Shown here one piece after another: positions 1 through 64,000 of a DNA stretch of 64,000 bases. The number at the start of each line of letters is the position of its first letter. Positions within the stretch are counted from its first letter, which is position 1. Both the position numbers and the translations under genes were made by a program. Source of the DNA: Actinomycetota bacterium (GTDB taxonomy: Bacteria > Actinomycetota > Actinomycetes > Nanopelagicales > Nanopelagicaceae); the NCBI GenBank assembly GCA_016870365.1, contig VGBW01000007.1:1317-65316 (forward strand), given 5' to 3'. Below the pieces are notes generated by a model. The model had not been told where the DNA came from and searched no databases. It saw nothing but the letters and a program-made list of their open reading frames with translations.

Positions 1-51
1 TTGAAAGCCAACTATCTCGCGAAATCGTCTAATTGTTGCGATAATACCGCT

Positions 52-510
52 ATGAAGCGTGTTTCACAGCCAAAGGCCCCACGCCGCAAGAGTAGCCGTG
101 AATCGCAGATAATTGAGGTCATCAATCAACTCGATCAGTTCTTAGGCGCTCAACAGATCCACAAGATCTTGAGTAATGAGAAGAGTTCAATTGGATTGGC
201 TACTATCTATCGCCGCCTCGAGTTGCTAAGCGCTGAGGGCAAGATTGATGCGATTATTAGCCCCACCGGTGAGCGCCTTTATCGCCGTTGTGGCCAAATC
301 GAGGGCCATCATCACCATTTAATCTGTCGCCTCTGCGGGGCAACTGAGGAGATTGATTTGGAGGCTGTGGAATCTATAACCGCCAGGATTGCTAGGAGAT
401 ATGGCTATCAAGACATCAGTCATAGTCTGGAGGTTTTTGGCATCTGTGCTAGCTGCCAGAGCATTCAAACCTCTTCAATCAAATCTGTGTCGAAGGCCAA
501 GCTGCGATAA
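52..510 (+). CDS. Fur-family metalloregulator (Zur-like)
   Basis: The ORF is open from the window edge (1..510). An in-frame ATG at 52 gives about 150 aa, the usual Fur size. It has a winged-helix segment GLATIYRRLELL, a His-rich EGHHHHLICRLCG and a C-terminal CASC (CxxC...CxxC structural Zn site). Fur/Zur-type operators are seen at 1012 and 42063. Confidence 0.85.
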   Translation: MKRVSQPKAPRRKSSRESQIIEVINQLDQFLGAQQIHKILSNEKSSIGLATIYRRLELLSAEGKIDAIISPTGERLYRRCGQIEGHHHHLICRLCGATEEIDLEAVESITARIARRYGYQDISHSLEVFGICASCQSIQTSSIKSVSKAKLR

Positions 511-998
511 AGTCCTATTGCCTTCTCGTTTGATCTATCGGTATAGACCCAAGCTTCAGCGAAACCATCGGCACTCATTTGATTGAGAGCCAACTCCATC
601 ACCGCCTTTCCGATTGACTTGCCTTGATATTGAGGGTGTATTCCGATGACATAAATCTCACAGACCCTCCTATCGATGAGCTTATGTTCCTTGAGCCAGA
701 GCAAGCCGATATCTACGCCACCTTGCACCATGAAGAAGAGTTGATCAGCTCGAAACCACGGCTCACTCATCTTGGAGAGAAGTCGATCCATATTCCAATC
801 GCCTTGATCAGGGTGGCCCACAAAGATCGTGTTGTTCAACTTGATGAACCTTGATTCATCACTGCCTGATTTGAAACTTTCAACTTCAAACTTAGGCCTA
901 CTCAAGTCAACAATCTTCCTCGGAACCCTGGGAAGAGAACACGAAAAACGGATGATTGAGCGTTTTTCAGAGGGTTCTGGCTTGACGGCCACGATCAT
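465..998 (-). CDS. GNAT N-acetyltransferase resembling the C-terminal catalytic domain of mycothiol synthase MshD
   Basis: 177-aa ORF with the acetyl-CoA motif [20 protein letters not shown]. The stretch [10 protein letters not shown]...PWF resembles the MshD C-domain signature (AF..HPEQG.W...PWF). There is no SD, but TAGTAT lies 6 nt upstream of the ATG, which suggests a leaderless start. The 3' end overlaps the fur-like gene by 46 nt (convergent). Confidence 0.75.
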
Positions 999-1011
999 AG
1001 CGAGATACTAG

Positions 1012-1026
1012 TGATAATCATAATCA
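1012..1026. promoter_or_regulatory. Fur/Zur-box-like 7-1-7 inverted repeat TGATAAT-C-ATAATCA
   Basis: Seen directly in the 45-bp divergent region between the GNAT (998) and the COG0523 remnant (1044). GATAATCATAATCATT differs at one position from the classical Fur-box core GATAATGATAATCATT. It overlaps the likely -10 and spacer regions of both divergent promoters. Confidence 0.5.
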
Positions 1027-1043
1027 TTTGTAAGGAGACCGCC

Positions 1044-1252
1044 ATGGCTCAGACTATACCTGTCACCGTTCTAACCGGGTTCTTAGACTCAGGCAAGACC
1101 ACCCTGCTTAATCGAATATTGACCGAGAAGCATGGAATGCGGATTGCAGTTATTGAAAATGAATTCGGTGAGTTGGTATAGATGACGCTTTGGTTATGGC
1201 CTCAGATGAAGAGATCTTTGAGATCGGACTACTAGATAGTTACACTATAGAG
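1044..1252 (+). pseudogene. Remnant of a COG0523/CobW-family G3E GTPase (zinc-metallochaperone type)
   Basis: AAGGAG SD then ATG at 1044. Translation gives [43 protein letters not shown] (P-loop GxxxSGKTT plus the ENEFGE motif) and then a stop at 1179. The family sequence continues in another frame from 1175 ([17 protein letters not shown]), consistent with loss of 1 nt (gag [g]tt ggt). After EEIFEI the expected CxCC region and the remaining roughly 250 aa are absent, and the frame runs into the ICMT gene. Confidence 0.7.
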
Positions 1253-1702
1253 ATGAAGGGCAAGTTGCTGGTCTCACTGCAATTCGTCCTGCTTTTTTCC
1301 CTCGCTCTTATGCCGGGTTCAAAAGCTAGCTCTCCGGCTAGATCTTCAATTGCAATCGCGCTGGCTCTCATTGCTCTTCTGATTCTGCTGCGCAGTTTCA
1401 AGGATTTGGGAAGCGCGCTGACTCCACTTCCCGAGAGCAAAGAGGGGGCAAATTTAGTCACTAGTGGCATCTACTCTTACATAAGACATCCGATCTATTC
1501 CGCACTCTTTATTCTCGCGCTAGCGGCTTATCTCTGGAAACAGAGTGGGAGCGTCTTTATTGCTGCACTCTTGCTAGTTGCTTTGTTGATCTACAAAGCA
1601 AGATATGAAGACGAGATCTTGCTAAAGAAATTTCCTGAAAGTCTTGGGTTTCAAGAATCAACTCCGGCCTTCTTCCCAAAATTGAGGAAAGAACGAGCTT
1701 AA
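1253..1702 (+). CDS. Isoprenylcysteine carboxyl methyltransferase (ICMT)/phospholipid methyltransferase family membrane protein
   Basis: Motif LVTSGIYSYIRHPIYSALFILALAAY plus several TM segments. The track ORF starts at 1190, but residues before the ATG at 1253 belong to the COG0523 remnant. Confidence 0.8.
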   Translation: MKGKLLVSLQFVLLFSLALMPGSKASSPARSSIAIALALIALLILLRSFKDLGSALTPLPESKEGANLVTSGIYSYIRHPIYSALFILALAAYLWKQSGSVFIAALLLVALLIYKARYEDEILLKKFPESLGFQESTPAFFPKLRKERA

Positions 1703-2199
1703 TGACCATAGAGTTGGTGCGCCTCTTAAAGCATATGGCTTGGGCAAATCAACTAACGATCAAGCATCTACTAACCCTTCCCCTAGAGGCCCTCAAGGCC
1801 TATGCCACAAATCCCGAGTGGTCTGTCGCTGAAATTACTCATCACATTGTTGATTCAGCAGATTCCTATGCCTATCGCATCAGCGGTAGCCATCCTGAGC
1901 TTTCTGGAGATTCGATCCAAGGGATAGAGAAGATTGCTGACTTAGAGGTACTTGCTAAGCAGGCTGCGGCCATTGATTCTGCTCTATTGCAGTCTGTGAA
2001 ACTAGATGATGAGCAATTGGAGCTTATGAACCATTCAGGAAATCTCGTTAAGAGATGGCGCTCCACCATTCTTTCTCAATCAATCCACCATGCCACAGAA
2101 CATCGAGCGCAGATTGCCGGAGCCTTAGAGGCAAAGGGCTTTAAGCCAGTGAACCTCGATGATTTAGACCTTTGGAGCTACGAGATTAAGAATGGGTAA
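1702..2199 (+). CDS. DinB-family protein
   Basis: 165 aa with spaced His residues typical of the DinB four-helix bundle (HHIVDSADSY ... HHATEHRAQI). The start overlaps the upstream stop (TAATG). Confidence 0.8.
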   Translation: MTIELVRLLKHMAWANQLTIKHLLTLPLEALKAYATNPEWSVAEITHHIVDSADSYAYRISGSHPELSGDSIQGIEKIADLEVLAKQAAAIDSALLQSVKLDDEQLELMNHSGNLVKRWRSTILSQSIHHATEHRAQIAGALEAKGFKPVNLDDLDLWSYEIKNG

Positions 2200-2255
2200 G
2201 ACAGCGTAAACTACCGCTATATTCTTTAAAGTCTCTGCAGAGAGGAAATAGTGGT

Positions 2256-2375
2256 ATGTGTAGCAGAGTTAGGTGTCGTTCTTGTGGCAAGTGGACCTGG
2301 GAGGGCTGCGGAGAACATATCGTCGAAGCGCTGGCCGGAATAAGTAAAGACCAGATCTGCATCTGTTCGCGCTAG
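2256..2375 (+). CDS. Small Cys-rich protein (39 aa), hypothetical
   Basis: It falls below the ORF-track cutoff. GAGGAAA lies 8 nt upstream of the ATG. The translation is MCSRVRCRSCGKWTWEGCGEHIVEALAGISKDQICICSR (7 Cys). The stop overlaps the stop of the convergent photolyase-like gene by 4 nt. Confidence 0.4.
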   Translation: MCSRVRCRSCGKWTWEGCGEHIVEALAGISKDQICICSR

Positions 2376-3853
2376 AGTTTTCCTTGATCTAGTTTTGTAA
2401 GAACTTCTTTAGCCCTAGCTCTCACCTCAGCTAGATCCTTTAGCCTATCCAGCCCAAGTAGTTGTTGGGCCATCCGGTGGTTGCCTCTAAATTCTTCGCG
2501 ATGCCTATCTAGAAAGTCCCAATAAAGGGTTGTAAAGGGGCAGGCATCATCACCGGTGCGCCTCTTTGGATCGAAGTAACAACCTTTGCAATGAGTACTC
2601 ATCCTTGAGATATAGGCGCCCCCTGCTGCATATGGTTTAGTCATCATCATTCCACCATCTGCATGAACCCCCATGCCAATGACATTGGGGACCATCACCC
2701 AATCACTAGCATCGACAAAAACCTCTCTCATCCATTGGAGAAATTGCTGCGGACTAATTCCAGCAATTAAAGCAAAGTTACTTAGGATCATTAGCCGCGG
2801 GATGTGATGGACCCAGGCGCGCTCTTTGATATCGGCGATGGTGTTCTTAAGGCAGTTCATCTTGGTTTTGCTTGGATCGCTAAAGAGAAATGGTAGCTCT
2901 CGCTTGGCTCCTAATTCATTGCTCTGACGATACTCTTTTCCTAGATACCAATACATTCCATTGACATACTCACGCCAGCCGATGATCTGTCGGATAAAGG
3001 CCTCTGCAGAGGCGATAGGAATATCTCCCTTTTCAAATCTCTTGATAGCAGCCTTCACAACCTCTTCTGGATGAAGCAGGCCATTATTCAAGTAAGGACT
3101 TAAGAGTGAGTGATGTAGCGCCCAGCTCTCATCGGTAATGGCATCTTCATAGGGGCCAAAGTTTGCAAAGTGATTTCTGAGAAAGTTATCCAATTGTTTC
3201 AGCGCGCCTGATCTGGCGGTGGCCCAATTTCCAGAAGGGGTATGTTCTAATTCTTTGGCCACCTGCAGATCCATCTCATCTGGAACATGGGTTAGATACT
3301 TGGGCCACTTGTAATTCTTTGGAGGTGGGAGGCGATTTTCCCTATCAAAGTTCCAAGCGCCCCCCAGTGGCTTTGCTTTATCCATCAATATATTGAGCCG
3401 GACTCTCTGTTTGCGATAGAAATCCTCCATCAAGTAGCTCTTCCGTCCCTCTGCCCATTTGGCAAAGAGCGGTCGAGGGGTGAGGAAGAAATCATTTTCA
3501 ACAAAGCTCACGCCATATTCACTAAGTGATTGATAGAGCCGGTGTGATGAGGGTTCTGCAGCAAATATTCTTGCTCCCTTATATTTCTTTGAAAGCTGAT
3601 CAAGACCAGCGGTGGTGCTTGCAGCTTCTATATATTCGACTTTGAAACCTTTTTCTTTCAACTCTTGCGCAAAGTGTTTCGCACTTGAGATTAAGAAGTA
3701 AAGTCGCTCAGGATGCCAATTCTTCCCAGAGGTCATCGGCTCACTTTGGATCATTGCCATTACATCGCTTTTGGCATCAGCGCTATTTAGAACCCCGTAT
3801 TTTGCGTGTAATTGATCAAAGCCGATGTAGAGGATGCGCTTCACGATGCGCAC
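2372..3853 (-). CDS. Cryptochrome/photolyase family protein of the Fe-S (FeS-BCP, PhrB/CryB-like) type, putative (6-4) photolyase
   Basis: 493 aa. The C-terminal part carries the four-Cys pattern C...CxxC...C (MNC ... HCKGC ... DACPFTTLYWDFL) that characterises [4Fe-4S] bacterial cryptochrome/photolyases. Confidence 0.85.
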   Translation of the reverse strand: MRIVKRILYIGFDQLHAKYGVLNSADAKSDVMAMIQSEPMTSGKNWHPERLYFLISSAKHFAQELKEKGFKVEYIEAASTTAGLDQLSKKYKGARIFAAEPSSHRLYQSLSEYGVSFVENDFFLTPRPLFAKWAEGRKSYLMEDFYRKQRVRLNILMDKAKPLGGAWNFDRENRLPPPKNYKWPKYLTHVPDEMDLQVAKELEHTPSGNWATARSGALKQLDNFLRNHFANFGPYEDAITDESWALHHSLLSPYLNNGLLHPEEVVKAAIKRFEKGDIPIASAEAFIRQIIGWREYVNGMYWYLGKEYRQSNELGAKRELPFLFSDPSKTKMNCLKNTIADIKERAWVHHIPRLMILSNFALIAGISPQQFLQWMREVFVDASDWVMVPNVIGMGVHADGGMMMTKPYAAGGAYISRMSTHCKGCYFDPKRRTGDDACPFTTLYWDFLDRHREEFRGNHRMAQQLLGLDRLKDLAEVRARAKEVLTKLDQGKL

Positions 3854-3883
3854 AATTGTATTGACCCTGATAGATTTTGCGCT

Positions 3884-4948
3884 ATGGATTTAGATAATCT
3901 GAAATTTGGCCTCGATACCTTCGGTGATATGCAAAACGACGATTCTGCAACCCCTATCTCTGCTGCTGCCACGATCAGAAATGTGGTGGAGCAGGCAGTC
4001 TTGGCAGATGAGCTCGGCATTGATCATTTCAGTATCGGTGAGCATCACCGTGATGACTTTGCTATCTCCTGCCCTGATACCGTTCTTGCTGGCATTGCCA
4101 CTAGAACAAGGCAGATAACGCTAGGAACCGCAGTCACAGTTCTATCAAGTGATGATCCAGTCCGGGTTTATCAAAGATTTGCCACCATTGATGCGCTCTC
4201 AAATGGTCGAGCTGAAATAACCGCAGGGCGCGGTTCATTTATTGAATCATTTCCACTATTTGGGTATGAACTTTCAGATTACAGTGCCTTATTTGAAGAA
4301 AAGCTTGAGCTATTAGTTGAGATATTGAAAGAACATGCCGTCACCTGGTCAGGAACTATGCGCGCACCGCTAATTAATCAAGAGATTTATCCCAAAACCG
4401 AGCGTGGCAGCATTCCACTCCGCGTAGGAGTTGGTGGAACACCAGAGTCAGTGGTGAGGGCTGCGAGAGTAAACGCCAAATTGGCTATCGCCATTATTGG
4501 TGGGGATCCAGCTCGATTCAAGCCCTTTGCAGATCTTTATCGAAGCTCAATGCAGGAATTTGGTCATCAAGTTCTGCCGATTTCAATTCACTCTCCAGGC
4601 CACATTGCCGCATCACAAGAGATCGCAATTGAGGAGCTCTGGCCACATTATCAGGTGATGTTTGGTCGAATCGGCAGAGAGAGAGGCTGGGGCCAGGTCA
4701 CAAGAGAGCACTTCATCAATGAGGTGAAATACGGCTCCTTCTATGTGGGAAACCCAGAGCAGGTGGCTAGAAAGATCGCCTATGCGATGAAGTCGCTAGG
4801 AGCCCAGAGATTTGATTTTAAGTATCCAAATGGACCTATGGCGCATGGCAAGTTAATGAGCTCCATTGAGCTCTATGCCAAAGAAGTAATACCCATGGTA
4901 AGGGAGAATTTGGTCAGCCGGAAAGACAGTTCTCTAACCCGAATTTAA
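3884..4948 (+). CDS. LLM-class (luciferase-like) flavin-dependent oxidoreductase
   Basis: The N-terminus MDLDNLKFGLDTFGD..., the motif FSIGEHH and the length (about 355 aa) are typical of the family. I chose the ATG at 3884. The track start at 3812 would overlap the divergent gene. Confidence 0.85.
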   Translation: MDLDNLKFGLDTFGDMQNDDSATPISAAATIRNVVEQAVLADELGIDHFSIGEHHRDDFAISCPDTVLAGIATRTRQITLGTAVTVLSSDDPVRVYQRFATIDALSNGRAEITAGRGSFIESFPLFGYELSDYSALFEEKLELLVEILKEHAVTWSGTMRAPLINQEIYPKTERGSIPLRVGVGGTPESVVRAARVNAKLAIAIIGGDPARFKPFADLYRSSMQEFGHQVLPISIHSPGHIAASQEIAIEELWPHYQVMFGRIGRERGWGQVTREHFINEVKYGSFYVGNPEQVARKIAYAMKSLGAQRFDFKYPNGPMAHGKLMSSIELYAKEVIPMVRENLVSRKDSSLTRI

Positions 4949-4992
4949 TTAGGAATGACCTAGAAACTTGAAATAGCAAGATTTGTAATACC

Positions 4993-6291
4993 ATGCCTTA
5001 TCCTTATTCAATGCAAATGATGCTAGCCATCTCTATTTTCGTCATCGCCTATATATTCATAGCCACTGAAAAGATTAGTAGAGTAGCAATAGTTCTTGTT
5101 GGCGCGGCAGCGATGGTGATAATTGGCGCAACTGATGCCGACAAGGCTTTCTATAGCCATGAGACGGGAGTCGACTGGGATGTAATCTTTCTACTCCTTG
5201 GCATGATGATTATTGTGGGTATTATTCATAAGACAGGGCTATTTGAATATGTTGCTGTCAAGGCCATAAGGAAATCTAAGGGAAATCCCAGGATAGCTCT
5301 AGTTTATTTGATGATCTTGACGGCTGTGGCTTCAGCAATTCTAGATAATGTAACCACCATACTCCTGGCAGTACCAATGACTGTGATTATCACTAGGCAC
5401 CTCCAAGTATCGCCAATTCCCTTCATTCTTGCTGAGGTATTCGTCTCGAATATCGGGGGAGCTGCCACTCTGGTGGGAGATCCCCCGAATATCATCATTG
5501 CAAGCAAGGCCGATATTTCATTTAATGCCTTCTTAGTTCATATGGCACCGCTTGCTCTCTTGGTTCTAGCCGTGATTATTCCTTTTCTAGTTTTTTTCTT
5601 TAGGAGAGAGTTGATTAATTCTCCAGAGGCAAGAGATTTAGTAATGCGCTTAGATGCTAGGGAATTTCTCAATGATTTGGTCTTACTGCGCAAGTCACTG
5701 GTTGTCCTTGCCCTAGTAATGATTGCATTTGTGCTTCACTCTGCGCTGCACCTGGAGCCCTCGATAGTGGCGCTTCTGGGCGCCGGAGTGCTTGCGGCCA
5801 TTAGCGGCCTTAAGCCGAAAGACTATATGCAAGATGTGGAGTGGCCAACGCTAACCTTCTTCATTGGGTTATTCATTATGGTTGGTGCCTTAGTAAGCGT
5901 TGGAGCATTAGGGGAATTTGCAGAGTTTCTCAAAGGAATCTTTGGCGATGATGCCCAACTGGCCTCGATGGTGATTATTGGGGCCTCCGCTCTTCTCTCT
6001 GGGATTGTAGATAACATCCCATATGTTGCATCAATGACTCCAGTGGTTGCTGAATTGAGCCAGAACCTAACTGGAAGGCAAGAAAATGTGCTCTGGTGGT
6101 CTCTGGCATTTGGTGCAGACTTCGGTGGGAATGCCACCATCATCGGAGCGAGTGCAAACGTAGTGGCTATTGGACTTGCTGCCCGAGCTGGTTACGCCAT
6201 TTCCTTTTGGAAATTTGCCAGAAGTGGGGTCTTGGTCACCTCGATCAGTATCGCCTTGGTCTACCCCTATATTCTTCTGCGCTATTTTTGA
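4993..6291 (+). CDS. ArsB/NhaD-superfamily (SLC13-like) permease
   Basis: 432 aa and polytopic. The motifs SAILDNVTT and GGAATLVGDPPNIII are typical of this ion-transporter superfamily. Confidence 0.8.
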   Translation: MPYPYSMQMMLAISIFVIAYIFIATEKISRVAIVLVGAAAMVIIGATDADKAFYSHETGVDWDVIFLLLGMMIIVGIIHKTGLFEYVAVKAIRKSKGNPRIALVYLMILTAVASAILDNVTTILLAVPMTVIITRHLQVSPIPFILAEVFVSNIGGAATLVGDPPNIIIASKADISFNAFLVHMAPLALLVLAVIIPFLVFFFRRELINSPEARDLVMRLDAREFLNDLVLLRKSLVVLALVMIAFVLHSALHLEPSIVALLGAGVLAAISGLKPKDYMQDVEWPTLTFFIGLFIMVGALVSVGALGEFAEFLKGIFGDDAQLASMVIIGASALLSGIVDNIPYVASMTPVVAELSQNLTGRQENVLWWSLAFGADFGGNATIIGASANVVAIGLAARAGYAISFWKFARSGVLVTSISIALVYPYILLRYF

Positions 6292-6304
6292 TAGCTCGCC
6301 AGAT

Positions 6305-6871
6305 CTAATTCTTAGCTAGCCAGCCCCAGACCGACTCTCCTCCTGAATGGCCAGTTAGAAAGATGTAGATCAAGGCCAAGAGGGCAGATAAAGCTAGAAG
6401 AATCGAAACAAGCCTTCTAACTCTTGGTGAACCGACAGTTGAGCCTGAGCGATCCATTCGAAATCTTATGAATAGTAGAACCAGAAGCGGGATAAAGGTG
6501 AAGGGAGCGATTTCGCCATAGCTTTGGTGGCGCTCTACCTCTTTACCAAGGCGCTCCTTAAAAATCTCACCACTTGCTTTGGCTACGAATAGAGACAGTT
6601 GAGCGATTACTGCCAATATCAAAACTGGTCTGCCATAGCGTCTTGAAAAACTTGGCCAATAAGACATGGCCAAGGCCGCTAATGCTATAAGAGGCACCAG
6701 AACCACTGGAGCGTGAGAGGCCAGAGGGTGAAGTGGCAGTCCAGCAATTAGATCAAAAGGGCCACCAAGATCATCGCCATTAAATGATTTCACAGCGCTA
6801 AGTATAGAGACTTTAGATTCCAGCAGCGTGACCTTCACACCGTGGATCAGAGCCTGCGATGTAGGTTCCAT
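6305..6871 (-). CDS. Hypothetical integral membrane protein
   Basis: Four clear hydrophobic helices. The start is uncertain (ATG at 6871 or GTG at 6838). The track start at 6913 would overlap ggt by 101 nt. Confidence 0.55.
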   Translation of the reverse strand: MEPTSQALIHGVKVTLLESKVSILSAVKSFNGDDLGGPFDLIAGLPLHPLASHAPVVLVPLIALAALAMSYWPSFSRRYGRPVLILAVIAQLSLFVAKASGEIFKERLGKEVERHQSYGEIAPFTFIPLLVLLFIRFRMDRSGSTVGSPRVRRLVSILLALSALLALIYIFLTGHSGGESVWGWLAKN

Positions 6872-8402
6872 TGGGGAGCACTTCGAGTAATTGCACCGCA
6901 GATCCATGGCCATAGGCAGATAGCTCTTCGACGCTATGGCCTCTAGCGCTAAGGGATTGTTGAATCTCTTTTTCTACTCTATTTTCAATCTGAAGCACCC
7001 CTTCATATTTCTCATCAAGGGAAGAACCACCCGATTTGTTTAAGTGTTGCCAGCGAGGAGCTTCCGCGTTCTCTTGGGGGTTCATCTTTAGATCAATAGC
7101 ATTAACAATTAATTGGAAATTGCTCTGCACTTGGATATTTGCCCCAGGAGTTCCTCCCATATAGACAAGTGAGCCATCAACTCTTGTTGCTGACCAGGCA
7201 TTAAGGGTGTGAGCCGGGCGCTTTCTTGGCGCAATGAAGTTTGGTGATTCTGGATCTAGTGAGAATCCAGTTAAGCGGTTGTTGAGCAAGATCCCAGTAC
7301 CCTCAATGGCCCATGATGCGCCAAAGCCGTGAAAAACACTTTGGATCCAGGAGAGAGCATTTCCGTCTCTATCGGCCACTAGAAAATAGGTGGTATCACT
7401 TCCCTCATTAGAGATCGTTGGCTCACCTAGATTTGCCTTAGCGACGTCTATTTGGCTGCGCCTGTGGGCAATACTTGCACTTGAGAAGAGTTCTTCAAGG
7501 TTCATATCGATATGTTCTGGGTCTCCAAGGAGAGAGTAGCGATCGGCAAAGGCGATCTTCTTTGCCTCCACCATTAAATGAATTCGATCCGCCTCTGTAA
7601 GATTTGCCAGGTCAAAACCCTCTGCAATCAATAGCTCCTCAAGCAAGATCATTCCTTGACTTGGTGGGGGTTGGCCATGGATAAAGTAATCTCGATACTT
7701 AATGGAAAGAGGTGGTAGAACTCTACTTCTATGTTCTGCAAGATCTCGAAGGCTAAACCAGCCATCACTTGCCTCTACTAGTTTTCTGGCTATTTCTCCC
7801 TGATAGAAGGCATCTCTTCCCTCTAGTGCGATAGCCTCTAAAGAATCTGCCAGATCGCTCTGGATTACTAAATCACCAATTTTTAGGTTGGCAGCGATAC
7901 CAAGGCTTTGAAAGACCTCGGTCTCGGGGAATGTACTTAGGTGTCCAGCAATTCTGTTTATGAATCCAGAGTTAGCGGCAAAGCCATTTCGCGCATAATC
8001 AAGTGCTGGTGCCAAGATTTGATCCATAGACAAAAGGCCATACTCCTTATGTATTTCAAACCAGGTTGAAACAAGGCCAGGAACTGTCGCGCTTTTATAT
8101 CCATGATGGTCAATTCCATTCTCGAATTGATCAGCACAAGCACTATGTGGAGCCTCACCACTTCCATTGAAGGCTAGATTCTTTTTCTTGCCCGCGCTAT
8201 GTGAGATAACAAAAGCATCTCCGCCAAGGTGAGATGCTCCAGGTTCTACAACTGCCAGTACTGCGCTAGTTGCAATTGCAGCATCTCCTGCAGATCCACC
8301 TTTGGTAAGAATCTCAATACCGGCAGAGACTGCTAATGGTTGACTTGCGGCAACAATTCCATTTCTGGAATACACAGGGGAGCGATGTGTGCTCTGGCTC
8401 AT
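6813..8402 (-). CDS. ggt: Gamma-glutamyltransferase family protein
   Basis: 529 aa. It has the autoprocessing/nucleophile region EGSDTTYFLVADRDGNA and the motif GGTPGANIQ. No obvious signal peptide is present. Confidence 0.9.
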   Translation of the reverse strand: MSQSTHRSPVYSRNGIVAASQPLAVSAGIEILTKGGSAGDAAIATSAVLAVVEPGASHLGGDAFVISHSAGKKKNLAFNGSGEAPHSACADQFENGIDHHGYKSATVPGLVSTWFEIHKEYGLLSMDQILAPALDYARNGFAANSGFINRIAGHLSTFPETEVFQSLGIAANLKIGDLVIQSDLADSLEAIALEGRDAFYQGEIARKLVEASDGWFSLRDLAEHRSRVLPPLSIKYRDYFIHGQPPPSQGMILLEELLIAEGFDLANLTEADRIHLMVEAKKIAFADRYSLLGDPEHIDMNLEELFSSASIAHRRSQIDVAKANLGEPTISNEGSDTTYFLVADRDGNALSWIQSVFHGFGASWAIEGTGILLNNRLTGFSLDPESPNFIAPRKRPAHTLNAWSATRVDGSLVYMGGTPGANIQVQSNFQLIVNAIDLKMNPQENAEAPRWQHLNKSGGSSLDEKYEGVLQIENRVEKEIQQSLSARGHSVEELSAYGHGSAVQLLEVLPNGTYIAGSDPRCEGHAAGI

Positions 8403-8428
8403 AATGTTAAGGGTATAGGCTGAGCGGC

Positions 8429-9136
8429 ATGTCTAGTGCAAAAATTGAATTCAGAGATTTGAGTAAGCACTATAAAGACGTCTTAGCCGTCTCTAACTTC
8501 TCAGCCCAGGTGCAATCAGGTCGAGTTACCGGATTTCTTGGCCCCAATGGGGCAGGGAAGAGCACCGCGCTTCGCTGCCTGTTAGGCCTGGTAACCCCTA
8601 CTAATGGAAGTGCTTTGATAAACGGGGGAGGTTACAGTCAATTAGAAGATCCCATTCGTAAAGTTGGAGCAGTTTTAGATAGTAGAGGCTTTCACCCAGG
8701 CTTGACTGCCAAACAGAATCTGAAAGTTATGGCTAGCGCAACCGATATCAACTTCTCTCGAATCGATGAAGTTTTAGAGCTCGTGGATCTTGCAGGCACT
8801 GCTTCCAAGCGAACCAAGGGATTTTCGCTGGGCATGAAGCAGCGACTCTCGCTAGCTATCGCCATGTTGGGCGATCCTGAGATCTTGATTCTTGATGAAC
8901 CGGCAAATGGTCTTGATCCTCTAGGAATTGTCTGGCTCCGGGAGTTTCTCCAGAAGTTGGCAGGTGAGGGAAGAACGATCCTGGTCTCCTCTCATCAGTT
9001 AGCTGAGATGCAGAACACTGTCAATGATGTCCTAATCATCAACAAGGGAGTTTTGGTCGCCCGAGGGAGCATCAAAGAGATCTGCCAGGGAGGGTCTTTA
9101 GAGGAGGCTTTCTTGGAGTTGACCTTCAAGAAATAG
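8429..9136 (+). CDS. ABC transporter ATP-binding protein (ABC-2 type)
   Basis: Walker A GPNGAGKST, signature FSLGMKQRL and Walker B ILILDEP. Confidence 0.9.
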   Translation: MSSAKIEFRDLSKHYKDVLAVSNFSAQVQSGRVTGFLGPNGAGKSTALRCLLGLVTPTNGSALINGGGYSQLEDPIRKVGAVLDSRGFHPGLTAKQNLKVMASATDINFSRIDEVLELVDLAGTASKRTKGFSLGMKQRLSLAIAMLGDPEILILDEPANGLDPLGIVWLREFLQKLAGEGRTILVSSHQLAEMQNTVNDVLIINKGVLVARGSIKEICQGGSLEEAFLELTFKK

Positions 9137-9139
9137 CCC

Positions 9140-9928
9140 ATGAGCCAATTACTTCAATCAGAGCTTCGTAAGTTGACCTATCTCAGGGCCAATTGGCTCC
9201 TGCTGCTTTGGAGCGGGTTATTTGCTGCCCTGGGAACGGTCGCCCCGATCATGATCCTGAATTCAGATGAGAACCGACTCTCGGGTGGATTCTCCGGCAC
9301 TAGCACTCCCGAGGGAATCAATGCTGTTTTTGCCAACGCTGCCAGCGGATACCTCTTTGCTCTGATTCTTGGAATATTGATTATGACTAATGAATATCGC
9401 CATGGCACAGCAGTCGGAACCTTCTTGGTGACTCCCAAACGCAGCACCGTCCTACTTGCTAAGTTGATGGCAGCAAGCATGGCAGGGCTGGTAGTCCAAC
9501 TCTTCTCATTCCTCATGGCCATAACTTCAGGCTTTATCGCACTTACCTTCTTTGAGCCTCATGCCCCAGTGGCAGCAGAGCTGCTCTTCAAAGTATTTCG
9601 AGCCGCAGCCATTTCAGGCCTAGTTCTGGGGATCGTTGGAGTTGGAATCGGCGCGCTTATCAGGAATCAGATAGCAGCCGTTACTGGCGCGGTGATCTGG
9701 ACTCTTATTGTTGAGGGCTTGGTCGTCGCCTTTGTTGACTCAATTGGAAAGTATCTGCCCGCAGGAGCTATTACTGGCCTAGTAGATGTTGATTTTGGGA
9801 AGAATGACTTTAACTTCAGTATCGATAACTACTTAACCCCCGGGCCGGCAACCCTTGTACTCTTGGGCTATGCGGCGTTATTTTCACTGATCGCGATGAG
9901 AACAACACTGCGTCGCGATCTAGATTAG
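9140..9928 (+). CDS. ABC-2 family transporter permease
   Basis: 262 aa with 6 predicted TM segments, lying immediately after the ATPase gene. Confidence 0.8.
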   Translation: MSQLLQSELRKLTYLRANWLLLLWSGLFAALGTVAPIMILNSDENRLSGGFSGTSTPEGINAVFANAASGYLFALILGILIMTNEYRHGTAVGTFLVTPKRSTVLLAKLMAASMAGLVVQLFSFLMAITSGFIALTFFEPHAPVAAELLFKVFRAAAISGLVLGIVGVGIGALIRNQIAAVTGAVIWTLIVEGLVVAFVDSIGKYLPAGAITGLVDVDFGKNDFNFSIDNYLTPGPATLVLLGYAALFSLIAMRTTLRRDLD

Positions 9929-9937
9929 GAGTAAAAA

Positions 9938-10381
9938 ATGTCTAAAGAAGTCTTCGCTACTTATCTAGATGATGTTGCAAGAGTTCAAGAATTCTATAGC
10001 GCATTCTCATCAAGACTTGATAATGTGCCAAGCGATGGTGGCTGGAGCGCATCGCAGTGCCTGGCTCATATCTGTGATACTGAGATTTCACTATCGCTTC
10101 GAGTGCGAATGATTCTAACTAGCGATAACTACCGGTTCTCAGCTTGGGATGAAGACGCCGTTGCTGCTATTAAGAAGGATAGAGATGCAAAAACAAGCGT
10201 TGAGACTTTTGCAGCCCTTCGCCGAAATAATCTTGATCTGCTTACTAGCCTTTCTTCTGATAAATTAGAGCGCCTAGGGGTAAGGGCAAATGGTAAGTCA
10301 ATTAAATTAATTGATTACCTTGCCTATATGTCCAAACACATTAAAGCTCATCTGGAGCAAGCAGTAGTGGCTAGTTCGTAG
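9938..10381 (+). CDS. DinB family protein
   Basis: 147 aa. The stretch CLAHICDTEISLSLRVRMIL and a C-terminal H..H pattern fit the DinB_2-like family. Confidence 0.75.
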   Translation: MSKEVFATYLDDVARVQEFYSAFSSRLDNVPSDGGWSASQCLAHICDTEISLSLRVRMILTSDNYRFSAWDEDAVAAIKKDRDAKTSVETFAALRRNNLDLLTSLSSDKLERLGVRANGKSIKLIDYLAYMSKHIKAHLEQAVVASS

Positions 10382-10397
10382 AAGAGTCGATAGAGAT

Positions 10398-11558
10398 ATG
10401 GAGCTAGCAGCCTCTCTAAGCCCTCGAGATGGCTTGGTCCTTGGTGAGTTAGGCATGGTACTAATCGCCCTAGGCATTGCGGCATATATCGCCTCAAAGA
10501 TACGACTCTCAGTTGTTCCAATATTTCTATTTGCAGGCTTGGCCTTTGGCGATGGCGGAGTGATTGCCTTAGATCTAAGCGATGAATTCTTAGATCTTGG
10601 AGCTCAGTGGGGAGCAATCCTCTTGCTTCTCTTCTTGGGTCTGGAGTACTCCTCACAAGAGTTGTTTGCCTCGGTAAAGACGCGTCGCTCCCTGGGAGCA
10701 ATTGACCTAGTTTTGAATTTCCTTCCAGGTGCGCTATTTGCAATCCTTTTAGGTTGGGGGGCGCTAGGAGCGCTAACTCTTGGGGGAATTACCTATGTCT
10801 CATCCTCTGGAATTGCCTCGCAGTTTATTAAGGATTCCAGGCTTGAGACCATGCAATCAACCAAGCGAGCGATATCTGTCTTGGTTATTGAAGATCTATT
10901 CCTAGCGCCGTACCTGCCTGTCCTAAGCGCTCTACTAGCTGCACTAGGTTTTCTTTCGGGTCTAATCTCTATCTCGGTAGCGCTAGTTATTACTGGAATA
11001 GTTCTATTAATTGGCGCAAGGGGGATTCAGGTGCCTCATGGACCTCATGTAATGGGAGATTCGGCGACGCTCCTGCTGACCGTATTTGGTTCAGCACTTC
11101 TTGCCTCTGGGGTGGCAACATACTTTGGTTTCTCAGGAGCGGTAGCAGCCTTCCTAGTGGGATTACTTCTTACTGGAGATGTAGCTATTGTCGCTCGTAT
11201 CAGACTTGCACCTTTAAGAGATCTATTCTCAGCTATCTTCTTTCTCTTCTTTGGGCTGAGCACAAATCCTGCCGATATCCCTGGCGTCTTACTTCCTGCC
11301 ATCTTGCTGACAATTGTGGGGGTTTTGAGCAAGTTAGCTACAGCTTGGTGGGCGGTCAAGGATCTCGATGAGGTTGGGGCAACTTGGAGGACTGCGGCCC
11401 TGCTCATTCCACGAGGAGAATTCTCCATGGTAATTGCGGGCCTGGCGGCCACAACAGTTTTTGCCATTGAACTCCAAGCACTCACTCTTACCTATGTGAT
11501 TCTAACTACCTTGATCTCATCACTGATTAGCAGAGCGACTAAATCCAATAATCCCTAG
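10398..11558 (+). CDS. Cation:proton antiporter (CPA2/Kef-like membrane domain)
   Basis: 386 aa with 10 or more TM segments. FLFAGLAFG, FLGLEYS and IPRGEFS are motifs typical of Na+/H+ exchanger family proteins. Confidence 0.8.
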   Translation: MELAASLSPRDGLVLGELGMVLIALGIAAYIASKIRLSVVPIFLFAGLAFGDGGVIALDLSDEFLDLGAQWGAILLLLFLGLEYSSQELFASVKTRRSLGAIDLVLNFLPGALFAILLGWGALGALTLGGITYVSSSGIASQFIKDSRLETMQSTKRAISVLVIEDLFLAPYLPVLSALLAALGFLSGLISISVALVITGIVLLIGARGIQVPHGPHVMGDSATLLLTVFGSALLASGVATYFGFSGAVAAFLVGLLLTGDVAIVARIRLAPLRDLFSAIFFLFFGLSTNPADIPGVLLPAILLTIVGVLSKLATAWWAVKDLDEVGATWRTAALLIPRGEFSMVIAGLAATTVFAIELQALTLTYVILTTLISSLISRATKSNNP

Positions 11559-12481
11559 AGACTAGCCCAGCCCTTATTTTCAAATTGCTGCCAGGAGCTC
11601 TTTACTTTAAAACCAACCTTTTCATAGAGTCGAAGGGCTCCTGACTCATTTCCGGCATCTACCTCTAGCTCAATAGATTTGCGCCCTATGGATGAGTAAT
11701 AGGCAAGGGCCCAATCAAGCATCAACTTTCCATAACCTTTTCCTTGTTCGCTTTGAATAACGCCAAGGCCATCAACAAAGCCTGCATCGACATCTTTCTT
11801 GATATCGCTACATATGACAAAACCAACTGGCTTGCCCTCAGCGTAGAGAACCCAACGTGCATCAAGATCTATTCCAACAGCCCCATCCATCATCGCTTCC
11901 CACTCATCAAATGGCCGAGGAACAAAGCCAAAATGCTTGCTAAAGGAGTCTTGATGAGTAGTCCACCAAACCTTCTTTTCGCCCTGGCCTACAAGGCGCA
12001 TCTCAACTCCACTAGTAAGTTCAGGAAGCGCCTGCTCACCTATATCGGCTTTTAGTCCCCAATAGGTTCGAAGCAGGCTGAAGCCAAATCCGCTCAATGC
12101 CTGGATATATTTCCGATCTTTTGCATCTGCACCAATCCAGAGATCAAATTCTTTTTTCAATCCTTTGGCAATACCTAAAGTGATTTCAATGCTCTGCCTT
12201 TCAAGATCGGCCCCAGGTCTTTGCCAGGTGTCGGCGTAGATTCTCTTTCGAGAATTATCTGGATGCAGGGTGATAAAGGCTTGAGCCTTGCCACTTGGCT
12301 TATCAATTATTTTGCGAGCCTCAACTGAATCTACATAGCCATTGAGAATTTCCTCAGCCTCAATGGCGCCCACCAAGTCGGCCCCTGGAGTAAAGTGTTG
12401 ATCGCGAAGGCTCATGATTTCGGCAAGGCTTGCAGCGTCTTGAAGGGTCGCTAACTCAAGGCTTAACCCTGCAGGAATCAC
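11555..12481 (-). CDS. Two-domain GNAT acetyltransferase (MshD-like architecture)
   Basis: 308 aa with a GTG start. The C-terminal domain carries GLGVIQSEQGKGYGKLML and ALRLYEKVGFK. The N-terminal half looks like a second, degenerate GNAT fold. Confidence 0.7.
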   Translation of the reverse strand: MIPAGLSLELATLQDAASLAEIMSLRDQHFTPGADLVGAIEAEEILNGYVDSVEARKIIDKPSGKAQAFITLHPDNSRKRIYADTWQRPGADLERQSIEITLGIAKGLKKEFDLWIGADAKDRKYIQALSGFGFSLLRTYWGLKADIGEQALPELTSGVEMRLVGQGEKKVWWTTHQDSFSKHFGFVPRPFDEWEAMMDGAVGIDLDARWVLYAEGKPVGFVICSDIKKDVDAGFVDGLGVIQSEQGKGYGKLMLDWALAYYSSIGRKSIELEVDAGNESGALRLYEKVGFKVKSSWQQFENKGWASL

Positions 12482-12503
12482 GCTTTTATCCTACTATCGT
12501 TCT

Positions 12504-13013
12504 GTGAGAAAGGTAGCGCTCATTGTTCTGGTTGCCTTGCTAAGCGGATGTGCTACTGGCGATAGCTCGAACACTTCATTCAGCGCAGATGATCAATTGT
12601 TTGCTGCCATGATGATTCCTCATCACCAGCAAGCTATTGAGATGTCAGATCTGGCGCTAGGTAATTCAACAGATCCAGAAATCATTGCCTTAGCTCAAGA
12701 GATAAAAGCTGCACAAGGTCCTGAGATTGAGCAGATGAAGAGTTGGGGTTCATCACACATGGGATCCCACGCCGGACATATGATGGATGAGGGAATGCTC
12801 TCAGATGATGAGATGGCTCAACTAAAGAGCTCTAAGAGAGCAGAGTTTGATCGCCTATTTCTTGAAGGGATGATTAAGCATCATCAAGGAGCAATTGAAA
12901 TGGCGGATATGATTCTTGACTCGATGAACCAGCAAGCCGTATCTCTGGGTAAAAGCATTGTTGAATCACAGAACGCAGAAATCGCCAGAATGAGGCAATT
13001 ACTACGCCGTTGA
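12504..13013 (+). CDS. DUF305-family lipoprotein
   Basis: Lipobox LLSGC. The HH motifs are duplicated (MMIPHHQQAIEMS and MIKHHQGAIEMA), as is characteristic of DUF305. Confidence 0.85.
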   Translation: MRKVALIVLVALLSGCATGDSSNTSFSADDQLFAAMMIPHHQQAIEMSDLALGNSTDPEIIALAQEIKAAQGPEIEQMKSWGSSHMGSHAGHMMDEGMLSDDEMAQLKSSKRAEFDRLFLEGMIKHHQGAIEMADMILDSMNQQAVSLGKSIVESQNAEIARMRQLLRR

Positions 13014-13055
13014 TTGAACAGCTGAGTGAAGAAAGAGCTTAGATAGCATGGGGGT

Positions 13056-13706
13056 ATGAGTAGCCAGAGCCTCTACCATCGCAGCCTCTATCCCATAATT
13101 GCTGCGGTTTTCTGCGCGCTGTTATTGATTTCAAATATTGGAGCGACAAAATTCATTGATTTTGGCTTTATTAAGACTGATGGGGGAGCCTTTTTATTTC
13201 CTCTGGTTTATATCTTGGGCGATATTCTTACCGAAGTTTATGGATTTAAGGCGGCAAGGCGCGTGATCTATACGGGCTTTGGGCTTGGAGCGCTTGCAGG
13301 CCTTGCCTTCTGGTTAGTACAAATCGCCCCAGCTGCCTCTGATTGGCCAAACCAAGGAGCATTTGAATCAATCCTTGGCTTTGTTCCACAGATCGTGATG
13401 GCAAGCATAACCGCTTTTCTTCTTGGGCAATTAGCTAACTCCTGGACTCTGGTAAAAATTAAGAAAATCACCAAGGAGAAGAAACTTTGGGCCAGATTAA
13501 TTGGCTCAACAGCAGTGGGTGAGTTGGTAGATACCATCGTCTTTACCATGATCGCATCTCTTGGTCGCTTGAGCTTTGATGAGTTCTTAAATTACTTGGT
13601 AGTGGGCTACCTCTATAAGACATTGGTTGAGGTAGCACTTCTTCCAATTACTTATCCAGTAATTGCCTATGTCAAAAAGCGTGAGGTAGAGGCAGCGGTC
13701 AGCTAA
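13056..13706 (+). CDS. yhhQ: Queuosine-precursor transporter (YhhQ/Vut_1 family)
   Basis: The motif FPLVYILGDILTEVYGFKAARRVI and six TM segments. It is convergent with tgt and overlaps it by 4 nt. Confidence 0.85.
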   Translation: MSSQSLYHRSLYPIIAAVFCALLLISNIGATKFIDFGFIKTDGGAFLFPLVYILGDILTEVYGFKAARRVIYTGFGLGALAGLAFWLVQIAPAASDWPNQGAFESILGFVPQIVMASITAFLLGQLANSWTLVKIKKITKEKKLWARLIGSTAVGELVDTIVFTMIASLGRLSFDEFLNYLVVGYLYKTLVEVALLPITYPVIAYVKKREVEAAVS

Positions 13707-14929
13707 TCCAGAATTCTAGTCTGGTACTTTGCTAGAAAATCATTCTTATATTCCAAAAAGTTTGCATCAAGGATAGCCTGATGCATCCGATCAACTAGCC
13801 TTACCGTAAATGCAAGGTTATGAATGGTTGCCAGAGTTGATGCTAGCATTTCTTTAGCTCTAAAGAGATGATTTAGATAGGCCCTGGTGAAATTGCTACA
13901 GGTGTAGCACTTACAATCTTTATCAAGGGGCGAGAAGTCTCTTTTGTAAGTGGCAGATGAAACATTAAAGCGACCGTTTTGGCTATAAACCGCGCTAGTT
14001 CTAGCTTCCCTTGAAGGAGCGACGCAATCAAAGGTATCGGCGCCATTTTCCACTCCAGCAAAGAGATCTGCCGGCTCACCGATTCCCAGCAAATGACGCG
14101 GTTTATTCGTAGGCAATTCAGAGCTCATCCAAGAAACTATCTGGCCCAAGGATGCCTTATCAAGCGCTCCGCCGATTCCAAATCCATCAAATGAAATCCC
14201 TGAAGAACTCATCGTCGACAAATCTTTCGCCGCTTTTCTCCTCAAGTCTTCATATTGGGCTCCTTGCAGGACCCCGAAAAGGGCCTGATAGGGCTTATCA
14301 CTTCGAAGTTCTGTTAAGCGCTTATGTTCATCAAGGCAGCGAATCGCCCAGAGCCTGGTTCGCTCCAGTGATTGCTCCTGGTATTTTCTGGTGTTATGCA
14401 AAGTTGTTAGCTCATCAAAGGCAAAAATAATATCTGCGCCAATCTGATGCTGTACTTTCATCGAGATCTCTGGAGTAAAACGATGCATAGCTCCATCAAG
14501 GTGAGACTTAAAAGTCACTCCTGCATCATCAACATGAGCCAATCGCTCTTTGCTCTCTGCCATTGCTTCATCTGAATCAAGGGAGCCAAGGCTCATATCA
14601 ATAACTTTTTTAAAGCCTGCTCCAAGTGACATCACTTGAAATCCACCGCTATCGGTGAAAGTTGGTTTGCTCCAATTCATGAACTTTCCAAGGCCGCCTG
14701 CTTGATCTAAGGTCTCAGGTCCTGGCTGGAGATATAAGTGGTAAGCATTTGCAAGAAGTGCTTGCGCGCCAAGATCTGAAATAGCTTCAGGGGCAAGTGA
14801 TCTAACGCTTGCCTTAGTGCCCACTGGAATGAAGGCAGGAGTTGCAATCTGGCCATGGGGAGTTGCAATCACCCCAGCTCTGCCAAGTTGGCCTGGAATA
14901 TCTTTAACTACTTCAAATGAGAAAGACAT
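13703..14929 (-). CDS. tgt: tRNA-guanine transglycosylase (queuine tRNA-ribosyltransferase)
   Basis: Motifs TPAFIPVGT, FTDSGGFQV, LFGVLQGAQYEDLR and GFGIGG, plus the Zn site CKCYTC...H. I chose the ATG at 14929 (MSFSFEV...). The track start is the GTG at 14947. Confidence 0.92.
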   Translation of the reverse strand: MSFSFEVVKDIPGQLGRAGVIATPHGQIATPAFIPVGTKASVRSLAPEAISDLGAQALLANAYHLYLQPGPETLDQAGGLGKFMNWSKPTFTDSGGFQVMSLGAGFKKVIDMSLGSLDSDEAMAESKERLAHVDDAGVTFKSHLDGAMHRFTPEISMKVQHQIGADIIFAFDELTTLHNTRKYQEQSLERTRLWAIRCLDEHKRLTELRSDKPYQALFGVLQGAQYEDLRRKAAKDLSTMSSSGISFDGFGIGGALDKASLGQIVSWMSSELPTNKPRHLLGIGEPADLFAGVENGADTFDCVAPSREARTSAVYSQNGRFNVSSATYKRDFSPLDKDCKCYTCSNFTRAYLNHLFRAKEMLASTLATIHNLAFTVRLVDRMHQAILDANFLEYKNDFLAKYQTRILD

Positions 14930-14985
14930 AGCGCTCAATTCAACCACTGATTAAGGATGACAAGTGGCTGAGATAAGGTTTTCAA

Positions 14986-16308
14986 GTGAGGCGTAAAGAG
15001 AAGAAGAGCGCAAAGCTAGGCAAGAATTACTGGCGCCTCTTTAGCGCTCATGCGATAAGTAATCTTGGCGATGGAGTAGCAGCTATCGCCTATCCCTGGC
15101 TAGCTTCTGCGGTGACCCGCTCACCTTTCCTAATCGCTCTAGTAGCAGTGGCCTCAAGGCTCCCTTGGTTGATTTTCACACTCCCAGCCGGGGTGATTAC
15201 CGATCGCTTCAATCGCGGCAAAATCATCGTAGCTATGGATATTGCCCGAGGGGGCCTAGCTCTGTTGGTAGCAATTGTGGTCACCCTTGAGGCCAAATCA
15301 CTTCCGGAATTAGATGAAGTTGCATCCCTTACCGCTCTTGAGACCAATTGGACCCTTTATATAGTGTTGATAGTTACCGCGCTATTATTTGGTTTTGCTG
15401 AAGTGCTTCGTGATAACAGCGCTCAAACTCTTCTTCCCTCTGTGGTTGAAAAAGAGAAGCTAGAGAGCGCTAATGGAAAACTCTGGTCAGTTGAGTATGT
15501 GACTAGTAGTTTTGTAGGACCTCCCCTTGGAAGCTTTCTCCTCGGCGTGGCAATCTTTCTTCCCTTTTATTTTGACTCAGCAACATTTTTCATTTCAGCA
15601 GCTCTTGTTGCGACATTAATTCCTTCTCTTAGGAGAGTTGATACTGAGAAGAAGGGTGAAGAGATCAATCTTAGAGCTGAGATCAAAGAAGGTTTCACCT
15701 GGCTTTGGAGCCATGACTTACTTCGTCCCATGGCTTTGATTCTTGGCACTTTGAATGCAATAGGTGCCCTGACGGCTGCAGTTTTTATTTTGTTTGCTCA
15801 AGAAATATTGGAGACCTCACTCTTAGTATTTGCAATTCTAGGAACTGCAGGAGCAGTAGGAGGAAGCCTGGGGGGAATATTGGGTCCTAAGATCTCAAAG
15901 AAATTAGGAAGTGGTCCCTCTCTTTATCTAACTCTGCTTAGTGGCCCAATCATTAGCTTGATCATTGGCTTAAGCTCCTCTTGGCAGCTTTTCTATCTAT
16001 TGACAGCAATCTCGACAGTATTTGCAGTGCTATGGAATGTGATTACAGTTTCACTTCGCCAGAGCATCATTCCCAGCCAGCTTCTTGGTCGGGTAAATAG
16101 CGTCTATCGCTTCTTTGGCTGGGGCAGTATTCCGATCGGTTCTCTGCTTGGAGGAGTTCTAGTTGATCTAATTGAGCTTGCCGGTGATAGAGAAATCGCT
16201 CTTCGCTCTCCCTACTTTCTAGCAGCCCTCTTAGGATTTGGCCTATTGATTTTTGCCGCCCCAAGGCTGACTACTGCAAAGATCGAGGCGGCAAGAGGCC
16301 TCATCTAA
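14986..16308 (+). CDS. MFS transporter
   Basis: 440 aa with 12 TM segments and the motif GVITDRFNRGKI in loop 2-3. Confidence 0.85.
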   Translation: MRRKEKKSAKLGKNYWRLFSAHAISNLGDGVAAIAYPWLASAVTRSPFLIALVAVASRLPWLIFTLPAGVITDRFNRGKIIVAMDIARGGLALLVAIVVTLEAKSLPELDEVASLTALETNWTLYIVLIVTALLFGFAEVLRDNSAQTLLPSVVEKEKLESANGKLWSVEYVTSSFVGPPLGSFLLGVAIFLPFYFDSATFFISAALVATLIPSLRRVDTEKKGEEINLRAEIKEGFTWLWSHDLLRPMALILGTLNAIGALTAAVFILFAQEILETSLLVFAILGTAGAVGGSLGGILGPKISKKLGSGPSLYLTLLSGPIISLIIGLSSSWQLFYLLTAISTVFAVLWNVITVSLRQSIIPSQLLGRVNSVYRFFGWGSIPIGSLLGGVLVDLIELAGDREIALRSPYFLAALLGFGLLIFAAPRLTTAKIEAARGLI

Positions 16309-16478
16309 GGGGTGATACAATTTCAAATGGGCAACCTGAGGTAACGAAATAGATATCTACTTAATCAGTATTTAAGAAAGACCTCAGGTACGATGCGCTT
16401 ATCTTGCTCTAAGGATGTGGAGGCGGGGGAAGTCAGCGTCTCACATCTGATCATCCATTTCTGACTTGAGGAGAAGTA

Positions 16479-18323
16479 ATGAAACTAACCCGAATTACCA
16501 AGGTAGCGATCGCCACTGCAGCTGCAGCAGGTCTTGCAGTTTCAGTGCTCTCTCCGGCGAACTCTGCAACTCGCTCAACTGTGGTACTTGTTACCAGCAA
16601 TCAGCTAACTGGCTTGAATCCAAGCGTTACCAATATGAACCTCACCTTCAACAGTGAGGTTGCATATATGCAAGGCTTTGGTTTCAACTATTACGACAAT
16701 GCGCCAAAGCTTGTTGAAAACAAGCTCTTTGGTTCATACAAGATCGTAAGCCAGAAGCCATTTAGAGTTCAGTACACCGTGAATAAGGGCAAAGTCTGGT
16801 CAGATGGAACACCAATTAACGGTGTTGATCTACTTCTTAGCCATGTCATTTGCTCCAGCTCTTATTCATTTACTGCAAAACTTGGAGACCCAACAGATAA
16901 TGAGGTAAGACCAGCATTTGATTCGCTCTGCTACGGCGGGAAATATGATTCACACCATGTTGGTCTTCCAGCGCTGTCAGCTGACAAGATGAGCGTCACA
17001 ATTGAATACGATGCCAAGATCCCTGATTGGGATATCACCGGCCCTGGACCATCACCGGTTCACACTCTGGTTCATCTTGCAGAGGGCAAGACTGGTCTGC
17101 AAAAGGCGGCTGCAAACCTCGCTGCTAAGGCAGAGTTTGAAAAAGCGTTCTATGACTACAACACCAAGTTGATGAGGCCTGCCGGAGAAATCTGGTCCAA
17201 GTCATACAACATCACAACTGTTGATAGCTCAACTAATCCATTGCTCCTTGTTGGTAATGGTGGCTACATCATCAAGAGCGCAATTACTGGTCAGTCGGTC
17301 ACTTTGGTGCTAAATCCAAAGCACGTGACTAACCCATCAGGACCTAAGACCAGTGGGGTGAAGACTGTGGTCTTCAGAGTTGTCGGCGATGGAACTGCTG
17401 CGGCTCAAGCGCTTCGTAATCAGGAAGTTGATATCTATCAAGGCCAACCAACTGCTGACTCGGTAAAGATTCTCTCTGAAATCCCAACTGCCAAGATCAT
17501 TGGTGGAGATCAAGCTGTTTATGAGCACATCGATCTAAAGGCCGGAACTGCTAACGGAGTTGCCGAGCCTTACACCGGTCCATTTGCTGGCGATAGCCAG
17601 AAGGCCCGTGACTTAAGAACTGCATTCTTGATGGCTTATCCTCGCGATGAAATCGTTGATAAGTTAATCAAGCCCATTAATCCCAAGGCTGTTCGCATGG
17701 ATTCGGTGCTACTGCTTCCAGGTGAGCCGGGATATGCCGATATGGTGAAAAACAGCGGCGTATCCAAATACACTAAGGGAACTCAGTCTGAGCGCGAGGC
17801 CGCAGCACTTGCAATAGTTCGCAAGCACTCGGCTACTGATGTCAAGATCAATATGCTCTGGGGACAACCATCTAATGCCCGTCGTGCATCTGAAGCACAA
17901 ATCGCAAAGGCAGCTCTTGCCCGCGCAGGATTTGATCTCAATGCTCCAGGCCGTTCTGGTTGGTCAAGCTATCTTGACTCCAGCGAATATGACGCACAGT
18001 TCTTTGCATGGGTGAAGTCAGCAATTACCCAAGAGGGTAACTCTGACATCTTCTACTCAGATGGCGGAAACAACCTAGTTGGATACAAGAACAAGACAGT
18101 CGATAAGGCTGTCGAGCTTCTTCGCGGCACGTTGCTCTCTGAGAAAGAGAAGCTCGCTCAATATCTAATCGTTGAGAAGGAGCTAATGAAGGATGCGATC
18201 ACCCTTCCTATATTCCAGCACCCAGGCGTCACTGCAGTAAACAAGAAGCTGCAGAACGTCAAGCCAAACCCACTATCACCACAGTTGGTCTGGAACTACT
18301 GGGAGTGGAAGTACTCAAAGTAA
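16479..18323 (+). CDS. ABC transporter substrate-binding protein, family 5 (peptide/nickel/opine type), paralog 1
   Basis: 614 aa. It has a Sec-type signal peptide (…SPANSA) without a lipobox Cys. It is clearly paralogous to 22083-23939 (shared GSYKIVS, VQYTV, WSDGTPI, LSADKMSV/LSADEMSV, VGNGG, YEHIDL/YEHVDL, YDAQFFAW/YDATFFAW). Confidence 0.9.
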   Translation: MKLTRITKVAIATAAAAGLAVSVLSPANSATRSTVVLVTSNQLTGLNPSVTNMNLTFNSEVAYMQGFGFNYYDNAPKLVENKLFGSYKIVSQKPFRVQYTVNKGKVWSDGTPINGVDLLLSHVICSSSYSFTAKLGDPTDNEVRPAFDSLCYGGKYDSHHVGLPALSADKMSVTIEYDAKIPDWDITGPGPSPVHTLVHLAEGKTGLQKAAANLAAKAEFEKAFYDYNTKLMRPAGEIWSKSYNITTVDSSTNPLLLVGNGGYIIKSAITGQSVTLVLNPKHVTNPSGPKTSGVKTVVFRVVGDGTAAAQALRNQEVDIYQGQPTADSVKILSEIPTAKIIGGDQAVYEHIDLKAGTANGVAEPYTGPFAGDSQKARDLRTAFLMAYPRDEIVDKLIKPINPKAVRMDSVLLLPGEPGYADMVKNSGVSKYTKGTQSEREAAALAIVRKHSATDVKINMLWGQPSNARRASEAQIAKAALARAGFDLNAPGRSGWSSYLDSSEYDAQFFAWVKSAITQEGNSDIFYSDGGNNLVGYKNKTVDKAVELLRGTLLSEKEKLAQYLIVEKELMKDAITLPIFQHPGVTAVNKKLQNVKPNPLSPQLVWNYWEWKYSK

Positions 18324-18394
18324 GGCTTAAGCCCTAATTTGAGTCAAAGCTCTCCTTGAGAGAGGTGAGTAAATAGCAGTAGTTCAAGTGGCAC

Positions 18395-18430
18395 CTGGTT
18401 AAAATCCCAGGTGCCACTTGAAACATGTAG
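18395..18430 (+). promoter_or_regulatory. Intercistronic perfect 14-bp stem-loop (no T-tract) after the SBP gene
   Basis: CAAGTGGCACCTGG-ttaaaatc-CCAGGTGCCACTTG is seen directly. It is followed by a GAAGGAGG SD and the TTG start of the permease. Confidence 0.5.
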
Positions 18431-18469
18431 CGCCCAACTTGATAAGAGCGTATTGAAGGAGGCTGGGAG

Positions 18470-20014
18470 TTGTTCGCATATATTCTCCGCCGCCTGGGAG
18501 CGCTGATTGTCATTCTTTTTGGTTCCAGCTTTCTGCTTTACAACCTCTCGGCAATCTCAACAGATCCCCTTGCAGACCTTCGATTAAGTGATGCTCAGAA
18601 TAGGGATTATTTGATTCAAGCCCTAACCAGGGAGCTTCGCCTAGATTTGCCACCGCCGCTTCGCTATTTCATCTGGCTAAGGGGAGTGCTTGGAGTATTC
18701 GTTGGCAACCCCAACTTTGGTCTAACCCGCGAGCAGCAACCCGTGGTCGAAGCTATTGTCGATGCCATACCCACCACCATTCGCTTAGTAGCTGTGGCAA
18801 CTATTGTGGCAATTGTTCTTGGAATTGCACTCGGAATCACCTCTGCGCTTCGTCAATACTCTCGCTTTGATTATGGAATGACTTTCTTTGCATTCCTACT
18901 ATTTTCTCTGCCGATATTTTGGGTCGCAGTCTTGCTTAAGCAGTACTTGGCAATTGACTTTAATGATTTCCTGGTCACTGCCAAGATATCGCCCCCCTGG
19001 ATTATTGGCCTAAGTGCCTTAACAGGATTCTTCTGGGCGACAATCATTAGCGGCTCTCGCAGAAGAGTCTTGCTTATTTTCTCTGGAGTTTTTATAGCCA
19101 ATTCAGTGTTCTTAAGTCTAGTTAGCGCCACCGAGTGGCTCTCGTATCCTCGCCTTGGCCCAATAGCTATCTCTATCTTTAGCGTGGGGGTCGCATTCGG
19201 GGTGACTTATCTATCTGTTGGCCTTTCAGATCGAAATGCGGTCAAGAGCAATCTCTTCATGGCGCTAATTGGGACCATCCTCTACTTCCCAGCTCAGGGC
19301 CTGCTTGACTCAAATCGTCCAAGAGTTGGAATCTTGATCCTGCTGGTAGCTTTGTTAATTTCAGCTGTTGCTGTCTCATTCATTTTTGCCCGTATCGATC
19401 GCGGTCCAATCATCCGCACCAGCATCATCACCTCAATGTTGATTGGGGCTTTGATCTTGGTTGATCAGATGATGCAGGCCTGGCGGCCTTATGTGGAGAG
19501 CGATGATGTTAACTATCGCCCGGTTGCCACGATTGGCCAATCCACCATCTGGCTCTCTGATGTCTCCTTCTGGGTGCGAGTTCTAGACTTTGCGATGCAC
19601 TTGGTTCTGCCAACTCTTGCCTTAACGCTAATTTCATTCGCTGGATATGTCCGTTTCTCTCGAGGGACTCTGCTTGATGTCTTAAATCAGGACTACATCA
19701 GAACGGCAAGGGCTAAGGGGCTAACTGAGCGCACCGTGATTATGCGTCATGCCTTTAGAAACACCATGATTCCATTAACCACAATAATGGTTGCCGATGT
19801 GGCTGGAATTGTTGGGGGAGCGATCATCACGGAGCGAGTATTTGCCTGGCAGGGCATGGGAACGCTCTTTAACAAGGCGATTAACTCATTTGATCTAAAT
19901 CTTTTGATGGGGGTTATTCTCTTTCTTTCAACCTTGGCGATCCTGGCAAATCTAATCGCTGATCTTCTCTATTCAGCCCTGGATCCTCGAATTAGGGTGG
20001 GAGCTGGAAAGTGA
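18470..20014 (+). CDS. DppB/OppB-type ABC permease with a roughly 200-aa multi-TM insertion, paralog 1
   Basis: The N-terminus MFAYILRRLG and the C-terminal core DYIRTARAKGL...DLLYSALDPRIR are canonical. At 514 aa it is much longer than the usual 310-340 aa. Confidence 0.9.
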   Translation: MFAYILRRLGALIVILFGSSFLLYNLSAISTDPLADLRLSDAQNRDYLIQALTRELRLDLPPPLRYFIWLRGVLGVFVGNPNFGLTREQQPVVEAIVDAIPTTIRLVAVATIVAIVLGIALGITSALRQYSRFDYGMTFFAFLLFSLPIFWVAVLLKQYLAIDFNDFLVTAKISPPWIIGLSALTGFFWATIISGSRRRVLLIFSGVFIANSVFLSLVSATEWLSYPRLGPIAISIFSVGVAFGVTYLSVGLSDRNAVKSNLFMALIGTILYFPAQGLLDSNRPRVGILILLVALLISAVAVSFIFARIDRGPIIRTSIITSMLIGALILVDQMMQAWRPYVESDDVNYRPVATIGQSTIWLSDVSFWVRVLDFAMHLVLPTLALTLISFAGYVRFSRGTLLDVLNQDYIRTARAKGLTERTVIMRHAFRNTMIPLTTIMVADVAGIVGGAIITERVFAWQGMGTLFNKAINSFDLNLLMGVILFLSTLAILANLIADLLYSALDPRIRVGAGK

Positions 20015-21102
20015 TGGCGAAAAGGAAAGAGAGCGTAGAGATACTCAAAGAGGCTAATGAAAATGCCATCTTTAATAAAGAGACCGAGGGTTTAAGCCAA
20101 GGACAAATAGTCTTACGTCGCTTTATCCGCCATAGAGCTGCCATGATTTCAGTTGTTGTGCTCTTTGCTCTGATAACAGTTGTTTATACCGCGCTTGATT
20201 GGCGCATCGGAAACGAGAAGGACCCTTTTATCATCCCGGGATGGTGGAAGTATGGCTTTGAAGATATGCCAGAGCTTCGATATGGAGCAGATTGCGTAGA
20301 TGGCTCGATTGGCTGTCCCACCATAGATGTCGTGCCAATTCTTGATGGCGATGGAATTTCGCTTGGGGAACATCCCTTTGGCCAGGATGATATCGGTCGA
20401 GATTACTTAGCCCTTGTGATGCGTGGAGCTCAACGCTCACTTCTAGTGATGTTTATCATCGGCGCAATTGCAGCAACTCTTGGAACTGTGATCGGATCCA
20501 TTGCAGGATACTTCCGCGGCTGGGTTGATGCCATCTTGATGCGTATCGTTGACTTCATCATTACTGTTCCAGTAATCATCATTGGCGCGGTTATCGGTTT
20601 TCACTTCGGCAATAAGGGCGCTGCTTTTCTGGCACTATTGCTCGGACTATTCTCCTGGACAGGCCTTTCCAGATTGGTTCGAGGAGAGTTCTTAACGCTT
20701 CGAGAACGTGAATTCGTTGATGCTTCAAGGGTGGCAGGAGCTAGTAATCGCCGTATCATCTTCAAACATATCCTGCCCAACGCAGTTGGAGTAATTATCG
20801 TATCTGTGACTCTTTTGATGTCTGGTGCGATCTTGCTGGAAACAGCCCTCAGTTATCTAGGTTTTGGGGTCACCTCACCTGATGTATCACTAGGACTGTT
20901 GATCTCTAATTACCAGGACGCCTTTACTACCAGGCCTTGGCTCTTCTGGTATCCAGGAATCTTTATCATCAGCATCGCTTTGTGTATTAACTTCATCGGC
21001 GATGGCCTGCGTGATGCATTTGACCCAAGACAGCGGCGCCGTTTGAGTCGTAAAGAAAGAGCAAATGCTCGCACCATGCAAAACAGAAATGAGCTTTCTT
21101 AA
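20011..21102 (+). CDS. DppC/OppC-type ABC permease, paralog 1
   Basis: Motifs EFVDASRVAGASNRRIIFKHILPN and INFIGDGLRDAFDPR. There is a 4-nt start/stop overlap with the preceding gene. Confidence 0.9.
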   Translation: MMAKRKESVEILKEANENAIFNKETEGLSQGQIVLRRFIRHRAAMISVVVLFALITVVYTALDWRIGNEKDPFIIPGWWKYGFEDMPELRYGADCVDGSIGCPTIDVVPILDGDGISLGEHPFGQDDIGRDYLALVMRGAQRSLLVMFIIGAIAATLGTVIGSIAGYFRGWVDAILMRIVDFIITVPVIIIGAVIGFHFGNKGAAFLALLLGLFSWTGLSRLVRGEFLTLREREFVDASRVAGASNRRIIFKHILPNAVGVIIVSVTLLMSGAILLETALSYLGFGVTSPDVSLGLLISNYQDAFTTRPWLFWYPGIFIISIALCINFIGDGLRDAFDPRQRRRLSRKERANARTMQNRNELS

Positions 21103-21698
21103 GCCTGAACTATTTGGGTTGTAATTGCTAGAAGAAACAAGAAGAGTGCAATCACAGCCCCTGGGCGATTAAACTCATCTGCGAAAGTTAAACCTGGGAT
21201 ATCACCTTTCTGGTTGAAGTATTCAAGGCGGGTCCGAGCAATCGCTATGGCAATACCCGAGTTACTTCTTGGGCTCTCTCCGGCTTTGATACTGCCACCA
21301 TCCTCCAATCTCATTCCTCTAATCTCTGTGGGATGAACATTTCTTATGTGATATCTACCGGGGGCTTGCGCGGCAAAGGCGTGAAACTTCACCCCACTTG
21401 GTTGATGGATGACATACATTGTGAATTTGGAATCGATCTGTGAGGTCTCATGCCAGCCTAAGGTGATCTTTTTCATAGGATTAACAATTACCAGACCCTC
21501 ATCGCTAAAGATGACTTTGGGATGGATGAAGATCAGATAGCAAAGGGAGCAGGCAAGAAGGCCCCAAGTGATACTGGGGAGCGCACCAAGAAATCCGTAA
21601 TCCAAGACATTGACATAGGTCAAAGTGCTAATGGTGAAGAATGCCCAGAGGGATAGAAAGTAGCCATTTCTAGGGCGAAACTGCTCCACATTAGTCAC
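21099..21698 (-). CDS. Membrane protein with a putative bacterial PH-like domain (paralog 1)
   Basis: 199 aa with a GTG start. It has two N-terminal TM segments, a beta-rich middle part and a C-terminal TM. It is paralogous to 26704-27336 (shared HPTEIRG/HPSELRG and GGSIKAGESPRSNSG/GGGIKASGSPRSDSG). The PH (Cfp6-like) assignment is from memory of the family architecture and is not verified. Confidence 0.7.
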   Translation of the reverse strand: MTNVEQFRPRNGYFLSLWAFFTISTLTYVNVLDYGFLGALPSITWGLLACSLCYLIFIHPKVIFSDEGLVIVNPMKKITLGWHETSQIDSKFTMYVIHQPSGVKFHAFAAQAPGRYHIRNVHPTEIRGMRLEDGGSIKAGESPRSNSGIAIAIARTRLEYFNQKGDIPGLTFADEFNRPGAVIALFLFLLAITTQIVQA

Positions 21699-21929
21699 AA
21701 CTTAATCTTCTCACCTATCTCTCAAGATACTCTCAAGCATTAGGAAAGCTCGATACTTGTCTTCAGGCAAGGCCTCTATCTTCGCTCTTGGCAACCCTTG
21801 AGCATAAGGAATCAATGCGGGTGGCTGGGGGTGAGCCTCTAGATCGGTAGGATCGAGCCAAGAGTGGTGATAGGGCTGGTCTAAAACTCGCGGATTCGAG
21901 CGTGAATTGGAACTTGATGTGGCAGGATG

Positions 21930-21947
21930 GATAACAGAATTGTTATC
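21930..21947. promoter_or_regulatory. Perfect palindrome GATAACA-gaat-TGTTATC (candidate operator)
   Basis: Seen directly in the 384-bp divergent region between PH-like gene 1 and SBP gene 2. Confidence 0.35.
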
Positions 21948-22082
21948 TGGGCCAGTTAGGGCAATTGTCAGAAGTACCCAGATGGGGCAGAATTTGGCAA
22001 CCCTCGAGAGTTAGTCATTGGTAGGGCGGTCGACTCTTTGCCAATCGCTAACCCCGTTTAGTTGACCTTTTAGGAGGCCACT

Positions 22083-23939
22083 TTGAAAAACAAGAAGTTA
22101 AGGCTGGCCATCGTTGGATTACTATCGATCCTTCTGGCTGCCTCTAGCGTTACCCCGCTGGCAAATGCCGCTAAGACTGGGACTGTAATTCTCCATGAAC
22201 CCAATCCACTATCAGGCTTTAACTCAAGCGTTACCGGCTTTAACCTGGTAACAAACGCCACCATTGGCTATCTGACAGGTAATGGATTTGGTTATTACGA
22301 TTCCACTAGAACTTGGGTACAGAACACCACATTTGGCTCTTATAAGATAGTTTCAAACAAGGCCACAGATTTCCGTGTTCAATACACCGTAGCTCCAGGA
22401 AGACTTTGGTCTGATGGAACTCCAATTAAGGGAATTGACCTACTTTCAACTCACATGATTTTCAGCCGTGATTATGCAAAGGCTGCAGGTCTTGGTGATT
22501 GGGCAGCTGGAGATAAGATGGCCTTCAACGCTGCAGGTCTTTCATCAAGTACCTACTCGCTCTATCAAACAGGCGATCCAGTTCTAAGCGCTGACGAAAT
22601 GTCAGTTACTTTCCGATACAAACAGAAATTCCCAGACTGGTGGCTAAGCCCAATCGGACCGCGTCCAGTACACGCCTATACGCTAAATGCTGAAGGTAAG
22701 ACTGCACTACAGACCGTGGCAGAAAATGAAGCTGCCCGCAATCGTTGGTACGCAGCTTTTAAGGCCAAGGACACCGATCTTCTAAAGAAGATTGGAACAA
22801 TCTGGTCAACTGCTTACAACAATCCCGATGTAAATGCTGCGACCACTAACCCGCTTCTCTGGGTTGGAAACGGTGGCTTCACTGTGGTTAGCGCCATTAA
22901 GGGCCAATCAGTAACATTGAAGGCAAATCCACTTTACAACTCAGGACCTAAGATCTCAGGAGATATCAAGAACATCATCCAGAAGTTCGTAGCTGACGGA
23001 AACCCAGTGGTTCAGGCCCTTGGAAATGGTGAAATCTCCCTCTACTCAGGTCAACAGACCGCAGATGGCGTCGCTGCTTTGAAGAAGCTAAGCGGAGTAA
23101 CCACTGTTGGTGGACTCGGTGGAGCTTATGAGCACGTCGACCTTCGCAGCGGAGGTTATTTCGGCTCAGGTGGTACTCCATATACCGGCCTATTTGCTGG
23201 AAATGGACAGAAGGCAACTGACCTACGTCGCGCCTTCCTACTCTGCGTTCCTCGTCAAGAGATTGTCGAGAAGTTAATCGCAACAATTAACCCAGAGATT
23301 CCTCCACTTCGCTCAGTAACTGTTCCATCACATCAAGATGCCAAGTATGCAAAAATTATTGCTGCTAATGGATCTTCATATTATGTAGGGACACAGGATT
23401 CACTAAACAGGCGCGCTCTTTCACTAGTCCAGAAGTATCAAAAGAATGCAGTGAAGAATCCGCTAAAGGTGAACTTCCTTGTTCCTGGAAACAACGCACG
23501 TCGTGCGGCACAAGCGCTATTGCTTAAGGCAAACTTGGCTAAGTGTGGCTTTGATGTAGACCTTGATACTCAAGTTGATTGGTCACCAAAGCTTCGTGAT
23601 TCCAAGTATGACGCGACATTCTTTGCCTGGGCTGCAAGCAGCACAGCACAAGGATCAATTCGCGCCAACTGGCGTTCTGATGGCTCCAACAACTACAGCG
23701 GATCAAACTCTGGTCCGGGACTCGATGCGATATTGGATGATGTTTTCGGCCGTCCAATGTCGGATGCAGTTCTTTCCACTGCCTTTATCAAGATTGAACG
23801 CGAAGTCTTCGGTAGGGCCTACACGTTACCTCTATACCAGCATCCAGCAGTGACGGCTTACGACACCGACCTAAAGGGCGTTAAGCAGAGCTCACTAACT
23901 CCTGTGAAGGAATGGAACTTCTGGGATTGGAAGTACTAA
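22083..23939 (+). CDS. ABC transporter substrate-binding protein, family 5, paralog 2
   Basis: 618 aa with a TTG start after a TAGGAGG SD. It has a Sec-type signal peptide (…PLANA) and no lipobox. Confidence 0.9.
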   Translation: MKNKKLRLAIVGLLSILLAASSVTPLANAAKTGTVILHEPNPLSGFNSSVTGFNLVTNATIGYLTGNGFGYYDSTRTWVQNTTFGSYKIVSNKATDFRVQYTVAPGRLWSDGTPIKGIDLLSTHMIFSRDYAKAAGLGDWAAGDKMAFNAAGLSSSTYSLYQTGDPVLSADEMSVTFRYKQKFPDWWLSPIGPRPVHAYTLNAEGKTALQTVAENEAARNRWYAAFKAKDTDLLKKIGTIWSTAYNNPDVNAATTNPLLWVGNGGFTVVSAIKGQSVTLKANPLYNSGPKISGDIKNIIQKFVADGNPVVQALGNGEISLYSGQQTADGVAALKKLSGVTTVGGLGGAYEHVDLRSGGYFGSGGTPYTGLFAGNGQKATDLRRAFLLCVPRQEIVEKLIATINPEIPPLRSVTVPSHQDAKYAKIIAANGSSYYVGTQDSLNRRALSLVQKYQKNAVKNPLKVNFLVPGNNARRAAQALLLKANLAKCGFDVDLDTQVDWSPKLRDSKYDATFFAWAASSTAQGSIRANWRSDGSNNYSGSNSGPGLDAILDDVFGRPMSDAVLSTAFIKIEREVFGRAYTLPLYQHPAVTAYDTDLKGVKQSSLTPVKEWNFWDWKY

Positions 23940-23973
23940 GAAAGAAGTAGGGCTAATCGCCCAACTTTTTGAG

Positions 23974-24032
23974 GCTTGTCGGGCCTTAGGGATTCTAAAG
24001 ATTTACCCTAAGGCCCGCAGGCTTTATTTTTT
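23974..24032 (+). terminator. Intrinsic terminator/attenuator between SBP2 and the permease genes
   Basis: A perfect 12-bp stem CGGGCCTTAGGG...CCCTAAGGCCCG (extendable by GCTTG/CAGGC), followed by TTTATTTTTT. Confidence 0.6.
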
Positions 24033-24086
24033 GATGAATTCAGTAAAATCGCTACAGTAAATTGGCTCTGGGGAAAGGAGAGCGCC

Positions 24087-25631
24087 GTGCTAGCTTTCAT
24101 TGCTCGCCGAATTGGCGTTCTTTTCCTAATCCTCTTTGGATCAAGCTTTATCCTCTATAACCTTGCAGCAATAGCGGGAGATCCAGTGGGTGACCTGCGC
24201 TTTAGCGATGATCCAGAGATCCAAGCGCAGATTAGAGAGTTGGAAGAGTTCCTAAGACTTGATGTCCCACCCCCGCTTAGATACTTCATCTGGCTCCGTG
24301 GAGTTCTAGGGATTTTCACCGGCAACCTCGACTTAGGGCTAACTCGTCTGCGCCTCCCAGTTTCAGGTGAGATCGCAACTGCCATGCCGATTACTATTCG
24401 CCTGGTTATTTTTGCCACAGTTTTCGCAATCATCGTAGGAATCGCTCTCGGAATTGTTACCGCGCTTCGTCAATACTCAAGATTTGATTACTCAATGACA
24501 TTTTTCGCATTCCTACTTTTCTCGCTACCTATTTTCTGGGTGGCAGTTCTACTCAAGCAATACTTGGCAATTCGGTTCAATACCTTCCTATCCGACCCTC
24601 AAATTACTACCACATGGAAGATAGGCGTCGGCCTACTTGGCGCAGTTTTCTGGGGCTCACTGCTCGGATCAAAGCGTGGAAGTTTTTGGAGAGTATTTGC
24701 CATAGTCTTTGTTGCCACATTTGCATTCCTTAGCTTTGTCGATGCGGCAAATTGGTTAACCGATCCCGCCCTAGGGCCGGTACTGATAGGGCTACTCTCG
24801 ATTGGTATCGCATTTGGTATCACCTACCTAAGCACCGGATTTGGCAATAAGGCAGCACTCTATGCCTCATTGACGATGGCTCCACTAACCGTCATCTCAT
24901 ATTTTGTCGTCTCGAGCTCGCTCAATTCGTCATCTTCGATTCCACAACTGCTTCGCTATGCGCTGATCACCACTGTGGTCGCAGTTGCCGTAGCACTAGC
25001 CTTTGCTCGGATTGATCGTGGACCGATCGTTAGAACCACAATCATCACCGGGTTGCTCTCAGCTCATCTAATTGTGGTTGATAAATTCATGCAGACCTGG
25101 AAGCCATATATGGAAGAGGGCGCAGTGAGCTTTAGGCCGATTCCCACCCTGGGCCAGGCAAAGCAGCTCTTAACTCCAGATGAGTTCTGGATCTCAACCC
25201 TTGACATCTTGGTGCACCTATTCTTGCCAACCATTGCTCTAACCTTGATCTCATTCGCCGGATACATCAGATTCTCAAGAGGAACCCTGCTTGAAGTCTT
25301 GAATCAGGATTACATAAGAACTGCCCGTGCAAAGGGCTTAAATGAGCGAACTGTGATCATGCGCCATGCATTCCGCAACACCTTAATTCCCTTGACCACA
25401 ATCATGGTTGTCGACTTTGCTGGAATAGTTGGTGGAGCGATCATCACTGAGCGAGTCTTTGGTTGGTATGGCATGGGCACGCTCTTTAATCGCGCAATCA
25501 CGAGCCAGGATCTCAATCTGCTTATGGGCGTCTTCTTTATCACCGCGACACTGGCGGTTATGGCCAACCTGATCGCCGATCTACTTTATTCCGCCCTGGA
25601 CCCAAGAATTCGTGCTGGGAGCGGAAAGTGA
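24087..25631 (+). CDS. DppB/OppB-type ABC permease with a roughly 200-aa multi-TM insertion, paralog 2
   Basis: 514 aa with a GTG start, colinear with 18470-20014 including the inserted hydrophobic block. Confidence 0.9.
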   Translation: MLAFIARRIGVLFLILFGSSFILYNLAAIAGDPVGDLRFSDDPEIQAQIRELEEFLRLDVPPPLRYFIWLRGVLGIFTGNLDLGLTRLRLPVSGEIATAMPITIRLVIFATVFAIIVGIALGIVTALRQYSRFDYSMTFFAFLLFSLPIFWVAVLLKQYLAIRFNTFLSDPQITTTWKIGVGLLGAVFWGSLLGSKRGSFWRVFAIVFVATFAFLSFVDAANWLTDPALGPVLIGLLSIGIAFGITYLSTGFGNKAALYASLTMAPLTVISYFVVSSSLNSSSSIPQLLRYALITTVVAVAVALAFARIDRGPIVRTTIITGLLSAHLIVVDKFMQTWKPYMEEGAVSFRPIPTLGQAKQLLTPDEFWISTLDILVHLFLPTIALTLISFAGYIRFSRGTLLEVLNQDYIRTARAKGLNERTVIMRHAFRNTLIPLTTIMVVDFAGIVGGAIITERVFGWYGMGTLFNRAITSQDLNLLMGVFFITATLAVMANLIADLLYSALDPRIRAGSGK

Positions 25632-26713
25632 GAATTAGAAGGAAGAGCAAAGAGGTAGCCGCTGATGAAAGGGCTATCGAATCTGGCGAGAACGCGATTG
25701 CCAACAAGGAAGTTGCAGGCTTAACTCAAGGGCAGATTATTCGCCGCCGCTTTTTCAGGCATAAAGCAGCGGTGGCCTCACTAATCTTTCTAACCTTCAT
25801 AATCGTATTTGTCTTCTCGGCAGTGGATTCCCAATTTGGTCCGATAAGGACTAGGGGATGGTGGAAGTGGAGCCCAGAAGAATTGCCTGACCTTCGCTTT
25901 GGAGATTGTCCAAATGACACCATCGGCTGTCCCACAATTTCACTGGTCCCAAAGTTTCTAGGGGGAGCAGGAATTGGCCTTGGTGAGCATCCATTTGGCC
26001 AAGATGACATCGGTAGAGATTACTTCTCGCTGGTTATGAAGGGCACCCAACGCTCCATTCAAGTCATGTTTGTCATCGGCTTTTTTGCCGCAATTATTGG
26101 AACAGTCGTTGGAGCTGTGGCTGGGTATTACCGTGGGTTTATCGATAACGTGCTCATGCGCTTTACCGATTTCATCATCACCATCCCAGCAGTTATCGTG
26201 GGATCGGTCATTGGCGCTAAGTTCGGAAATCTGGGAGCGATAATTCTTGCCGTCTATCTAGGTCTCTTCGCCTGGACCGGTCTATCGCGTCTGGTCCGTG
26301 GAGAGTTCTTGTCCTTGAGAGAGCGAGAATTCGTTGATGCTGCTCGGGTTGCTGGAGCATCGACTAGAAGAATCATCTTTAAGCATATTCTCCCTAACGC
26401 AGTTGGGGTAATCATCGTCTCTGTCACCTTGCTGCTCTCAGGGGCTATCTTGCTTGAGACCGCTCTTTCTTATCTGGGCTTTGGTGTGATTCCCCCAGAT
26501 GTCTCATTAGGGCTATTGATTAATCAGTATCAAGATGCATTTACCACCAGGCCCTTTCTATTCTGGTATCCCGGGTTCTTCATCGTCAGTATCGCATTGA
26601 GCATTAACTTCATAGGAGATGGCCTAAGAGACGCCTTTGATCCCAGACAGAAGAGAAGGATCACCAAGAAGGAAAAACAGAACGCTAGAGCCATTGCTAG
26701 AAGTCAGGCGTAG
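25628..26713 (+). CDS. DppC/OppC-type ABC permease, paralog 2
   Basis: 361 aa with EFVDAARVAGASTRRIIFKHILPN and INFIGDGLRDAFDPR. Confidence 0.9.
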   Translation: MRIRRKSKEVAADERAIESGENAIANKEVAGLTQGQIIRRRFFRHKAAVASLIFLTFIIVFVFSAVDSQFGPIRTRGWWKWSPEELPDLRFGDCPNDTIGCPTISLVPKFLGGAGIGLGEHPFGQDDIGRDYFSLVMKGTQRSIQVMFVIGFFAAIIGTVVGAVAGYYRGFIDNVLMRFTDFIITIPAVIVGSVIGAKFGNLGAIILAVYLGLFAWTGLSRLVRGEFLSLREREFVDAARVAGASTRRIIFKHILPNAVGVIIVSVTLLLSGAILLETALSYLGFGVIPPDVSLGLLINQYQDAFTTRPFLFWYPGFFIVSIALSINFIGDGLRDAFDPRQKRRITKKEKQNARAIARSQA

Positions 26714-27336
26714 GCGATTAGATGAGAAGCAATAACCGCCAGCACCAGAGCGGCATAGAGGAATTTAGCCAGATTACTTACTTTAATTTCGCTAGCGATA
26801 GCACTTTCCTCAAAACTTCCGCGCTTTTGCATATAGATACGAGCAATTTGGGCCGCCGCTCCAGAATCAGATCTAGGCGAGCCAGAAGCTTTTATTCCAC
26901 CGCCTTGTTGGTGAAATCCCCTAAGTTCACTGGGATGGATAGCACGATGTTGAGATCTAGATGGTCCAGCAGCCGCCCAGCACTTGATGATTCCCAGCTC
27001 ACTATTGATGTTGAGAACAAATTTGGTATCGACATCGCTAACCTGGCTCCAATCAAGAATGGTTGTGGTGAAGGGATTTCTAACTGCCAGGGCAAGATCG
27101 CTAAAAACCAGAGCTGGCCTTTGAATTCCGAGGTAGACCGAGGCGGCAATGAGCAGGGTCAGTGCGTTAAAGGCAAAGTTTTCAATACTGGAGTACTTGG
27201 ATTCAACAATTGTGGTCAAGAACAACCCAAGGCAGAAGAGATATCCCAGACTGCTGTAAACTCGCGAGCCTTGAGATCGAAAAATAATGGGATGGCCGCC
27301 AGTTTTAGCCAGACTGTCGAATGGAGAGTAAGCCAT
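26704..27336 (-). CDS. Membrane protein with a putative bacterial PH-like domain (paralog 2)
   Basis: Homology to 21099-21698 begins at MAYSPFD (ATG at 27336). The longer track ORF (to 27603) is the antisense shadow of the ATPase Walker A region. Confidence 0.7.
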   Translation of the reverse strand: MAYSPFDSLAKTGGHPIIFRSQGSRVYSSLGYLFCLGLFLTTIVESKYSSIENFAFNALTLLIAASVYLGIQRPALVFSDLALAVRNPFTTTILDWSQVSDVDTKFVLNINSELGIIKCWAAAGPSRSQHRAIHPSELRGFHQQGGGIKASGSPRSDSGAAAQIARIYMQKRGSFEESAIASEIKVSNLAKFLYAALVLAVIASHLIAYA

Positions 27337-28978
27337 GAGTGAGCCAATCCTAAAGGTTAAAGATTTCTCGGTCGATTTCTGGGTTGATGGACTCTGGTAT
27401 CCAGCGGCGATCAAGATGAACTTTGAGCTCCACCCAGGAAAAGTACTAGCCATCGTAGGCGAATCGGGCTCGGGTAAATCAACCACAGCTCTTGGGTTGA
27501 TGGATCTTCTGGCGACAAATGCTAGACGAAGCGGACAGGTCTTAATCAAAGAAGTCGACATGATCAATGTCAAGGGTGCAACGCTTCGTAAATTCCGTGG
27601 CAAGGAAGTCGCCTATATTTTCCAAGAGCCAATGACTGCGCTAAACCCGGTCTACACCATTGGCTTTCAGATCGTAGAGACTCTAAGAAATCACTTTGAT
27701 ATGGGGCCCAAGCAGGCTCGCTCTCGCGCCATAGAGCTTCTGACCATGGTTGAGATTCCAAGCCCTGAGCAATCCTTTGAAAAATATCCCCACCAACTAT
27801 CAGGTGGGCAGCGCCAGAGAGCGATGATCGCTCAAGCACTCGCCTGTGATCCAGGGCTTCTTGTGGCAGATGAGCCGACTACCGCCCTTGATGTAACGAT
27901 CCAGGCAGAGATCCTCGATTTGATGCGGAGCCTCAAAGACCGGCTCAACTCAGCAATTCTTCTAATCACCCACGATATGGGCGTTGTGGCTGATATGGCA
28001 GATGAGATTCTGGTGATGAAGGACGGGCTAACAGTTGAGCATGGAAGTTCTGATCAGATATTTAATCGCCCCACTCATCCCTACACCATTGAATTGCTTG
28101 CGGCAGTTCCAATGCTTGGCTCCTCTAGAAAGCGCGAGCTTAGAGTCGCAAGAGATGCAGAGCCAGTTCTTAGGATGCGCGATGTCACAGTTCAGTATCC
28201 AAAGAGAGGGAGAATCCCGGCATTTACTGCTGTCAAGAACTTTTCGCTAGATATCTTTCCAGGTGAGATTGTGGGCCTAGTAGGCGAATCAGGCTCTGGA
28301 AAGACCACGGTAGGGAAAGCCGCTATTGGATTGCTGCCGATCAAATCAGGGAGCCTTGAAATTGTTGGCAAAGAGATTAGCAAGGCCTCACAGAGAGAGC
28401 TCTTCGCTATCCGCCGCCACACCGGAATCGTCTTTCAAGACCCAGTATCATCGCTCAATCCCCGCCTTCCTATAGGTGAATCAATAGGTGAGCCAATATT
28501 CCTGGCAAAGCTTGCCGAGGGCGATGAATTAGACAAGAAGGTCGAGGACTTACTTGAGTCTGTGGAACTTCCTCGTTCCTATAGAAACCGTTTCCCTCAT
28601 GAGTTATCAGGTGGCCAGAGACAGAGAGTGGGAATTGCTAGAGCGCTTGCTCTCACCCCAGACCTATTGATCGCTGATGAGCCAACCTCAGCGCTGGATG
28701 TCTCGGTTCAAGCTCGCTTCCTGGATCTCTTGCTTGCTCTACAAGATGAATTAAAGTTCGCCTGCCTCTTTATTAGCCACGATCTAGCGGTCGTTGACAT
28801 CCTGGCCCATCGAATTGCCGTCATGCAGAACGGACTTCTGGTGGAGGAGGGCGAGAGAGATCAGATCCTCAATGACGCTAGGGATCCCTATACCCAGCGC
28901 CTGATTGCCGCTGTTCCTGTGCCAAACCCTGCCGAGCAGAGGAAGAGACGCGAAGCCCGCCTAGCTAGCAAGAAGTGA
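27335..28978 (+). CDS. Fused double-NBD ABC ATPase (DppD-DppF type)
   Basis: 547 aa. Two Walker A sites (GESGSGKST and GESGSGKTT), two signatures (LSGGQRQR twice) and two Walker B sites (LLVADEPTTALD and LLIADEPTSALD). Confidence 0.92.
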   Translation: MSEPILKVKDFSVDFWVDGLWYPAAIKMNFELHPGKVLAIVGESGSGKSTTALGLMDLLATNARRSGQVLIKEVDMINVKGATLRKFRGKEVAYIFQEPMTALNPVYTIGFQIVETLRNHFDMGPKQARSRAIELLTMVEIPSPEQSFEKYPHQLSGGQRQRAMIAQALACDPGLLVADEPTTALDVTIQAEILDLMRSLKDRLNSAILLITHDMGVVADMADEILVMKDGLTVEHGSSDQIFNRPTHPYTIELLAAVPMLGSSRKRELRVARDAEPVLRMRDVTVQYPKRGRIPAFTAVKNFSLDIFPGEIVGLVGESGSGKTTVGKAAIGLLPIKSGSLEIVGKEISKASQRELFAIRRHTGIVFQDPVSSLNPRLPIGESIGEPIFLAKLAEGDELDKKVEDLLESVELPRSYRNRFPHELSGGQRQRVGIARALALTPDLLIADEPTSALDVSVQARFLDLLLALQDELKFACLFISHDLAVVDILAHRIAVMQNGLLVEEGERDQILNDARDPYTQRLIAAVPVPNPAEQRKRREARLASKK

Positions 28979-28980
28979 TT

Positions 28981-29634
28981 GTGGCTCAGCCAGTTTCTCT
29001 AGCGCCCTTTGGCCTCTCTAAAGAGTCTTGCTATCTGCAAGATCAAAACCCATCTCCACTCTCTCATCTGCCAATCAAACCTGGTATGAGATGGCGCGAA
29101 AATTGCCCAAAATAACTCATGGTCTCAGGATCTAGGTAGCAAGTTAGATCGCTTCCTCCATTCAGAATAGATGCTCTTGCAAGTGAAGACGAAATTCGCC
29201 GGCGATGTTGCCCCTTTCCTATCTCGGCATGACCTAGCGCGGAGAGAGTGGGGCCCAGAGCGCCATAGTTCTGGCACTTGATGGCATCCTTGGAATAGAG
29301 CAGCAGAGATGAACTTTGCCAATACTTGATGGAGATGCGGGAAGATATGCCTCCCAAGCATCTGGCATTTATTGTGGCAGTTAAGGCAGGGCCTTCAGTA
29401 AGAGACTTTGTGGAGAGAATCAATCGAGCATCAACAACTGCGCTACTTAATCAATGCCTGGAAATACTGGGCGATCTTAGAAGCGATGCATCTTGAGTAT
29501 GCCATGCCATATTTCCATGCCCAAGCCCGGAAGGCCCCTGGCAACCCATCAGCTGTTGCCAGTGGGGAACTCCCTTTATGACCTTACCTTACGTTAAGCA
29601 TCGCGAAGAGACCGAGGCGAAGAGCCTTCAATAG
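28981..29634 (+). pseudogene. Decayed indoleamine 2,3-dioxygenase (IDO)-like gene
   Basis: There is no intact ORF. Pieces in three frames follow IDO order: FGLSKES..PSPLSHLP, LDALASEDEIRRR, LSYLGMT(stop), MREDMPPKHLAFI...VRDFV, LGDLRS..HLEYAMPYF and GTPFMTLPYVKHREET. About 650 bp remain where about 1.2 kb would be expected, so there are internal deletions as well as frameshifts. The family call comes from remembered motifs (MR.YMP..HR.F and GTGG..F). Confidence 0.45.
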
Positions 29635-30511
29635 CCCTGCTGCCGCTCCACTTTCCGGTGAGCAAGATAAATAGAGGGGCAATAACTACTGCAATCACCG
29701 CTGCTGGCCCCCAGGCCACCTCAGCACTTCTAAGAAGGCTGACTGCAGGAAGTGCTGAATCATCACTGGATACCAGAAGTGCTGCCAGTAGGTTATTGGC
29801 AAAATGTGCACCAATTGCTAGCTCTAGGCTCTTATCGCGATATGTGACCCAGGCCAACATGAATCCGGTTGCTCCATAGCTGATGATGGGAAAGAGGAGC
29901 TCATTTCCAGAGACTTCAGGGTTTAATAGATGCGGAAGCGAGAAGAGAGCGCCGCTAATAATCGAGATGCTCCATTGCTTCATCTTGCCATTATCGAGCC
30001 ATTGCTGGATCCAACCTCTAAAGAAGAGCTCCTCTGCTGTAATTTGAATGGGAAGGAGGGTGAAGGCAATTAATAGATAGGGTAAGAAGGCCGAGGCCTC
30101 AAAGCTAAAACGATAGGAGCCCCAGTTAAGAAGAAGTTCTAAGGCTCCAAGAGAGAGTGAAATTAGGGCAAGGGAAGCAAAGCCAATCCAGGTCTTCTTA
30201 TAAGAGTATCTCTCATGGAAGGTAAATAGGCTCTTTTGATTCCGTTTTAAGAATATTCGATAGGCCAGAAGAGTTGCCAGCAATAAGGGTAGAAATGAGA
30301 TTAGAACAGTGGCTGCGCTACTCCAAGCGGGAAGGGCTCTGATCTTTGCAAGATCTTCATCAGCATTTGGAAACAGCAGCTCTGCATCAAGGTCAAAGAA
30401 GCCAGCAAGTAAGAGGGTCAGGGCCAGGCCAAGAACCTGCCAGGTGGTAACGATAAAGATGGTTCCAACAATCCAGCGCCAGAGAGCGGGGCGGGCTATC
30501 TGGCTTGTCAT
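29594..30511 (-). CDS. CPBP-family intramembrane glutamic endopeptidase (CAAX protease-like)
   Basis: Motifs EELFFRGWIQ, LPHLLN and IGAHFANN. I chose the start at MTSQIARP (30511). Confidence 0.85.
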   Translation of the reverse strand: MTSQIARPALWRWIVGTIFIVTTWQVLGLALTLLLAGFFDLDAELLFPNADEDLAKIRALPAWSSAATVLISFLPLLLATLLAYRIFLKRNQKSLFTFHERYSYKKTWIGFASLALISLSLGALELLLNWGSYRFSFEASAFLPYLLIAFTLLPIQITAEELFFRGWIQQWLDNGKMKQWSISIISGALFSLPHLLNPEVSGNELLFPIISYGATGFMLAWVTYRDKSLELAIGAHFANNLLAALLVSSDDSALPAVSLLRSAEVAWGPAAVIAVVIAPLFILLTGKWSGSRAIEGSSPRSLRDA

Positions 30512-30562
30512 CTCACTAACTCTTTCTCTTTCCGGGCATGTAGATAAAGGATGAGGTAAGAG

Positions 30563-30594
30563 AAAAGCCCGGCGCATATGCGGCCGGGCTTTTT
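30563..30594 (-). terminator. Bidirectional-looking intrinsic terminator downstream of the small basic gene
   Basis: AAAA-GCCCGGCGCATATGCGGCCGGGC-TTTTT. The GC-rich stem is flanked by an A-tract and a T-tract. Confidence 0.6.
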
Positions 30595-30613
30595 CCGTAA
30601 AACCAAAGCGTGC

Positions 30614-30772
30614 TTACTTTGCAGCTTTCTTACGACGACGACGACGCTTTGGAGCTGCCTTTGCAGCCTTCTTACGACGACGACGCTTTGGAGCTGCCTT
30701 TGCAGCAGCCTTCCTACGACGACGACGCTTTGGAGCTGCCTTTGCAGCTTTCTTACGACGCTTTGCAGCCAC
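30614..30772 (-). CDS. 52-aa Ala/Lys/Arg/Pro repeat protein (protamine/histone-H1-tail-like), hypothetical
   Basis: It falls below the ORF-track cutoff. GTG start with AAGGA 7 nt upstream. The translation is MAAKRRKKAAKAAPKRRRRRKAAAKAAPKRRRRKKAAKAAPKRRRRRKKAAK, then TAA, then the terminator at 30563-30594. A 21-nt core (ctttggagctgcctttgcagc) occurs three times at 39/42-nt spacing. Confidence 0.5.
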   Translation of the reverse strand: MAAKRRKKAAKAAPKRRRRRKAAAKAAPKRRRRKKAAKAAPKRRRRRKKAAK

Positions 30773-31034
30773 GTAGTGTTCCTTTCAGAATGGTTCGATC
30801 CGTCACCGAACCGGTTGCAGGCAAATCGTGTCACTTATTGGCCAAAGTTTCCACTATTTGGAGCAAATATGTAGGGTGCGTGTCGGAATTCTTTTTCCTA
30901 AAGAATCGTGTATTGGGCGATTTTTTTTGCTATTTTTACCCACTTTTTACGCGTAAATATTGCGATTTCCGAGAATTCAAGAAAAAACGACTTTTACCAC
31001 CTAGCTACTAAGGGGTGGGGGGAGAAAAATATTT

Positions 31035-32303
31035 CTAGATATTTCCCCTATTTTTGCGCACTTCTGCCTCCCTTAGGGCATACTCATTGCTCCTTACGTC
31101 ATAGCCTCTCAACTTGGGCATTGTTGCTGCGATCAAGGAAACAAAGCCAATGCAGAGTAGGCCGCCACCAACAACTGAGACTCTTAGCGAACTCATCGCC
31201 GCCATTCCACCAGCCCTGGCCTGTCCACCAAGGGGGCCAAGCAGATAGGAGAGCATCTCAATTCCTGCCAGTCTTCCCCTTAGTTCATCTGGGATTGATT
31301 GATTCCAGATAAAGCCGCGAAATAGAGCGCTAACTTGATCAAAGGCCCCGGCGATAACTAGGCAAGTAATAATTTGAAAGAGCGAATTACTGCTGCCGGC
31401 TGCCACTATCGCTACCCCCCAACCTAGAGCTCCGACAATGACGGCCCTGCCATGGTGCGGGTAGTTTCGCATCCAACCGCTAAGCAAGGTCACCAAGACT
31501 GCGCCAAAGGTAATTGATGAATAGAAAAACCCTAGGGCGTAAGGGGCGCTAATTTCATCGGCCCAGAAAGGAAAGAGAGCCATCGGCATTGCCAGGAACA
31601 TCGCTGCTAAATCCACCACATAGGTTCCAAGGAGATCCTTTCTTTTGTAGGCATAGCTAAGCCCCTCCATCAGACCTGTTATCGATGGAGGGGTAGATTT
31701 CACAAGTGGGGGAACGCTTCTAACCTGCCAGATTAGAGCGAGTGAAATTACAAAGGTGGCGCAATCAACTAGATAAGCAGCCCCTGCTCCATAACTGGCG
31801 ATGATAATTCCGCCAACTGATGGTCCAACGATTCCGCCAACTTGCCATCTAAGACTCATCAGCGCGCTAGCACTCGGAAGATCTTGATGGCTCACCAGCC
31901 TTGGCAAAATCGCATCCTGGCTAGGGCGTTTTAGCCCGCTTAAAGTAGCAAAAATCGCAGTAATGATGAAGATCAAAATGACGCTCGGTTCTTTTTGAAG
32001 TGAATTAAGAAAAAGGATTGCAGTGGCGATAAGGGTGCCAAATTCTGTATACCAGATCATCTTCTTTCGATCTACATAATCTGCCAATACCCCGCCATAG
32101 AGGCCAAAGACAATCAACGGGCCGATCTCAACGGCGCCAATAAGGCCCACTGCCCAAAATGACCCCGTCAGCTCCTTTACTTGAAAGGGCAAGGCCACAA
32201 AGGTGATCATCGATCCAAGATAAGAGAAGAGCCCTGCGGTGAATAGCAACCTAAAGTCGCGATATTTCTTAATTGGGCTTAGATCAATGGCGTATTTGCG
32301 CAC
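31035..32303 (-). CDS. MFS transporter (EntS/DHA3-like)
   Basis: 422 aa with 12 TM segments and the loop 2-3 motif GGVLADYVDRKKM. Confidence 0.85.
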   Translation of the reverse strand: MRKYAIDLSPIKKYRDFRLLFTAGLFSYLGSMITFVALPFQVKELTGSFWAVGLIGAVEIGPLIVFGLYGGVLADYVDRKKMIWYTEFGTLIATAILFLNSLQKEPSVILIFIITAIFATLSGLKRPSQDAILPRLVSHQDLPSASALMSLRWQVGGIVGPSVGGIIIASYGAGAAYLVDCATFVISLALIWQVRSVPPLVKSTPPSITGLMEGLSYAYKRKDLLGTYVVDLAAMFLAMPMALFPFWADEISAPYALGFFYSSITFGAVLVTLLSGWMRNYPHHGRAVIVGALGWGVAIVAAGSSNSLFQIITCLVIAGAFDQVSALFRGFIWNQSIPDELRGRLAGIEMLSYLLGPLGGQARAGGMAAMSSLRVSVVGGGLLCIGFVSLIAATMPKLRGYDVRSNEYALREAEVRKNRGNI

Positions 32304-32311
32304 GCCTCATC

Positions 32312-33109
32312 TTAGTCAAAGCTCTCTTTGGCATCAGGGAATACCCCTGACTCAACATCCGAGATCCACTTACCAACGGCCTCAACCATCTCTTTTCGCA
32401 GATCTAGATAGGCCCGCGAAAAGCGAGGTGGTTTTGGGGTTAGCCCCATCAGGTCTGTCCAGACAAGGACTTGTCCATCACAATCACTTCCTGCTCCAAT
32501 GCCGATAGTTGGGACCTTGAGAGTCTTGGTAATCTCACTTGCCAGCTTGGCAGGGATTAACTCAAGGACAATTGCAAAAGCACCTGCCTCTTGCAGGGCC
32601 AGCGCATCTTTGGCTATCTCATCTGCCTGCTGGCTATCTCTGCCTTGAACCTTAAACCCGCCAAAGGCATTAACAGATTGCGGGGTCATGCCGAGATGGC
32701 CCATAACTGGAATTCCACTACTGACTAAAGCCTTAACTTGCTCGGCTACTCGGGTCCCACCCTCTAATTTGACTCCAGCAACCCCGGCTTCTTTCAATAA
32801 TCTAATACTGCTTTCCAGGGCTAATTCTTTCGAGGCTTCATAAGAGCCAAATGGAAGGTCTGCAATTACTAGAGCTCTCGCTGAGCCTTTAACTACCGCT
32901 CTTGAGAGTGAGACCAACTCATCTAAAGTAACTGGAATGGTGTTCTCATGGCCTAGAAAGTTATTTCCCGCGCTATCTCCCACCAGCAAAATTGGCACCC
33001 CGGCTTGATCAAAGACTGAGGCCATCACCGAGTCATAGGCGGTGAGCATGGCAAAACTCTGGGCGGATTTCTTCCAGGCAGCCAGATCTGAAACGGTATA
33101 GCGGGCCAC
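32312..33109 (-). CDS. panB: 3-methyl-2-oxobutanoate hydroxymethyltransferase
   Basis: 265 aa with LTAYD, LVGDSAGNNFLGHENTIPVTLDE, GVKLEGG and IGIGAG. Confidence 0.93.
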   Translation of the reverse strand: MARYTVSDLAAWKKSAQSFAMLTAYDSVMASVFDQAGVPILLVGDSAGNNFLGHENTIPVTLDELVSLSRAVVKGSARALVIADLPFGSYEASKELALESSIRLLKEAGVAGVKLEGGTRVAEQVKALVSSGIPVMGHLGMTPQSVNAFGGFKVQGRDSQQADEIAKDALALQEAGAFAIVLELIPAKLASEITKTLKVPTIGIGAGSDCDGQVLVWTDLMGLTPKPPRFSRAYLDLRKEMVEAVGKWISDVESGVFPDAKESFD

Positions 33110-33180
33110 TTACTTTCCTTCCTCGAGGCCAAGTGCGGTCCCCGGGATTACAAAGTGGAGTCTATCGGTACTCTTGAACT

Positions 33181-34866
33181 ATGCCTACAGCCTCTGGCGT
33201 CCCCTTAAGAATCGCTATGGCCCAGATCAATCCAGTGCTGGGAGATTTAGAAGGCAATAGCCAATTGATTCTTGGCGCAGTAAGGCAAGGGCTAGAAAGT
33301 GATGTCGATGTAATTCTCTTCTCTGAGATGGTTCTGACTGGATATCCAGTCGAAGATCTTGCGTTACGGCCCGCTTTTCAAAAAGCCTCGAAGCAGAGGC
33401 TTAACCAATTAGCGCAGGAGATAGAGGAGATTGGAGGCGGTGAGGTATTGACCCTGATTGGCTATCTTGACCAGCAGCAGAAGCCTGAGAATGCTCTAGC
33501 TGCCATCTATCAGGGCGAGGTAGTGGGCAAGTATGTCAAACACCATCTACCAAATTACGGGGTCTTTGATGAGTTTAGAAACTTTGGCCAAGGAGATAAG
33601 AGTTTAGTAATTCGTCTTGGCTCTATCGATATAGCCCTGGCAATCTGCGAAGATATCTGGCAGGAAGGTGGCCCAGTTGCCATTTTGAGTAGAGCCAAGC
33701 CTGGGATTTTGCTAGTGGCAAATGGCAGCCCTTTTGAGCGTGATAAAGATGGAGTAAGGCTGGCTCTGGCAAAGAAGAGAGTGAAGCAACTGGGCTGTCC
33801 TCTGGTTTATCTCAATATGGTGGGGGCCCAAGATGATCTAGTTTTTGACGGTGGTTCATTTGCTCTGAATCGGGATGGTGAATTACTGGCAAGATCCGAG
33901 CAATTTGAAAGCTCGATAAATATCGTTGATATTGAATGTGCAGTAGAAAGTGGCAACCCTGATCTAACTCTAAGTAAGAGGCAAGAGAAAAAGAGAGTTG
34001 AAGTTAAGGCTCTTATAGCGCCATCTCTATCTGATGAAGAAGAGATCTGGCAGGCGCTGGTAGTGGGCTTGAGAGATTATGTTAGGAAGAATGGGTTCAA
34101 GTCTGTCGCCCTTGGCCTATCAGGTGGCATTGACTCAGCACTTACTGCCACTTTGGCAGTTGATGCTCTTGGCAGCCAGGGAGTCTATGGCTTACTTATG
34201 CCAAGCAAATACTCATCGCAACATTCCGTAAGTGATGCCAAGGAACTGGCAGAGAACCTCCGAATCGGCTATGAGATTATCGAGATTGCCCCAATCGTTG
34301 ATAGTTTTCGCAGCGCTATTGAGCTCTCTGGCCTTGCTGAAGAGAATATCCAAGCCCGCATAAGAGGCTCTCTTCTCATGGGCCTCTCTAATCAGAGAGG
34401 GCATCTAATCCTTGCGACTGGAAATAAATCTGAGCTTGCCGTTGGCTATTCAACTTTATATGGAGATGCCGTTGGAGGTTTTGCTCCTATAAAAGACATC
34501 TTCAAAGTCGATATCTGGCGCCTGGCAAAGTGGCGCAATAGCCAAGCCGGCATCAAGGGGCTAATTCCTAGTAACTCAATAAGTAAGGCTCCCAGTGCTG
34601 AGCTATCCCCGGGTCAGAAAGATAGTGATTCGCTTCCTGCATACCAGCTACTTGATCAGATACTAGGTCTGTATATTGAGAAGAATGTTGATGCCACAAG
34701 AATCATCTCATTTGGCTTTGATAAGACATTGGTAGATCGAGTCGTGGCCATGGTCGATAAGGCAGAATTTAAGAGACGGCAGTATCCACCAGGGCCTAAG
34801 GTCTCGCCCATTGCCTTCGGCAAAGATAGACGCCTGCCAATGACTTCTAGGTGGCGAGAGAGTTAA
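33181..34866 (+). CDS. nadE: Glutamine-dependent NAD+ synthetase
   Basis: 561 aa. It has an N-terminal nitrilase/CN-hydrolase domain (AICEDIWQ) and a C-terminal synthetase domain (GLSGGIDSA, GNKSELAVGYSTLYGD). Confidence 0.92.
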   Translation: MPTASGVPLRIAMAQINPVLGDLEGNSQLILGAVRQGLESDVDVILFSEMVLTGYPVEDLALRPAFQKASKQRLNQLAQEIEEIGGGEVLTLIGYLDQQQKPENALAAIYQGEVVGKYVKHHLPNYGVFDEFRNFGQGDKSLVIRLGSIDIALAICEDIWQEGGPVAILSRAKPGILLVANGSPFERDKDGVRLALAKKRVKQLGCPLVYLNMVGAQDDLVFDGGSFALNRDGELLARSEQFESSINIVDIECAVESGNPDLTLSKRQEKKRVEVKALIAPSLSDEEEIWQALVVGLRDYVRKNGFKSVALGLSGGIDSALTATLAVDALGSQGVYGLLMPSKYSSQHSVSDAKELAENLRIGYEIIEIAPIVDSFRSAIELSGLAEENIQARIRGSLLMGLSNQRGHLILATGNKSELAVGYSTLYGDAVGGFAPIKDIFKVDIWRLAKWRNSQAGIKGLIPSNSISKAPSAELSPGQKDSDSLPAYQLLDQILGLYIEKNVDATRIISFGFDKTLVDRVVAMVDKAEFKRRQYPPGPKVSPIAFGKDRRLPMTSRWRES

Positions 34867-34928
34867 CAAGAAACTTGCAAAGTGCATGCAAGTGGCGGTA
34901 TTTGAAGTTTCCCACAAAACTCAATCCC

Positions 34929-35361
34929 ATGTCCACGATTGGCTCTTGGTTCTTTGCTCGCCGCCGCGTAATCGACTTTGGCCCTACCAACTCGGCTATC
35001 TGCTGTAGGTAATTCCCGACTTATCCCAAGTCACTAAGCATCTTTGCGCGCTGAGATTCATCCCGCAGCCAAGATTGGCAAGCGCTTTTTTATCGATCAT
35101 GGAGTGGGGGTAGTAATTGGTGAAACTACCGTCATTGGCGATGATGTGATGGTCTATCATGATGTAACTCTTGGCGCTAGAACTTTTGAAAATGGAAAAC
35201 GCCATCCAAGTATCGGCAATAATGTCATTGTTGGGGCAGGAGCACGGGTCCTTGGAAATATCAAGGTTGGCGATGGGGTTCGAATCAGCGCCAATTCGGT
35301 AGTGGTTAATGATGTAGAGGCAATGAGTGACATCGATGCTTCAGAGCAATTTGCCATCTAA
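34929..35361 (+). pseudogene. cysE: Serine O-acetyltransferase (cysE) remnant
   Basis: The 105-codon ORF 35044-35361 holds only the hexapeptide-repeat catalytic part ([42 protein letters not shown]). Upstream SAT-like pieces lie in two other frames (STIGSWFFARRR from 34929 and LSQVTKHL from 35018), separated by stops. The N-terminal domain is missing, because nadE ends at 34866. Confidence 0.55.
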
Positions 35362-35418
35362 GGCCCCTTCTCAAGCCTAGTTAACATAGCCGTAACTCAA
35401 GGCAGGCAGTATGCGCCC

Positions 35419-36735
35419 ATGGCTAAAGAGGATGTAGAGATAGCAAAGCAGAAGGAGTTTGTCCTTCGCACCCTTGAGGAGCGCGATATCCGCTTCGTTC
35501 GTCTCTGGTTTACCGATGTTTTAGGGTTCTTAAAGTCTGTTGCAATTGCCCCACCAGAGCTTGAAAATGCCTTTGCTGAAGGGATTGGCTTTGATGGCTC
35601 TGCCATCGAAGGATTTGCCAGAGGCAGTGAATCGGATATGTTACTAAAGCCAGATCCGGCAACATTCTCTATTCTGCCCTGGAGAACTGAGAGACCAGGG
35701 GCAGCAAGAATCTTCTGCGATATCGCGCTGCCTGACTCGGCTCCATCTCCTGCCGACTCCAGAAATGTCTTGAAGAGAGTTCTAGAGAAAGCTGCCAAGA
35801 TGGGGTATACCTGCTACACCCATCCTGAGATTGAGTTCTTCCTATTTAAAGATGCTCCAGTTGCTGGGGTGAGACCAACTCCGGTTGATGCTGGAGGTTA
35901 CTTCGATCAAACCCCAATTGCCATTGGCCAGGATTTTCGTAGGCAAGCAATTACCTTGCTTGAAGCAATGGGGGTCTCAGTTGAATTCAGCCATCATGAA
36001 GTAGCTCCCGGGCAGCAAGAAATCGATCTGCGCTATGCCGATGCGCTAAGCACTGCAGATAACATCATGACCTTTCGCCATATCATCAAAGAAGTAGCCC
36101 TTGATCAAGGCTGTCATGCATCCTTTATCCCAAAGCCCTTTACTGAGCATCCTGGCTCTGGGATGCATACTCACTTCTCACTCTTTCAAGGAGAGAAGAA
36201 TGCTTTCTATAAAGACGGAGCATCAAGTGATGAGTTATCAGAGGTCGGTAGATCATTTATCGCAGGAATTATTGAACATGCTCCAGAATTCATCGCCGTC
36301 ACCAACCAATGGGTTAACTCTTATAAACGCCTACATGGCGGGGGAGAGGCTCCAGCAAAGATAAGTTGGGGCGCGCAGAATCGCGATGCCATGATCAGAA
36401 TTCCGCGCTATAAACCAAATAAAGAGAATTCAACCAGAATCGAATTTAGAGCCCCAGATTCAGCATGCAATCCCTATCTGGCATTTGCCGTCACCATCGC
36501 CGCAGGGCTTAGGGGCGTTGAGAGTGGATATGGATTAAGCGTGCAGGCCAGTCCCGCCAGCCTTCCTGCCGATCTAAATGAAGCTATCTTGGCGATGCAG
36601 GCCAGCGATCTGGTAAGACAGTGCCTAGGGGAGCACCTCTTTGATTACTTCCTGCGTAATAAGCGAGCTGAGTGGCAGGAGTACCGCCAGCAGGTAACTG
36701 CCTTTGAACTTGATCGCTATTTGCCAGTGCTGTAA
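35419..36735 (+). CDS. glnA: Type I glutamine synthetase (actinobacterial GlnA2-like)
   Basis: 438 aa with KEFVLRTLEERDIRFVRLWFTDVLGFLKSVAI and FIPKPF..HPGSGMHTHFSL. Confidence 0.93.
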   Translation: MAKEDVEIAKQKEFVLRTLEERDIRFVRLWFTDVLGFLKSVAIAPPELENAFAEGIGFDGSAIEGFARGSESDMLLKPDPATFSILPWRTERPGAARIFCDIALPDSAPSPADSRNVLKRVLEKAAKMGYTCYTHPEIEFFLFKDAPVAGVRPTPVDAGGYFDQTPIAIGQDFRRQAITLLEAMGVSVEFSHHEVAPGQQEIDLRYADALSTADNIMTFRHIIKEVALDQGCHASFIPKPFTEHPGSGMHTHFSLFQGEKNAFYKDGASSDELSEVGRSFIAGIIEHAPEFIAVTNQWVNSYKRLHGGGEAPAKISWGAQNRDAMIRIPRYKPNKENSTRIEFRAPDSACNPYLAFAVTIAAGLRGVESGYGLSVQASPASLPADLNEAILAMQASDLVRQCLGEHLFDYFLRNKRAEWQEYRQQVTAFELDRYLPVL

Positions 36736-36757
36736 GGCTTTGGATAACCTTGGGGCC

Positions 36758-36858
36758 ATGTTACGCAGCGAAGTATCACTCCTAGCTCTTTTGGGCACAC
36801 TCCTTCTTCGCTGCCGTGGCGAGGCCAAATAGCCGGTCTCCTCGCTACGGGGTTTTAG
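36758..36858 (+). promoter_or_regulatory. Leu-rich leader peptide plus terminator-like hairpin (leuA attenuator candidate)
   Basis: The 24-codon ORF MLRSEVSLLALLGTLLLRCRGEAK (36758-36832) has 8 Leu, including LL, LL and LLL runs. The hairpin CGTGGCGAGG...CCTCGCTACG (36815-36849) overlaps the leader stop and is followed by GGGTTTT. Confidence 0.55.
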
Positions 36859-36888
36859 CGCACTGGTTATCGGTAGCAAGAAACCTAG

Positions 36889-38622
<1,734 letters not shown>

Positions 38623-38638
38623 CTATCTGCTCTAAGTT

Positions 38639-39385
38639 GTGCTCGTGGCGCTCTATCGTGATCAGGCTGTAGTAATTAGAACCCAGAAGCTTGGGGAGGC
38701 AGATCGCATCGTCACCCTGTTTTCAAGGCAGCGCGGGCGCATCAGAGCGGTGGCAAAGGGGGTAAGGCGGACTAGATCCAAGTTTGGCGCTCGATTAGAG
38801 CCAGCTAGCTATGTTGACATCCAGCTCTATACCGGAAAGACCTTTGATGTAGTGACTCAAGTTGAAGCGCTAGAGAATTATGGCGATGCCATCTCAGGCG
38901 ATTATCAGAGATGGACTATCGCCTCTGCCATATTGGAAACTGCCGAGCGCTTTACCAATAACGAGGGAGAGCCAGCGCTCCAACAATTCTTACTTTTAAC
39001 TGGCGCTCTTAAGTCCCTTGCTCACCAGAGCCATGATCCATCACTCATTCTTGATGCTTATCTCCTTCGATCACTTTCAATTGCTGGCTATGCCCCATCT
39101 ATGACGATCTGTTCCAGATGCGCGGCACCAGGACCTCATAAGTACTTCTCATTAGTGGGTGGAGGATCAGTCTGCTTAGAATGTCGACCCTCTGCCTCAG
39201 CAACTCCCGCTCTTGAAACTCTTGAATTGATGTCAGATCTAGTAAGCGGTGATTGGCAAGCCGCAGAGCAGAGTGATATTCGACATCGCAGAGAGGCATC
39301 CGGCTTGATTGCTGCCTATCTGCAATGGCATTTGGAGCGAAACTTGCGCTCACTTCCAATGGTTGAAAGAGTAAGTCCATGGTGA
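38639..39385 (+). CDS. recO: DNA repair protein RecO
   Basis: [51 protein letters not shown] and a CxxC...CxxC Zn module. Confidence 0.9.
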
Positions 39386-40101
39386 TGCCCAAGATTGCCA
39401 AGGAGAAGATTCCCAATCATGTGGCGCTAGTGATGGATGGTAATGGCAGATGGGCCAAAGCCCGGGGACTTGCCAGAACCAAGGGCCATGAAGCAGGTGA
39501 GATTGCCCTATTTGATGTAGTTCAAGGAGCAATCGACATTGGCGTAAGAGAGTTATCTGCATTTGCCTTCTCGACGGAGAATTGGAGAAGGTCCCCCGAT
39601 GAAGTCAGATTCCTAATGGGTTTTAACCGGGAGGTAATAAGGCGCCGGCGAGATCAGATGAATGAGATGGGGGTAAAGATTCGCTGGGTAGGAGCGCCTA
39701 GGAGGCTCTGGAAGTCGGTGATCCAGGAACTTGAGATAGCCCAAGAGCTAACGAAGAAGAACAAAGTCTTAACTTTGAATATGTGCGTGAACTACGGAGG
39801 CAGAGCAGAGATTGCTGCTGCTGCTCAGGGGATTGCTAAAGATGTTGCCAAGAGGAAGATCAAAGCAGATCAGATAAACGAACGCCTCTTTGCCAAATAC
39901 CTAGATGAGCCAGGCATGAGCGATGTTGATCTCTTCCTTAGATCATCAGGGGAGCTGCGAACCTCAAACTTTCTGATCTGGCAATCGGCTTATGCCGAGC
40001 TAGTCTTTATGGATGTGCTCTGGCCTGATGTAACTAGAGATACCTTATGGCGAGCCGTCGAGGTTTACTCTAAACGCGATCGACGATTCGGAATGGCTTA
40101 A
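39379..40101 (+). CDS. uppS: Isoprenyl (undecaprenyl/decaprenyl-type Z-prenyl) diphosphate synthase
   Basis: [23 protein letters not shown] and [11 protein letters not shown]. Confidence 0.92.
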
Positions 40102-40102
40102 T

Positions 40103-40708
40103 ATGAGTAGAAGCAATGTGCAATTCTGGTTTGATCCTATCTGTCCTTGGGCCTTCATGACTTCACGCTGGCTACTAGAAGTGGAGAAGATCAGGGATAT
40201 CTCTATTACTTGGAATCTGTTTAGCCTAGCTCACCTAAACCGCGATAAAGAAGTAGCCCCAGAGTATAAGGCAAAACTCATTCGCTCCTGGCAGGCCACC
40301 AGGGTTATTGCCGCTGCGCAAGAGAAGAGCGGTCCTGAAATAACTCTTCCGCTCTACAGCGCCATCTCATCAAGGATCCACTTAAAGAAAATGGATGTTG
40401 GTCATGAGCTATTTGCCCAAGCTCTTATTGAGGTTGGCGCAGATGCAGAATTAGCTGGCGCAGAGAATGACTCAAGTTTTGATAAAACAATTATTGCTAG
40501 CCATGAAGCAGGTATTGGCCTTGTCGGAAGTGATGTAGGAACTCCAATCATTGCCGTTGAGGGAATTGCATTCTTTGGTCCGGTTATCTCACCTGCTCCG
40601 AAAGGCGAAGAGGCTGGAAAGTTGTGGGACGGAGTATTGCTATCAGCGAGCTATCCTGGGTTTTTTGAGATAAAGAGAAGTAGGACCGTCGGCCCGATCT
40701 TTGATTAG
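40103..40708 (+). CDS. DsbA-like thioredoxin-fold protein (FrnE/HCCA-isomerase-like)
   Basis: The N-terminus is FWFDPICPWAF, so the active site is CPWA with a single Cys. 201 aa. Confidence 0.75.
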   Translation: MSRSNVQFWFDPICPWAFMTSRWLLEVEKIRDISITWNLFSLAHLNRDKEVAPEYKAKLIRSWQATRVIAAAQEKSGPEITLPLYSAISSRIHLKKMDVGHELFAQALIEVGADAELAGAENDSSFDKTIIASHEAGIGLVGSDVGTPIIAVEGIAFFGPVISPAPKGEEAGKLWDGVLLSASYPGFFEIKRSRTVGPIFD

Positions 40709-40718
40709 GAGTTAGAAG

Positions 40719-41081
40719 ATGTTATTAATTCAAGGCCAAGAAGTTAAGTATCAATTGACTTTTCTGGAATCACTTGGCGCTTTTGCAAAGTCTCCACGAG
40801 CACGAGTCTCCAATCTATTGAGCATCGAGTATTTTGAAAACCCCTGGACCAGTGTGCTTCGTGGCATCCGATTGCCAGGAACTGGAATTCCCTATGTTAT
40901 TATGCTCGGAACTATGCGCTATCGAGGAGGCAAGGATTTCACTGTGGTCTATAAACGCAGGCCAGTGTGGGTTTTAGAGTTCAGAGATGAAGAATATGAG
41001 CGTTGGGTTATTCCAGCAGAGCCAAATAGGAGCGCAGTCAGTGAGCTACAGAGGCAGATCAGCGGGGGTGGGGGCAGTTAA
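40719..41081 (+). CDS. Hypothetical protein (120 aa)
   Basis: The ORF has a GGAG-type SD (aggagttagaag ATG). I cannot name a family with confidence. The 3' end overlaps the convergent microprotein gene. Confidence 0.5.
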   Translation: MLLIQGQEVKYQLTFLESLGAFAKSPRARVSNLLSIEYFENPWTSVLRGIRLPGTGIPYVIMLGTMRYRGGKDFTVVYKRRPVWVLEFRDEEYERWVIPAEPNRSAVSELQRQISGGGGS

Positions 41082-41228
41082 TAGCGCCCCGCAATCTGCG
41101 CAACTGGCATTATCAAGTAAGTACATCTCGATTTCATAGTTTTCAGGGTTAAAAGATGCCGTTATATTGATCAAGTTGCTCTGGCAAAACGGGCAGATTG
41201 GCGTGGGAATCCCGCGAATATCAGCCAT
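41046..41228 (-). CDS. 60-aa 4-Cys zinc-ribbon-like microprotein
   Basis: MADIRGIPTPICPFCQSN...NASCADCGALL (CxxC...CxxC). The ATG at 41228 overlaps the last codons and stop of the ZIP gene by 8 nt, which suggests translational coupling. Confidence 0.5.
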   Translation of the reverse strand: MADIRGIPTPICPFCQSNLINITASFNPENYEIEMYLLDNASCADCGALLTAPTPADLPL

Positions 41229-42042
41229 TATCTTCTTCCTCGTGATCATGATCTTCCTCATCACCATGTTCAATTCCTGATTCATGACCGTGAACATGAA
41301 CTGCTTCCAATTGACCTGCCAGGCTCCACATAATCAAGACGCCAGCGATTGTTGAGACTAGAGTCCAGCGCGATTGGTGGCGGGCATGTGCTTCAGGAAG
41401 GATGTGACTGGTTGCAAGATAAATAAGGATTCCTGAGAAAGTTGCAAGATAGAGCGCAGTCAGATCTTCGCTAAGTGCCAGGCTGGAGCCTACCGCTGCT
41501 CCGCTAATTCTGGCAATAGAGTCAACGCCAATTAGCCAGATGCCTTTGCGGGTCCACTTACCGCTCTTTACTAAAAGTGAGACAGTATTTAATCCATCGC
41601 TAAATGCATGAACTAGAAGAGCGACAAATACTGCAATTCCGAGCTTTTCATCAATGCTAAATGCCACTCCGAGTGCTAGCCCATCTAAGAATACATGGCC
41701 GGCCATGGCAAAAGCGCCCAGGCCTCCAGCGACATTTACTCGATGCTTATGATCATCACTGAACTCAGATTCTGCTGGCTCATGGGCACCAAAGAATTTC
41801 TCATATAGATGAAGTAGTAGGAAGCCAGCAACTAGAGCTACAGATACTGCAGGAGCTCCAAGGAGAGTTGAGGTAGACATTTCAAAGACTTCAGGCAAGA
41901 GATTGAATGCGACTAGCCCCAGGAGCAGACCGGCGGCAAGACCTAGAACGAGGTGGAGGCGATCTTTGGCTTTTAGCGCAAGAAGGCCGCCAGCCGCAGT
42001 TGCCAGAGCCGTTGCAGCAGCCAGGAGGATAGGGAGGTTCAT
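41221..42042 (-). CDS. ZIP-family divalent metal (zinc) transporter with a His/Asp/Glu-rich C-terminal tail
   Basis: Multi-TM protein with HAFSDGL and HILPE motifs and the tail HVHGHESGIEHGDEEDHDHEEEDNG. I chose the start MNLPILL at 42042. A Zur box lies 21 nt upstream. There is no SD, and TAACTT lies 7 nt before the ATG, so the mRNA may be leaderless. Confidence 0.88.
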   Translation of the reverse strand: MNLPILLAAATALATAAGGLLALKAKDRLHLVLGLAAGLLLGLVAFNLLPEVFEMSTSTLLGAPAVSVALVAGFLLLHLYEKFFGAHEPAESEFSDDHKHRVNVAGGLGAFAMAGHVFLDGLALGVAFSIDEKLGIAVFVALLVHAFSDGLNTVSLLVKSGKWTRKGIWLIGVDSIARISGAAVGSSLALSEDLTALYLATFSGILIYLATSHILPEAHARHQSRWTLVSTIAGVLIMWSLAGQLEAVHVHGHESGIEHGDEEDHDHEEEDNG

Positions 42043-42062
42043 GGAGCGGAAGTTAGCACAAG

Positions 42063-42077
42063 TGAGAATCATTTTCA
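42063..42077. promoter_or_regulatory. Zur box TGAGAAT-C-ATTTTCA
   Basis: A 7-1-7 inverted repeat close to the actinobacterial Zur consensus TGAAAATGATTTTCA. It lies in the ZIP/glyS divergent region. Confidence 0.65.
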
Positions 42078-42197
42078 TTAGGGGGGTTAAGGGATCTAGC
42101 TGTGTCCCTGGGGGTAAAATTGGCCCACTGCGCCCAGCTTGCTTTTTTGAACTGCGACCGGTGCGCACCACCTGCAGCCAGCCGGATGGAGATCACC

Positions 42198-43574
42198 ATG
42201 GCAGATCGTCTTGAAGTAATCGTTAGCCTGGCCAAGCGCCGTGGCTTTGTCTATCCCTCATCTGAAATCTATGGCGGTCTTCGGGCCTCTTGGGATTACG
42301 GCCCCCTTGGAGTTGAGCTAAAAAATAATGTTAAGCGCCAATGGTGGAAGTCGGTGGTCACCGGCAGAGAAGATGTAGTGGGTCTTGATTCCTGCGTCAT
42401 CTTGGCTAGAGAAGTCTGGGAAGCGTCAGGCCATGTTGGGACCTTTAGTGATCCACTGACAGAGTGCACTGCATGTCATAAGCGACATCGCGCAGACCAT
42501 CTAGAAGAGGCTTATGAGGCAAGGCATGGCAAGAAGCCTTCATCGCTTGCAGATATCAATTGCCCGCATTGTGGCGCGAAGGGAAAGTTCACAACCCCTA
42601 AGCAATTCTCAGGGCTTCTTAAAACAGTTTTAGGCTCCGTTGAGGATGAATCAGGACTTACATATCTAAGACCTGAAACCGCTCAGGGGATATTCATTAA
42701 CTTTGATAATGTGGCCACTACTGCTAGGAAGAAACCGCCATTTGGAATTGGGCAGATTGGAAAGTCCTTTAGAAATGAAATAACTCCGGGAAACTTCATC
42801 TTCCGTACTAGGGAATTCGAACAGATGGAGATGGAATTCTTCGTTGCGCCTGGCACTGATGAAGAGTGGCATCAGAAATGGATTAATACCAGGCTTGCTT
42901 GGTATGTTGATTTAGGGATCAATCCTGAGCGCCTGCGTTTGTTTGAACACCCTAAAGAAAAACTCTCGCATTACTCCAAGAGAACTGTCGATATCGAGTA
43001 TAAGTTTGAATTCACAGGAATGATGTGGGGAGAGCTAGAGGGAATTGCAAATAGGACCAACTTTGATCTAAAGGCCCACTCAGAAAAATCTGGCAAGGAT
43101 CTCTCATTCTTTGATCAAGAGAAGAGTGAGCGCTGGTTTCCCTATGTTATTGAGCCTGCAGCCGGGGTTGATCGCTGCGCTCTGACCTTCTTAATGGATG
43201 CTTATAGCGAGGATGAGGCGCCAAATTCCAAGGGTGAGATGGAAAGGCGCGTGGTACTTCGCCTTGATAATCGCCTTGCGCCAGTGAAAGTAGCAGTGCT
43301 TCCTTTATCTAGAAATGCTGACCTATCACCAAAGGCTAGAGATCTAGCAGCGGCGCTACGTAAAAACTGGAGCGTTGAATTTGATGATGCCGGAGCAATT
43401 GGTCGGCGCTATCGCAGGCAAGATGAAATCGGCACTCCCTATGCCATCACTGTTGATTTTGATACTTTAAGTGATAACGCGGTGACTATAAGAGAGCGTG
43501 ACTCAATGAAACAAGAGCGAATAAGTATTGACCAGGTCGAGGCATGGTTAGCCCCACATCTACTGGGCTGCTAG
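42198..43574 (+). CDS. glyQS: Glycine--tRNA ligase (class II, homodimeric type)
   Basis: [52 protein letters not shown] and IEPAAGVDR. The start at 42198 follows GGAG. Confidence 0.93.
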
Positions 43575-44716
43575 ATCTAGAGTCGCTTCATCTTCCAATT
43601 CGTGGTGGCGGTCTAGATTTAACTGCCCCAGTTGTCCTAGCACCAATGGCAGGCATTACCAATGCTGCCTTCAGAACGCTATGTCGAGAACAAGGGGCAG
43701 CCCTCTTTGTCTCTGAGATGGTAACAGCTAGGGCTTTGATCGAAGGAAATGATGAGACGCTTCGGATGATTACTCCGGGAGTTGACGAGCATCCCCGCTC
43801 TATTCAACTGTATGCCACTACTGCTGGTGATCTATCAAGAGCAGTCGAAATATTAGGAAGCAGAGATCTAGCAGATCATATTGATTTGAATTTTGGTTGC
43901 CCGGTGCCAAAAGTCACCAGGAAAGGTGGAGGTTCAGCACTTCCCTATAAGCGTCGCCTCTTTGCATCTCTAGTCGAAGCTGCAATCACTGGCGCAAGTA
44001 GATACCAGATTCCAGTAACAGTGAAAATGAGAGTTGGAATTGATAGCCAAAATGAGACTTACTTGGATGCTGGAAGAATTGCGGCAGATCTAGGGGTTGC
44101 TTGGGTGGCACTTCATGCAAGGACTGCAGCCCAGCTCTATGAAGGGAGATCTGATTGGAGCAAGATAAGGAATTTGGTGCAGCACCTCGCCCCAACAGGT
44201 GTTCCAGTGCTGGGAAATGGCGATATCTGGTCAGCCTCTGATGCCATAAAGATGGTTAAGACCACAGGCTGTGCTGGAGTTGTCGTTGGCAGGGGGTGCC
44301 TCGGGCGGCCATGGCTATTTGCAGATCTAGTAGCTGCATTCAATGGCCAAGCAATAAGAGGCCTTCCGAGCCTTTTTGAGGTAAGAGGGATTATCTATCG
44401 CCATGCACAGCTACTTACCGAGTACTTTGCAAGTGAGGATAGGGCCTGTAGAGATTTGAGGAAACATATGGCCTGGTACTTAAAGGGCTTCAGAGTAGAA
44501 CGTGAGTTGAGAGCAAGATTTGGCATGGTTTCATCACTTCTTGGACTTCGAGGGCTCCTAGATCAACTAATAGATCAACCATATCCAGTTGCAATTGGTG
44601 ATGAGCCAAGAGGGCGTACCAGCCATGGACGTGCTGTTAGTTTGCCTGATGGGTGGCTTGATGATCCAGATGAATTGGTAGCTGTAGATGGTAGAGATTG
44701 CGGATCTGGTGGTTGA
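43544..44716 (+). CDS. dus: tRNA-dihydrouridine synthase
   Basis: [25 protein letters not shown] and VTVKMR(V)G. Confidence 0.88.
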
Positions 44717-45339
44717 TGTTTTTGTTTAAATTTGTTTGGAAGTTTACTTCCTTTCTGCTACTTGTTGCTTTTGTGATACCCACTTGGGCGATAGGAAAGA
44801 TTTGGTATACCGCACAAAATGAAACCATTGGCAAAGCAGATGCCATTGTTGTCATGGGCGCTGCGCAATTAGATGGCAGACCCGGTGAGGTTCTAGAAGC
44901 AAGACTTAAAGAGACCTTGCGAATCTATGAGAAAGGATTTGCTAAGAAGATCTACACCTTAGGAACTGGTGCTCCAGGTGATCGCTTCACAGAGGCAGCA
45001 GCATCGAGAAGCTATTTGATTTCTAGGGGAATCAAGGCAACAAGCATTACTGCCGTAAGCAAGGGGCGTGACACTTATAGAAGCATCGAAGCTCTTTCAA
45101 AGGGCGTTGGAGTCAAAAGTATCAAAGAAGTTATTATTGTTACCGATCCTTATCATTGCTTAAGATCTATGACGATGGCTAATGACTTTGGATTTAACGC
45201 TACCTGCTCGCCCGTTAGGGCTGGTATTGCTAGCCTGGAAGAGGCTGGATTTCGCTATCTATTGCGAGAGAGTGGGGCCTATCTTGCCTACCTAACTCTT
45301 GGGCGCCGTGGCATACACATCAGCGACCACGTAGCCTGA
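44698..45339 (+). CDS. YdcF/DUF218-family protein
   Basis: An N-terminal TM, then DAIVVMGAAQLDGRPGEVLEARL and IIVTDPYH. Confidence 0.8.
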   Translation: MRIWWLMFLFKFVWKFTSFLLLVAFVIPTWAIGKIWYTAQNETIGKADAIVVMGAAQLDGRPGEVLEARLKETLRIYEKGFAKKIYTLGTGAPGDRFTEAAASRSYLISRGIKATSITAVSKGRDTYRSIEALSKGVGVKSIKEVIIVTDPYHCLRSMTMANDFGFNATCSPVRAGIASLEEAGFRYLLRESGAYLAYLTLGRRGIHISDHVA

Positions 45340-45346
45340 GCACCTC

Positions 45347-46588
45347 ATGGTTCTGCATCCGGCAAATGAGCATCCAGGCTATGGCGAGCTTGACCGCGCA
45401 AGATTTCTAGATGAACCAGCGAAGCGAAAAGGGCGCACCGAGTTCGCCAGAGATCGCGCCCGAATTATTCATTCATTTGCGCTAAGGCGTCTTGCGGCCA
45501 AGACTCAAGTGGCAGTTCCTTGGGCCAGTGATTTCCCTAGAACCAGACTCTCTCACTCGCTGGAATGCGCTCAAGTTGGCAGGGAGATAGGAGCCGCCCT
45601 AGGGGCCGACCCTGATTTATTGGAGAGTGCCTGCCTGGCCCATGACCTAGGTCATCCTCCTTTTGGTCATAATGGTGAGCAAGCTCTGGCAAAGATTGCT
45701 AAAGACATCGGCGGCTTTGAAGGAAATGCGCAGAGTTTTAGATTATTGACCAGAATTGAGGCAAAGACTGTTGACCAAGATGGTCTCTCTGTTGGTCTTA
45801 ACTTAACTAGAGCAACCCTGGATGCCGCGACCAAATATCCGTGGGGCAGCAAAGAGAATCAAAGCAAGTTTGGGGTTTACCAAGATGACTTAGAGATATT
45901 TGAGTGGGTAAGACGAGAAGCAGTTGAGACAAGAACTTGCATGGAAGCCCAGATCATGGATTGGTCAGATGATGTGGCCTACAGCGTCCACGACCTAGAA
46001 GATGGTCTAGTTACTGGACAAATTGAGATCTCAAAGTTAGATGATGATCTAGAACATCTCTATCAAACAGCTCTCAGAGATTATCTACCCGATATGAGCC
46101 AGGACGAGGCATCATCTGCCCTTAGCTCGCTGCACAAGCTTTCTTGTTGGCCAAGAGAATTTGATGGAAGCCATAGAGATCTAGCCCAGCTCAAGGATTT
46201 AACTAGCCAATTAATAGGTCGCTTTGCACTTTATGCCGAGCGAGAAACTAGGCAGCGATACGGAGATGGAAATCTAACGCGCTATCAAGCAAATCTGATC
46301 GTGCCTCGAGAGGTTAGAATTGAGGTTGCCCTGCTTAAATCAATGGCTGGCTTCTATATTATTGGGGCCGAAGTATCGCAAGAACGCTATGCCCAGCAAG
46401 AGGCGGTAATCGTTGAATTAGTTGAGGCAGTCAGCCGCCTTGCCCCTGCAAGCCTAGAGAGTTTCTTCCTCCAGCAGTGGCAGGTAGCAGAGAGTGAATC
46501 GGCCAAGATGCGGGTGGTAGTAGATCAGGTGGCATCCTTAACAGACATGGGTGCATACGCCCTGCATAAGAAATTGATTGGGGCTTAG
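45347..46588 (+). CDS. dgt: dGTP triphosphohydrolase-like HD-domain protein
   Basis: FARDRARIIHSFALRRLA.KTQV, THSLE(C)AQVGR and AHDLGHPPFGH. Confidence 0.88.
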   Translation: MVLHPANEHPGYGELDRARFLDEPAKRKGRTEFARDRARIIHSFALRRLAAKTQVAVPWASDFPRTRLSHSLECAQVGREIGAALGADPDLLESACLAHDLGHPPFGHNGEQALAKIAKDIGGFEGNAQSFRLLTRIEAKTVDQDGLSVGLNLTRATLDAATKYPWGSKENQSKFGVYQDDLEIFEWVRREAVETRTCMEAQIMDWSDDVAYSVHDLEDGLVTGQIEISKLDDDLEHLYQTALRDYLPDMSQDEASSALSSLHKLSCWPREFDGSHRDLAQLKDLTSQLIGRFALYAERETRQRYGDGNLTRYQANLIVPREVRIEVALLKSMAGFYIIGAEVSQERYAQQEAVIVELVEAVSRLAPASLESFFLQQWQVAESESAKMRVVVDQVASLTDMGAYALHKKLIGA

Positions 46589-46598
46589 GATTACAGCT

Positions 46599-48434
46599 GT
46601 GTCTGGAAGAATTCGTGATGCGGATGTTAGCTATGTTCGCGATCGCTCCCCCATTGATGAAGTTGTGGGGGAATATGTTCAACTAAAGAGCGCCGGTGGG
46701 GGACAGAAGAAAGGCCTATGTCCTTTCCATGATGAAAAAACTCCCTCCTTTCATGTCACTCCCGCTCGTGGCTATTTTCATTGCTTTGGCTGCCAGGAAG
46801 GCGGGGATGTGATTGCCTTTGTGATGAAGATTGATCATTTGAGTTTTATCGAGACTATTGAAAGATTGGCGGCGAGAATTGGCTATCAATTGACTTATGA
46901 ACAAAGCAGCGGCGGTCCAAGAGTTTCTGCAGGTCAGCGCTCTAGGCTTATTGAAGCCAATAACCAGGCAGCGCTTTTTTATCAAGAGCAGCTACAACTT
47001 CCCACCGCGAGCCATGCTAGAGATCTGTTAATGAAACGAGGCTTTGATAAACCTGCCAGCCAATCATTTGAGATTGGTTATGCTCCAGATCAATGGGATG
47101 CTTTAGGTAAGTATCTCCTGGGAAAAGGATTCAGCGCAGAGGAATTGCATCAAGCTGGACTCACAAAGGAGGGCACCAAAGGAGCTATCGATCGCTTCCG
47201 CAATCGCCTGATCTGGCCTATCCGAGATATAACCGGGGACCTAGTTGGTTTCGGCGCAAGAAAACTAGCCAGTGAGGAGGAAGATGCCGGGCCTAAGTAT
47301 CTAAATACCCCGGAGACGTATATTTATAAAAAGAGCCAGGTCCTCTATGGACTTGATAGGGCAAAGAAGGAGATAGCAAAGAAGCGCCAGGTCGTTATAG
47401 TGGAGGGCTATACCGATGTTATGGCCGCACACCTTGCAGGAATTCCTACAGCTGTTGCCACCTGCGGAACGGCCTTTGGTGATGAACATGTAAGGATCTT
47501 GCGCCGACTATTGATGGATGATGATGCCTTCCGAGGAGAAGTGATCTTTACCTTCGACGGCGATGCTGCAGGCCAGAAGGCAGCCCTTCGTGCCTTTGGT
47601 GCTGATCAGAAATTTGTCACCCAAACCTTCGTTGCCGTTGAGCCAACCGGTTTAGACCCATCTGATCTAAGACAGCGGATGGGAGATGCCGCCCTTCGAG
47701 ACCTCATTGCAAGGCGGGTGCCACTTTTTGAGTTTGCAATCAAGAGCTCTATAAAGCAATTTGACCTAGCAAATGCCGATGGCAGAGTCAAAGCATTAAA
47801 TGCTACTGCTCCACTCATTGGAAAGATTCGCGACGCTTCCCTGCGGCCCGAATATGCGAGATCTCTAGCGGGGTGGCTTGGGATGGAGGTTGAAGTTGTG
47901 TTAGCTGCCGTCAAGAAGAATACTTCAAATTATTCAAAGAGCAGCTCTACCGCTCAGGCCAGTGATCAATGGCGACCAGATCCAAGTGAACCAAGACTTA
48001 TCTTGGAAAGGGAAGTTCTTAAGGTTCGCTTGCAGATGCCAGCCCTTGTTAGGAATTGGCCATCTCTTGAGAAAAATGCCTTCTCCCATCCTGCCTATAT
48101 CAGGCTTAGAGAATTCATCGATACCCAAGAAGATCTAATGGCAGTTAATCTAGAGGCAACAGGATCTGATGAACTCAATTCATTTATCACCGAGTTGATG
48201 GTCGAGCCAATTCGCATCGATGGTGAAATCTCAGATCGCTATGTTTCAAGTATCACTGCAAGGTTGAATGAGGTAGCCCTTGCTAGGTCTATCGCTGAAG
48301 TAAAGTCAAGCCTTCAGCGGCTAAATCCTGTGGAGAGTGAGAGTCAGTACAACCAGATGTTTTCAGAGCTAGTTGAGATGGAGGCAAAGAGGCGAGCCCT
48401 GCGGGAATTGGCCTTGGGGGAGGCTCTGACCTAG
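46599..48434 (+). CDS. dnaG: DNA primase
   Basis: GTG at 46599, 8 nt after AGGA. Zn finger CPFHDEKTPSFHV...HCFGC and TOPRIM motif VIVEGYTDV. Confidence 0.93.
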   Translation: MSGRIRDADVSYVRDRSPIDEVVGEYVQLKSAGGGQKKGLCPFHDEKTPSFHVTPARGYFHCFGCQEGGDVIAFVMKIDHLSFIETIERLAARIGYQLTYEQSSGGPRVSAGQRSRLIEANNQAALFYQEQLQLPTASHARDLLMKRGFDKPASQSFEIGYAPDQWDALGKYLLGKGFSAEELHQAGLTKEGTKGAIDRFRNRLIWPIRDITGDLVGFGARKLASEEEDAGPKYLNTPETYIYKKSQVLYGLDRAKKEIAKKRQVVIVEGYTDVMAAHLAGIPTAVATCGTAFGDEHVRILRRLLMDDDAFRGEVIFTFDGDAAGQKAALRAFGADQKFVTQTFVAVEPTGLDPSDLRQRMGDAALRDLIARRVPLFEFAIKSSIKQFDLANADGRVKALNATAPLIGKIRDASLRPEYARSLAGWLGMEVEVVLAAVKKNTSNYSKSSSTAQASDQWRPDPSEPRLILEREVLKVRLQMPALVRNWPSLEKNAFSHPAYIRLREFIDTQEDLMAVNLEATGSDELNSFITELMVEPIRIDGEISDRYVSSITARLNEVALARSIAEVKSSLQRLNPVESESQYNQMFSELVEMEAKRRALRELALGEALT

Positions 48435-48451
48435 ATTTAGCCGCTTAGCGA

Positions 48452-48524
48452 TCCCTGATAGCTCAATTGGCAGAGCAGCCGGCTGTTAACCGGCAGGTTC
48501 TTGGTTCGAGTCCAAGTCAGGGAG
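48452..48524 (+). tRNA. tRNA-Asn (anticodon GTT)
   Basis: A manual cloverleaf fits: acceptor TCCCTGA/TCAGGGA, D stem GCTC/GAGC, anticodon stem GCCGG/CCGGC with loop CTGTTAA, and T arm CTTGG-TTCGAGT-CCAAG. It is 73 nt and CCA is not encoded. Confidence 0.93.
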
Positions 48525-48546
48525 CTTTTCATTTAGACTCTCCTCT

Positions 48547-48786
48547 ATGGCAATGGTCCGAATACGTGTGGCACTTCCTGATCGCCCTGGCTCCCTTGGC
48601 GCTGTGGCATCTGCAATTGGTTTTGCTGGCGGAGATATTCGCGGTCTAGTCGTACTCTCCTCCGAAGGTGGACGAGGAATAGATGACATCACCGTGGCAT
48701 TTCCAGGAAGTGATCCCCAAGATCTAGTAAATGTGCTAAGCGCAATTGGTGGCGTGGAAGTCATCTCGATAACCCCAGTGATTTAA
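48547..48786 (+). CDS. ACT-domain protein (79 aa)
   Basis: VRIRVALPDRPGSLGAVASAIG..GGDI is typical of an ACT fold start. Confidence 0.7.
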   Translation: MAMVRIRVALPDRPGSLGAVASAIGFAGGDIRGLVVLSSEGGRGIDDITVAFPGSDPQDLVNVLSAIGGVEVISITPVI

Positions 48787-49910
48787 GAAATAACTTTAGC
48801 TCCATCGCTGGGTAGTGAATCAAAGAACCTTGGCGCTTTGAACCCTTTCCCTGCAAAGGCCCTCTCGATTGCCAGAGAGATAGCTCCCGCATCACCCTCG
48901 TTAATCAAGGCAATAGCACTTCCTCCAAAGCCACCGCCAACCATTCTGGCGCCCAGTGCTCCGCCCTTAAGTGCGGTGGTAACTGCAAGATCTAATTCAG
49001 GGCATGAGACTTCATAATCATCGCGTAGTGAGTCATGGGATCTATTTAGTAATTGCCCAAGTGCACCAAAGTCTTTGCCTTCAAGCACCTCTACCGCTTC
49101 CAATACCCGAGCCATTTCACTTACTCCATGGCGGGCTCGCTTGAATTCAATGTCACTTAGCTTGGATTTATGGGCCAATAGGTTCACCATACTTAGTTGG
49201 CGAAGTGAGGGAATTGAAAAGATCTTGGCCACCTGCTCACAACTCTGGCGCCTTTTGGCATAGCCGCCATCGCTTAGAGCGTGATGAACTTGGGTATCAA
49301 TTATTAAGAGCTTCAAATTCTGCGCGGCAAAATCAATCTTTACATGTCTAGTCGAAAGGTCCTGACAATCAAGCAATAGGCCATAACCAGCTCTGCCCAT
49401 CAGCGAAATCGATTGATCCATGATTCCACAAGGCACTCCGACATAATCGTTTTCAGCCCTCTGTGCCAGGCGAGCTAACTCCACTGGGGATCTTTCTAGA
49501 TGAAATAAATGGTCCAGCGCAGTAGCAAGTGAGCACTCAAGGGCGGCCGAGGAGGATAGTCCAGCGCCAAGCGGAACTCTTCCATCAACATGGATATCAA
49601 GGCCAGAATCTATTTCCATCGCCCAGATAACGCCGTAGACATATTTTGACCAAGCAGAGCCTTGCTTAACTGCAATATTTCCTAGGTTACTTTCAATGAT
49701 CTCATTCTCTTTCTGGGCAGAGATGATCCTTATTCTCCTATCGCTTCTCACCGCGATTGCACATTTAGTCACTGCATCGATAGCGAAGGGAAGGACATAG
49801 CCTTGGCTGTAATCAATGTGTTCTCCGATTAGATTAACTCGCCCTGGGGCACTTGCTATTACCTCAGGTCGATAGCCAAAGCTTCTGGTAAATAGCTCTT
49901 TAATATCCAC
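48783..49910 (-). CDS. galK: Galactokinase
   Basis: APGRVNLIGEHIDYSQGYVLPFAI, GAGLSSSAALE and GGGFGGS. Confidence 0.92.
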   Translation of the reverse strand: MDIKELFTRSFGYRPEVIASAPGRVNLIGEHIDYSQGYVLPFAIDAVTKCAIAVRSDRRIRIISAQKENEIIESNLGNIAVKQGSAWSKYVYGVIWAMEIDSGLDIHVDGRVPLGAGLSSSAALECSLATALDHLFHLERSPVELARLAQRAENDYVGVPCGIMDQSISLMGRAGYGLLLDCQDLSTRHVKIDFAAQNLKLLIIDTQVHHALSDGGYAKRRQSCEQVAKIFSIPSLRQLSMVNLLAHKSKLSDIEFKRARHGVSEMARVLEAVEVLEGKDFGALGQLLNRSHDSLRDDYEVSCPELDLAVTTALKGGALGARMVGGGFGGSAIALINEGDAGAISLAIERAFAGKGFKAPRFFDSLPSDGAKVIS

Positions 49911-49913
49911 TAT

Positions 49914-51023
49914 CTATAGCGCGACATCGCGTAGCTGCTGAGCTGATTGCTCAGGCCTTAGATCCATCATGAATGCACCAAATGCTGATTCAGACCCTGC
50001 CAAGTACTTCAATTTTCCTGGCGCTCTTCTTACTGAGGCAATCTGCCAATGCAATCTAAGTAGATCTCGGCCCGTTCTAGTCGGTGCTTGATGCCAAGAG
50101 GCGATGTAAGGCATTCTGACTCCAAATACTGAATCAAGTCTTAGCAACACCTCTTTAGCAATTGGAGCAAATGCATCTGATGTTGACTCATCTAGCGCGA
50201 GAAAATCAGGAACGCTTCTTCTTGGAGCTAGATGGATCTCAAAGGGGTATCTTGCGGCATATGGCACATAGGCAACCCATTCATCGTTTTCGGTGACAAT
50301 ACGGGCCTTATCGGATAACTCTCGAGATAAGATGTCGTCAAGGAGAATATTTCCAGTCTTGTCTTTATGTGCTCTGGCAACTTCAAGCATCTTCTCAGTT
50401 CTTGGTGGCAGATATGAGTAGGCATATATCTGACCATGTGGATGATTGAGGGTTACTCCAACTTCCTCGCCACGGTTTTCAAAGGCTGCGACATATTCAA
50501 TATAAAGAAGCTTCGAAAGCTCTGCGGTGCGATCACGCCATGCCTCAAGAACTGTTCTTATCTGTCGATGAGAGAGATCTTTAAATGAGGCTTCGTAGTC
50601 TGAAGTAAAACAGATCACTTCACACTTGCCGGCAGAGGCAATGGCTGGGCTGGAAAAATCTGGATGACCGATAACTCTAAATCCTGATGCTGGGGCAGCA
50701 AGCGCTGGTGACCGATTATCAAAGACCACCACTTCATAATCACTTTCTGGAATTTCGGTAAGAGCGCCTGGCCTACTAGGCGCGAGAGGATTTGACTCCT
50801 TTGGTGGTAGAAATACTCTTCCCTGACGGTGGTCTGCAATCACTACCCATTCATTATTGAGTGGATCAAGGCGCATCTCACCAATTACCGGTTGCTCTTC
50901 AGCGCCTCTTTGATCTACTGCGGTGCGAGATTGGCCCTTAGTGTCGTAGTAGCGGATTACCCGCCCATCCATGAGCGTGGCATCACTTCGAATAACGCCT
51001 GCTGGGAGTTTCTTACTCGACAT
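49914..51023 (-). CDS. galT: Galactose-1-phosphate uridylyltransferase
   Basis: HIT-type active site NHPHGQIYAY. 369 aa, immediately upstream of galK. Confidence 0.9.
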   Translation of the reverse strand: MSSKKLPAGVIRSDATLMDGRVIRYYDTKGQSRTAVDQRGAEEQPVIGEMRLDPLNNEWVVIADHRQGRVFLPPKESNPLAPSRPGALTEIPESDYEVVVFDNRSPALAAPASGFRVIGHPDFSSPAIASAGKCEVICFTSDYEASFKDLSHRQIRTVLEAWRDRTAELSKLLYIEYVAAFENRGEEVGVTLNHPHGQIYAYSYLPPRTEKMLEVARAHKDKTGNILLDDILSRELSDKARIVTENDEWVAYVPYAARYPFEIHLAPRRSVPDFLALDESTSDAFAPIAKEVLLRLDSVFGVRMPYIASWHQAPTRTGRDLLRLHWQIASVRRAPGKLKYLAGSESAFGAFMMDLRPEQSAQQLRDVAL

Positions 51024-51067
51024 AATGGCTATTACTCTACCTGTATGTCTTCTCTAAGACCTTTATC

Positions 51068-51764
51068 TATGCCAGGGCCAAGGGCGCACTCAAGCAATGG
51101 TGGCGTTGATCTACTCCTTGAGGTTGTAGAAGGCGCACCGGTAATTAGATATTAGGGAGCAAGCTTTAAGGGCGAGGCCAGCGAGCTTCTTTTTGATCGC
51201 TCCATTGCTAATAGTGATTTTGATCAAGTTACCAGCCCCGGGATGATGCGCGAGCACTCAAGAGGGCATCGATTGTCAGGCTGGTAGAGAAGTCTGGCCA
51301 AACGCTCTGGCAGGGAATGCTAATTACGTGAGAGAAATAAGGAATGGAATTTTCTCTCTGGTTTGAAGGGGAGATGGTCAATCCTGATTCAGACCTCTAT
51401 CGCGCCCATCCACGAGCTTCTCCATAGCGGTGAAGTGATACGAATTGATTATCCAAACAACTCTTACTATCTCCACGGCGTTGTTGCTAACGACGAAAAG
51501 TCGGCTCTATTTTCCTCTGTCTGTCTTGAAACAATTCCAGAGTCTCATCCACCGCGCCTTCATATAAGAGGTCCCCAGGCCGATCGCAAACACAAAGTTG
51601 AGGTATTGGGTAAAATTCATAGCTCTAACTTCATGGCAATAGAGCCGCCAAAGTGGCTAAGCCAAGGCTTTGAGCTAACTGGTTCAGCTCTTGAAAATAT
51701 TGGTCTTAGCGCGCCAATCTTGCGCCCGGCATCAGCTCCTTTGTTTGAGATAACTGCGGTTTAA
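51068..51764 (+). pseudogene. Decayed GH36 alpha-galactosidase
   Basis: Fragments follow family order but sit in different frames with stops: GGVDLLLEVVEGAPVIRY(stop)GAS (N-terminal), REVWPNALAGNANYV, MEFSLWFEGEMVNPDSDLYRAHP (catalytic-domain motif FGLW.EPEMVNPDSDLYR.HP), then the C-terminal beta-domain ORF 51363-51764. About 0.7 kb remains of an expected length above 2 kb. Confidence 0.6.
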
Positions 51765-53260
51765 TCTAGCCAATTAAGAGTTCTTTCAATTGCTTTCTTC
51801 CAATTCTTAAATCCTGTAGTTGCCAGTGCGCTAGCTTTATCCGGCTTAAAGCGTTTATCTTCCTGCCACTTAGCTTTCAGCTCGCTGGTGTCTTCATAAA
51901 AGCCGGTAGCAAGACCTGCTGCATAGGCAGCACCCAGGGCAGTAGTTTCAATAATCATGGGTCGAATTACTTCAACTCCCATGATGTCTGCCTGCATTTG
52001 CATACATAGTTCATTAGCGGTAATACCGCCATCTACTCTAATTTCAGTAAGTGCTACCTCGCTATCGGCGCTCATTGCATCTAAGACATCACGTGTTTGA
52101 TAACAGATAGCTTCAAGAGCGGCTCTTGCTAGGTGGGCTTTAGTAGCTGCTCTACTCAATCCCACAATTACCCCTCTGGCATCACTTCGCCAATGAGGGG
52201 CAAAGAGCCCAGAGAAAGCTGGAACAAAATAAACTCCACCATTGTCGCTGACGCTCTTTGCTAGCTGCTCAACTTGGGGAGCTGAGGCAATAATGCCTAA
52301 TTGATCCCTTAGCCACTGAATCGCAGATCCAGTAACAGCAACAGATCCTTCAAGCGCATAGCGCGCTCTATCTTCACCAAATTTGTAGCAGAGGGTGGTC
52401 AAGAGGCCATGTTGGGAACGAACAATTTCAGTACCCGTATTTAGTAGCGCAAAGTTTCCTGTTCCATAGGTAGTTTTTGATTCTCCCAGTTCAAAACAAG
52501 TCTGCCCCACCATAGCTGCCTGTTGATCTCCAAGAATTCCAGAGATGGGAACCGCGCTTAGTAGTGGGCCAGTTGTGTCACTATGGCCATAGACCTGCGA
52601 GGATGATTTGATAGCTGGAAGAATCTGGCGAGGAACATCAAAAATCTCTAGAAGTTCACTATCCCAATCAAGGCTCTCAAGATTCATAAGCAGAGTCCTG
52701 CTGGCATTGGTCACATCGGTGTAGTGGACTCCGCCATTCACCCCACCGGTTAGATTCCATAGGAGCCAGGAATCAATAGTTCCTGCCAGGGCACGATCTT
52801 CATCTATAGCTGATGCGATTGCCGGGACGTTTTTGATTAGCCAATTGACTTTGCCAGCTGAGAAGTAGGGGGCGATAGCAAGGCCAGTTTTATAGATGAT
52901 CTTCTCTTTAACCTGCTGGCTTAGGGCATTTAGAAACTCTGCAGTCCTGGTGTCTTGCCAGACTATGGCGTTATGAAGTGGGAGCCCTGTGTTTCTGTCC
53001 CAGATCAAAGTCGTCTCTCTCTGATTGGTTATTCCTATGGAGTTCAAATCTGAGCCTTTGATGCCCGCCTTCTTTAACGCACCAGTAATAACGCTCTGGC
53101 TAGCTAGCCAGATCTCACTGCCATCATGTTCGACCCATCCTGCCTTGGGAAGAATTTGGGAGTGCTCTAATTGTTCTTGCCCAACAATCTGACCAGTTTG
53201 GCTAAAGATTATGAAACGAGTACTCGAGGTTCCCTGATCGAGAGCGCCGATATAGCCCAT
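51761..53260 (-). CDS. glpK: Glycerol kinase
   Basis: [26 protein letters not shown] and GGG...N motifs. The ATG at 53260 follows AGGA by 8 nt. Confidence 0.93.
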
Positions 53261-53279
53261 AGCCCGTATCCTAAGGTGC

Positions 53280-54956
53280 GTGTCCATATCTAATTCCAGC
53301 CTAAATTCCGCCACTCGAAGCTCTGCTATAAAAGACTTAGGCGAGAGTGAATTTGATGTTCTGGTAATTGGTGGCGGAATAAACGGCGTGGGAATAGCAC
53401 TTGATGCCGCATCACGCGGGTTGAGTGTGGCTTTAGTTGAAAGTGGGGATTTTGCCTCAGGAACATCATCAAGATCCTCAAAGTTAATTCACGGTGGTCT
53501 TAGATATCTAGAGCAGTATGACTTTCGCCTCGTCAGAGAGGCTCTTCATGAGCGCGAGTTGATGGTCACAACCCTTTCGCCTCACTTAGTAAAGCCAGTT
53601 CCTTTTCTCTATCCACTCCATGAGAAAATAGTTGAAAGAACTTATGTAGGAGCTGGGATGGCCCTCTATGATGCTCTTCGAGGATTTAAGCGCGCCCTTC
53701 CTTGGCATAAGCATTTAACCCAGAAGAAGGTGAGTGAAATTGCTCCATCACTTCGCCTAGATGTGATCACTGGAGGATTTCAATACTTTGATGCTCAGGT
53801 AGATGATGCCAGACACACCATGAGCATTGCTAGAACAGCTGCGAAATATGGAGCTGTTATTGCAACTAGAACAAGATGTGAAGAAGTAATCAAAAGTGGC
53901 AAGCGAGTAATTGGCGTAAAGATAAGAGATTTGATAAGTGATGAGGTAATTGAAGTTCGTGCCAAGGCAACGATCATGGCGTCGGGGGTTTGGAGCGATC
54001 AGCTCCATGAAAAGTTTGGAATGAAGGCTGGATATAGCGTTCGTATGTCAAAGGGCTCTCATATTGTGGTGCCAAAGAGTGCGATTAATTCGCAAAGCGG
54101 AGTCATCATCAAGACTGATGCCTCAGTGCTCTTTATTATCCCGTGGGGCGAGCAATGGATAGTTGGAACTACTGATACCGATTATCAAGAGAGCAAAGAG
54201 GAGCCGCTAGCTAGCAGTGATGATGTTGCATACATTATTGATCAATCAAATCGAGTGCTGGAGCCCAAGCTGCGGCGTGATCAGGTTATCGGCGCCTTTG
54301 CTGGTCTTCGCGCACTTGTCTTAACCGATCCTGATTCACCAACGACAAAGTTATCTAGAGAATATGTCGTAGATAGCCCAGCGCCAGGTTTTGTTTCAAT
54401 TGCAGGAGGAAAATACACCACCTATCGGGTGATGGCAGAGGAGGCCGTTGATGAGGCGGTAAATCACTTGAGAAGAATTGTCCCTGACTCAACTACTGAG
54501 GATTTGGCAATAATTGGGGCTGAAGGTTATTCAGTCTTGATTAATCAAATTCCAAGACTTGCAAACCAGCATGGCCTTGATCAGGCCAGAGTTAGGCATC
54601 TGCTTGATAGATATGGATCGCTAATCGATGAAGTTCTAGCTCCAGCCAAAGAGGATTCGACTCTGCTTGAGCCCTTGATTGACGGCTTGCTCTACATCAA
54701 GGCTGAAGCGTTATATGCCATAACCCATGAGGCAGCCTTTTGTATTGATGATCTACTTTCAAGAAGAACTCGTATTGCGTTTGAGGCTAGTGATTCTGGG
54801 TTGAGCATCACTGGATATCTTGGTGAGTTACTTGAAAGACATCTAGGTCTCAATAAGGCAGAGGTTGGCAAGTCCATCGCTGAGTACGAGCGGATTATCC
54901 AGCGCCAGAAGAAGAATTTGGAGAGAGCGACTAAGATGGAGAGTAAGGTAGGTTAG
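53280..54956 (+). CDS. glpD: FAD-dependent glycerol-3-phosphate dehydrogenase
   Basis: [39 protein letters not shown]. The GTG at 53280 is the only canonical start upstream of the FAD motif. Confidence 0.9.
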
Positions 54957-56569
54957 TTCTTGATTTGGTTCTTGCAAGAATCAAATGGCACTACCGACTT
55001 ACTTGGTTTTGGTGTTGGAGTAACTACTACTTCAGGTCCTTGGATCAAGTTAATCGATAGGTCCTGGCGGATCTCTGAATGTGTTTCAGTTTGATCAACG
55101 TAGGCGATGTAGCCTTGGGTGAGCCCGGCAGGCAAGTTCCAAAGAGTTAAAGTCCAGATCCCCGCCCTATCTCGCACTGGGCTCTGCTCCACTTTAACCA
55201 CCGGGCCGCCTCCTTCAACAGGGCTTCTTCTAAAGGCAACGGTGCCGGTGACCACTGGCTCTCCATTAGGGCGTTTGACCTCCACCTTAATCTTTACCGG
55301 CTTATCGGTGCTGGTGGCGCTAACGCTAGTAATAAGTAGCGTGGTGGGCTCCTTTACTGGTAGGTAATCTCCAACAGCTGGAGTCCAAATGCCCCTGGTT
55401 AGTTGCAGAAATGAAGCGCTATCTCCTCTAAATACATTTAGATCAATCCTTGGTGAGGCCACGCCATACTTCTCACCGATTCCGCATGATGAGTACTGCC
55501 AGATCTGCCAGAGTGAGGAGCAGTTGGCAGTCGACCAAGAGTGGACAAAGCAGCCAAATTCCTTCCTCCCCGGTTCGGCTATGGGATCTGCCGGATTAAT
55601 TCCATATTCGGCTTTCCATAAGGGATATTGACGAAGCTTCTCGCTTCTTGCCATCGCCTGTTCTAGGAATGTGGAATAGGAGTAGAGAAATGGCTTACGA
55701 CCAGTCTTTTCATACATCGTTTCAAGCCAGGTTTCGGCCCAGAGCGTGGTTACTGATTTTGGAGCATATCTACTACAACTTCCATTGGTGACTTGCACAC
55801 AGTTATATTCCAGATCAAGTGCGTAGGGCAGATCACGCTCGCTATATCCACCAAGGCTAGATAACCTCCAAAGAGCTTTTTGCGCTTGGGCTTGAGCATC
55901 AAGAATCACTGATGCCCTATCGGTGGTGTTAGGCAATATCGTGAAATGGTAGTAACCGGTATAGATCCCGGCTGCTTGGGCTGCATCTCTATCCATCAAG
56001 AGATACTTCAAAGCCAGGGCATCGGCATCATCTCTAGTATCTGAGGCCTTAATCATCACAAATCTAATCCCAGCGTCATACATCTTTACAAAGTCAATGG
56101 GTTTATCTTGCGGGTGCTGCCAACGACTTACATCGGTGCCATGGATCCGACCCCCAGGACCGCTAAGTGAGATCAATTCATCAGGGGAAGAGATCGCTGG
56201 GTTTTGCTCGATAACAATACTCTTTGTCTTTGTGATAAGTGTTTTTCCACCAATTATCACCTTAGCACGATATGTGGCTTTAGCAGCAAGCGCTGTAGCC
56301 CTTGCCTGAATCTTCCAGGCCCCACTGGGGGTTGATCTGGTTCTAAGACGGGTATCGCTCCAGGTGTTGCCAAGCTTTACATCAATCTTTACCACGGCAT
56401 TCTTGATCTTGGGCTTGATCACCCCGTGGAAAGTTACTTTGTAATCAGGAAAAGCTGGGGTCTGGGTTAGATTGAAGCTTGATGTTGTTGCCGCATGTGA
56501 AATGGGAGAACTTAAGTTGGCAAGAAGAGCCCAGATAAGAAGCAGGAGAGAAACGCGGCGAGGGTTCAC
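54953..56569 (-). CDS. Secreted GH25 muramidase (lysozyme) with flanking beta-rich domains
   Basis: It has a signal peptide (…ISHAATT) and the GH25 core GTDVSRWQHP..IDFVKMYDAGIRFVMIKASD. 538 aa. Confidence 0.85.
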   Translation of the reverse strand: MNPRRVSLLLLIWALLANLSSPISHAATTSSFNLTQTPAFPDYKVTFHGVIKPKIKNAVVKIDVKLGNTWSDTRLRTRSTPSGAWKIQARATALAAKATYRAKVIIGGKTLITKTKSIVIEQNPAISSPDELISLSGPGGRIHGTDVSRWQHPQDKPIDFVKMYDAGIRFVMIKASDTRDDADALALKYLLMDRDAAQAAGIYTGYYHFTILPNTTDRASVILDAQAQAQKALWRLSSLGGYSERDLPYALDLEYNCVQVTNGSCSRYAPKSVTTLWAETWLETMYEKTGRKPFLYSYSTFLEQAMARSEKLRQYPLWKAEYGINPADPIAEPGRKEFGCFVHSWSTANCSSLWQIWQYSSCGIGEKYGVASPRIDLNVFRGDSASFLQLTRGIWTPAVGDYLPVKEPTTLLITSVSATSTDKPVKIKVEVKRPNGEPVVTGTVAFRRSPVEGGGPVVKVEQSPVRDRAGIWTLTLWNLPAGLTQGYIAYVDQTETHSEIRQDLSINLIQGPEVVVTPTPKPSKSVVPFDSCKNQIKN

Positions 56570-56826
56570 TCGGTAATTATGGCGATACTGACTCCGTAAA
56601 CCTGTTTTATCGCACTTTCCAAGGCGTGGCGATGGGAGTCTTTTCTCGCCTGAGCATAATCATGCGCTCCACTTAATTTCTCAGCATCAATGAAGGAAAG
56701 TCTAAGCTCATTGTTATTTAGACTAACTAGTCGAGCATCAAAGAAAGCCAGCCACGCAATTCTGTTTTCACGCTCTAGAAGATCTAAGACCTCATTCCAT
56801 CGAGACCTAATATCTGCTAAATCCAT
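56566..56826 (-). CDS. Hypothetical 86-aa protein
   Basis: The ORF has 4-nt overlap with the GH25 gene start. The pattern W.EVL..L........W....DARLVSL.NNELRLSF....... ...AL..AI..VYGV reminds me of DnaX C-terminal/DciA-like small domains (unverified). Confidence 0.5.
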   Translation of the reverse strand: MDLADIRSRWNEVLDLLERENRIAWLAFFDARLVSLNNNELRLSFIDAEKLSGAHDYAQARKDSHRHALESAIKQVYGVSIAIITE

Positions 56827-56836
56827 AGTCTAGGCA

Positions 56837-57082
56837 CTAATTGATGATTGCAAAGATCATGGCTGCAATTGAGATGATCCAGGTAATAGTCTTGCCCGAT
56901 GATTTAGCAAGAAAAGCCTTGCCAAGATTCAAATACGTTAGGGCGAAGATGATTGCTCCCGTGCCTGAAATTAGTACCGTCTTTAGAGCAAGGTCTGCGG
57001 CTCCAGTCTGATAGCGCAGATTTATTAGACCTAGAGCAATTAGCGCGTATGCTAAATATCTAAAGTAAGAAAGTGGATTCAT
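56837..57082 (-). CDS. Small membrane protein (81 aa, 3 TM)
   Basis: Three hydrophobic helices. The start overlaps the stop of the ABC ATPase by 4 nt. Confidence 0.5.
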   Translation of the reverse strand: MNPLSYFRYLAYALIALGLINLRYQTGAADLALKTVLISGTGAIIFALTYLNLGKAFLAKSSGKTITWIISIAAMIFAIIN

Positions 57083-58212
57083 TCTCTACTTTCGCTAACA
57101 TCCTTGATTGACTGGGAGGGTAGAAGCCAAGCTCTCGATGGATCAAATGAGTACTTGGCGATCTTCCCTACAGGGACTATCTCTTCATAAATCGGATCTG
57201 AGACCACAGAGATAATTCTGCCCTCCGCGGTATCCAAGGTGTATTCGACGTGGTTTCCATAGAAAACTACGTTCTCAACCAAACCTTCTCCCTTGCCTGG
57301 CCTTGAACTTCTAGACTTTGAAGGGCTAACTAAGATGGACTCAGGGCGCACTAGCAAGACCGGTTGATTTGAGGCAGTGGCATTGGATTGAGCGGAAACG
57401 ACCATCTTTCCTCCACTAACTCTGATCTTGGCCCTGCCAGAGCCTGCTTTACTAAAACTTTCAACGGCCAAGAAGTTTGAGCGTCCAATGAAGTCAGCTA
57501 CAAAGACCGATGATGGTCTGCGATAGACCTCATCGGGTGTGCCAACTTGCTCTACTACTGCATTTCGCATGACCACAATTCGATCAGAAAGGCTCATCGC
57601 TTCATCCTGATCATGGGTGACAAAGATGCTGGTAATGCCTAATTTCTGCTGGATTGAGCGAATCTCAATACGCATCTGTGCTCGAAGTTTGGCATCAAGA
57701 TTTGAAAGTGGCTCATCAAATAAGAGCACTTTAGGCCTGACCACCATGGCTCGGGCCAGGGCCACCCTCTGCTGCTGTCCGCCAGATAATTGATTAGGGG
57801 CGCGATTGGCAAGATGTGAAAGACTCATCGAGCCTAAGACCTCGCTTACTGCCTTCTTGATCTCAACTGTAGATAACTTCTTTATCTGTAGACCATAAGC
57901 AACATTGTCAAAGACGCTCATATGGGGGAAAAGCGCATATGATTGAAAGACCATTCCCATGGGGCGCTTATCAGGAGTTAGTGAGCTCAAATCTTCTCCA
58001 TCTAGAAGAACTTTCCCACCTGTGGGAGTCTCAAATCCAGCGATCATGCGAAGGGCTGTGGTCTTGCCACAGCCAGAGGGGCCAAGAAGCGTGACAAACT
58101 CACCAGGATTGATGGTCAGTGTAAGTTCGCGCACCGCCACTACCTTCTCTTTGTCATTACCAAATTCCTTGGTGAGGGCATCAAGGTTCAGTCTTCCTGA
58201 CTTACTCTTCAT
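57079..58212 (-). CDS. ABC importer ATP-binding protein (FbpC/PotA type with a C-terminal TOBE-like domain)
   Basis: GPSGCGKTT, LSGGQQQRVALARA and LLFDEPLSNLD. 377 aa. Confidence 0.92.
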   Translation of the reverse strand: MKSKSGRLNLDALTKEFGNDKEKVVAVRELTLTINPGEFVTLLGPSGCGKTTALRMIAGFETPTGGKVLLDGEDLSSLTPDKRPMGMVFQSYALFPHMSVFDNVAYGLQIKKLSTVEIKKAVSEVLGSMSLSHLANRAPNQLSGGQQQRVALARAMVVRPKVLLFDEPLSNLDAKLRAQMRIEIRSIQQKLGITSIFVTHDQDEAMSLSDRIVVMRNAVVEQVGTPDEVYRRPSSVFVADFIGRSNFLAVESFSKAGSGRAKIRVSGGKMVVSAQSNATASNQPVLLVRPESILVSPSKSRSSRPGKGEGLVENVVFYGNHVEYTLDTAEGRIISVVSDPIYEEIVPVGKIAKYSFDPSRAWLLPSQSIKDVSESRE

Positions 58213-58221
58213 TCTCTCTCC

Positions 58222-59922
58222 TTAGCGTCCTGTCACCATGGGTCGGTCTATCGAAACTTGACTTCTACGCACTAGAAGGTTAATTAAGCCACCAATGACC
58301 ATTATGATTACAATCAAAATACAGCAGAGGGCAAATACATTGCCATACCTGCCCTGATCTGCCTCGGCCAGAATCTTCTGAGTAAGAATGGAGGTATCAG
58401 GAGTGACTAGAAAGATGATGGGAGATAGCGTGGTCATCGAGTGGGCAAAGGCATACATAAGCCCTGAGAGAAATGCCCCGCTAATAAGCGGAAGGGTAAT
58501 TAGGCGAAATGTTTTGCCACCGGGTGCGCCAAGGGAGGCTGAGGCCTCCTCAATTGAGGGATCGACTTGCTGCAACATAGAGATGCCAGAGCGCTGACCT
58601 GCAGGACTAGATCGAATGATGTAGACCATGACAATTGCAATTGAGCCACCTAGTAGAGCAGCTCCTCCTGCTACCTGAGGAAATACTGTTACTCCAGCAA
58701 TTCTTACAGGATCGTTATAGGTGATGGCATATCCAATGCCGATCACCGTTCCTGGGACTGCAATACCTAACATCCCTAGGAAATCTAGAGCCTCAGAGCC
58801 TCGTTTGACTTTTCGAATCACCAACCAGGCAATTAGCATTCCGAAGACTCCCGCTAGGGGAGTAGCTATGGCAGCGAGCATCGCCGTAGTTCTAATTGCG
58901 CCGTTTGCAAAGCCGCCTAAGAGGTAGCGGAAGTTATCTAGAGTAAATTCATTATTTACGCCAATTATTCTCACAAATGCGCCAAAGAGCACAGTGGCAT
59001 AGACCATGACAATTAATGTGGTCAATAGCCCAGTCACCGAGAGCAAGAAGAACTTGGCACCTTTGGAAGTAACTAGAGTTGGCCGGCCACTTGGTTTCCC
59101 AGTCACTGAGACAACGCTCTTCTTCTGCGCCCAATAGCGTTGGACCAAGAAGACCAAGAGCGCTGGCAATAAAAGCAGCGAGGAATAGCCTGCAGCCAGG
59201 GAGATGTCGTAATCTCCGTTGATCGCCATGTAGGCCCTTGAGGCCAGCACGGTGTAATTTCCGCCGATGATTATGGGGTTTGCTAGGTCTGCAATTGATT
59301 CGATGAAGAGAAGCAGGAATGAGCCAGCAAATCCTGGGATCAATAGCGGTAGGGTCACTGTTCTAAAGATCCTTGCCTTAGTTGCTCCAAGGCTGGAACC
59401 CGCTTCATCTAGCGCGGGATCGAGGCTTCGCAGCATCCCTAAGAGATTCATGTAAGCAATCGGAAAGAATGAGAGAGTTAGAACCAGAACTAACCCTGGA
59501 TAGCCATAGAGCGTTGGACGCCAATCAAAGATTCCTCGTGTGATCATCCCGCTTCTGCCAAAGAGCACGATTACTGCGGTAGCAAATGCAAATGGAGGGG
59601 AGATGATTGGGACCAAATTGATAATGTGGAGAATCCTCTTGCCTCTAAACTCCAGACGTGCCTGGGTATAGGCCATGATGAAACCGAGAAGAGTTCCTAA
59701 GGCAGCCACAGTTAGGCCCAGCTTGACGGTATTCCAGATGATATTTCGTGTAACGACATCGCTAAGGGAACCTGTAACGATTGCGCTTCCTGAAGGTTGG
59801 GTGGAATAGATCAATATATTTATTAGAGGCAGGACAATTAAGAATCCAATAATGAAGATGACCAGCGCCAGGGCAATCTTGGTGAAGATGTCGTACTTTG
59901 CTCCACTGGCCTTAACGCTCAA
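58222..59922 (-). CDS. Two-domain ABC importer permease (FbpB-type)
   Basis: 566 aa with duplicated MetI-like halves (EAGSSLGATKARIFRTVTLP and EEASASLGAPGGKTFRLITLP). TTG start after AAGGAG. Confidence 0.9.
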   Translation of the reverse strand: MSVKASGAKYDIFTKIALALVIFIIGFLIVLPLINILIYSTQPSGSAIVTGSLSDVVTRNIIWNTVKLGLTVAALGTLLGFIMAYTQARLEFRGKRILHIINLVPIISPPFAFATAVIVLFGRSGMITRGIFDWRPTLYGYPGLVLVLTLSFFPIAYMNLLGMLRSLDPALDEAGSSLGATKARIFRTVTLPLLIPGFAGSFLLLFIESIADLANPIIIGGNYTVLASRAYMAINGDYDISLAAGYSSLLLLPALLVFLVQRYWAQKKSVVSVTGKPSGRPTLVTSKGAKFFLLSVTGLLTTLIVMVYATVLFGAFVRIIGVNNEFTLDNFRYLLGGFANGAIRTTAMLAAIATPLAGVFGMLIAWLVIRKVKRGSEALDFLGMLGIAVPGTVIGIGYAITYNDPVRIAGVTVFPQVAGGAALLGGSIAIVMVYIIRSSPAGQRSGISMLQQVDPSIEEASASLGAPGGKTFRLITLPLISGAFLSGLMYAFAHSMTTLSPIIFLVTPDTSILTQKILAEADQGRYGNVFALCCILIVIIMVIGGLINLLVRRSQVSIDRPMVTGR

Positions 59923-59953
59923 AGCACTACTCCTTAAGTGAGATTATAAGTAA

Positions 59954-59981
59954 GGGGCTCTGAAAGTTATTTCAGAGCCCC
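59954..59981 (-). promoter_or_regulatory. Perfect 12-bp stem-loop between the SBP and permease genes
   Basis: GGGGCTCTGAAA-gtta-TTTCAGAGCCCC is seen directly. It sits 3' of the SBP gene on the minus strand. Confidence 0.5.
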
Positions 59982-60009
59982 TCCACCTACTTAACTGATA
60001 CTACTTAAC

Positions 60010-61164
60010 TTACTTGGCTGAAGAAGTTAGAGCCACTTCCTTATCAAAGCGGGCCTTGAGTGCAACTGCTGCCACTCCTGCTGCCTCTGCTTGATAATCA
60101 AGCAAGGTAACTTTCTTTAAGTTGACCATTCGACTGTCATACTTCCCATTGGGATTGGTAAGAATCTGGAAAGATTCAGCCCTTGCAGGTCCCAGGTTTT
60201 GTGCCTCTGCCGATAGAGCGAAATCGATATAGGCCTTAGCAGCTTCTGCATTCTTGGCGCCCTTTACTAGAGCAATTCCACCAATTTCAAAGCCAGTTCC
60301 CTCTTTAGGGAAGGAGACCACTACCGGATTGCCACGAAGCCTTGCTGCGGTGCAATCGTGAGAGAAGACCAGACCAGTTGCAACTTCACCACGACCAAGA
60401 GGACCGGTTGGACCAGCCCCGCTTCTGGTGTAGCTAAGAATGTTCTTGTTCAGATCTTTCATGTAAGCAATCGCCGCATCTTGTGATCCGAGGCGCAATA
60501 CCTGTGACCAGAGTGCGGTGTATGCAGTTCCTGAAGTACCAGGGTGAGCCATCATGATATTGCCCTTGTACCTAGGATCTAGGAGATCATTCCAACTTGT
60601 TGGAGCGCGAAGACCAAGGCGCTTTAACTCATTTGTATTTGAACAGAAACCCAGAGCTCCCATGTAGATACCAGTCCAAAATCCCTCAGTATCTTGGAAC
60701 TGCTTCTTTAGCATATTCCTAGTCGGTGATTTATAGGTATCTAATACTCCTTGGATTCGACCTGAGATATGACTGTCATTGGGACCGCCAGTCCAAACAT
60801 CAAACTCAGGATTATTCTTAGAAGCAACTAGACGAGTTAGCGCCTCACCTGATGATAGGCGGATAAATTTTGTGGTGATTCCAGTCTTAGCTTGGAATGC
60901 CTGAGTCATAACAATGCACCAAGCCTCTTGTGGCGTGCAGAGAACATTTAGCGCTCCAGAGAGCTTACGTCCCTGAGCATATTGCAAAGCTCCATTAACG
61001 CGCTCGCAGGTATAAGTCACGCCCTTGATGGTGCGCACCAATCCCTCTTGCGCGCAAGTACTTCCCTTTAGATCACGAGCCGCTTGAGCAGGGGCAATCG
61101 CTGAGAGAAGAGAGAGCGTTAGAGATGCCAGGGTGGCAAAAGCAAAAGTTCTTGATTTGTTCAT
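60010..61164 (-). CDS. ABC importer substrate-binding protein (family 1, Fe3+/polyamine-like)
   Basis: 384 aa with a Sec-type signal peptide (…APAQAA) and no lipobox. It is the first gene of the SBP-permease-ATPase operon. Confidence 0.88.
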   Translation of the reverse strand: MNKSRTFAFATLASLTLSLLSAIAPAQAARDLKGSTCAQEGLVRTIKGVTYTCERVNGALQYAQGRKLSGALNVLCTPQEAWCIVMTQAFQAKTGITTKFIRLSSGEALTRLVASKNNPEFDVWTGGPNDSHISGRIQGVLDTYKSPTRNMLKKQFQDTEGFWTGIYMGALGFCSNTNELKRLGLRAPTSWNDLLDPRYKGNIMMAHPGTSGTAYTALWSQVLRLGSQDAAIAYMKDLNKNILSYTRSGAGPTGPLGRGEVATGLVFSHDCTAARLRGNPVVVSFPKEGTGFEIGGIALVKGAKNAEAAKAYIDFALSAEAQNLGPARAESFQILTNPNGKYDSRMVNLKKVTLLDYQAEAAGVAAVALKARFDKEVALTSSAK

Positions 61165-61350
61165 TCTTACCTTTCATAACTTGGAGGTGATCAGGGAAGG
61201 TTGTGGGCATGAGAGTATCAGCGTCCCGCAAATAGTTCACGGGCAGGCTGAAGAATTGGATAAAAGACCAATGAAGAATGTGAGGTAAACAGCGATTACC
61301 CGCGAAGCCAAGCTCGAGCTAATACCCCTGTAGGTGTGTGAGCAAGCAAT

Positions 61351-61388
61351 TGGTGGGGCAGCTAGGGCTCGAACCTACGGCGGGATGG
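61351..61388 (-). other. tRNA 3'-half-like fragment (T arm, acceptor 3' strand and CCA) without a matching 5' half
   Basis: The minus strand reads ...CCGTAGG-TTCGAGC-CCTAG-CTGCCCC-A-CCA. No complementary GGGGCAG 5' acceptor or anticodon arm could be folded upstream. Confidence 0.45.
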
Positions 61389-61416
61389 TGCACCCTCAAT
61401 CAGGTAGCGTAGCGGG

Positions 61417-62061
61417 ATGGCAGAAAAGCCCCGCGAGATTCGCCGTAAGCCTCATCGTTCCGTTGATGAACTACAAAACATCTACGAAATTCTCGACGCG
61501 GGATATGTAGCGCACCTGGGATTCAATGATCCCGAATCTGGAGAGTCAACGGTGATTCCGCTCGGCTATGCCAGAGATGGCGAACGTCTTCTATTTCACG
61601 GTTCAACAGGGTCGCGATTGTTCATGGCGCTCAAAGCGGGAGTCCAAGTGTGTGCCACAGTTACATTGCTTGATGGTCTCGTTGCAGCGCGAAGCGCATT
61701 TAATTCATCAATGAACTACAGATCGGTGATGGTATTCGGTGTCACAAAGGCACTTGAGGACGAAGAAAAGAGCGAAGCGATGAAGACTCTAACTAACAAG
61801 TTGATTCCAGGATTGTGGGAAGCAGGACGACCAATTACACCAAGGGAGTTCGCCCAAACCATGATTGTGGAACTTCCCCTTGATGATGTGACGGCTAAAG
61901 AGCGTAGCGGTGGTGCACTAGATCATGAAGATGCTGGTCTAGATATTTGGGCTGGTCAGATTCCAATCATCACTTCATTTAGAAAACCGATAACCAACGA
62001 TGACGCTTCACATGTTCTTGTACCTGAGTACATTGAAAACTTCGGTAAGTGGGGCAGGTAG
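61417..62061 (+). CDS. Pyridoxamine 5'-phosphate oxidase-family (NimA-like, FMN split-barrel) protein
   Basis: 214 aa. The pattern ILDAGYVAHLGF......VIPLGYARDGERLLFHGS.GSR is typical of COG3467-type flavoproteins. Confidence 0.85.
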   Translation: MAEKPREIRRKPHRSVDELQNIYEILDAGYVAHLGFNDPESGESTVIPLGYARDGERLLFHGSTGSRLFMALKAGVQVCATVTLLDGLVAARSAFNSSMNYRSVMVFGVTKALEDEEKSEAMKTLTNKLIPGLWEAGRPITPREFAQTMIVELPLDDVTAKERSGGALDHEDAGLDIWAGQIPIITSFRKPITNDDASHVLVPEYIENFGKWGR

Positions 62062-62108
62062 GGCTCAAATCAAAACGGCCTCTATTAAGGCAGGAAGTTC
62101 ACTAATTG

Positions 62109-62395
62109 TGCATTATCTGCATTGGGGTCCTGGCTATGCTGTAAATGTATCCAACCATCGATCAAGACTGTCAGTGGCCTTTGTTGTCTCTTCTTTCATA
62201 ACTCTTGGACTGGCGGGAGTCGAATATCTCTATTCAGATGGGTCTAATCCGGGATTCCCTACACCAGATCTTGCTTACCTGTTTCTATCTTCATTTCTCG
62301 CAACCTTTCTCCTGCTCTTTGCTATCCATCAATTAGAAGAGAGGGGAGTTTCCGAGGCTTTGATCTCAATCACCATGATGGGATTGACTATCTGA
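62109..62395 (+). CDS. Hypothetical small membrane protein (weak call)
   Basis: GTG after AGGAAG and two hydrophobic segments. The upstream part of track ORF 62000-62395 overlaps the preceding gene and is discounted. Confidence 0.3.
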
Positions 62396-62451
62396 AGTTG
62401 GGTCTTTCTATTTTTGGATCAGTTACCTTGTTTTCTTGGCGGTAATGGCTG

Positions 62452-62967
62452 TTAACGTAGGAACTCTTCCTTGTCTATTGCCATAACTAGACATTCATCA
62501 TCGTCGAAAATGACTGGGCCTAATACTCTGAAGCCCAATCGTTCATAGAAACTGATTGCTCGCAGATTTGATTCAAGTGGGTCGATCAAGACTTTATGGG
62601 CTTTGTGTATGGCAAAGCAACGATGCAAAGATTGCAGCATCATTTCTCTTCCGTAACCCTTTGAGCGATTTTCAGGGCTTCCTATCCAGATATCAATTGC
62701 CCATGCCCCTTGCTCGGAGTGAGCTCCCCAGTAATGCGTCTCTTCTTCGCATGTATCTATGAGAACCGTTACGCCAATTGGCCGACCATCTACCTCAGCT
62801 ATCAGAATCTCACGCCAAGACACGAGACGCCCTAGTTCGTATTCCCAGTCATATGTGTCGCCACCTGAATATCCGACATGCGGATCTCTATCCCAAAGGT
62901 GGAGAACTTCTAGATCTTCTAATGTTGCTGTTCTGAGAATTACCTTTGCTTTAGACCACATATTCAA
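62452..62967 (-). CDS. GNAT acetyltransferase of the AAC(6')-Ib/Acetyltransf_8-like type
   Basis: IDIWIGSPENRSKGYGREMM and LIDPLESNLRAISFYERLGF resemble the aminoglycoside 6'-N-acetyltransferase/siderophore acyltransferase subgroup. The start is TTG 62967 or ATG 62961. Confidence 0.8.
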   Translation of the reverse strand: MNMWSKAKVILRTATLEDLEVLHLWDRDPHVGYSGGDTYDWEYELGRLVSWREILIAEVDGRPIGVTVLIDTCEEETHYWGAHSEQGAWAIDIWIGSPENRSKGYGREMMLQSLHRCFAIHKAHKVLIDPLESNLRAISFYERLGFRVLGPVIFDDDECLVMAIDKEEFLR

Positions 62968-62988
62968 ATCGCATCTCGAGCAATCTAG

Positions 62989-63030
62989 TAGGGCGGGTGG
63001 AGCTCGAACCCACGACGACCGGATTATAAG
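62989..63030 (-). other. tRNA 3'-half-like fragment (anticodon-loop-like CTTATAA, variable region, T arm, acceptor 3' strand)
   Basis: The minus strand reads CTTATAA-TCCGG-TCGTC-GTGGG-TTCGAGC-TCCAC-CCGCCCT-A. The upstream sequence does not provide a D arm, a 5' anticodon stem or a 5' acceptor strand. Confidence 0.4.
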
Positions 63031-63256
63031 CGAACCGCTCGCATACGGGGAAACTCCACCAAGCGTGAAAAGTGCAGGTTATTGAGCGTGTTGCATACCG
63101 ATGCAATTCTACACTTACCAATAGATGTTGCACGAAATAATTTAAGGGGTCGTCTTTTGCCTGCGAGATTGCTACGCAATACGCCGCGGTCTTTCCCTAT
63201 CCCTCGCCCTCGGCTAGCCTTGATGTTATGCAGTCGGGCCTTGATGAGTGGGCGAT

Positions 63257-63388
63257 ATGACAGACAGAGTTGAGGTTGCCCAAGACCCGAATACGCCAGT
63301 TGAGTTGCTTATCAAGCTTGCCAAGGATGAGGACGAATCTGTTCGCATCGCGGTGCCTGGAACTCTGCTCAACCAAGTAATCCTGTAA
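63257..63388 (+). pseudogene. Leucine-rich-repeat-variant (LRV)/HEAT-like repeat fragment
   Basis: The 43-codon ORF MTDRVEVAQDPNTPVELLIKLAKDEDESVRIAV... matches one A.NPNTP.ELL..LA.D.D..VR.AVA unit. A further unit-like piece (SNPVIRELENLG) continues in another frame. Confidence 0.35.
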
Positions 63389-63458
63389 TAAGAGAGTTAG
63401 AAAACTTGGGTGTGGAAGTTATCCATGTAGAATAAAATGAACAAACAGAGGAGAAATA

Positions 63459-64000
63459 ATGTCAGATCGCTTTAAGAAAATATTTCCAAAAGTAAAAAAA
63501 CCTCTAATTGCGATGGCTCACGTTCCACCACTACCTGGAACTCCTTTATATGATGAAAAATTTGGTGTACAAGGACTTGTTGATCAAGTCAAAAGAGATA
63601 CTGAACATTTAATGAATGCTGGTTTTGATGCTGTGATGTTTTGCAACGAAGGGGATCGTCCTTACCAATTGAAAGCTGGACTTGAGGCTTCGGCTGTTAT
63701 GGCAAGAGTTGTTACAGAATGTAAACCAACAGATCGACCATATGGTGTTGATTTTTTATGGGATGCAAATTGTGCCTTAGCTATTGCCGTCGCAACTGAT
63801 GCATATTTTATGCGCGAAGTTGTAACTGGTGTTTGGGAGTCAGATATGGGTTTGTGGGAAACAGATGCGGCCACCATTCTTCGAAATAGAAGAAATTTTT
63901 CTCGTGACGATTTAGCAATTTTTATGAACATAACTCCTGAATTTGCCTCACCAATTGGAACAAGAACACCTGCACAAATGGCTCAATCAACTGTCGTATC
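63459..64000 (+). CDS. BtpA/SgcQ-family TIM-barrel protein (3' end beyond the window)
   Basis: It is not in the ORF track because there is no stop within the window. AGAGGAG SD then ATG at 63459. The stretch LIAMAHVPPLPGTPLY...AGFDAVMFCNEGDRPY...GVDFLWD...FMREVVTGVWESDMGLW is colinear with E. coli SgcQ as I remember it. Confidence 0.75.
   Translation, partial: MSDRFKKIFPKVKKPLIAMAHVPPLPGTPLYDEKFGVQGLVDQVKRDTEHLMNAGFDAVMFCNEGDRPYQLKAGLEASAVMARVVTECKPTDRPYGVDFLWDANCALAIAVATDAYFMREVVTGVWESDMGLWETDAATILRNRRNFSRDDLAIFMNITPEFASPIGTRTPAQMAQSTVV

Follow-up and report, generated by a model that had tools for sequence, protein, structure and literature searches.

The opp and dpp operons of Mycobacterium tuberculosis (Mtb) are presumably contiguous, and we know of no reverse-strand PH gene in either of them. 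Their products, OppABCD (Rv1280c-Rv1283c; PDB 8j5q) and DppABCD (Rv3663c-Rv3666c; PDB 8wd9), are type I ABC importers of the Opp/Dpp type (PepT family) with a single fused double-NBD ATPase. The system described here is of the same type with the same kind of ATPase, and these two were its best solved matches. OppB and DppB of the solved Mtb complexes have 325 and 308 aa, respectively, whereas the corresponding permease here has 514 aa, with an insert of ∼190 aa past the canonical TM3 that carries about four extra hydrophobic helices (permB_A, by hydropathy and alignment). In addition, one ATPase here follows two permease pairs.

MsiK of Streptomyces is one ATPase that serves several sugar importers. 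The present locus is similar in that more than one permease/SBP set is without an NBD gene of its own and one ATPase is at hand. Systems of the MsiK type import sugars (CUT1), and their ATPase gene is unlinked, whereas here the importer is of the peptide type and the ATPase gene is directly adjacent. Both permease pairs most likely use the single fused ATPase, as judged solely from the gene content of the window.

Noncontiguous operons and excludons form a third point of comparison, as in menE-menC-MW1733-ytkD-MW1731 of Staphylococcus aureus (Saenz-Lahoya 2019; reviewed in PMC7154746 and PMC11034616). For the layout described here, co-transcription and reciprocal regulation are putative. Our literature searches turned up no transporter whose permease genes are parted from the ATPase gene in this way, and the atlas text contained neither "ABC transporter" nor "permease".

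The window analyzed here is a stretch of 64,000 nt, and the features of interest are collected in Table 1. A preliminary description had assigned coordinates to the genes of both modules, the two minus-strand genes and the ATPase; all of them matched, and Pfam returned the corresponding domains (SBP_bac_5, BPD_transp_1 with OppC_N, two copies of ABC_tran and two of oligo_HPY).

Table 1. Positions of genes and sequence elements of the duplicated importer region within the window.
Feature	Position	Strand	Description	Basis
SBP_A	16479..18323	+	Module A substrate-binding protein, 614 aa, SBP_bac_5	Pfam, E 1.6e-21
13-bp perfect hairpin	18386..18419	+	Directly 3' of SBP_A, AAGTGGCACCTGG-N8-CCAGGTGCCACTT	Read from sequence
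permB_A	18470..20014	+	Module A long OppB/DppB-type permease, 514 aa	Pfam BPD_transp_1 in two stretches
permC_A	20011..21102	+	Module A OppC/DppC-type permease, 363 aa	Pfam BPD_transp_1 with OppC_N
PH1	21099..21698	-	199-aa membrane protein, convergent to permC_A	dN/dS, AF2, homologues
PH1–SBP_B spacer	21699..22082	.	384 nt, between the PH1 start and the SBP_B start	
Extended -10 element	21705..21713	-	TGAGAAGAT, 6 nt upstream of PH1 GTG	Read from sequence
SBP_B	22083..23939	+	Module B substrate-binding protein, 618 aa, SBP_bac_5	Pfam, E 5e-22
Hairpin(s) then T-run	23980..24034	+	Directly 3' of SBP_B	Terminator scan, sequence reading
permB_B	24087..25631	+	Module B long OppB-type permease, 514 aa	Pfam, paralogue search, hydropathy/alignment
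permC_B	25628..26713	+	Module B OppC-type permease, 361 aa	Pfam, paralogue search
PH2	26704..27336	-	210-aa PH1 paralogue, 34% identity	dN/dS, alignment
SD-like GGAGAG for ATPase	27323..27328	+	Within PH2 codons 4-5, opposite strand	Read from sequence
Fused ATPase	27335..28978	+	Double-NBD OppD/F type, 547 aa	Pfam 2x ABC_tran, 2x oligo_HPY
TAGGAT, -10-like hexamer for PH2	27347..27352	-	Formed by ATPase codons 5-6 (ATC CTA), 10 nt upstream of PH2 ATG	

Module B proved to be, as had been proposed, a diverged paralogue of module A in identical gene order, with identities of 43% for SBP, 61% for permB, 67% for permC and 34% for PH (E 5e-25). SBP_A has a signal peptide and no lipobox cysteine as read from the sequence, and its closest solved relative is Mtb OppA Rv1280c (E 2e-15). 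permB_A matched Mtb OppB Rv1283c in two stretches (E 8e-54), and permC_A matched the NCBIfam model Opp4C at E 2e-76, under the model cutoff. The fused ATPase matched Mtb OppD Rv1281c (E 6e-131) and DppD Rv3663c (E 5e-119). A window-wide paralogue search agreed with the earlier view that the modules have no NBD gene of their own: the fused gene is the sole Opp-type NBD gene in the window, and the only other NBD genes (8429-9136 and 57079-58212) are at 25–34% identity. No ATPase gene remnant was found by tblastn and blastn in the PH1–SBP_B spacer, which also gave no match to Rfam. This spacer must contain the PH1 promoter and probably the module-B promoter too. A peptide role is suggested by the similarity to Mtb OppABCD and by an M13 peptidase gene that adjoins the cluster in 33 loci.

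The genes are tightly packed. The stop codons of permC_A and PH1 overlap by 4 nt (TTAA) and those of permC_B and PH2 by 10 nt, as stated earlier and confirmed directly in the sequence, and the ATG codons of PH2 and the ATPase overlap by 2 nt (CATG). Across loci, the permC–PH stop-to-stop gap ranges from -53 to +38 nt around a median of -4 nt, with overlapping stops in 49 of 91 cases; the PH–ATPase start-to-start gap has a median of 39 nt (range -2 to 63). Two elements lie directly 3' of the SBP genes. The hairpin after SBP_A may be read as an attenuator or stabilizer of a type common after SBP genes; the stretch after SBP_B, with a terminator-scan match at 24009-24026 and a 12-bp stem at 23980-24017, resembles an intrinsic terminator or an attenuator.

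Both minus-strand genes are genuine and under purifying selection: dN/dS was 0.04–0.14 for PH1 and 0.15–0.26 for PH2, and substitutions were in excess at the third codon position of the minus-strand frame. They are not confined to this pair, since 52 homologues were retrieved for PH1 and the family comprises 1415 clusters at E <= 1e-3 in a representative library. In PH1, two N-terminal TM helices precede a beta-rich PH-like domain, a conserved SPRSxSG loop with a helix, and a C-terminal TM helix. The AF2 model (pLDDT 92.8, pTM 0.85) contains three TM helices, and a long helix follows its β-rich domain; together with the alignment the model bears out the proposed paralogy of PH1 and PH2, their common motifs and their two N-terminal and one C-terminal TM segments. 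The modeled helices and the N-terminal arginines suggest that the PH-like domain faces the cytoplasm.

The label PH-like held through orthologues, while the copies in the window fell short of it. PH2 scored 19 bits against bPH_6 (PF10756; gathering threshold 22 bits) and PH1 gave no match; however, bPH_6 was matched by 52 of 73 aligned family members, with 23–39 bits for named orthologues, and a GenBank protein identical to PH2 is named "PH domain-containing protein". The likeness to bPH_6 also includes the beta-rich domain followed by the long helix in the AF2 model. The SPRSxSG loop and the C-terminal TM helix set this subfamily apart from bPH_6, as does its strict linkage to long-OppB importers in the genomes. 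Foldseek found no significant structural neighbour of the PH domain in the PDB (best E 0.12), the profile search was also empty, and the literature searched records no function for bPH_6.

A neighbourhood survey found the PH gene convergent to a long permease pair in all of 80 genome loci, nearly every one of which is labelled as a freshwater actinobacterium of the acI group (order Nanopelagicales). The order SBP – long OppB (∼510 aa, extra TM helices) – OppC – reverse PH – fused OppD/F occurs there in single copy. Twelve look-ups of gene context all showed it as well; cultured Micrococcales (Aquiluna, Neomicrococcus, Leifsonia xyli, Curtobacterium, Tersicoccus) and Nakamurella were among them, and synteny with such transporters thus extends well beyond the window. 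The layout is common to three orders of Actinobacteria (Actinomycetes), whereas conservation of the published S. aureus noncontiguous operons mostly stops at the genus and extends to Bacillales for some. A reverse PH gene between permC and the ATPase is the ancestral single-copy arrangement, and the layout predates the duplication.

Every PH family member examined (91 genes in loci L001-L085 and 8 further look-ups) stood in a long-OppB context, and none was found away from it. The association appears specific to this subfamily: in locus L092 a PH gene accompanies the system with a 513-aa OppB but is missing from the neighbouring one, whose OppB has 308 aa and which has a fused ATPase of its own, and a second Opp-like system in L063 and L067 likewise lacks it. 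In three loci of another lineage (L012, L015 and L016) a second kind of duplication layout was observed, with the second module 3' of the ATPase, carrying its own PH gene and no ATPase gene beside it. Since no ATPase gene comes after the PH gene of such a second module, what stays constant is the pairing of permC with PH rather than the set of permC, PH and ATPase.

We favor, at a probability of about 60%, a tandem duplication of a four-gene unit in which the PH protein is an accessory or regulatory partner coupled in cis to the transporter. The region would be a tandem duplication of SBP, long OppB, OppC and the reverse PH gene, and the unit would belong to an ancient, distinct subfamily of actinobacterial Opp/Dpp-type importers. 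Both duplicated modules keep their own PH gene under purifying selection, as the independent PH-carrying duplication also took one along; most likely, then, the PH protein is a module-specific partner of the translocator, with the membrane part (long OppB) favored as its site over the shared ATPase. The preliminary description had argued from the layout for a functional link between PH protein and transporter, and the survey and the second duplication reinforce this link, which is now strongly supported. The conserved order could, however, partly stem from signals that are entangled with one another (the stops that overlap, the promoter and the RBS) and not from a common function. PH also evolves much faster than the transporter proteins, with 34–45% identity within acI loci and 15–30% in named high-GC members vs. 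75–95% for the ATPase within acI loci; this is unusual for a core subunit and counts against a partner. The layout itself has persisted in spite of this divergence.

Transcription of the PH gene would start at a conserved extended -10 promoter of its own and yield a leaderless mRNA. In 78 unique orthologous upstream regions, T-15 and G-14 were each present in 71, A-11 in 73 and T-7 in 72. The full pattern TGn-NAnnnT-N6-start codon occurred in 68 of 78 PH genes vs. 0 of 59 ATPase starts, and the motif was also present in all six Micrococcales and Nakamurella loci that were inspected. The position of this element predicts a leaderless PH1 mRNA. For PH2, TAGGAT as the -10 element is suggestive only and would yield a leader of ∼4 nt; its ATC CTA codons are fixed in 5/5 PH2-type loci (about two independent lineages) and vary in PH1-type loci. 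An SD-like motif, conversely, precedes 47 of 59 ATPase genes vs. 9 of 78 PH genes. The ATPase mRNA leader would carry this ribosome-binding site, which lies 29–63 nt from the PH gene or within it; the start of the leader would fall within the PH promoter or gene, or beyond them. The PH mRNA would meet the permC 3' end head-on. Hence, the two transcription units would necessarily overlap and could interfere mutually; given the overlapping stops and the RBS position, some sense/antisense overlap would be unavoidable.

A true noncontiguous operon is compatible with the partner reading and would specify its RNA part: one SBP-B-C-ATPase transcript would read antisense through the whole PH gene. The PH mRNA would then be both coding and antisense RNA, polymerase collision and dsRNA cleavage would bring about mutual repression, and PH expression would uncouple the permeases from the ATPase. 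We regard read-through here as plausible but unproven, at somewhat less than even odds. Codirectional, functionally linked genes parted by one reverse gene with overlapping ends fit the definition of published noncontiguous operons, and no hairpin was found 3' of permC at the convergent junctions in the window (z about -1; the terminator scan found none either). The ATPase has an SD motif and no universally conserved -10 element in the 29–63-nt spacer or inside the PH ORF, and the CATG common to PH2 and the ATPase would require the ATPase leader to lie within PH2. Nonetheless, such operons are held in the literature not to be predictable computationally, and the PH gene of the L016-type second module has no ATPase gene to be linked to. 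In about one third of loci the spacer contains, on the strand of the ATPase, a -10-like hexamer TANNNT that overlaps the PH -10 element, which could be a symmetric bidirectional promoter. In Neomicrococcus, permC and PH are separated by a strong, perfect hairpin of 19 bp that resembles a bidirectional terminator (z -7 to -8.6), so the antisense overlap is not universal in extent; the permC–PH spacer is 32–44 nt in other high-GC relatives and 3 nt in Aquiluna. On account of the hexamers and this hairpin, the ATPase may have its own start site in some lineages, and obligatory read-through of the complete PH gene by RNA polymerase, as stated earlier, is not a necessary conclusion.

We consider it unlikely that PH is a passenger whose function is unrelated to the transporter, frozen in place by its interleaved promoter, start and stop. 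Any rearrangement would then damage a neighbour (permease stop, ATPase RBS or start); the TTAA and CATG overlaps and the short spacers would make excision costly, and the fast evolution of PH fits a passenger as well. The order is kept, however, in high-GC taxa with looser spacers (5' spacers of 48–101 nt, 3' spacers of up to 77 nt). The genomes of acI bacteria are strongly streamlined, so that a redundant unrelated PH gene would be expected to be lost, yet both copies survive under selection. The second, independent duplication, the confinement of all examined members to the transporter context and the short-OppB systems of the same genomes, which never carry PH, also argue against a passenger. 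We give practically no credence to an annotation artefact, in which the minus-strand ORFs would have arisen by chance or as shadows within the non-coding spacers of a normal opp operon: PH1 has no Pfam match and a 206-aa plus-strand ORF (26722-27342) also covers the PH2 interval, but the selection analysis refutes it, the large family, the confident AF2 model and the orthologues above the bPH_6 threshold speak against it, and the plus-strand ORF, which matches no Pfam family, was rejected as a shadow of PH2.

Our literature search found no description of this importer and PH arrangement. The layout points to an undescribed transporter partner or to antisense control.

The association between the importer genes and PH1 and PH2, the minus-strand genes for ~200-aa membrane proteins that follow the permease genes permC_A and permC_B, is unexpected, very deeply conserved, and present in cultured strains. 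An ORF check of the window sequence found every gene of the preliminary description at the coordinates claimed for it, and the Pfam search located SBP_bac_5 and BPD_transp_1 domains in the genes assigned to them. NCBIfam gave Opp/Dpp/Nik-type matches whose equivalog scores were all under the cutoff, and the transporter proteins therefore receive no specific orthologue name. By all its sequence-defined features, the transporter core is an Opp/Dpp (PepT, TC 3.A.1.5) ABC importer. It has a fused OppD/F ATPase like that of Mtb OppD and DppD (E 6e-131 against Mtb OppD). Three features set it apart from the solved Mtb OppABCD and DppABCD: a larger OppB, the presence of PH and, in the window, a gene content of one ATPase to two permease pairs.

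Genes and expression signals of the importer cluster, with their positions in the window
Feature	Coordinates	Strand	Domain or sequence
SBP_A	16479-18323	plus	SBP_bac_5, E 1.6e-21, above gathering score (Pfam)
permB_A, 514 aa	18470-20014	plus	BPD_transp_1 (Pfam)
permC_A	20011-21102	plus	BPD_transp_1 + OppC_N (Pfam)
PH1	21099-21698	minus	
PH1 extended -10 (predicted)	21705-21713	minus	GGTGAGAAGATTAAGTT, then GTG start
SBP_B	22083-23939	plus	SBP_bac_5, E 5.4e-22, above gathering score (Pfam)
permB_B, 514 aa	24087-25631	plus	BPD_transp_1 (Pfam)
permC_B	25628-26713	plus	BPD_transp_1 + OppC_N (Pfam)
PH2	26704-27336	minus	
ATPase SD	27323-27328	plus	GGAGAG, inside PH2 codons 4-5
Fused ATPase, 547 aa	27335-28978	plus	2x ABC_tran + 2x oligo_HPY (Pfam)

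The two modules are paralogous, as first described, with 43% identity between the SBPs, 61% between the permB and 67% between the permC proteins; SBP_A and SBP_B, being only 43% identical, probably differ in specificity. The claim that the fused ATPase is the sole Opp-type NBD gene held for the whole 64-kb window, where the remaining NBD genes (8429-9136 and 57079-58212) are 25-34% identical and not Opp-type. The NBD content of three loci with the same duplication (L006, L008, L010) matches that of the window, and we infer one ATPase per two permease pairs here. Hydropathy and alignment place an insert of ~190 aa with about four extra hydrophobic helices in the long OppB; the insert is described in this way because the AF2 model, built from the two window paralogues alone, was unusable (pLDDT 42). 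Strong hairpins lie 3' of both SBP genes (18386-18419 and 23980-24034). A hairpin after the SBP gene is the usual device by which SBP is made in excess over permease. An M13 (PepO-like) peptidase gene adjoins the cluster, on the side of the ATPase gene, in 33 related loci (L001-L003, L093 and 29 others) and gives an indirect hint of a peptide substrate; there is none anywhere in the window's 64 kb. Of the four loci for which a gene table was read, three (L002, L003, L093) also have a MarR regulator there. TGT and MFS genes are common neighbors, both retained in the window (13703-16308), and an Rce1-like CAAX protease gene (29594-30577, minus strand) lies downstream of the ATPase gene, with Rce1-like genes also near the cluster in the Leifsonia and Curtobacterium loci (L088, L089).

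The SBPs of the window (read over 16479-16580 in SBP_A and 22083-22190 in SBP_B), and those of other low-GC planktonic lineages (acI bacteria and Aquiluna), have a signal peptide with no lipobox cysteine (..PANSA|T, ..LANAA|K). Their orthologues in high-GC Micrococcales and Nakamurella carry classic lipoboxes (LSAC, LAGC, FAAC; L086 and L001 compared with L087-L092). A role of PH as anchor for SBPs that lack a lipobox was ruled out, since the high-GC relatives, whose SBPs are lipoproteins, also retain PH.

PH1 and PH2 are paralogs of each other (34% identity, E 5e-25). The dN/dS values against orthologues were 0.04-0.14 for PH1 and 0.15-0.26 for PH2, and in both genes, read in the minus-strand frame, substitutions are concentrated at third codon positions. 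The minus-strand ORFs are genuine genes. A plus-strand ORF over the PH2 interval (26722-27342, 206 aa, ATG start) has no family match. This is a shadow ORF that a gene caller could wrongly annotate, the frame under selection being that of the minus strand. Homologues are not confined to this pair, for the family profile matched 1415 clusters (50% identity) at E <= 1e-3 and 540 at E <= 1e-10. One match (P0129, 1784 aa, E 7e-41) is made of ~10 near-identical repeats, with profile positions 86-133 matched ten times, and closes with one TM helix and a proline-rich tail. It is probably unrelated to the PH family, a compositional or repeat artefact.

The AF2 model of PH1, built with 73 homologues, reached a pLDDT of 92.8 and a pTM of 0.85. 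It has TM helices at 10-38, 40-58 and 178-198, six strands at 61-111, and a long helix at 146-164, with the invariant HP.E..G and SPRS.SG motifs in a lower-confidence loop. The arginines preceding TM1 suggest a cytoplasmic N-terminus and hence a cytoplasmic β-domain. The label PH-like given to these proteins at the outset stood for the family but not directly for the window copies: PH2 scored 19 bits and PH1 had no match against a bPH_6 (PF10756) threshold of 22, whereas 52 of the 73 aligned family members matched and named orthologues scored 23-39 bits. Membership of the window copies in bPH_6 is thus transitive, through orthologue scores. In the PDB, Foldseek detected no significant match to the PH1 model (best E 0.12; PH-like matches to Rtt106/Pob3 had probabilities of 0.08-0.57 over 52-85 columns), and the family HMM profile had no match among PDB sequences. 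As neither search returned a solved relative, the name rests on the Pfam family and not on structure. These proteins are already entered in GenBank as 'PH domain-containing protein', so the genes themselves are not new. Literature searches on the function of PF10756/bPH_6, and on PH-domain proteins with ABC transporters in Actinobacteria, returned nothing relevant, and no paper on the PH-importer association was found.

Homologues and the names of their sources assign the window to freshwater acI Actinobacteria (Nanopelagicaceae). We examined the gene neighborhoods by a PH profile scan of one genome per species, which gave 80 loci, nearly all labelled as acI/Nanopelagicales actinobacteria. The PH gene is convergent with the OppC gene in all 80. 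Where the contig extends, it is also divergent from the fused ATPase gene, and genes for SBP and a ~1.54-kb OppB lie upstream. Most of these loci (e.g., L001) have one copy of each gene in the order SBP, OppB, OppC, reverse PH, ATPase, and the predominance of this layout indicates that a reverse PH gene lay between the permease and ATPase genes ancestrally. The window shares its arrangement with L006, L008 and L010, in which the unit of SBP, OppB, OppC and PH is duplicated in tandem; no ATPase remnant was found in the 384-nt spacer between PH1 and SBP_B. L012, L015 and L016, of another acI lineage, have a different duplication, with the second module 3' of the ATPase gene and ending in a second PH gene that adjoins no ATPase gene (L014 ends at a contig edge). 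The ~470 nt upstream of this second PH gene contain no ORF of at least 60 aa in L012 and L014-L016. A second PH gene with no neighboring ATPase gene makes OppC with PH the invariant pair. Two loci, L004 (5822-6919) and L005 (5547-6539), have an OppF-like gene with a single NBD (330-365 aa; 48% identity with the fused ATPase) directly 5' of the SBP gene of a module-B-like unit, probably the end of another Opp system. Several contigs with acI-type clusters (L006, L010, L011, L014, L015, L056, L069) bear the names Clavibacter sp., Candidatus Fonsibacter lacus, Pseudomonadota, Streptomyces griseus or Nitrosomonadales, probably because public MAGs were misbinned or mislabelled.

Beyond acI, the PH-importer layout recurs, with OppB 500-514 aa long, in the Micrococcales Aquiluna sp. 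KACHI24, Neomicrococcus aestuarii, Leifsonia xyli, Curtobacterium and Tersicoccus, in Nakamurella sp. PAMC28650, and in contigs L092 and L093; a family member also occurs in Arthrobacter sp. U41. Contig L092 (501-7908) is a natural control for the link between long OppB and PH. It contains two adjoining Opp-type systems, each with a fused ATPase: the one with a 513-aa OppB has PH, whereas the one with a 308-aa OppB has contiguous genes and no PH gene. The second Opp-like systems of L063 and L067 have no PH gene either. Judged by gene content, the long-OppB importers with PH define a distinct, ancient Opp-type subfamily, consisting of a family-5 SBP, an enlarged OppB, OppC, a fused OppD/F and an opposite-strand bPH_6 membrane protein, obligatorily co-located. 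Within acI, PH evolves much faster than any other member of the cluster (34-82% identity, vs. 67-96% for OppC and 75-95% for the ATPase).

The genes are tightly packed. The stop codons of permC_A and PH1 overlap by 4 nt (TTAA, 21099-21102) and those of permC_B and PH2 by 10 nt, in agreement with the preliminary description, and the ATG codons of PH2 and the ATPase gene overlap by 2 nt (CATG, 27334-27337). Both TTAA, at stop codons, and CATG, at start codons, are 4-nt palindromes. The PH-OppC stop-to-stop gap has a median of -4 nt (range -53 to +38; overlap in 49 of 91 PH genes), and the PH-ATPase start-to-start gap a median of 39 nt (range -2 to 63; 80 genes). Convergent and divergent genes with no space for separate UTRs or terminators have the geometry of an excludon, and the locus is a candidate for one.

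Expression signals differ between PH and ATPase genes. In 78 unique PH upstream sequences, with the first base of the start codon taken as +1, T-15 and G-14 were each present in 71, A-11 in 73 and T-7 in 72, and positions -6 to -1 were variable. The full TGn + nAnnnT pattern occurred in 68 of 78 PH genes vs. 0 of 59 ATPase genes, and an SD-like motif in 9 of 78 vs. 47 of 59. The same element precedes PH in all six Micrococcales and Nakamurella loci examined. It has the signature of an extended -10 promoter with transcription starting at the start codon, which predicts a leaderless mRNA. Leaderless mRNAs are common in Actinobacteria. For PH2-type genes, which start right at the ATPase start, ATPase codons 5-6 (ATC CTA) make a TAGGAT hexamer, fixed in 5/5 PH2-type loci and variable in PH1-type loci. 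TAGGAT is a candidate PH2 promoter element on evidence that is suggestive only, as the five loci amount to about two independent lineages. An Rfam search of 16000-29600 had no match, and a generic scan for sigma-70 promoters, with fewer sites detected than in shuffled sequence, was not informative.

The predicted PH promoter is separated from the ATPase start codon by 29-63 nt or falls within the ATPase gene, and PH transcription would run head-on into the end of OppC. Such a geometry, as predicted from the layout, guarantees sense/antisense interference of some kind. The layout is also that of a noncontiguous operon, with permC_B and the ATPase gene flanking PH2, and modules A and B flanking PH1. 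In a true noncontiguous operon the ATPase would be made by read-through from the permease genes, to which we give somewhat less than an even chance. Consistent with read-through, no universally conserved -10 was found on the ATPase strand in the spacer or the PH ORF, and no hairpin follows permC in acI loci; at the window's convergent junction none was significant (z about -1) and a scan of the plus strand gave no terminator-like site. However, that read-through is obligatory everywhere is argued against by the strong hairpin of Neomicrococcus aestuarii, a 19-bp perfect inverted repeat in the 77-nt PH-permC spacer (L087 8637-8713; z -7.3 and -8.6) that looks like a bidirectional terminator and has no equivalent in acI loci. 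A TANNNT hexamer on the ATPase strand, overlapping the complement of the PH -10 in about one third of loci, likewise speaks against obligatory read-through. ATPase transcription may instead begin close to the PH promoter, at a start that is weak or bidirectional.

A functional link between the PH protein and the transporter, as first proposed, is in our judgment very probable. PH would act within the module to which it belongs, the membrane part (long OppB) being the simplest partner, because each duplicated module retains a diverged PH copy under purifying selection, an independent duplication likewise kept its own PH, and the short-OppB systems examined never have a PH gene. The ATPase is the weaker candidate for partner, as a single, shared one would serve two different PH proteins. 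In a crude mirror-tree comparison, confounded by rate differences and phylogeny and for that reason not counted as evidence, PH identity tracked OppB and SBP (rho about 0.55) and not OppC or the ATPase. That PH is a frozen passenger gene, held in place beside modules that each keep a diverged copy, is improbable. Our main reading is that PH is an accessory partner of the importer and that its gene is coupled in cis to the transporter genes by antisense transcription (probability roughly 0.6). In a bolder form, which we consider doubtful, PH would be an integral fourth subunit of long-OppB importers and its gene an obligate sense/antisense switch. The three PH TM helices would then pack against the extra helices of OppB, the cytoplasmic PH-like domain with its invariant SPRSxSG loop would gate coupling to the fused ATPase, and the leaderless head-on antisense PH gene would decide the ATPase supply to the permease pair.

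In Micrococcales and Nakamurella (L087-L092) the cluster adjoins typA/bipA, and in some also PIG-L (mshB-like), ferredoxin and aminotransferase genes. These flanks resemble the mycobacterial typA-lpqW-mshB...fdxC region, and from this likeness LpqW might be descended from the SBP of a long-OppB transporter. The Neomicrococcus SBP matches LpqW (2grv) weakly (E 5e-5, vs. 1e-25 for Mtb OppA).

Published S. aureus noncontiguous operons are conserved mostly at genus level (Saenz-Lahoya 2019; reviewed in PMC7154746, PMC11034616), whereas the PH/importer layout is kept across three orders. By its geometry, this system is a candidate noncontiguous operon or excludon. As a candidate for antisense-coupled control of an operon, the layout would be of exceptional age, with the clear geometry of a leaderless PH gene head-on against a leadered ATPase gene. 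Some carriers are cultured, and the idea of a PH-transporter partnership is therefore directly testable.

In textbooks, an Opp/Dpp importer has five components. The addition of a sixth, a membrane protein that is universally co-located, and the larger size of OppB would set apart a structurally distinct subfamily. If true, the reading of PH as fourth subunit and switch would mean a new architecture and control logic for type I ABC importers in at least three actinobacterial orders. The acI Actinobacteria are dominant freshwater bacterioplankton that rely heavily on peptide and amino-acid uptake, and their genomes are streamlined; that two copies of the unit are kept in such a genome suggests its importance to the organism.

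Follow-up and report, generated by a model that had tools for sequence, protein, structure and literature searches.

The repeat at positions 30614-30772 of the window, by which is meant the whole 64-kb stretch of DNA that was analysed, raises two questions: whether it is a gene that the cell translates, and what a protein made of so few kinds of residue might do for its host. The original prediction was of a 52-aa product on the minus strand, composed only of Ala, Lys, Arg and Pro and arranged in three repeats. Translation of 30614-30772(-) bears this out, the product being MAAKRRKKAAKAAPKRRRRRKAAAKAAPKRRRRKKAAKAAPKRRRRRKKAAK, with 17 A, 15 K, 16 R, 3 P and 1 M; K or R make up 31 of the 52 residues (60% basic), with acidic and hydrophobic residues absent. 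It is the sole strongly polycationic stretch in the 64-kb window and it is no chance occurrence, the same gene recurring in dozens of genomes. The description of the ORF as unannotated is nearly true, but exactly this ORF has been called in one ENA assembly and two database clusters contain N-terminally over-extended versions of it. The features of the locus are collected in Table 1.

Table 1. Features of the polycation gene and its flanks in the window
Feature	Position	Strand	Remarks
CDS, 52-aa K/R/A/P polycation	30614..30772	-	GTG start, TAA stop, three 13-14-aa repeats
Shine-Dalgarno (SD) AAGGA	30780..30784	-	ends 7 nt before GTG (30770-30772)
Leader stem-loop GGTTCG-GTGACGGAT-CGAACC	30792..30812	-	invariant CGGA in/at loop; covariation, uniqueness in window
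Leader block C GTGACACGATT	30824-30834	-	alignment A1
Leader block B AAATAGTGGAAA	30848-30859	-	alignment A1
Candidate -35/-10 pair TGGAAA-17 nt-CACGAT	within 30824..30859	-	inferred promoter
Block A TTCCGACACGC	30878..30888	-	invariant CGACAC; ~112 nt upstream of start
Rho-independent terminator AAAAAGCCCGGC...GCCGGGCTTTTCTCTT	30555..30596	-	hairpin and U-tract; equivalents family-wide

Reading frame, repeats and codon choice

The repeat is somewhat longer than it was first described. Tandem Repeats Finder assigns the ORF a period of 42, 3.5 copies and a score of 225. The perfect 21-nt core reported at 30647, 30686 and 30728 is present, but it is enclosed within a longer exact core of 33 nt that occurs three times, starting at 30635, 30674 and 30716 with spacings of 39 and 42 nt. 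An AlphaFold model renders the peptide as a single long helix (pLDDT 93.6), to which little weight is given because it was built from a single low-complexity sequence.

That the repeat region is open in several frames, as had been pointed out, holds for the ORF in the window and across the family, the sense +1 frame and one antisense frame being open as well in 64 of 67 members. Open frames are thus uninformative here, and it is codon choice that speaks to translation. In the family 92% of arginine codons are CGT, a share that is 12% in the long ORFs of the window and 11% as the median of 281 acI ORFs; CCA makes up 98% of proline codons against 41%, and GCT 61% of alanine codons against 27%, in the comparison ORFs. 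In 200 simulations with genome-average codons the internal AGGAG/GGAGG motifs come to about 74, and never to fewer than 47, where none is observed; A-runs of six or more come to about 107 where there are 29. The predicted frame also has the highest synonymous fraction of the six, in a test of codon positions between equal-length pairs that is made noisy by shifts in repeat register. No other frame is favoured, and although Arg-rich and Lys-rich forms of the protein differ in their DNA, the amino-acid character is kept. Together the codon choice and the preserved amino-acid character make a non-coding reading very unlikely; codon choice is under selection for translation, and we hold with little reservation that the gene is real and translated.

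The genes that come next in their use of CGT are rplS, which encodes ribosomal protein L19 (in two genomes), and those of ABC solute-binding proteins. Solute-binding proteins and L19 are typical high-abundance proteins, and the polycation gene is probably highly expressed too. The extreme CGT bias could, however, have another source than expression level, maybe the avoidance of AGR-rich SD-like runs or the homogenisation of repeats.

Terminator and conserved leader

The signals around the frame are those of a complete bacterial gene. The AAGGA sequence 7 nt before the GTG and the TAA stop that were originally reported are confirmed by a check of the sequence, and every family member has AGGA, AGGAG or AGGAGG 6-8 nt upstream of its start. 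A GC-rich hairpin with a U-tract, placed about 20 nt downstream in the original prediction, begins about 18 nt after the stop; it has a folding energy of -24.9 kcal/mol and is followed by UUUUCUCUU. A consensus terminator scan did not pick up the hairpin at 30555-30596, which a simple scan overlooks because the hairpin is bulged. Terminators lie 12-25 nt past the stop in every complete family locus, with stem sequences that vary by sublineage.

The gene was also said to have an upstream region of its own of roughly 260 bp; the gap to the upstream MFS gene is 262 nt, and conservation reaches about 115 nt beyond the start throughout the order (alignment A1). One element of this leader is a stem-loop immediately 5' of the SD, which occurs once in the window and has compensatory changes at three pairs of its stem. 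Its CGGA is found in all 39 distinct leaders, 19-22 nt upstream of the AGGA of the SD. This layout, a CGGA in the loop and an AGGA in the SD, is like that of CsrA/Rsm targets in 39 of 39 leaders when the criterion is two GGA motifs about 10-60 nt apart; no CsrA homologue was found within the approximately 1.5 Mb of sequence examined. Comparison of the leaders indicates that the gene has a conserved control region to itself, in which one RNA hairpin is well supported and displays an invariant motif. The hairpin and its CGGA hint at control after transcription, perhaps by feedback or by stabilising the mRNA.

Further upstream the leader may act as DNA. The second conserved leader block has the consensus GTGNCACG(A/C)TT, and block C is still conserved in a subfamily with ATG starts, which argues for a DNA-level role. 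A consensus promoter scan found no canonical sigma-70 site at the leader; the -35/-10 pair of Table 1 is a candidate promoter, and a -10-like hexamer that precedes the CGACAC of block A marks a candidate alternative transcription-start region. The leader motifs are unique to the locus, with the second copy of AAATAGTGGAAA sitting inside a CDS, and the idea of a promoter or operator shared with other genes was therefore dropped.

Other structures proposed for the leader fared less well. Sequestration of the start codon, by pairing of GNCACG or CGACACG with CGUGGC, is rejected as a general model, covariation being absent and the blocks being retained in orthologues that start with ATG. Pairing of the SD with an upstream anti-SD is seen in 85% of cells with one U-A/A-U switch; the energy of this duplex beats shuffled sequences in three of the 14 leaders scored, from few sublineages, and the leader in the window is not among these three (z=+0.7). 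As a whole the window leader folds no better than shuffled sequences (z=-1.0). A search of Rfam 15 with the ORF and leader returned no match to a structured RNA family at gathering thresholds.

Distribution, locus and relatives

Two scans define the family. The first used back-translated KAAPKRRRR against one genome per GTDB species and gave at least 119 loci, at least 45 of them in acI/Nanopelagicales and each of these with a stand-alone ORF; the carriers include Ca. Planktophila sp. BS7, Ca. Nanopelagicus and Nanopelagicaceae MAGs, SCGC AAA027-J17 and AAA278-I18. The acI ORFs found in this way have a GTG start, an N-terminus of MA(A)KRRKKAA, one to six repeats (24-102 aa) and a TAA stop. As the first scan was selected on a coding motif, the second was kept independent of it and was baited with nothing but the leader hairpin, which is non-coding. 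It gave 120 metagenome matches, among them 42 family loci, and in all 42 a K/R/A/P ORF follows the hairpin, the rest being chance 16-mer matches in high-GC organisms. Transcript-like short contigs were sought in the metagenome scan and none was recognisable, and viral contigs yielded only two unrelated large proteins.

The second scan extends the upper length to 155 aa and adds a Lys-rich subfamily (e.g. MAAAKKTAPKRRKKAAAKAAP...), some members of which use an ATG start and a TAG stop. Among these Lys-rich orthologues 14 use ATG and six TAG, with the invariance of GTG and TAA confined to the Arg-rich subfamily. The Lys-rich forms share the nadE / panB-(MFS) -> X -> M13 locus, and are therefore orthologues and not paralogues.

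It is apparent that the gene has a fixed place on the chromosome. The SD, start, stop, terminator and frame of a stand-alone gene are conserved at the approximately 88 loci listed, and orthologues are found after panB in related genomes, with or without an MFS gene between, down to about 58% PanB identity. In the window the upstream neighbour is an MFS_3 'secretion effector' transporter and the downstream one is of CPBP/Abi-type, an M13 peptidase taking that place at other loci. Of the neighbours named originally, a CPBP protease and the MFS/panB genes, panB is kept, the MFS gene is absent from at least nine genomes or contigs, and the place downstream is taken by CPBP, M13 or an opposite-strand ABC ATPase. 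The two database clusters sit at the same place in other metagenome contigs, after panB and the MFS_3 gene, with different repeat numbers and a different downstream gene.

Length is the most variable property of the family, from 24 to 155 aa and from one to about nine repeats, and it differs even between close strains, although short-read assemblies may collapse repeats and so affect the counts. The loci L002-L005 have four repeats and L006/L007 three, with 240-nt leaders that differ by one base. L152, the closest relative of the window with an MFS protein 92% and an ABC ATPase 94% identical, has six repeats and 95 aa against three repeats and 52 aa in the window. Such differences between close relatives support the suggestion, made at the outset, that copy number varies by slippage. 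Short forms are Arg-rich and long forms Lys-rich, and they are mutually orthologous.

Databases hold very little that resembles the family. A homology search of 5.8 billion proteins found two clusters only, 1.84 billion representative proteins, searched exhaustively with HMMER, contained one relative, and an exact-sequence cluster look-up with M- and V-start versions gave no entry. Neither the 52-aa protein nor its longer relatives has a qualifying match in Pfam or NCBIfam. Against Pfam PF07382 HC2 (gathering threshold 40 bits) the 52-aa form of the window and an 80-aa form give no match, and the acI form of 155 aa reaches 10.9 bits (E=0.5), below that threshold. The window protein likewise has no match to NCBIfam NF038053 or NF038052 (cutoffs 80 and 135 bits), the best acI score being 19.6 bits to NF038053 (E=9e-4, the 155-aa form, against the cutoff of 80), with other members giving 10.6 bits or nothing. 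A PDB sequence search returned nothing for the 52-aa form and only a compositional match, to a chloroplast L29 extension, for the 155-aa form. In a separate protein search this Lys-rich form retrieved unrelated proteins with similar tails and no HU. The family was not described in the literature searched.

The most instructive relatives lie outside the order, in the Acidimicrobiia, where they accompany the nucleoid protein HU. In Ilumatobacteraceae a tail-less 94-aa HU ends with TAA and is followed after 26 nt by an ORF with SD and ATG, MAAKKRKKAAKK...KKAAPKRRRRKKAAAKK (with its fuller start, MAAKKRKKAAKKATKKAPKK...KKAAPKRRRRKKAAAKK). The N- and C-termini of this separate ORF, in its version from freshwater Ilumatobacteraceae, are also those of the acI peptide, and the similarity exceeds composition with z = 4-6 over shuffles, a value that is inflated by the comparators having been found through a shared 9-aa motif. 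Close Acidimicrobiia HUs are all tail-less and end in ...LKAELNPNRK. Contigs of the Ilumatobacter type share one identical HU, and the GTG ORF after it, MAATKK(AAPAKK)nAAAKKK, is 36, 42, 90 or 144 aa long. In another clade of Acidimicrobiia a K/A/T-rich ORF of 141 aa comes after HU, and the overlap of its GTG with the HU stop (GTGA) implies that the two are translationally coupled. This HU-adjacent ORF passes the Pfam HC2 model, 'histone H1-like nucleoprotein', with 59.8 bits against the cutoff of 40. A split HU with a downstream or overlapping polycation ORF is present at L017, L039, L106, L249-L254 and L256-L259.

From these arrangements it would appear that Actinomycetota can make an H1-like HU tail as a separate polypeptide, and the likeness to H1, HU tails and protamines that was originally remarked upon gains support from this split of HU core and tail ORF. 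A tail that is separate, translationally coupled and hypervariable in length indicates that the tail can work in trans, and the split tail gives a path by which the free-standing acI gene may have evolved. The acI gene does not itself have the split arrangement, as it follows panB/MFS and has its own leader. Its ORF is without an HU domain (PF00216 Bac_DNA_binding) and has its own SD and start codon, tblastn with the HU core found no HU in the window nor at any of the approximately 88 listed acI loci, and a search of the HU family returned only the Acidimicrobiia relatives.

A candidate nucleic-acid-binding polycation and its rivals

For the function of the protein our favoured reading, to which we give an even chance, is that of a free-standing nucleic-acid-binding polycation similar to histone H1, the HU tail or protamines. 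The peptide most likely binds DNA or RNA, and the nucleoid is its proposed main target. A monocistronic gene with its own promoter and leader and an intrinsic terminator, held at one chromosomal position throughout acI/Nanopelagicales, would supply a low-complexity polycation of about 60% K+R built from AAKAAPKRRRR(K)K units. By bulk electrostatics this product would bind the phosphates of nucleic acids non-specifically, and the binding would neutralise and compact the nucleoid and/or RNA, in the way of histone H1 C-terminal domains, the PAKK/KAAK tail of actinobacterial HU, and protamines. In evolutionary terms the acI gene might be a relocated H1/HU-tail-like polycation that has drifted to protamine-like Arg clusters in some lineages. 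If function is set by charge and length and not by a fold, repeat number is free to drift by slippage. A six-fold tolerance of length, the interchange of K and R and the lack of other residue types fit electrostatic binding better than a fixed structural role.

The pointers to a nucleoid protein are indirect, namely composition, a codon bias like that of rplS and solute-binding proteins, and the HU-linked relatives. On the other side, there is no HU near the acI gene, the acI members fall below every curated H1-like model, and low-complexity similarity may be convergent. DNA would, moreover, have no advantage over rRNA, mRNA or polyphosphate as a binding partner of an Arg-rich polycation.

The tail of actinobacterial HU (HupB/Hlp/MDP1, HupS) comes from the same phylum and is, as the acI peptide is, a K/A/P-rich, low-complexity and strongly basic repeat. 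In mycobacteria the tail of HupB is required for nucleoid binding in vivo (PMC5676037). The AAKAAPK units of the acI peptide resemble KAAK/PAKK as these are defined there (PMC5676037), whereas the form in the window is dominated by Arg. Unlike the HU tail, the acI protein is neither fused nor adjacent to HU, has its own promoter and leader, is far richer in Arg (RRRR/RRRRR clusters) and goes down to 24 aa. Set against the M. tuberculosis HupB tail, the acI peptide gives z of about 0-1, which is not above composition.

Hc2/HctB (PF07382) and the H1-like proteins of Burkholderiales/Bordetella (NF038053) are likewise free-standing, built from repeats and rich in Lys and Ala, and they condense DNA. 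The repeat number of Hc2 varies between strains of Chlamydia. The acI members differ in being three to eight times shorter, Arg-rich and below both models, and in coming from a different phylum and lifestyle, that of free-living ultramicrobacteria. With protamines and the C-terminal domain of histone H1 the peptide has in common clusters of 4-5 Arg, short neutral spacers, about 60% basic residues and no globular domain; the likeness is compositional and without evolutionary relationship, and the acI peptide stands in a bacterial regulatory context and is without Cys or Ser/Thr phosphorylation sites.

The strongest rival, unlikely as we judge it to be, is a ribosome- or RNA-associated polycation, either an rRNA binder like bL37, bS22, Thx and eL41 or an RNA chaperone or condenser. 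The shortest acI members, at 24-36 aa, are of the size of these ribosomal microproteins and have the same extreme K/R content, the codon usage of the family is like that of rplS, the structured leader with its invariant loop motif recalls autoregulated ribosomal-protein operons, and the database has ribosomal protein L30 with K/A/P extensions of a similar kind (P0005). The known microproteins, however, are fixed in length and sequence, and the six-fold length range and Arg/Lys switching of the acI family are ill-suited to a fixed binding pocket in rRNA. In addition, the 52-aa form is unmatched by the ribosomal microprotein models of NCBIfam and Pfam and by the ribosome chains of the PDB, and the gene lies outside ribosomal operons.

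It is less probable still that the partner is another polyanion, with the peptide organising polyphosphate granules or serving as a bulk counter-ion or polyamine substitute. The precedent is AlgP of Pseudomonas, whose H1-like repeats bind DNA and vary in number between isolates, and whose KPAA tail associates with polyP granules and spaces them (PMC9239181). AlgP and PhaF share with the acI family tandem H1-like repeats and variation in their number, and the acI peptide is pure charge with no determinants of specificity. Their repeats are, however, Lys-only, attached to a folded N-terminal domain that the acI peptide is without, and tied to polyP/PHA granules, whereas at the acI locus neither ppk nor other polyP genes are linked.

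A secreted cationic antimicrobial or signalling peptide, exported by the MFS protein and processed by the CPBP or M13 protease, or with one of these giving immunity, we regard as very improbable. It would account for the MFS_3 gene upstream and the CPBP/Abi-type or M13 peptidase gene downstream, and polycations such as protamine are antimicrobial. The MFS gene is nevertheless missing from some carriers and the downstream gene changes, the gene is set apart by strong terminators and a leader of its own, and the peptide is without a signal or leader peptide, a hydrophobic face or cysteines. No MFS pump is known to export polycations of 5-15 kDa.

Least credible of all is that the repeat acts untranslated at the level of DNA or RNA, for instance as a slippage-prone spacer or structured RNA, with an incidental ORF: other frames are indeed open and preservation of the frame is partly automatic, the repeat units all being multiples of 3, but SD, start and stop are kept at the listed loci, composition is held as the DNA diverges, internal SD-like motifs and poly-A runs are avoided with a codon bias that is sensible only in the predicted frame, and Rfam is unmatched even at E<=10 apart from terminator noise.

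Returning to the nucleic-acid-binding polycation, it is possible, though we put it forward tentatively, that the Nanopelagicales rely on an unrecognised and very highly expressed 'bacterial protamine' of 24-155 aa, evolved from or in parallel to the actinobacterial HU tail, to which the chromosome would owe much of its charge neutralisation and compaction. Slippage of the repeats and the leader RNA element would tune the dose and length of this polycation, and it would be convergent with the stand-alone polycations of Acidimicrobiia (split HU and tail), Limnocylindria and marine Nitrosopelagicus as a solution to genome packaging in streamlined planktonic prokaryotes.

The acI/Nanopelagicales dominate freshwater bacterioplankton, with ultra-small cells and streamlined genomes. 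The general kind of protein is known, from bacterial basic repeat proteins that are H1-like or HU-tail-like; the family itself is undescribed, being domain-free, as short as 24 aa, Arg-rich, with its own conserved leader and at one locus order-wide. Ribosomal protein genes are less extreme in their codon usage, and yet the family is nearly absent from protein catalogues: 1.84 billion representatives include a single relative, and neither Pfam nor NCBIfam has a model for it. A gene that is conserved in its locus would thus go unnoticed in metaproteomic, metatranscriptomic and pangenome studies. If the reading as a nucleoid or RNA polycation is true, the family would add an Arg-rich, protamine-like and domain-free member to the bacterial chromatin toolkit, and would offer a tractable case of a function that rests on charge and repeat number alone.

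Leader and downstream boundary of the acI gene

Two motifs in the leader of the acI gene, which encodes the K/R/A/P repeat polycation, are invariant. CGACAC lies ~112 nt upstream of the start. CGGA occupies a hairpin loop whose stem covaries, and in every case it is 19-22 nt away from the Shine-Dalgarno sequence (SD), a layout that is like that of CsrA targets; the Actinomycetota phylum is not known to have CsrA. The leader block AAATAGTGGAAA occurs once more in identical form within the window, antisense inside a CDS; this copy was judged coincidental. Downstream, the mechanical ORF of the CPBP (Rce1-like) protease begins at 30577, hence its overlap with the acI terminator. In the matching ENA contig this gene is called at 305 aa, and the real start is therefore the ATG at 30511 (MTSQIARP...).

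Coordinates of the features discussed (window positions, or positions within numbered genomic or metagenome loci)
Feature	Position	Strand	Remark
CPBP (Rce1-like) protease mechanical ORF, upstream end	window 30512-30577	-	overlaps acI gene's terminator
acI leader, CGGA hairpin	window 30792-30812	-	invariant motif
acI leader, CGACAC	window 30878-30888	-	invariant motif
Second exact copy of AAATAGTGGAAA	window 4250-4261	-	antisense within coding region 3812-4948(+)
Tail-less HU, then separately translated polycation ORF (Ilumatobacteraceae, Ilumatobacter-type)	L017:2063-2530, L039, L106, L249-L254:1501-2261, L256-L259:1501-2213
~97-aa ORF (Ca. Limnocylindrus, related Chloroflexota MAGs)	L015:32-325; L009:~2228-2518
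K/R/A-rich stand-alone ORF, 79-135 aa (marine Thaumarchaeota, Ca. Nitrosopelagicus)	L020:1633-1872, L063, L074, L075, L104, L116, L029

Polycation ORFs in other lineages

In Acidimicrobiia (Ilumatobacteraceae and Ilumatobacter-type) a polycation ORF is separately translated 3' of a tail-less HU, starting either from its own SD or from a GTG that overlaps the HU stop as GTGA. The length of this (AAPAKK)n ORF varies by sample, with 36, 42, 90 or 144 aa found behind one identical HU protein, and at the I. coccineus MAG locus L255 the HU-associated ORF is absent. Gene callers frequently miss the ORF or put it on the wrong strand.

The ORF of Ca. Limnocylindrus and related Chloroflexota (MAAKKRKAAAKRKPAAKKRK...KKAAPKRRRRKAAKKA) resembles the acI and Ilumatobacteraceae peptides at its termini, which may be due to convergence or to transfer between members of the freshwater plankton. 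The ORF of Ca. Nitrosopelagicus is conserved, with the N-terminus MA(M/T)SKAKRSAAAKKAARTRKR, variable (GGAKRKAAPKRKAA)n repeats and the C-terminal end KRKAAPKRRRR, and apparently forms a family of its own among free polycations, in a further planktonic lineage that is streamlined.

Several public MAG records (L039, L043, L046, L048, L072, L077, L102, L110, L112, L114) bear the titles 'Bifidobacterium breve', 'uncultured Bifidobacterium sp.' or 'uncultured Clavibacter sp.'. All carry an acI-type locus except L039, which has an Ilumatobacteraceae HU-plus-tail locus; as synteny and sequence match these freshwater Actinomycetota lineages, the labels look wrong.

Polycation segments joined to other proteins

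The database protein P0003, a predicted 138-aa product of a 1452-nt JGI contig, starts with a transposase-like segment and finishes with exactly the same C-terminal residues as the Lys-rich acI polycation (...KKVVAKKAAPKRKKAAKKAVAAPAAAPKKRRKKAVAAK); it may have arisen by IS insertion into the gene or as an assembly chimera. Similar K/A/P-rich repeat extensions occur on unrelated proteins (P0004, P0005), where they precede an ABC permease-like membrane protein in one case and ribosomal protein L30 in the other, as N-terminal additions. K/A/P-rich repeat tails of this sort look like a module that can be reused.
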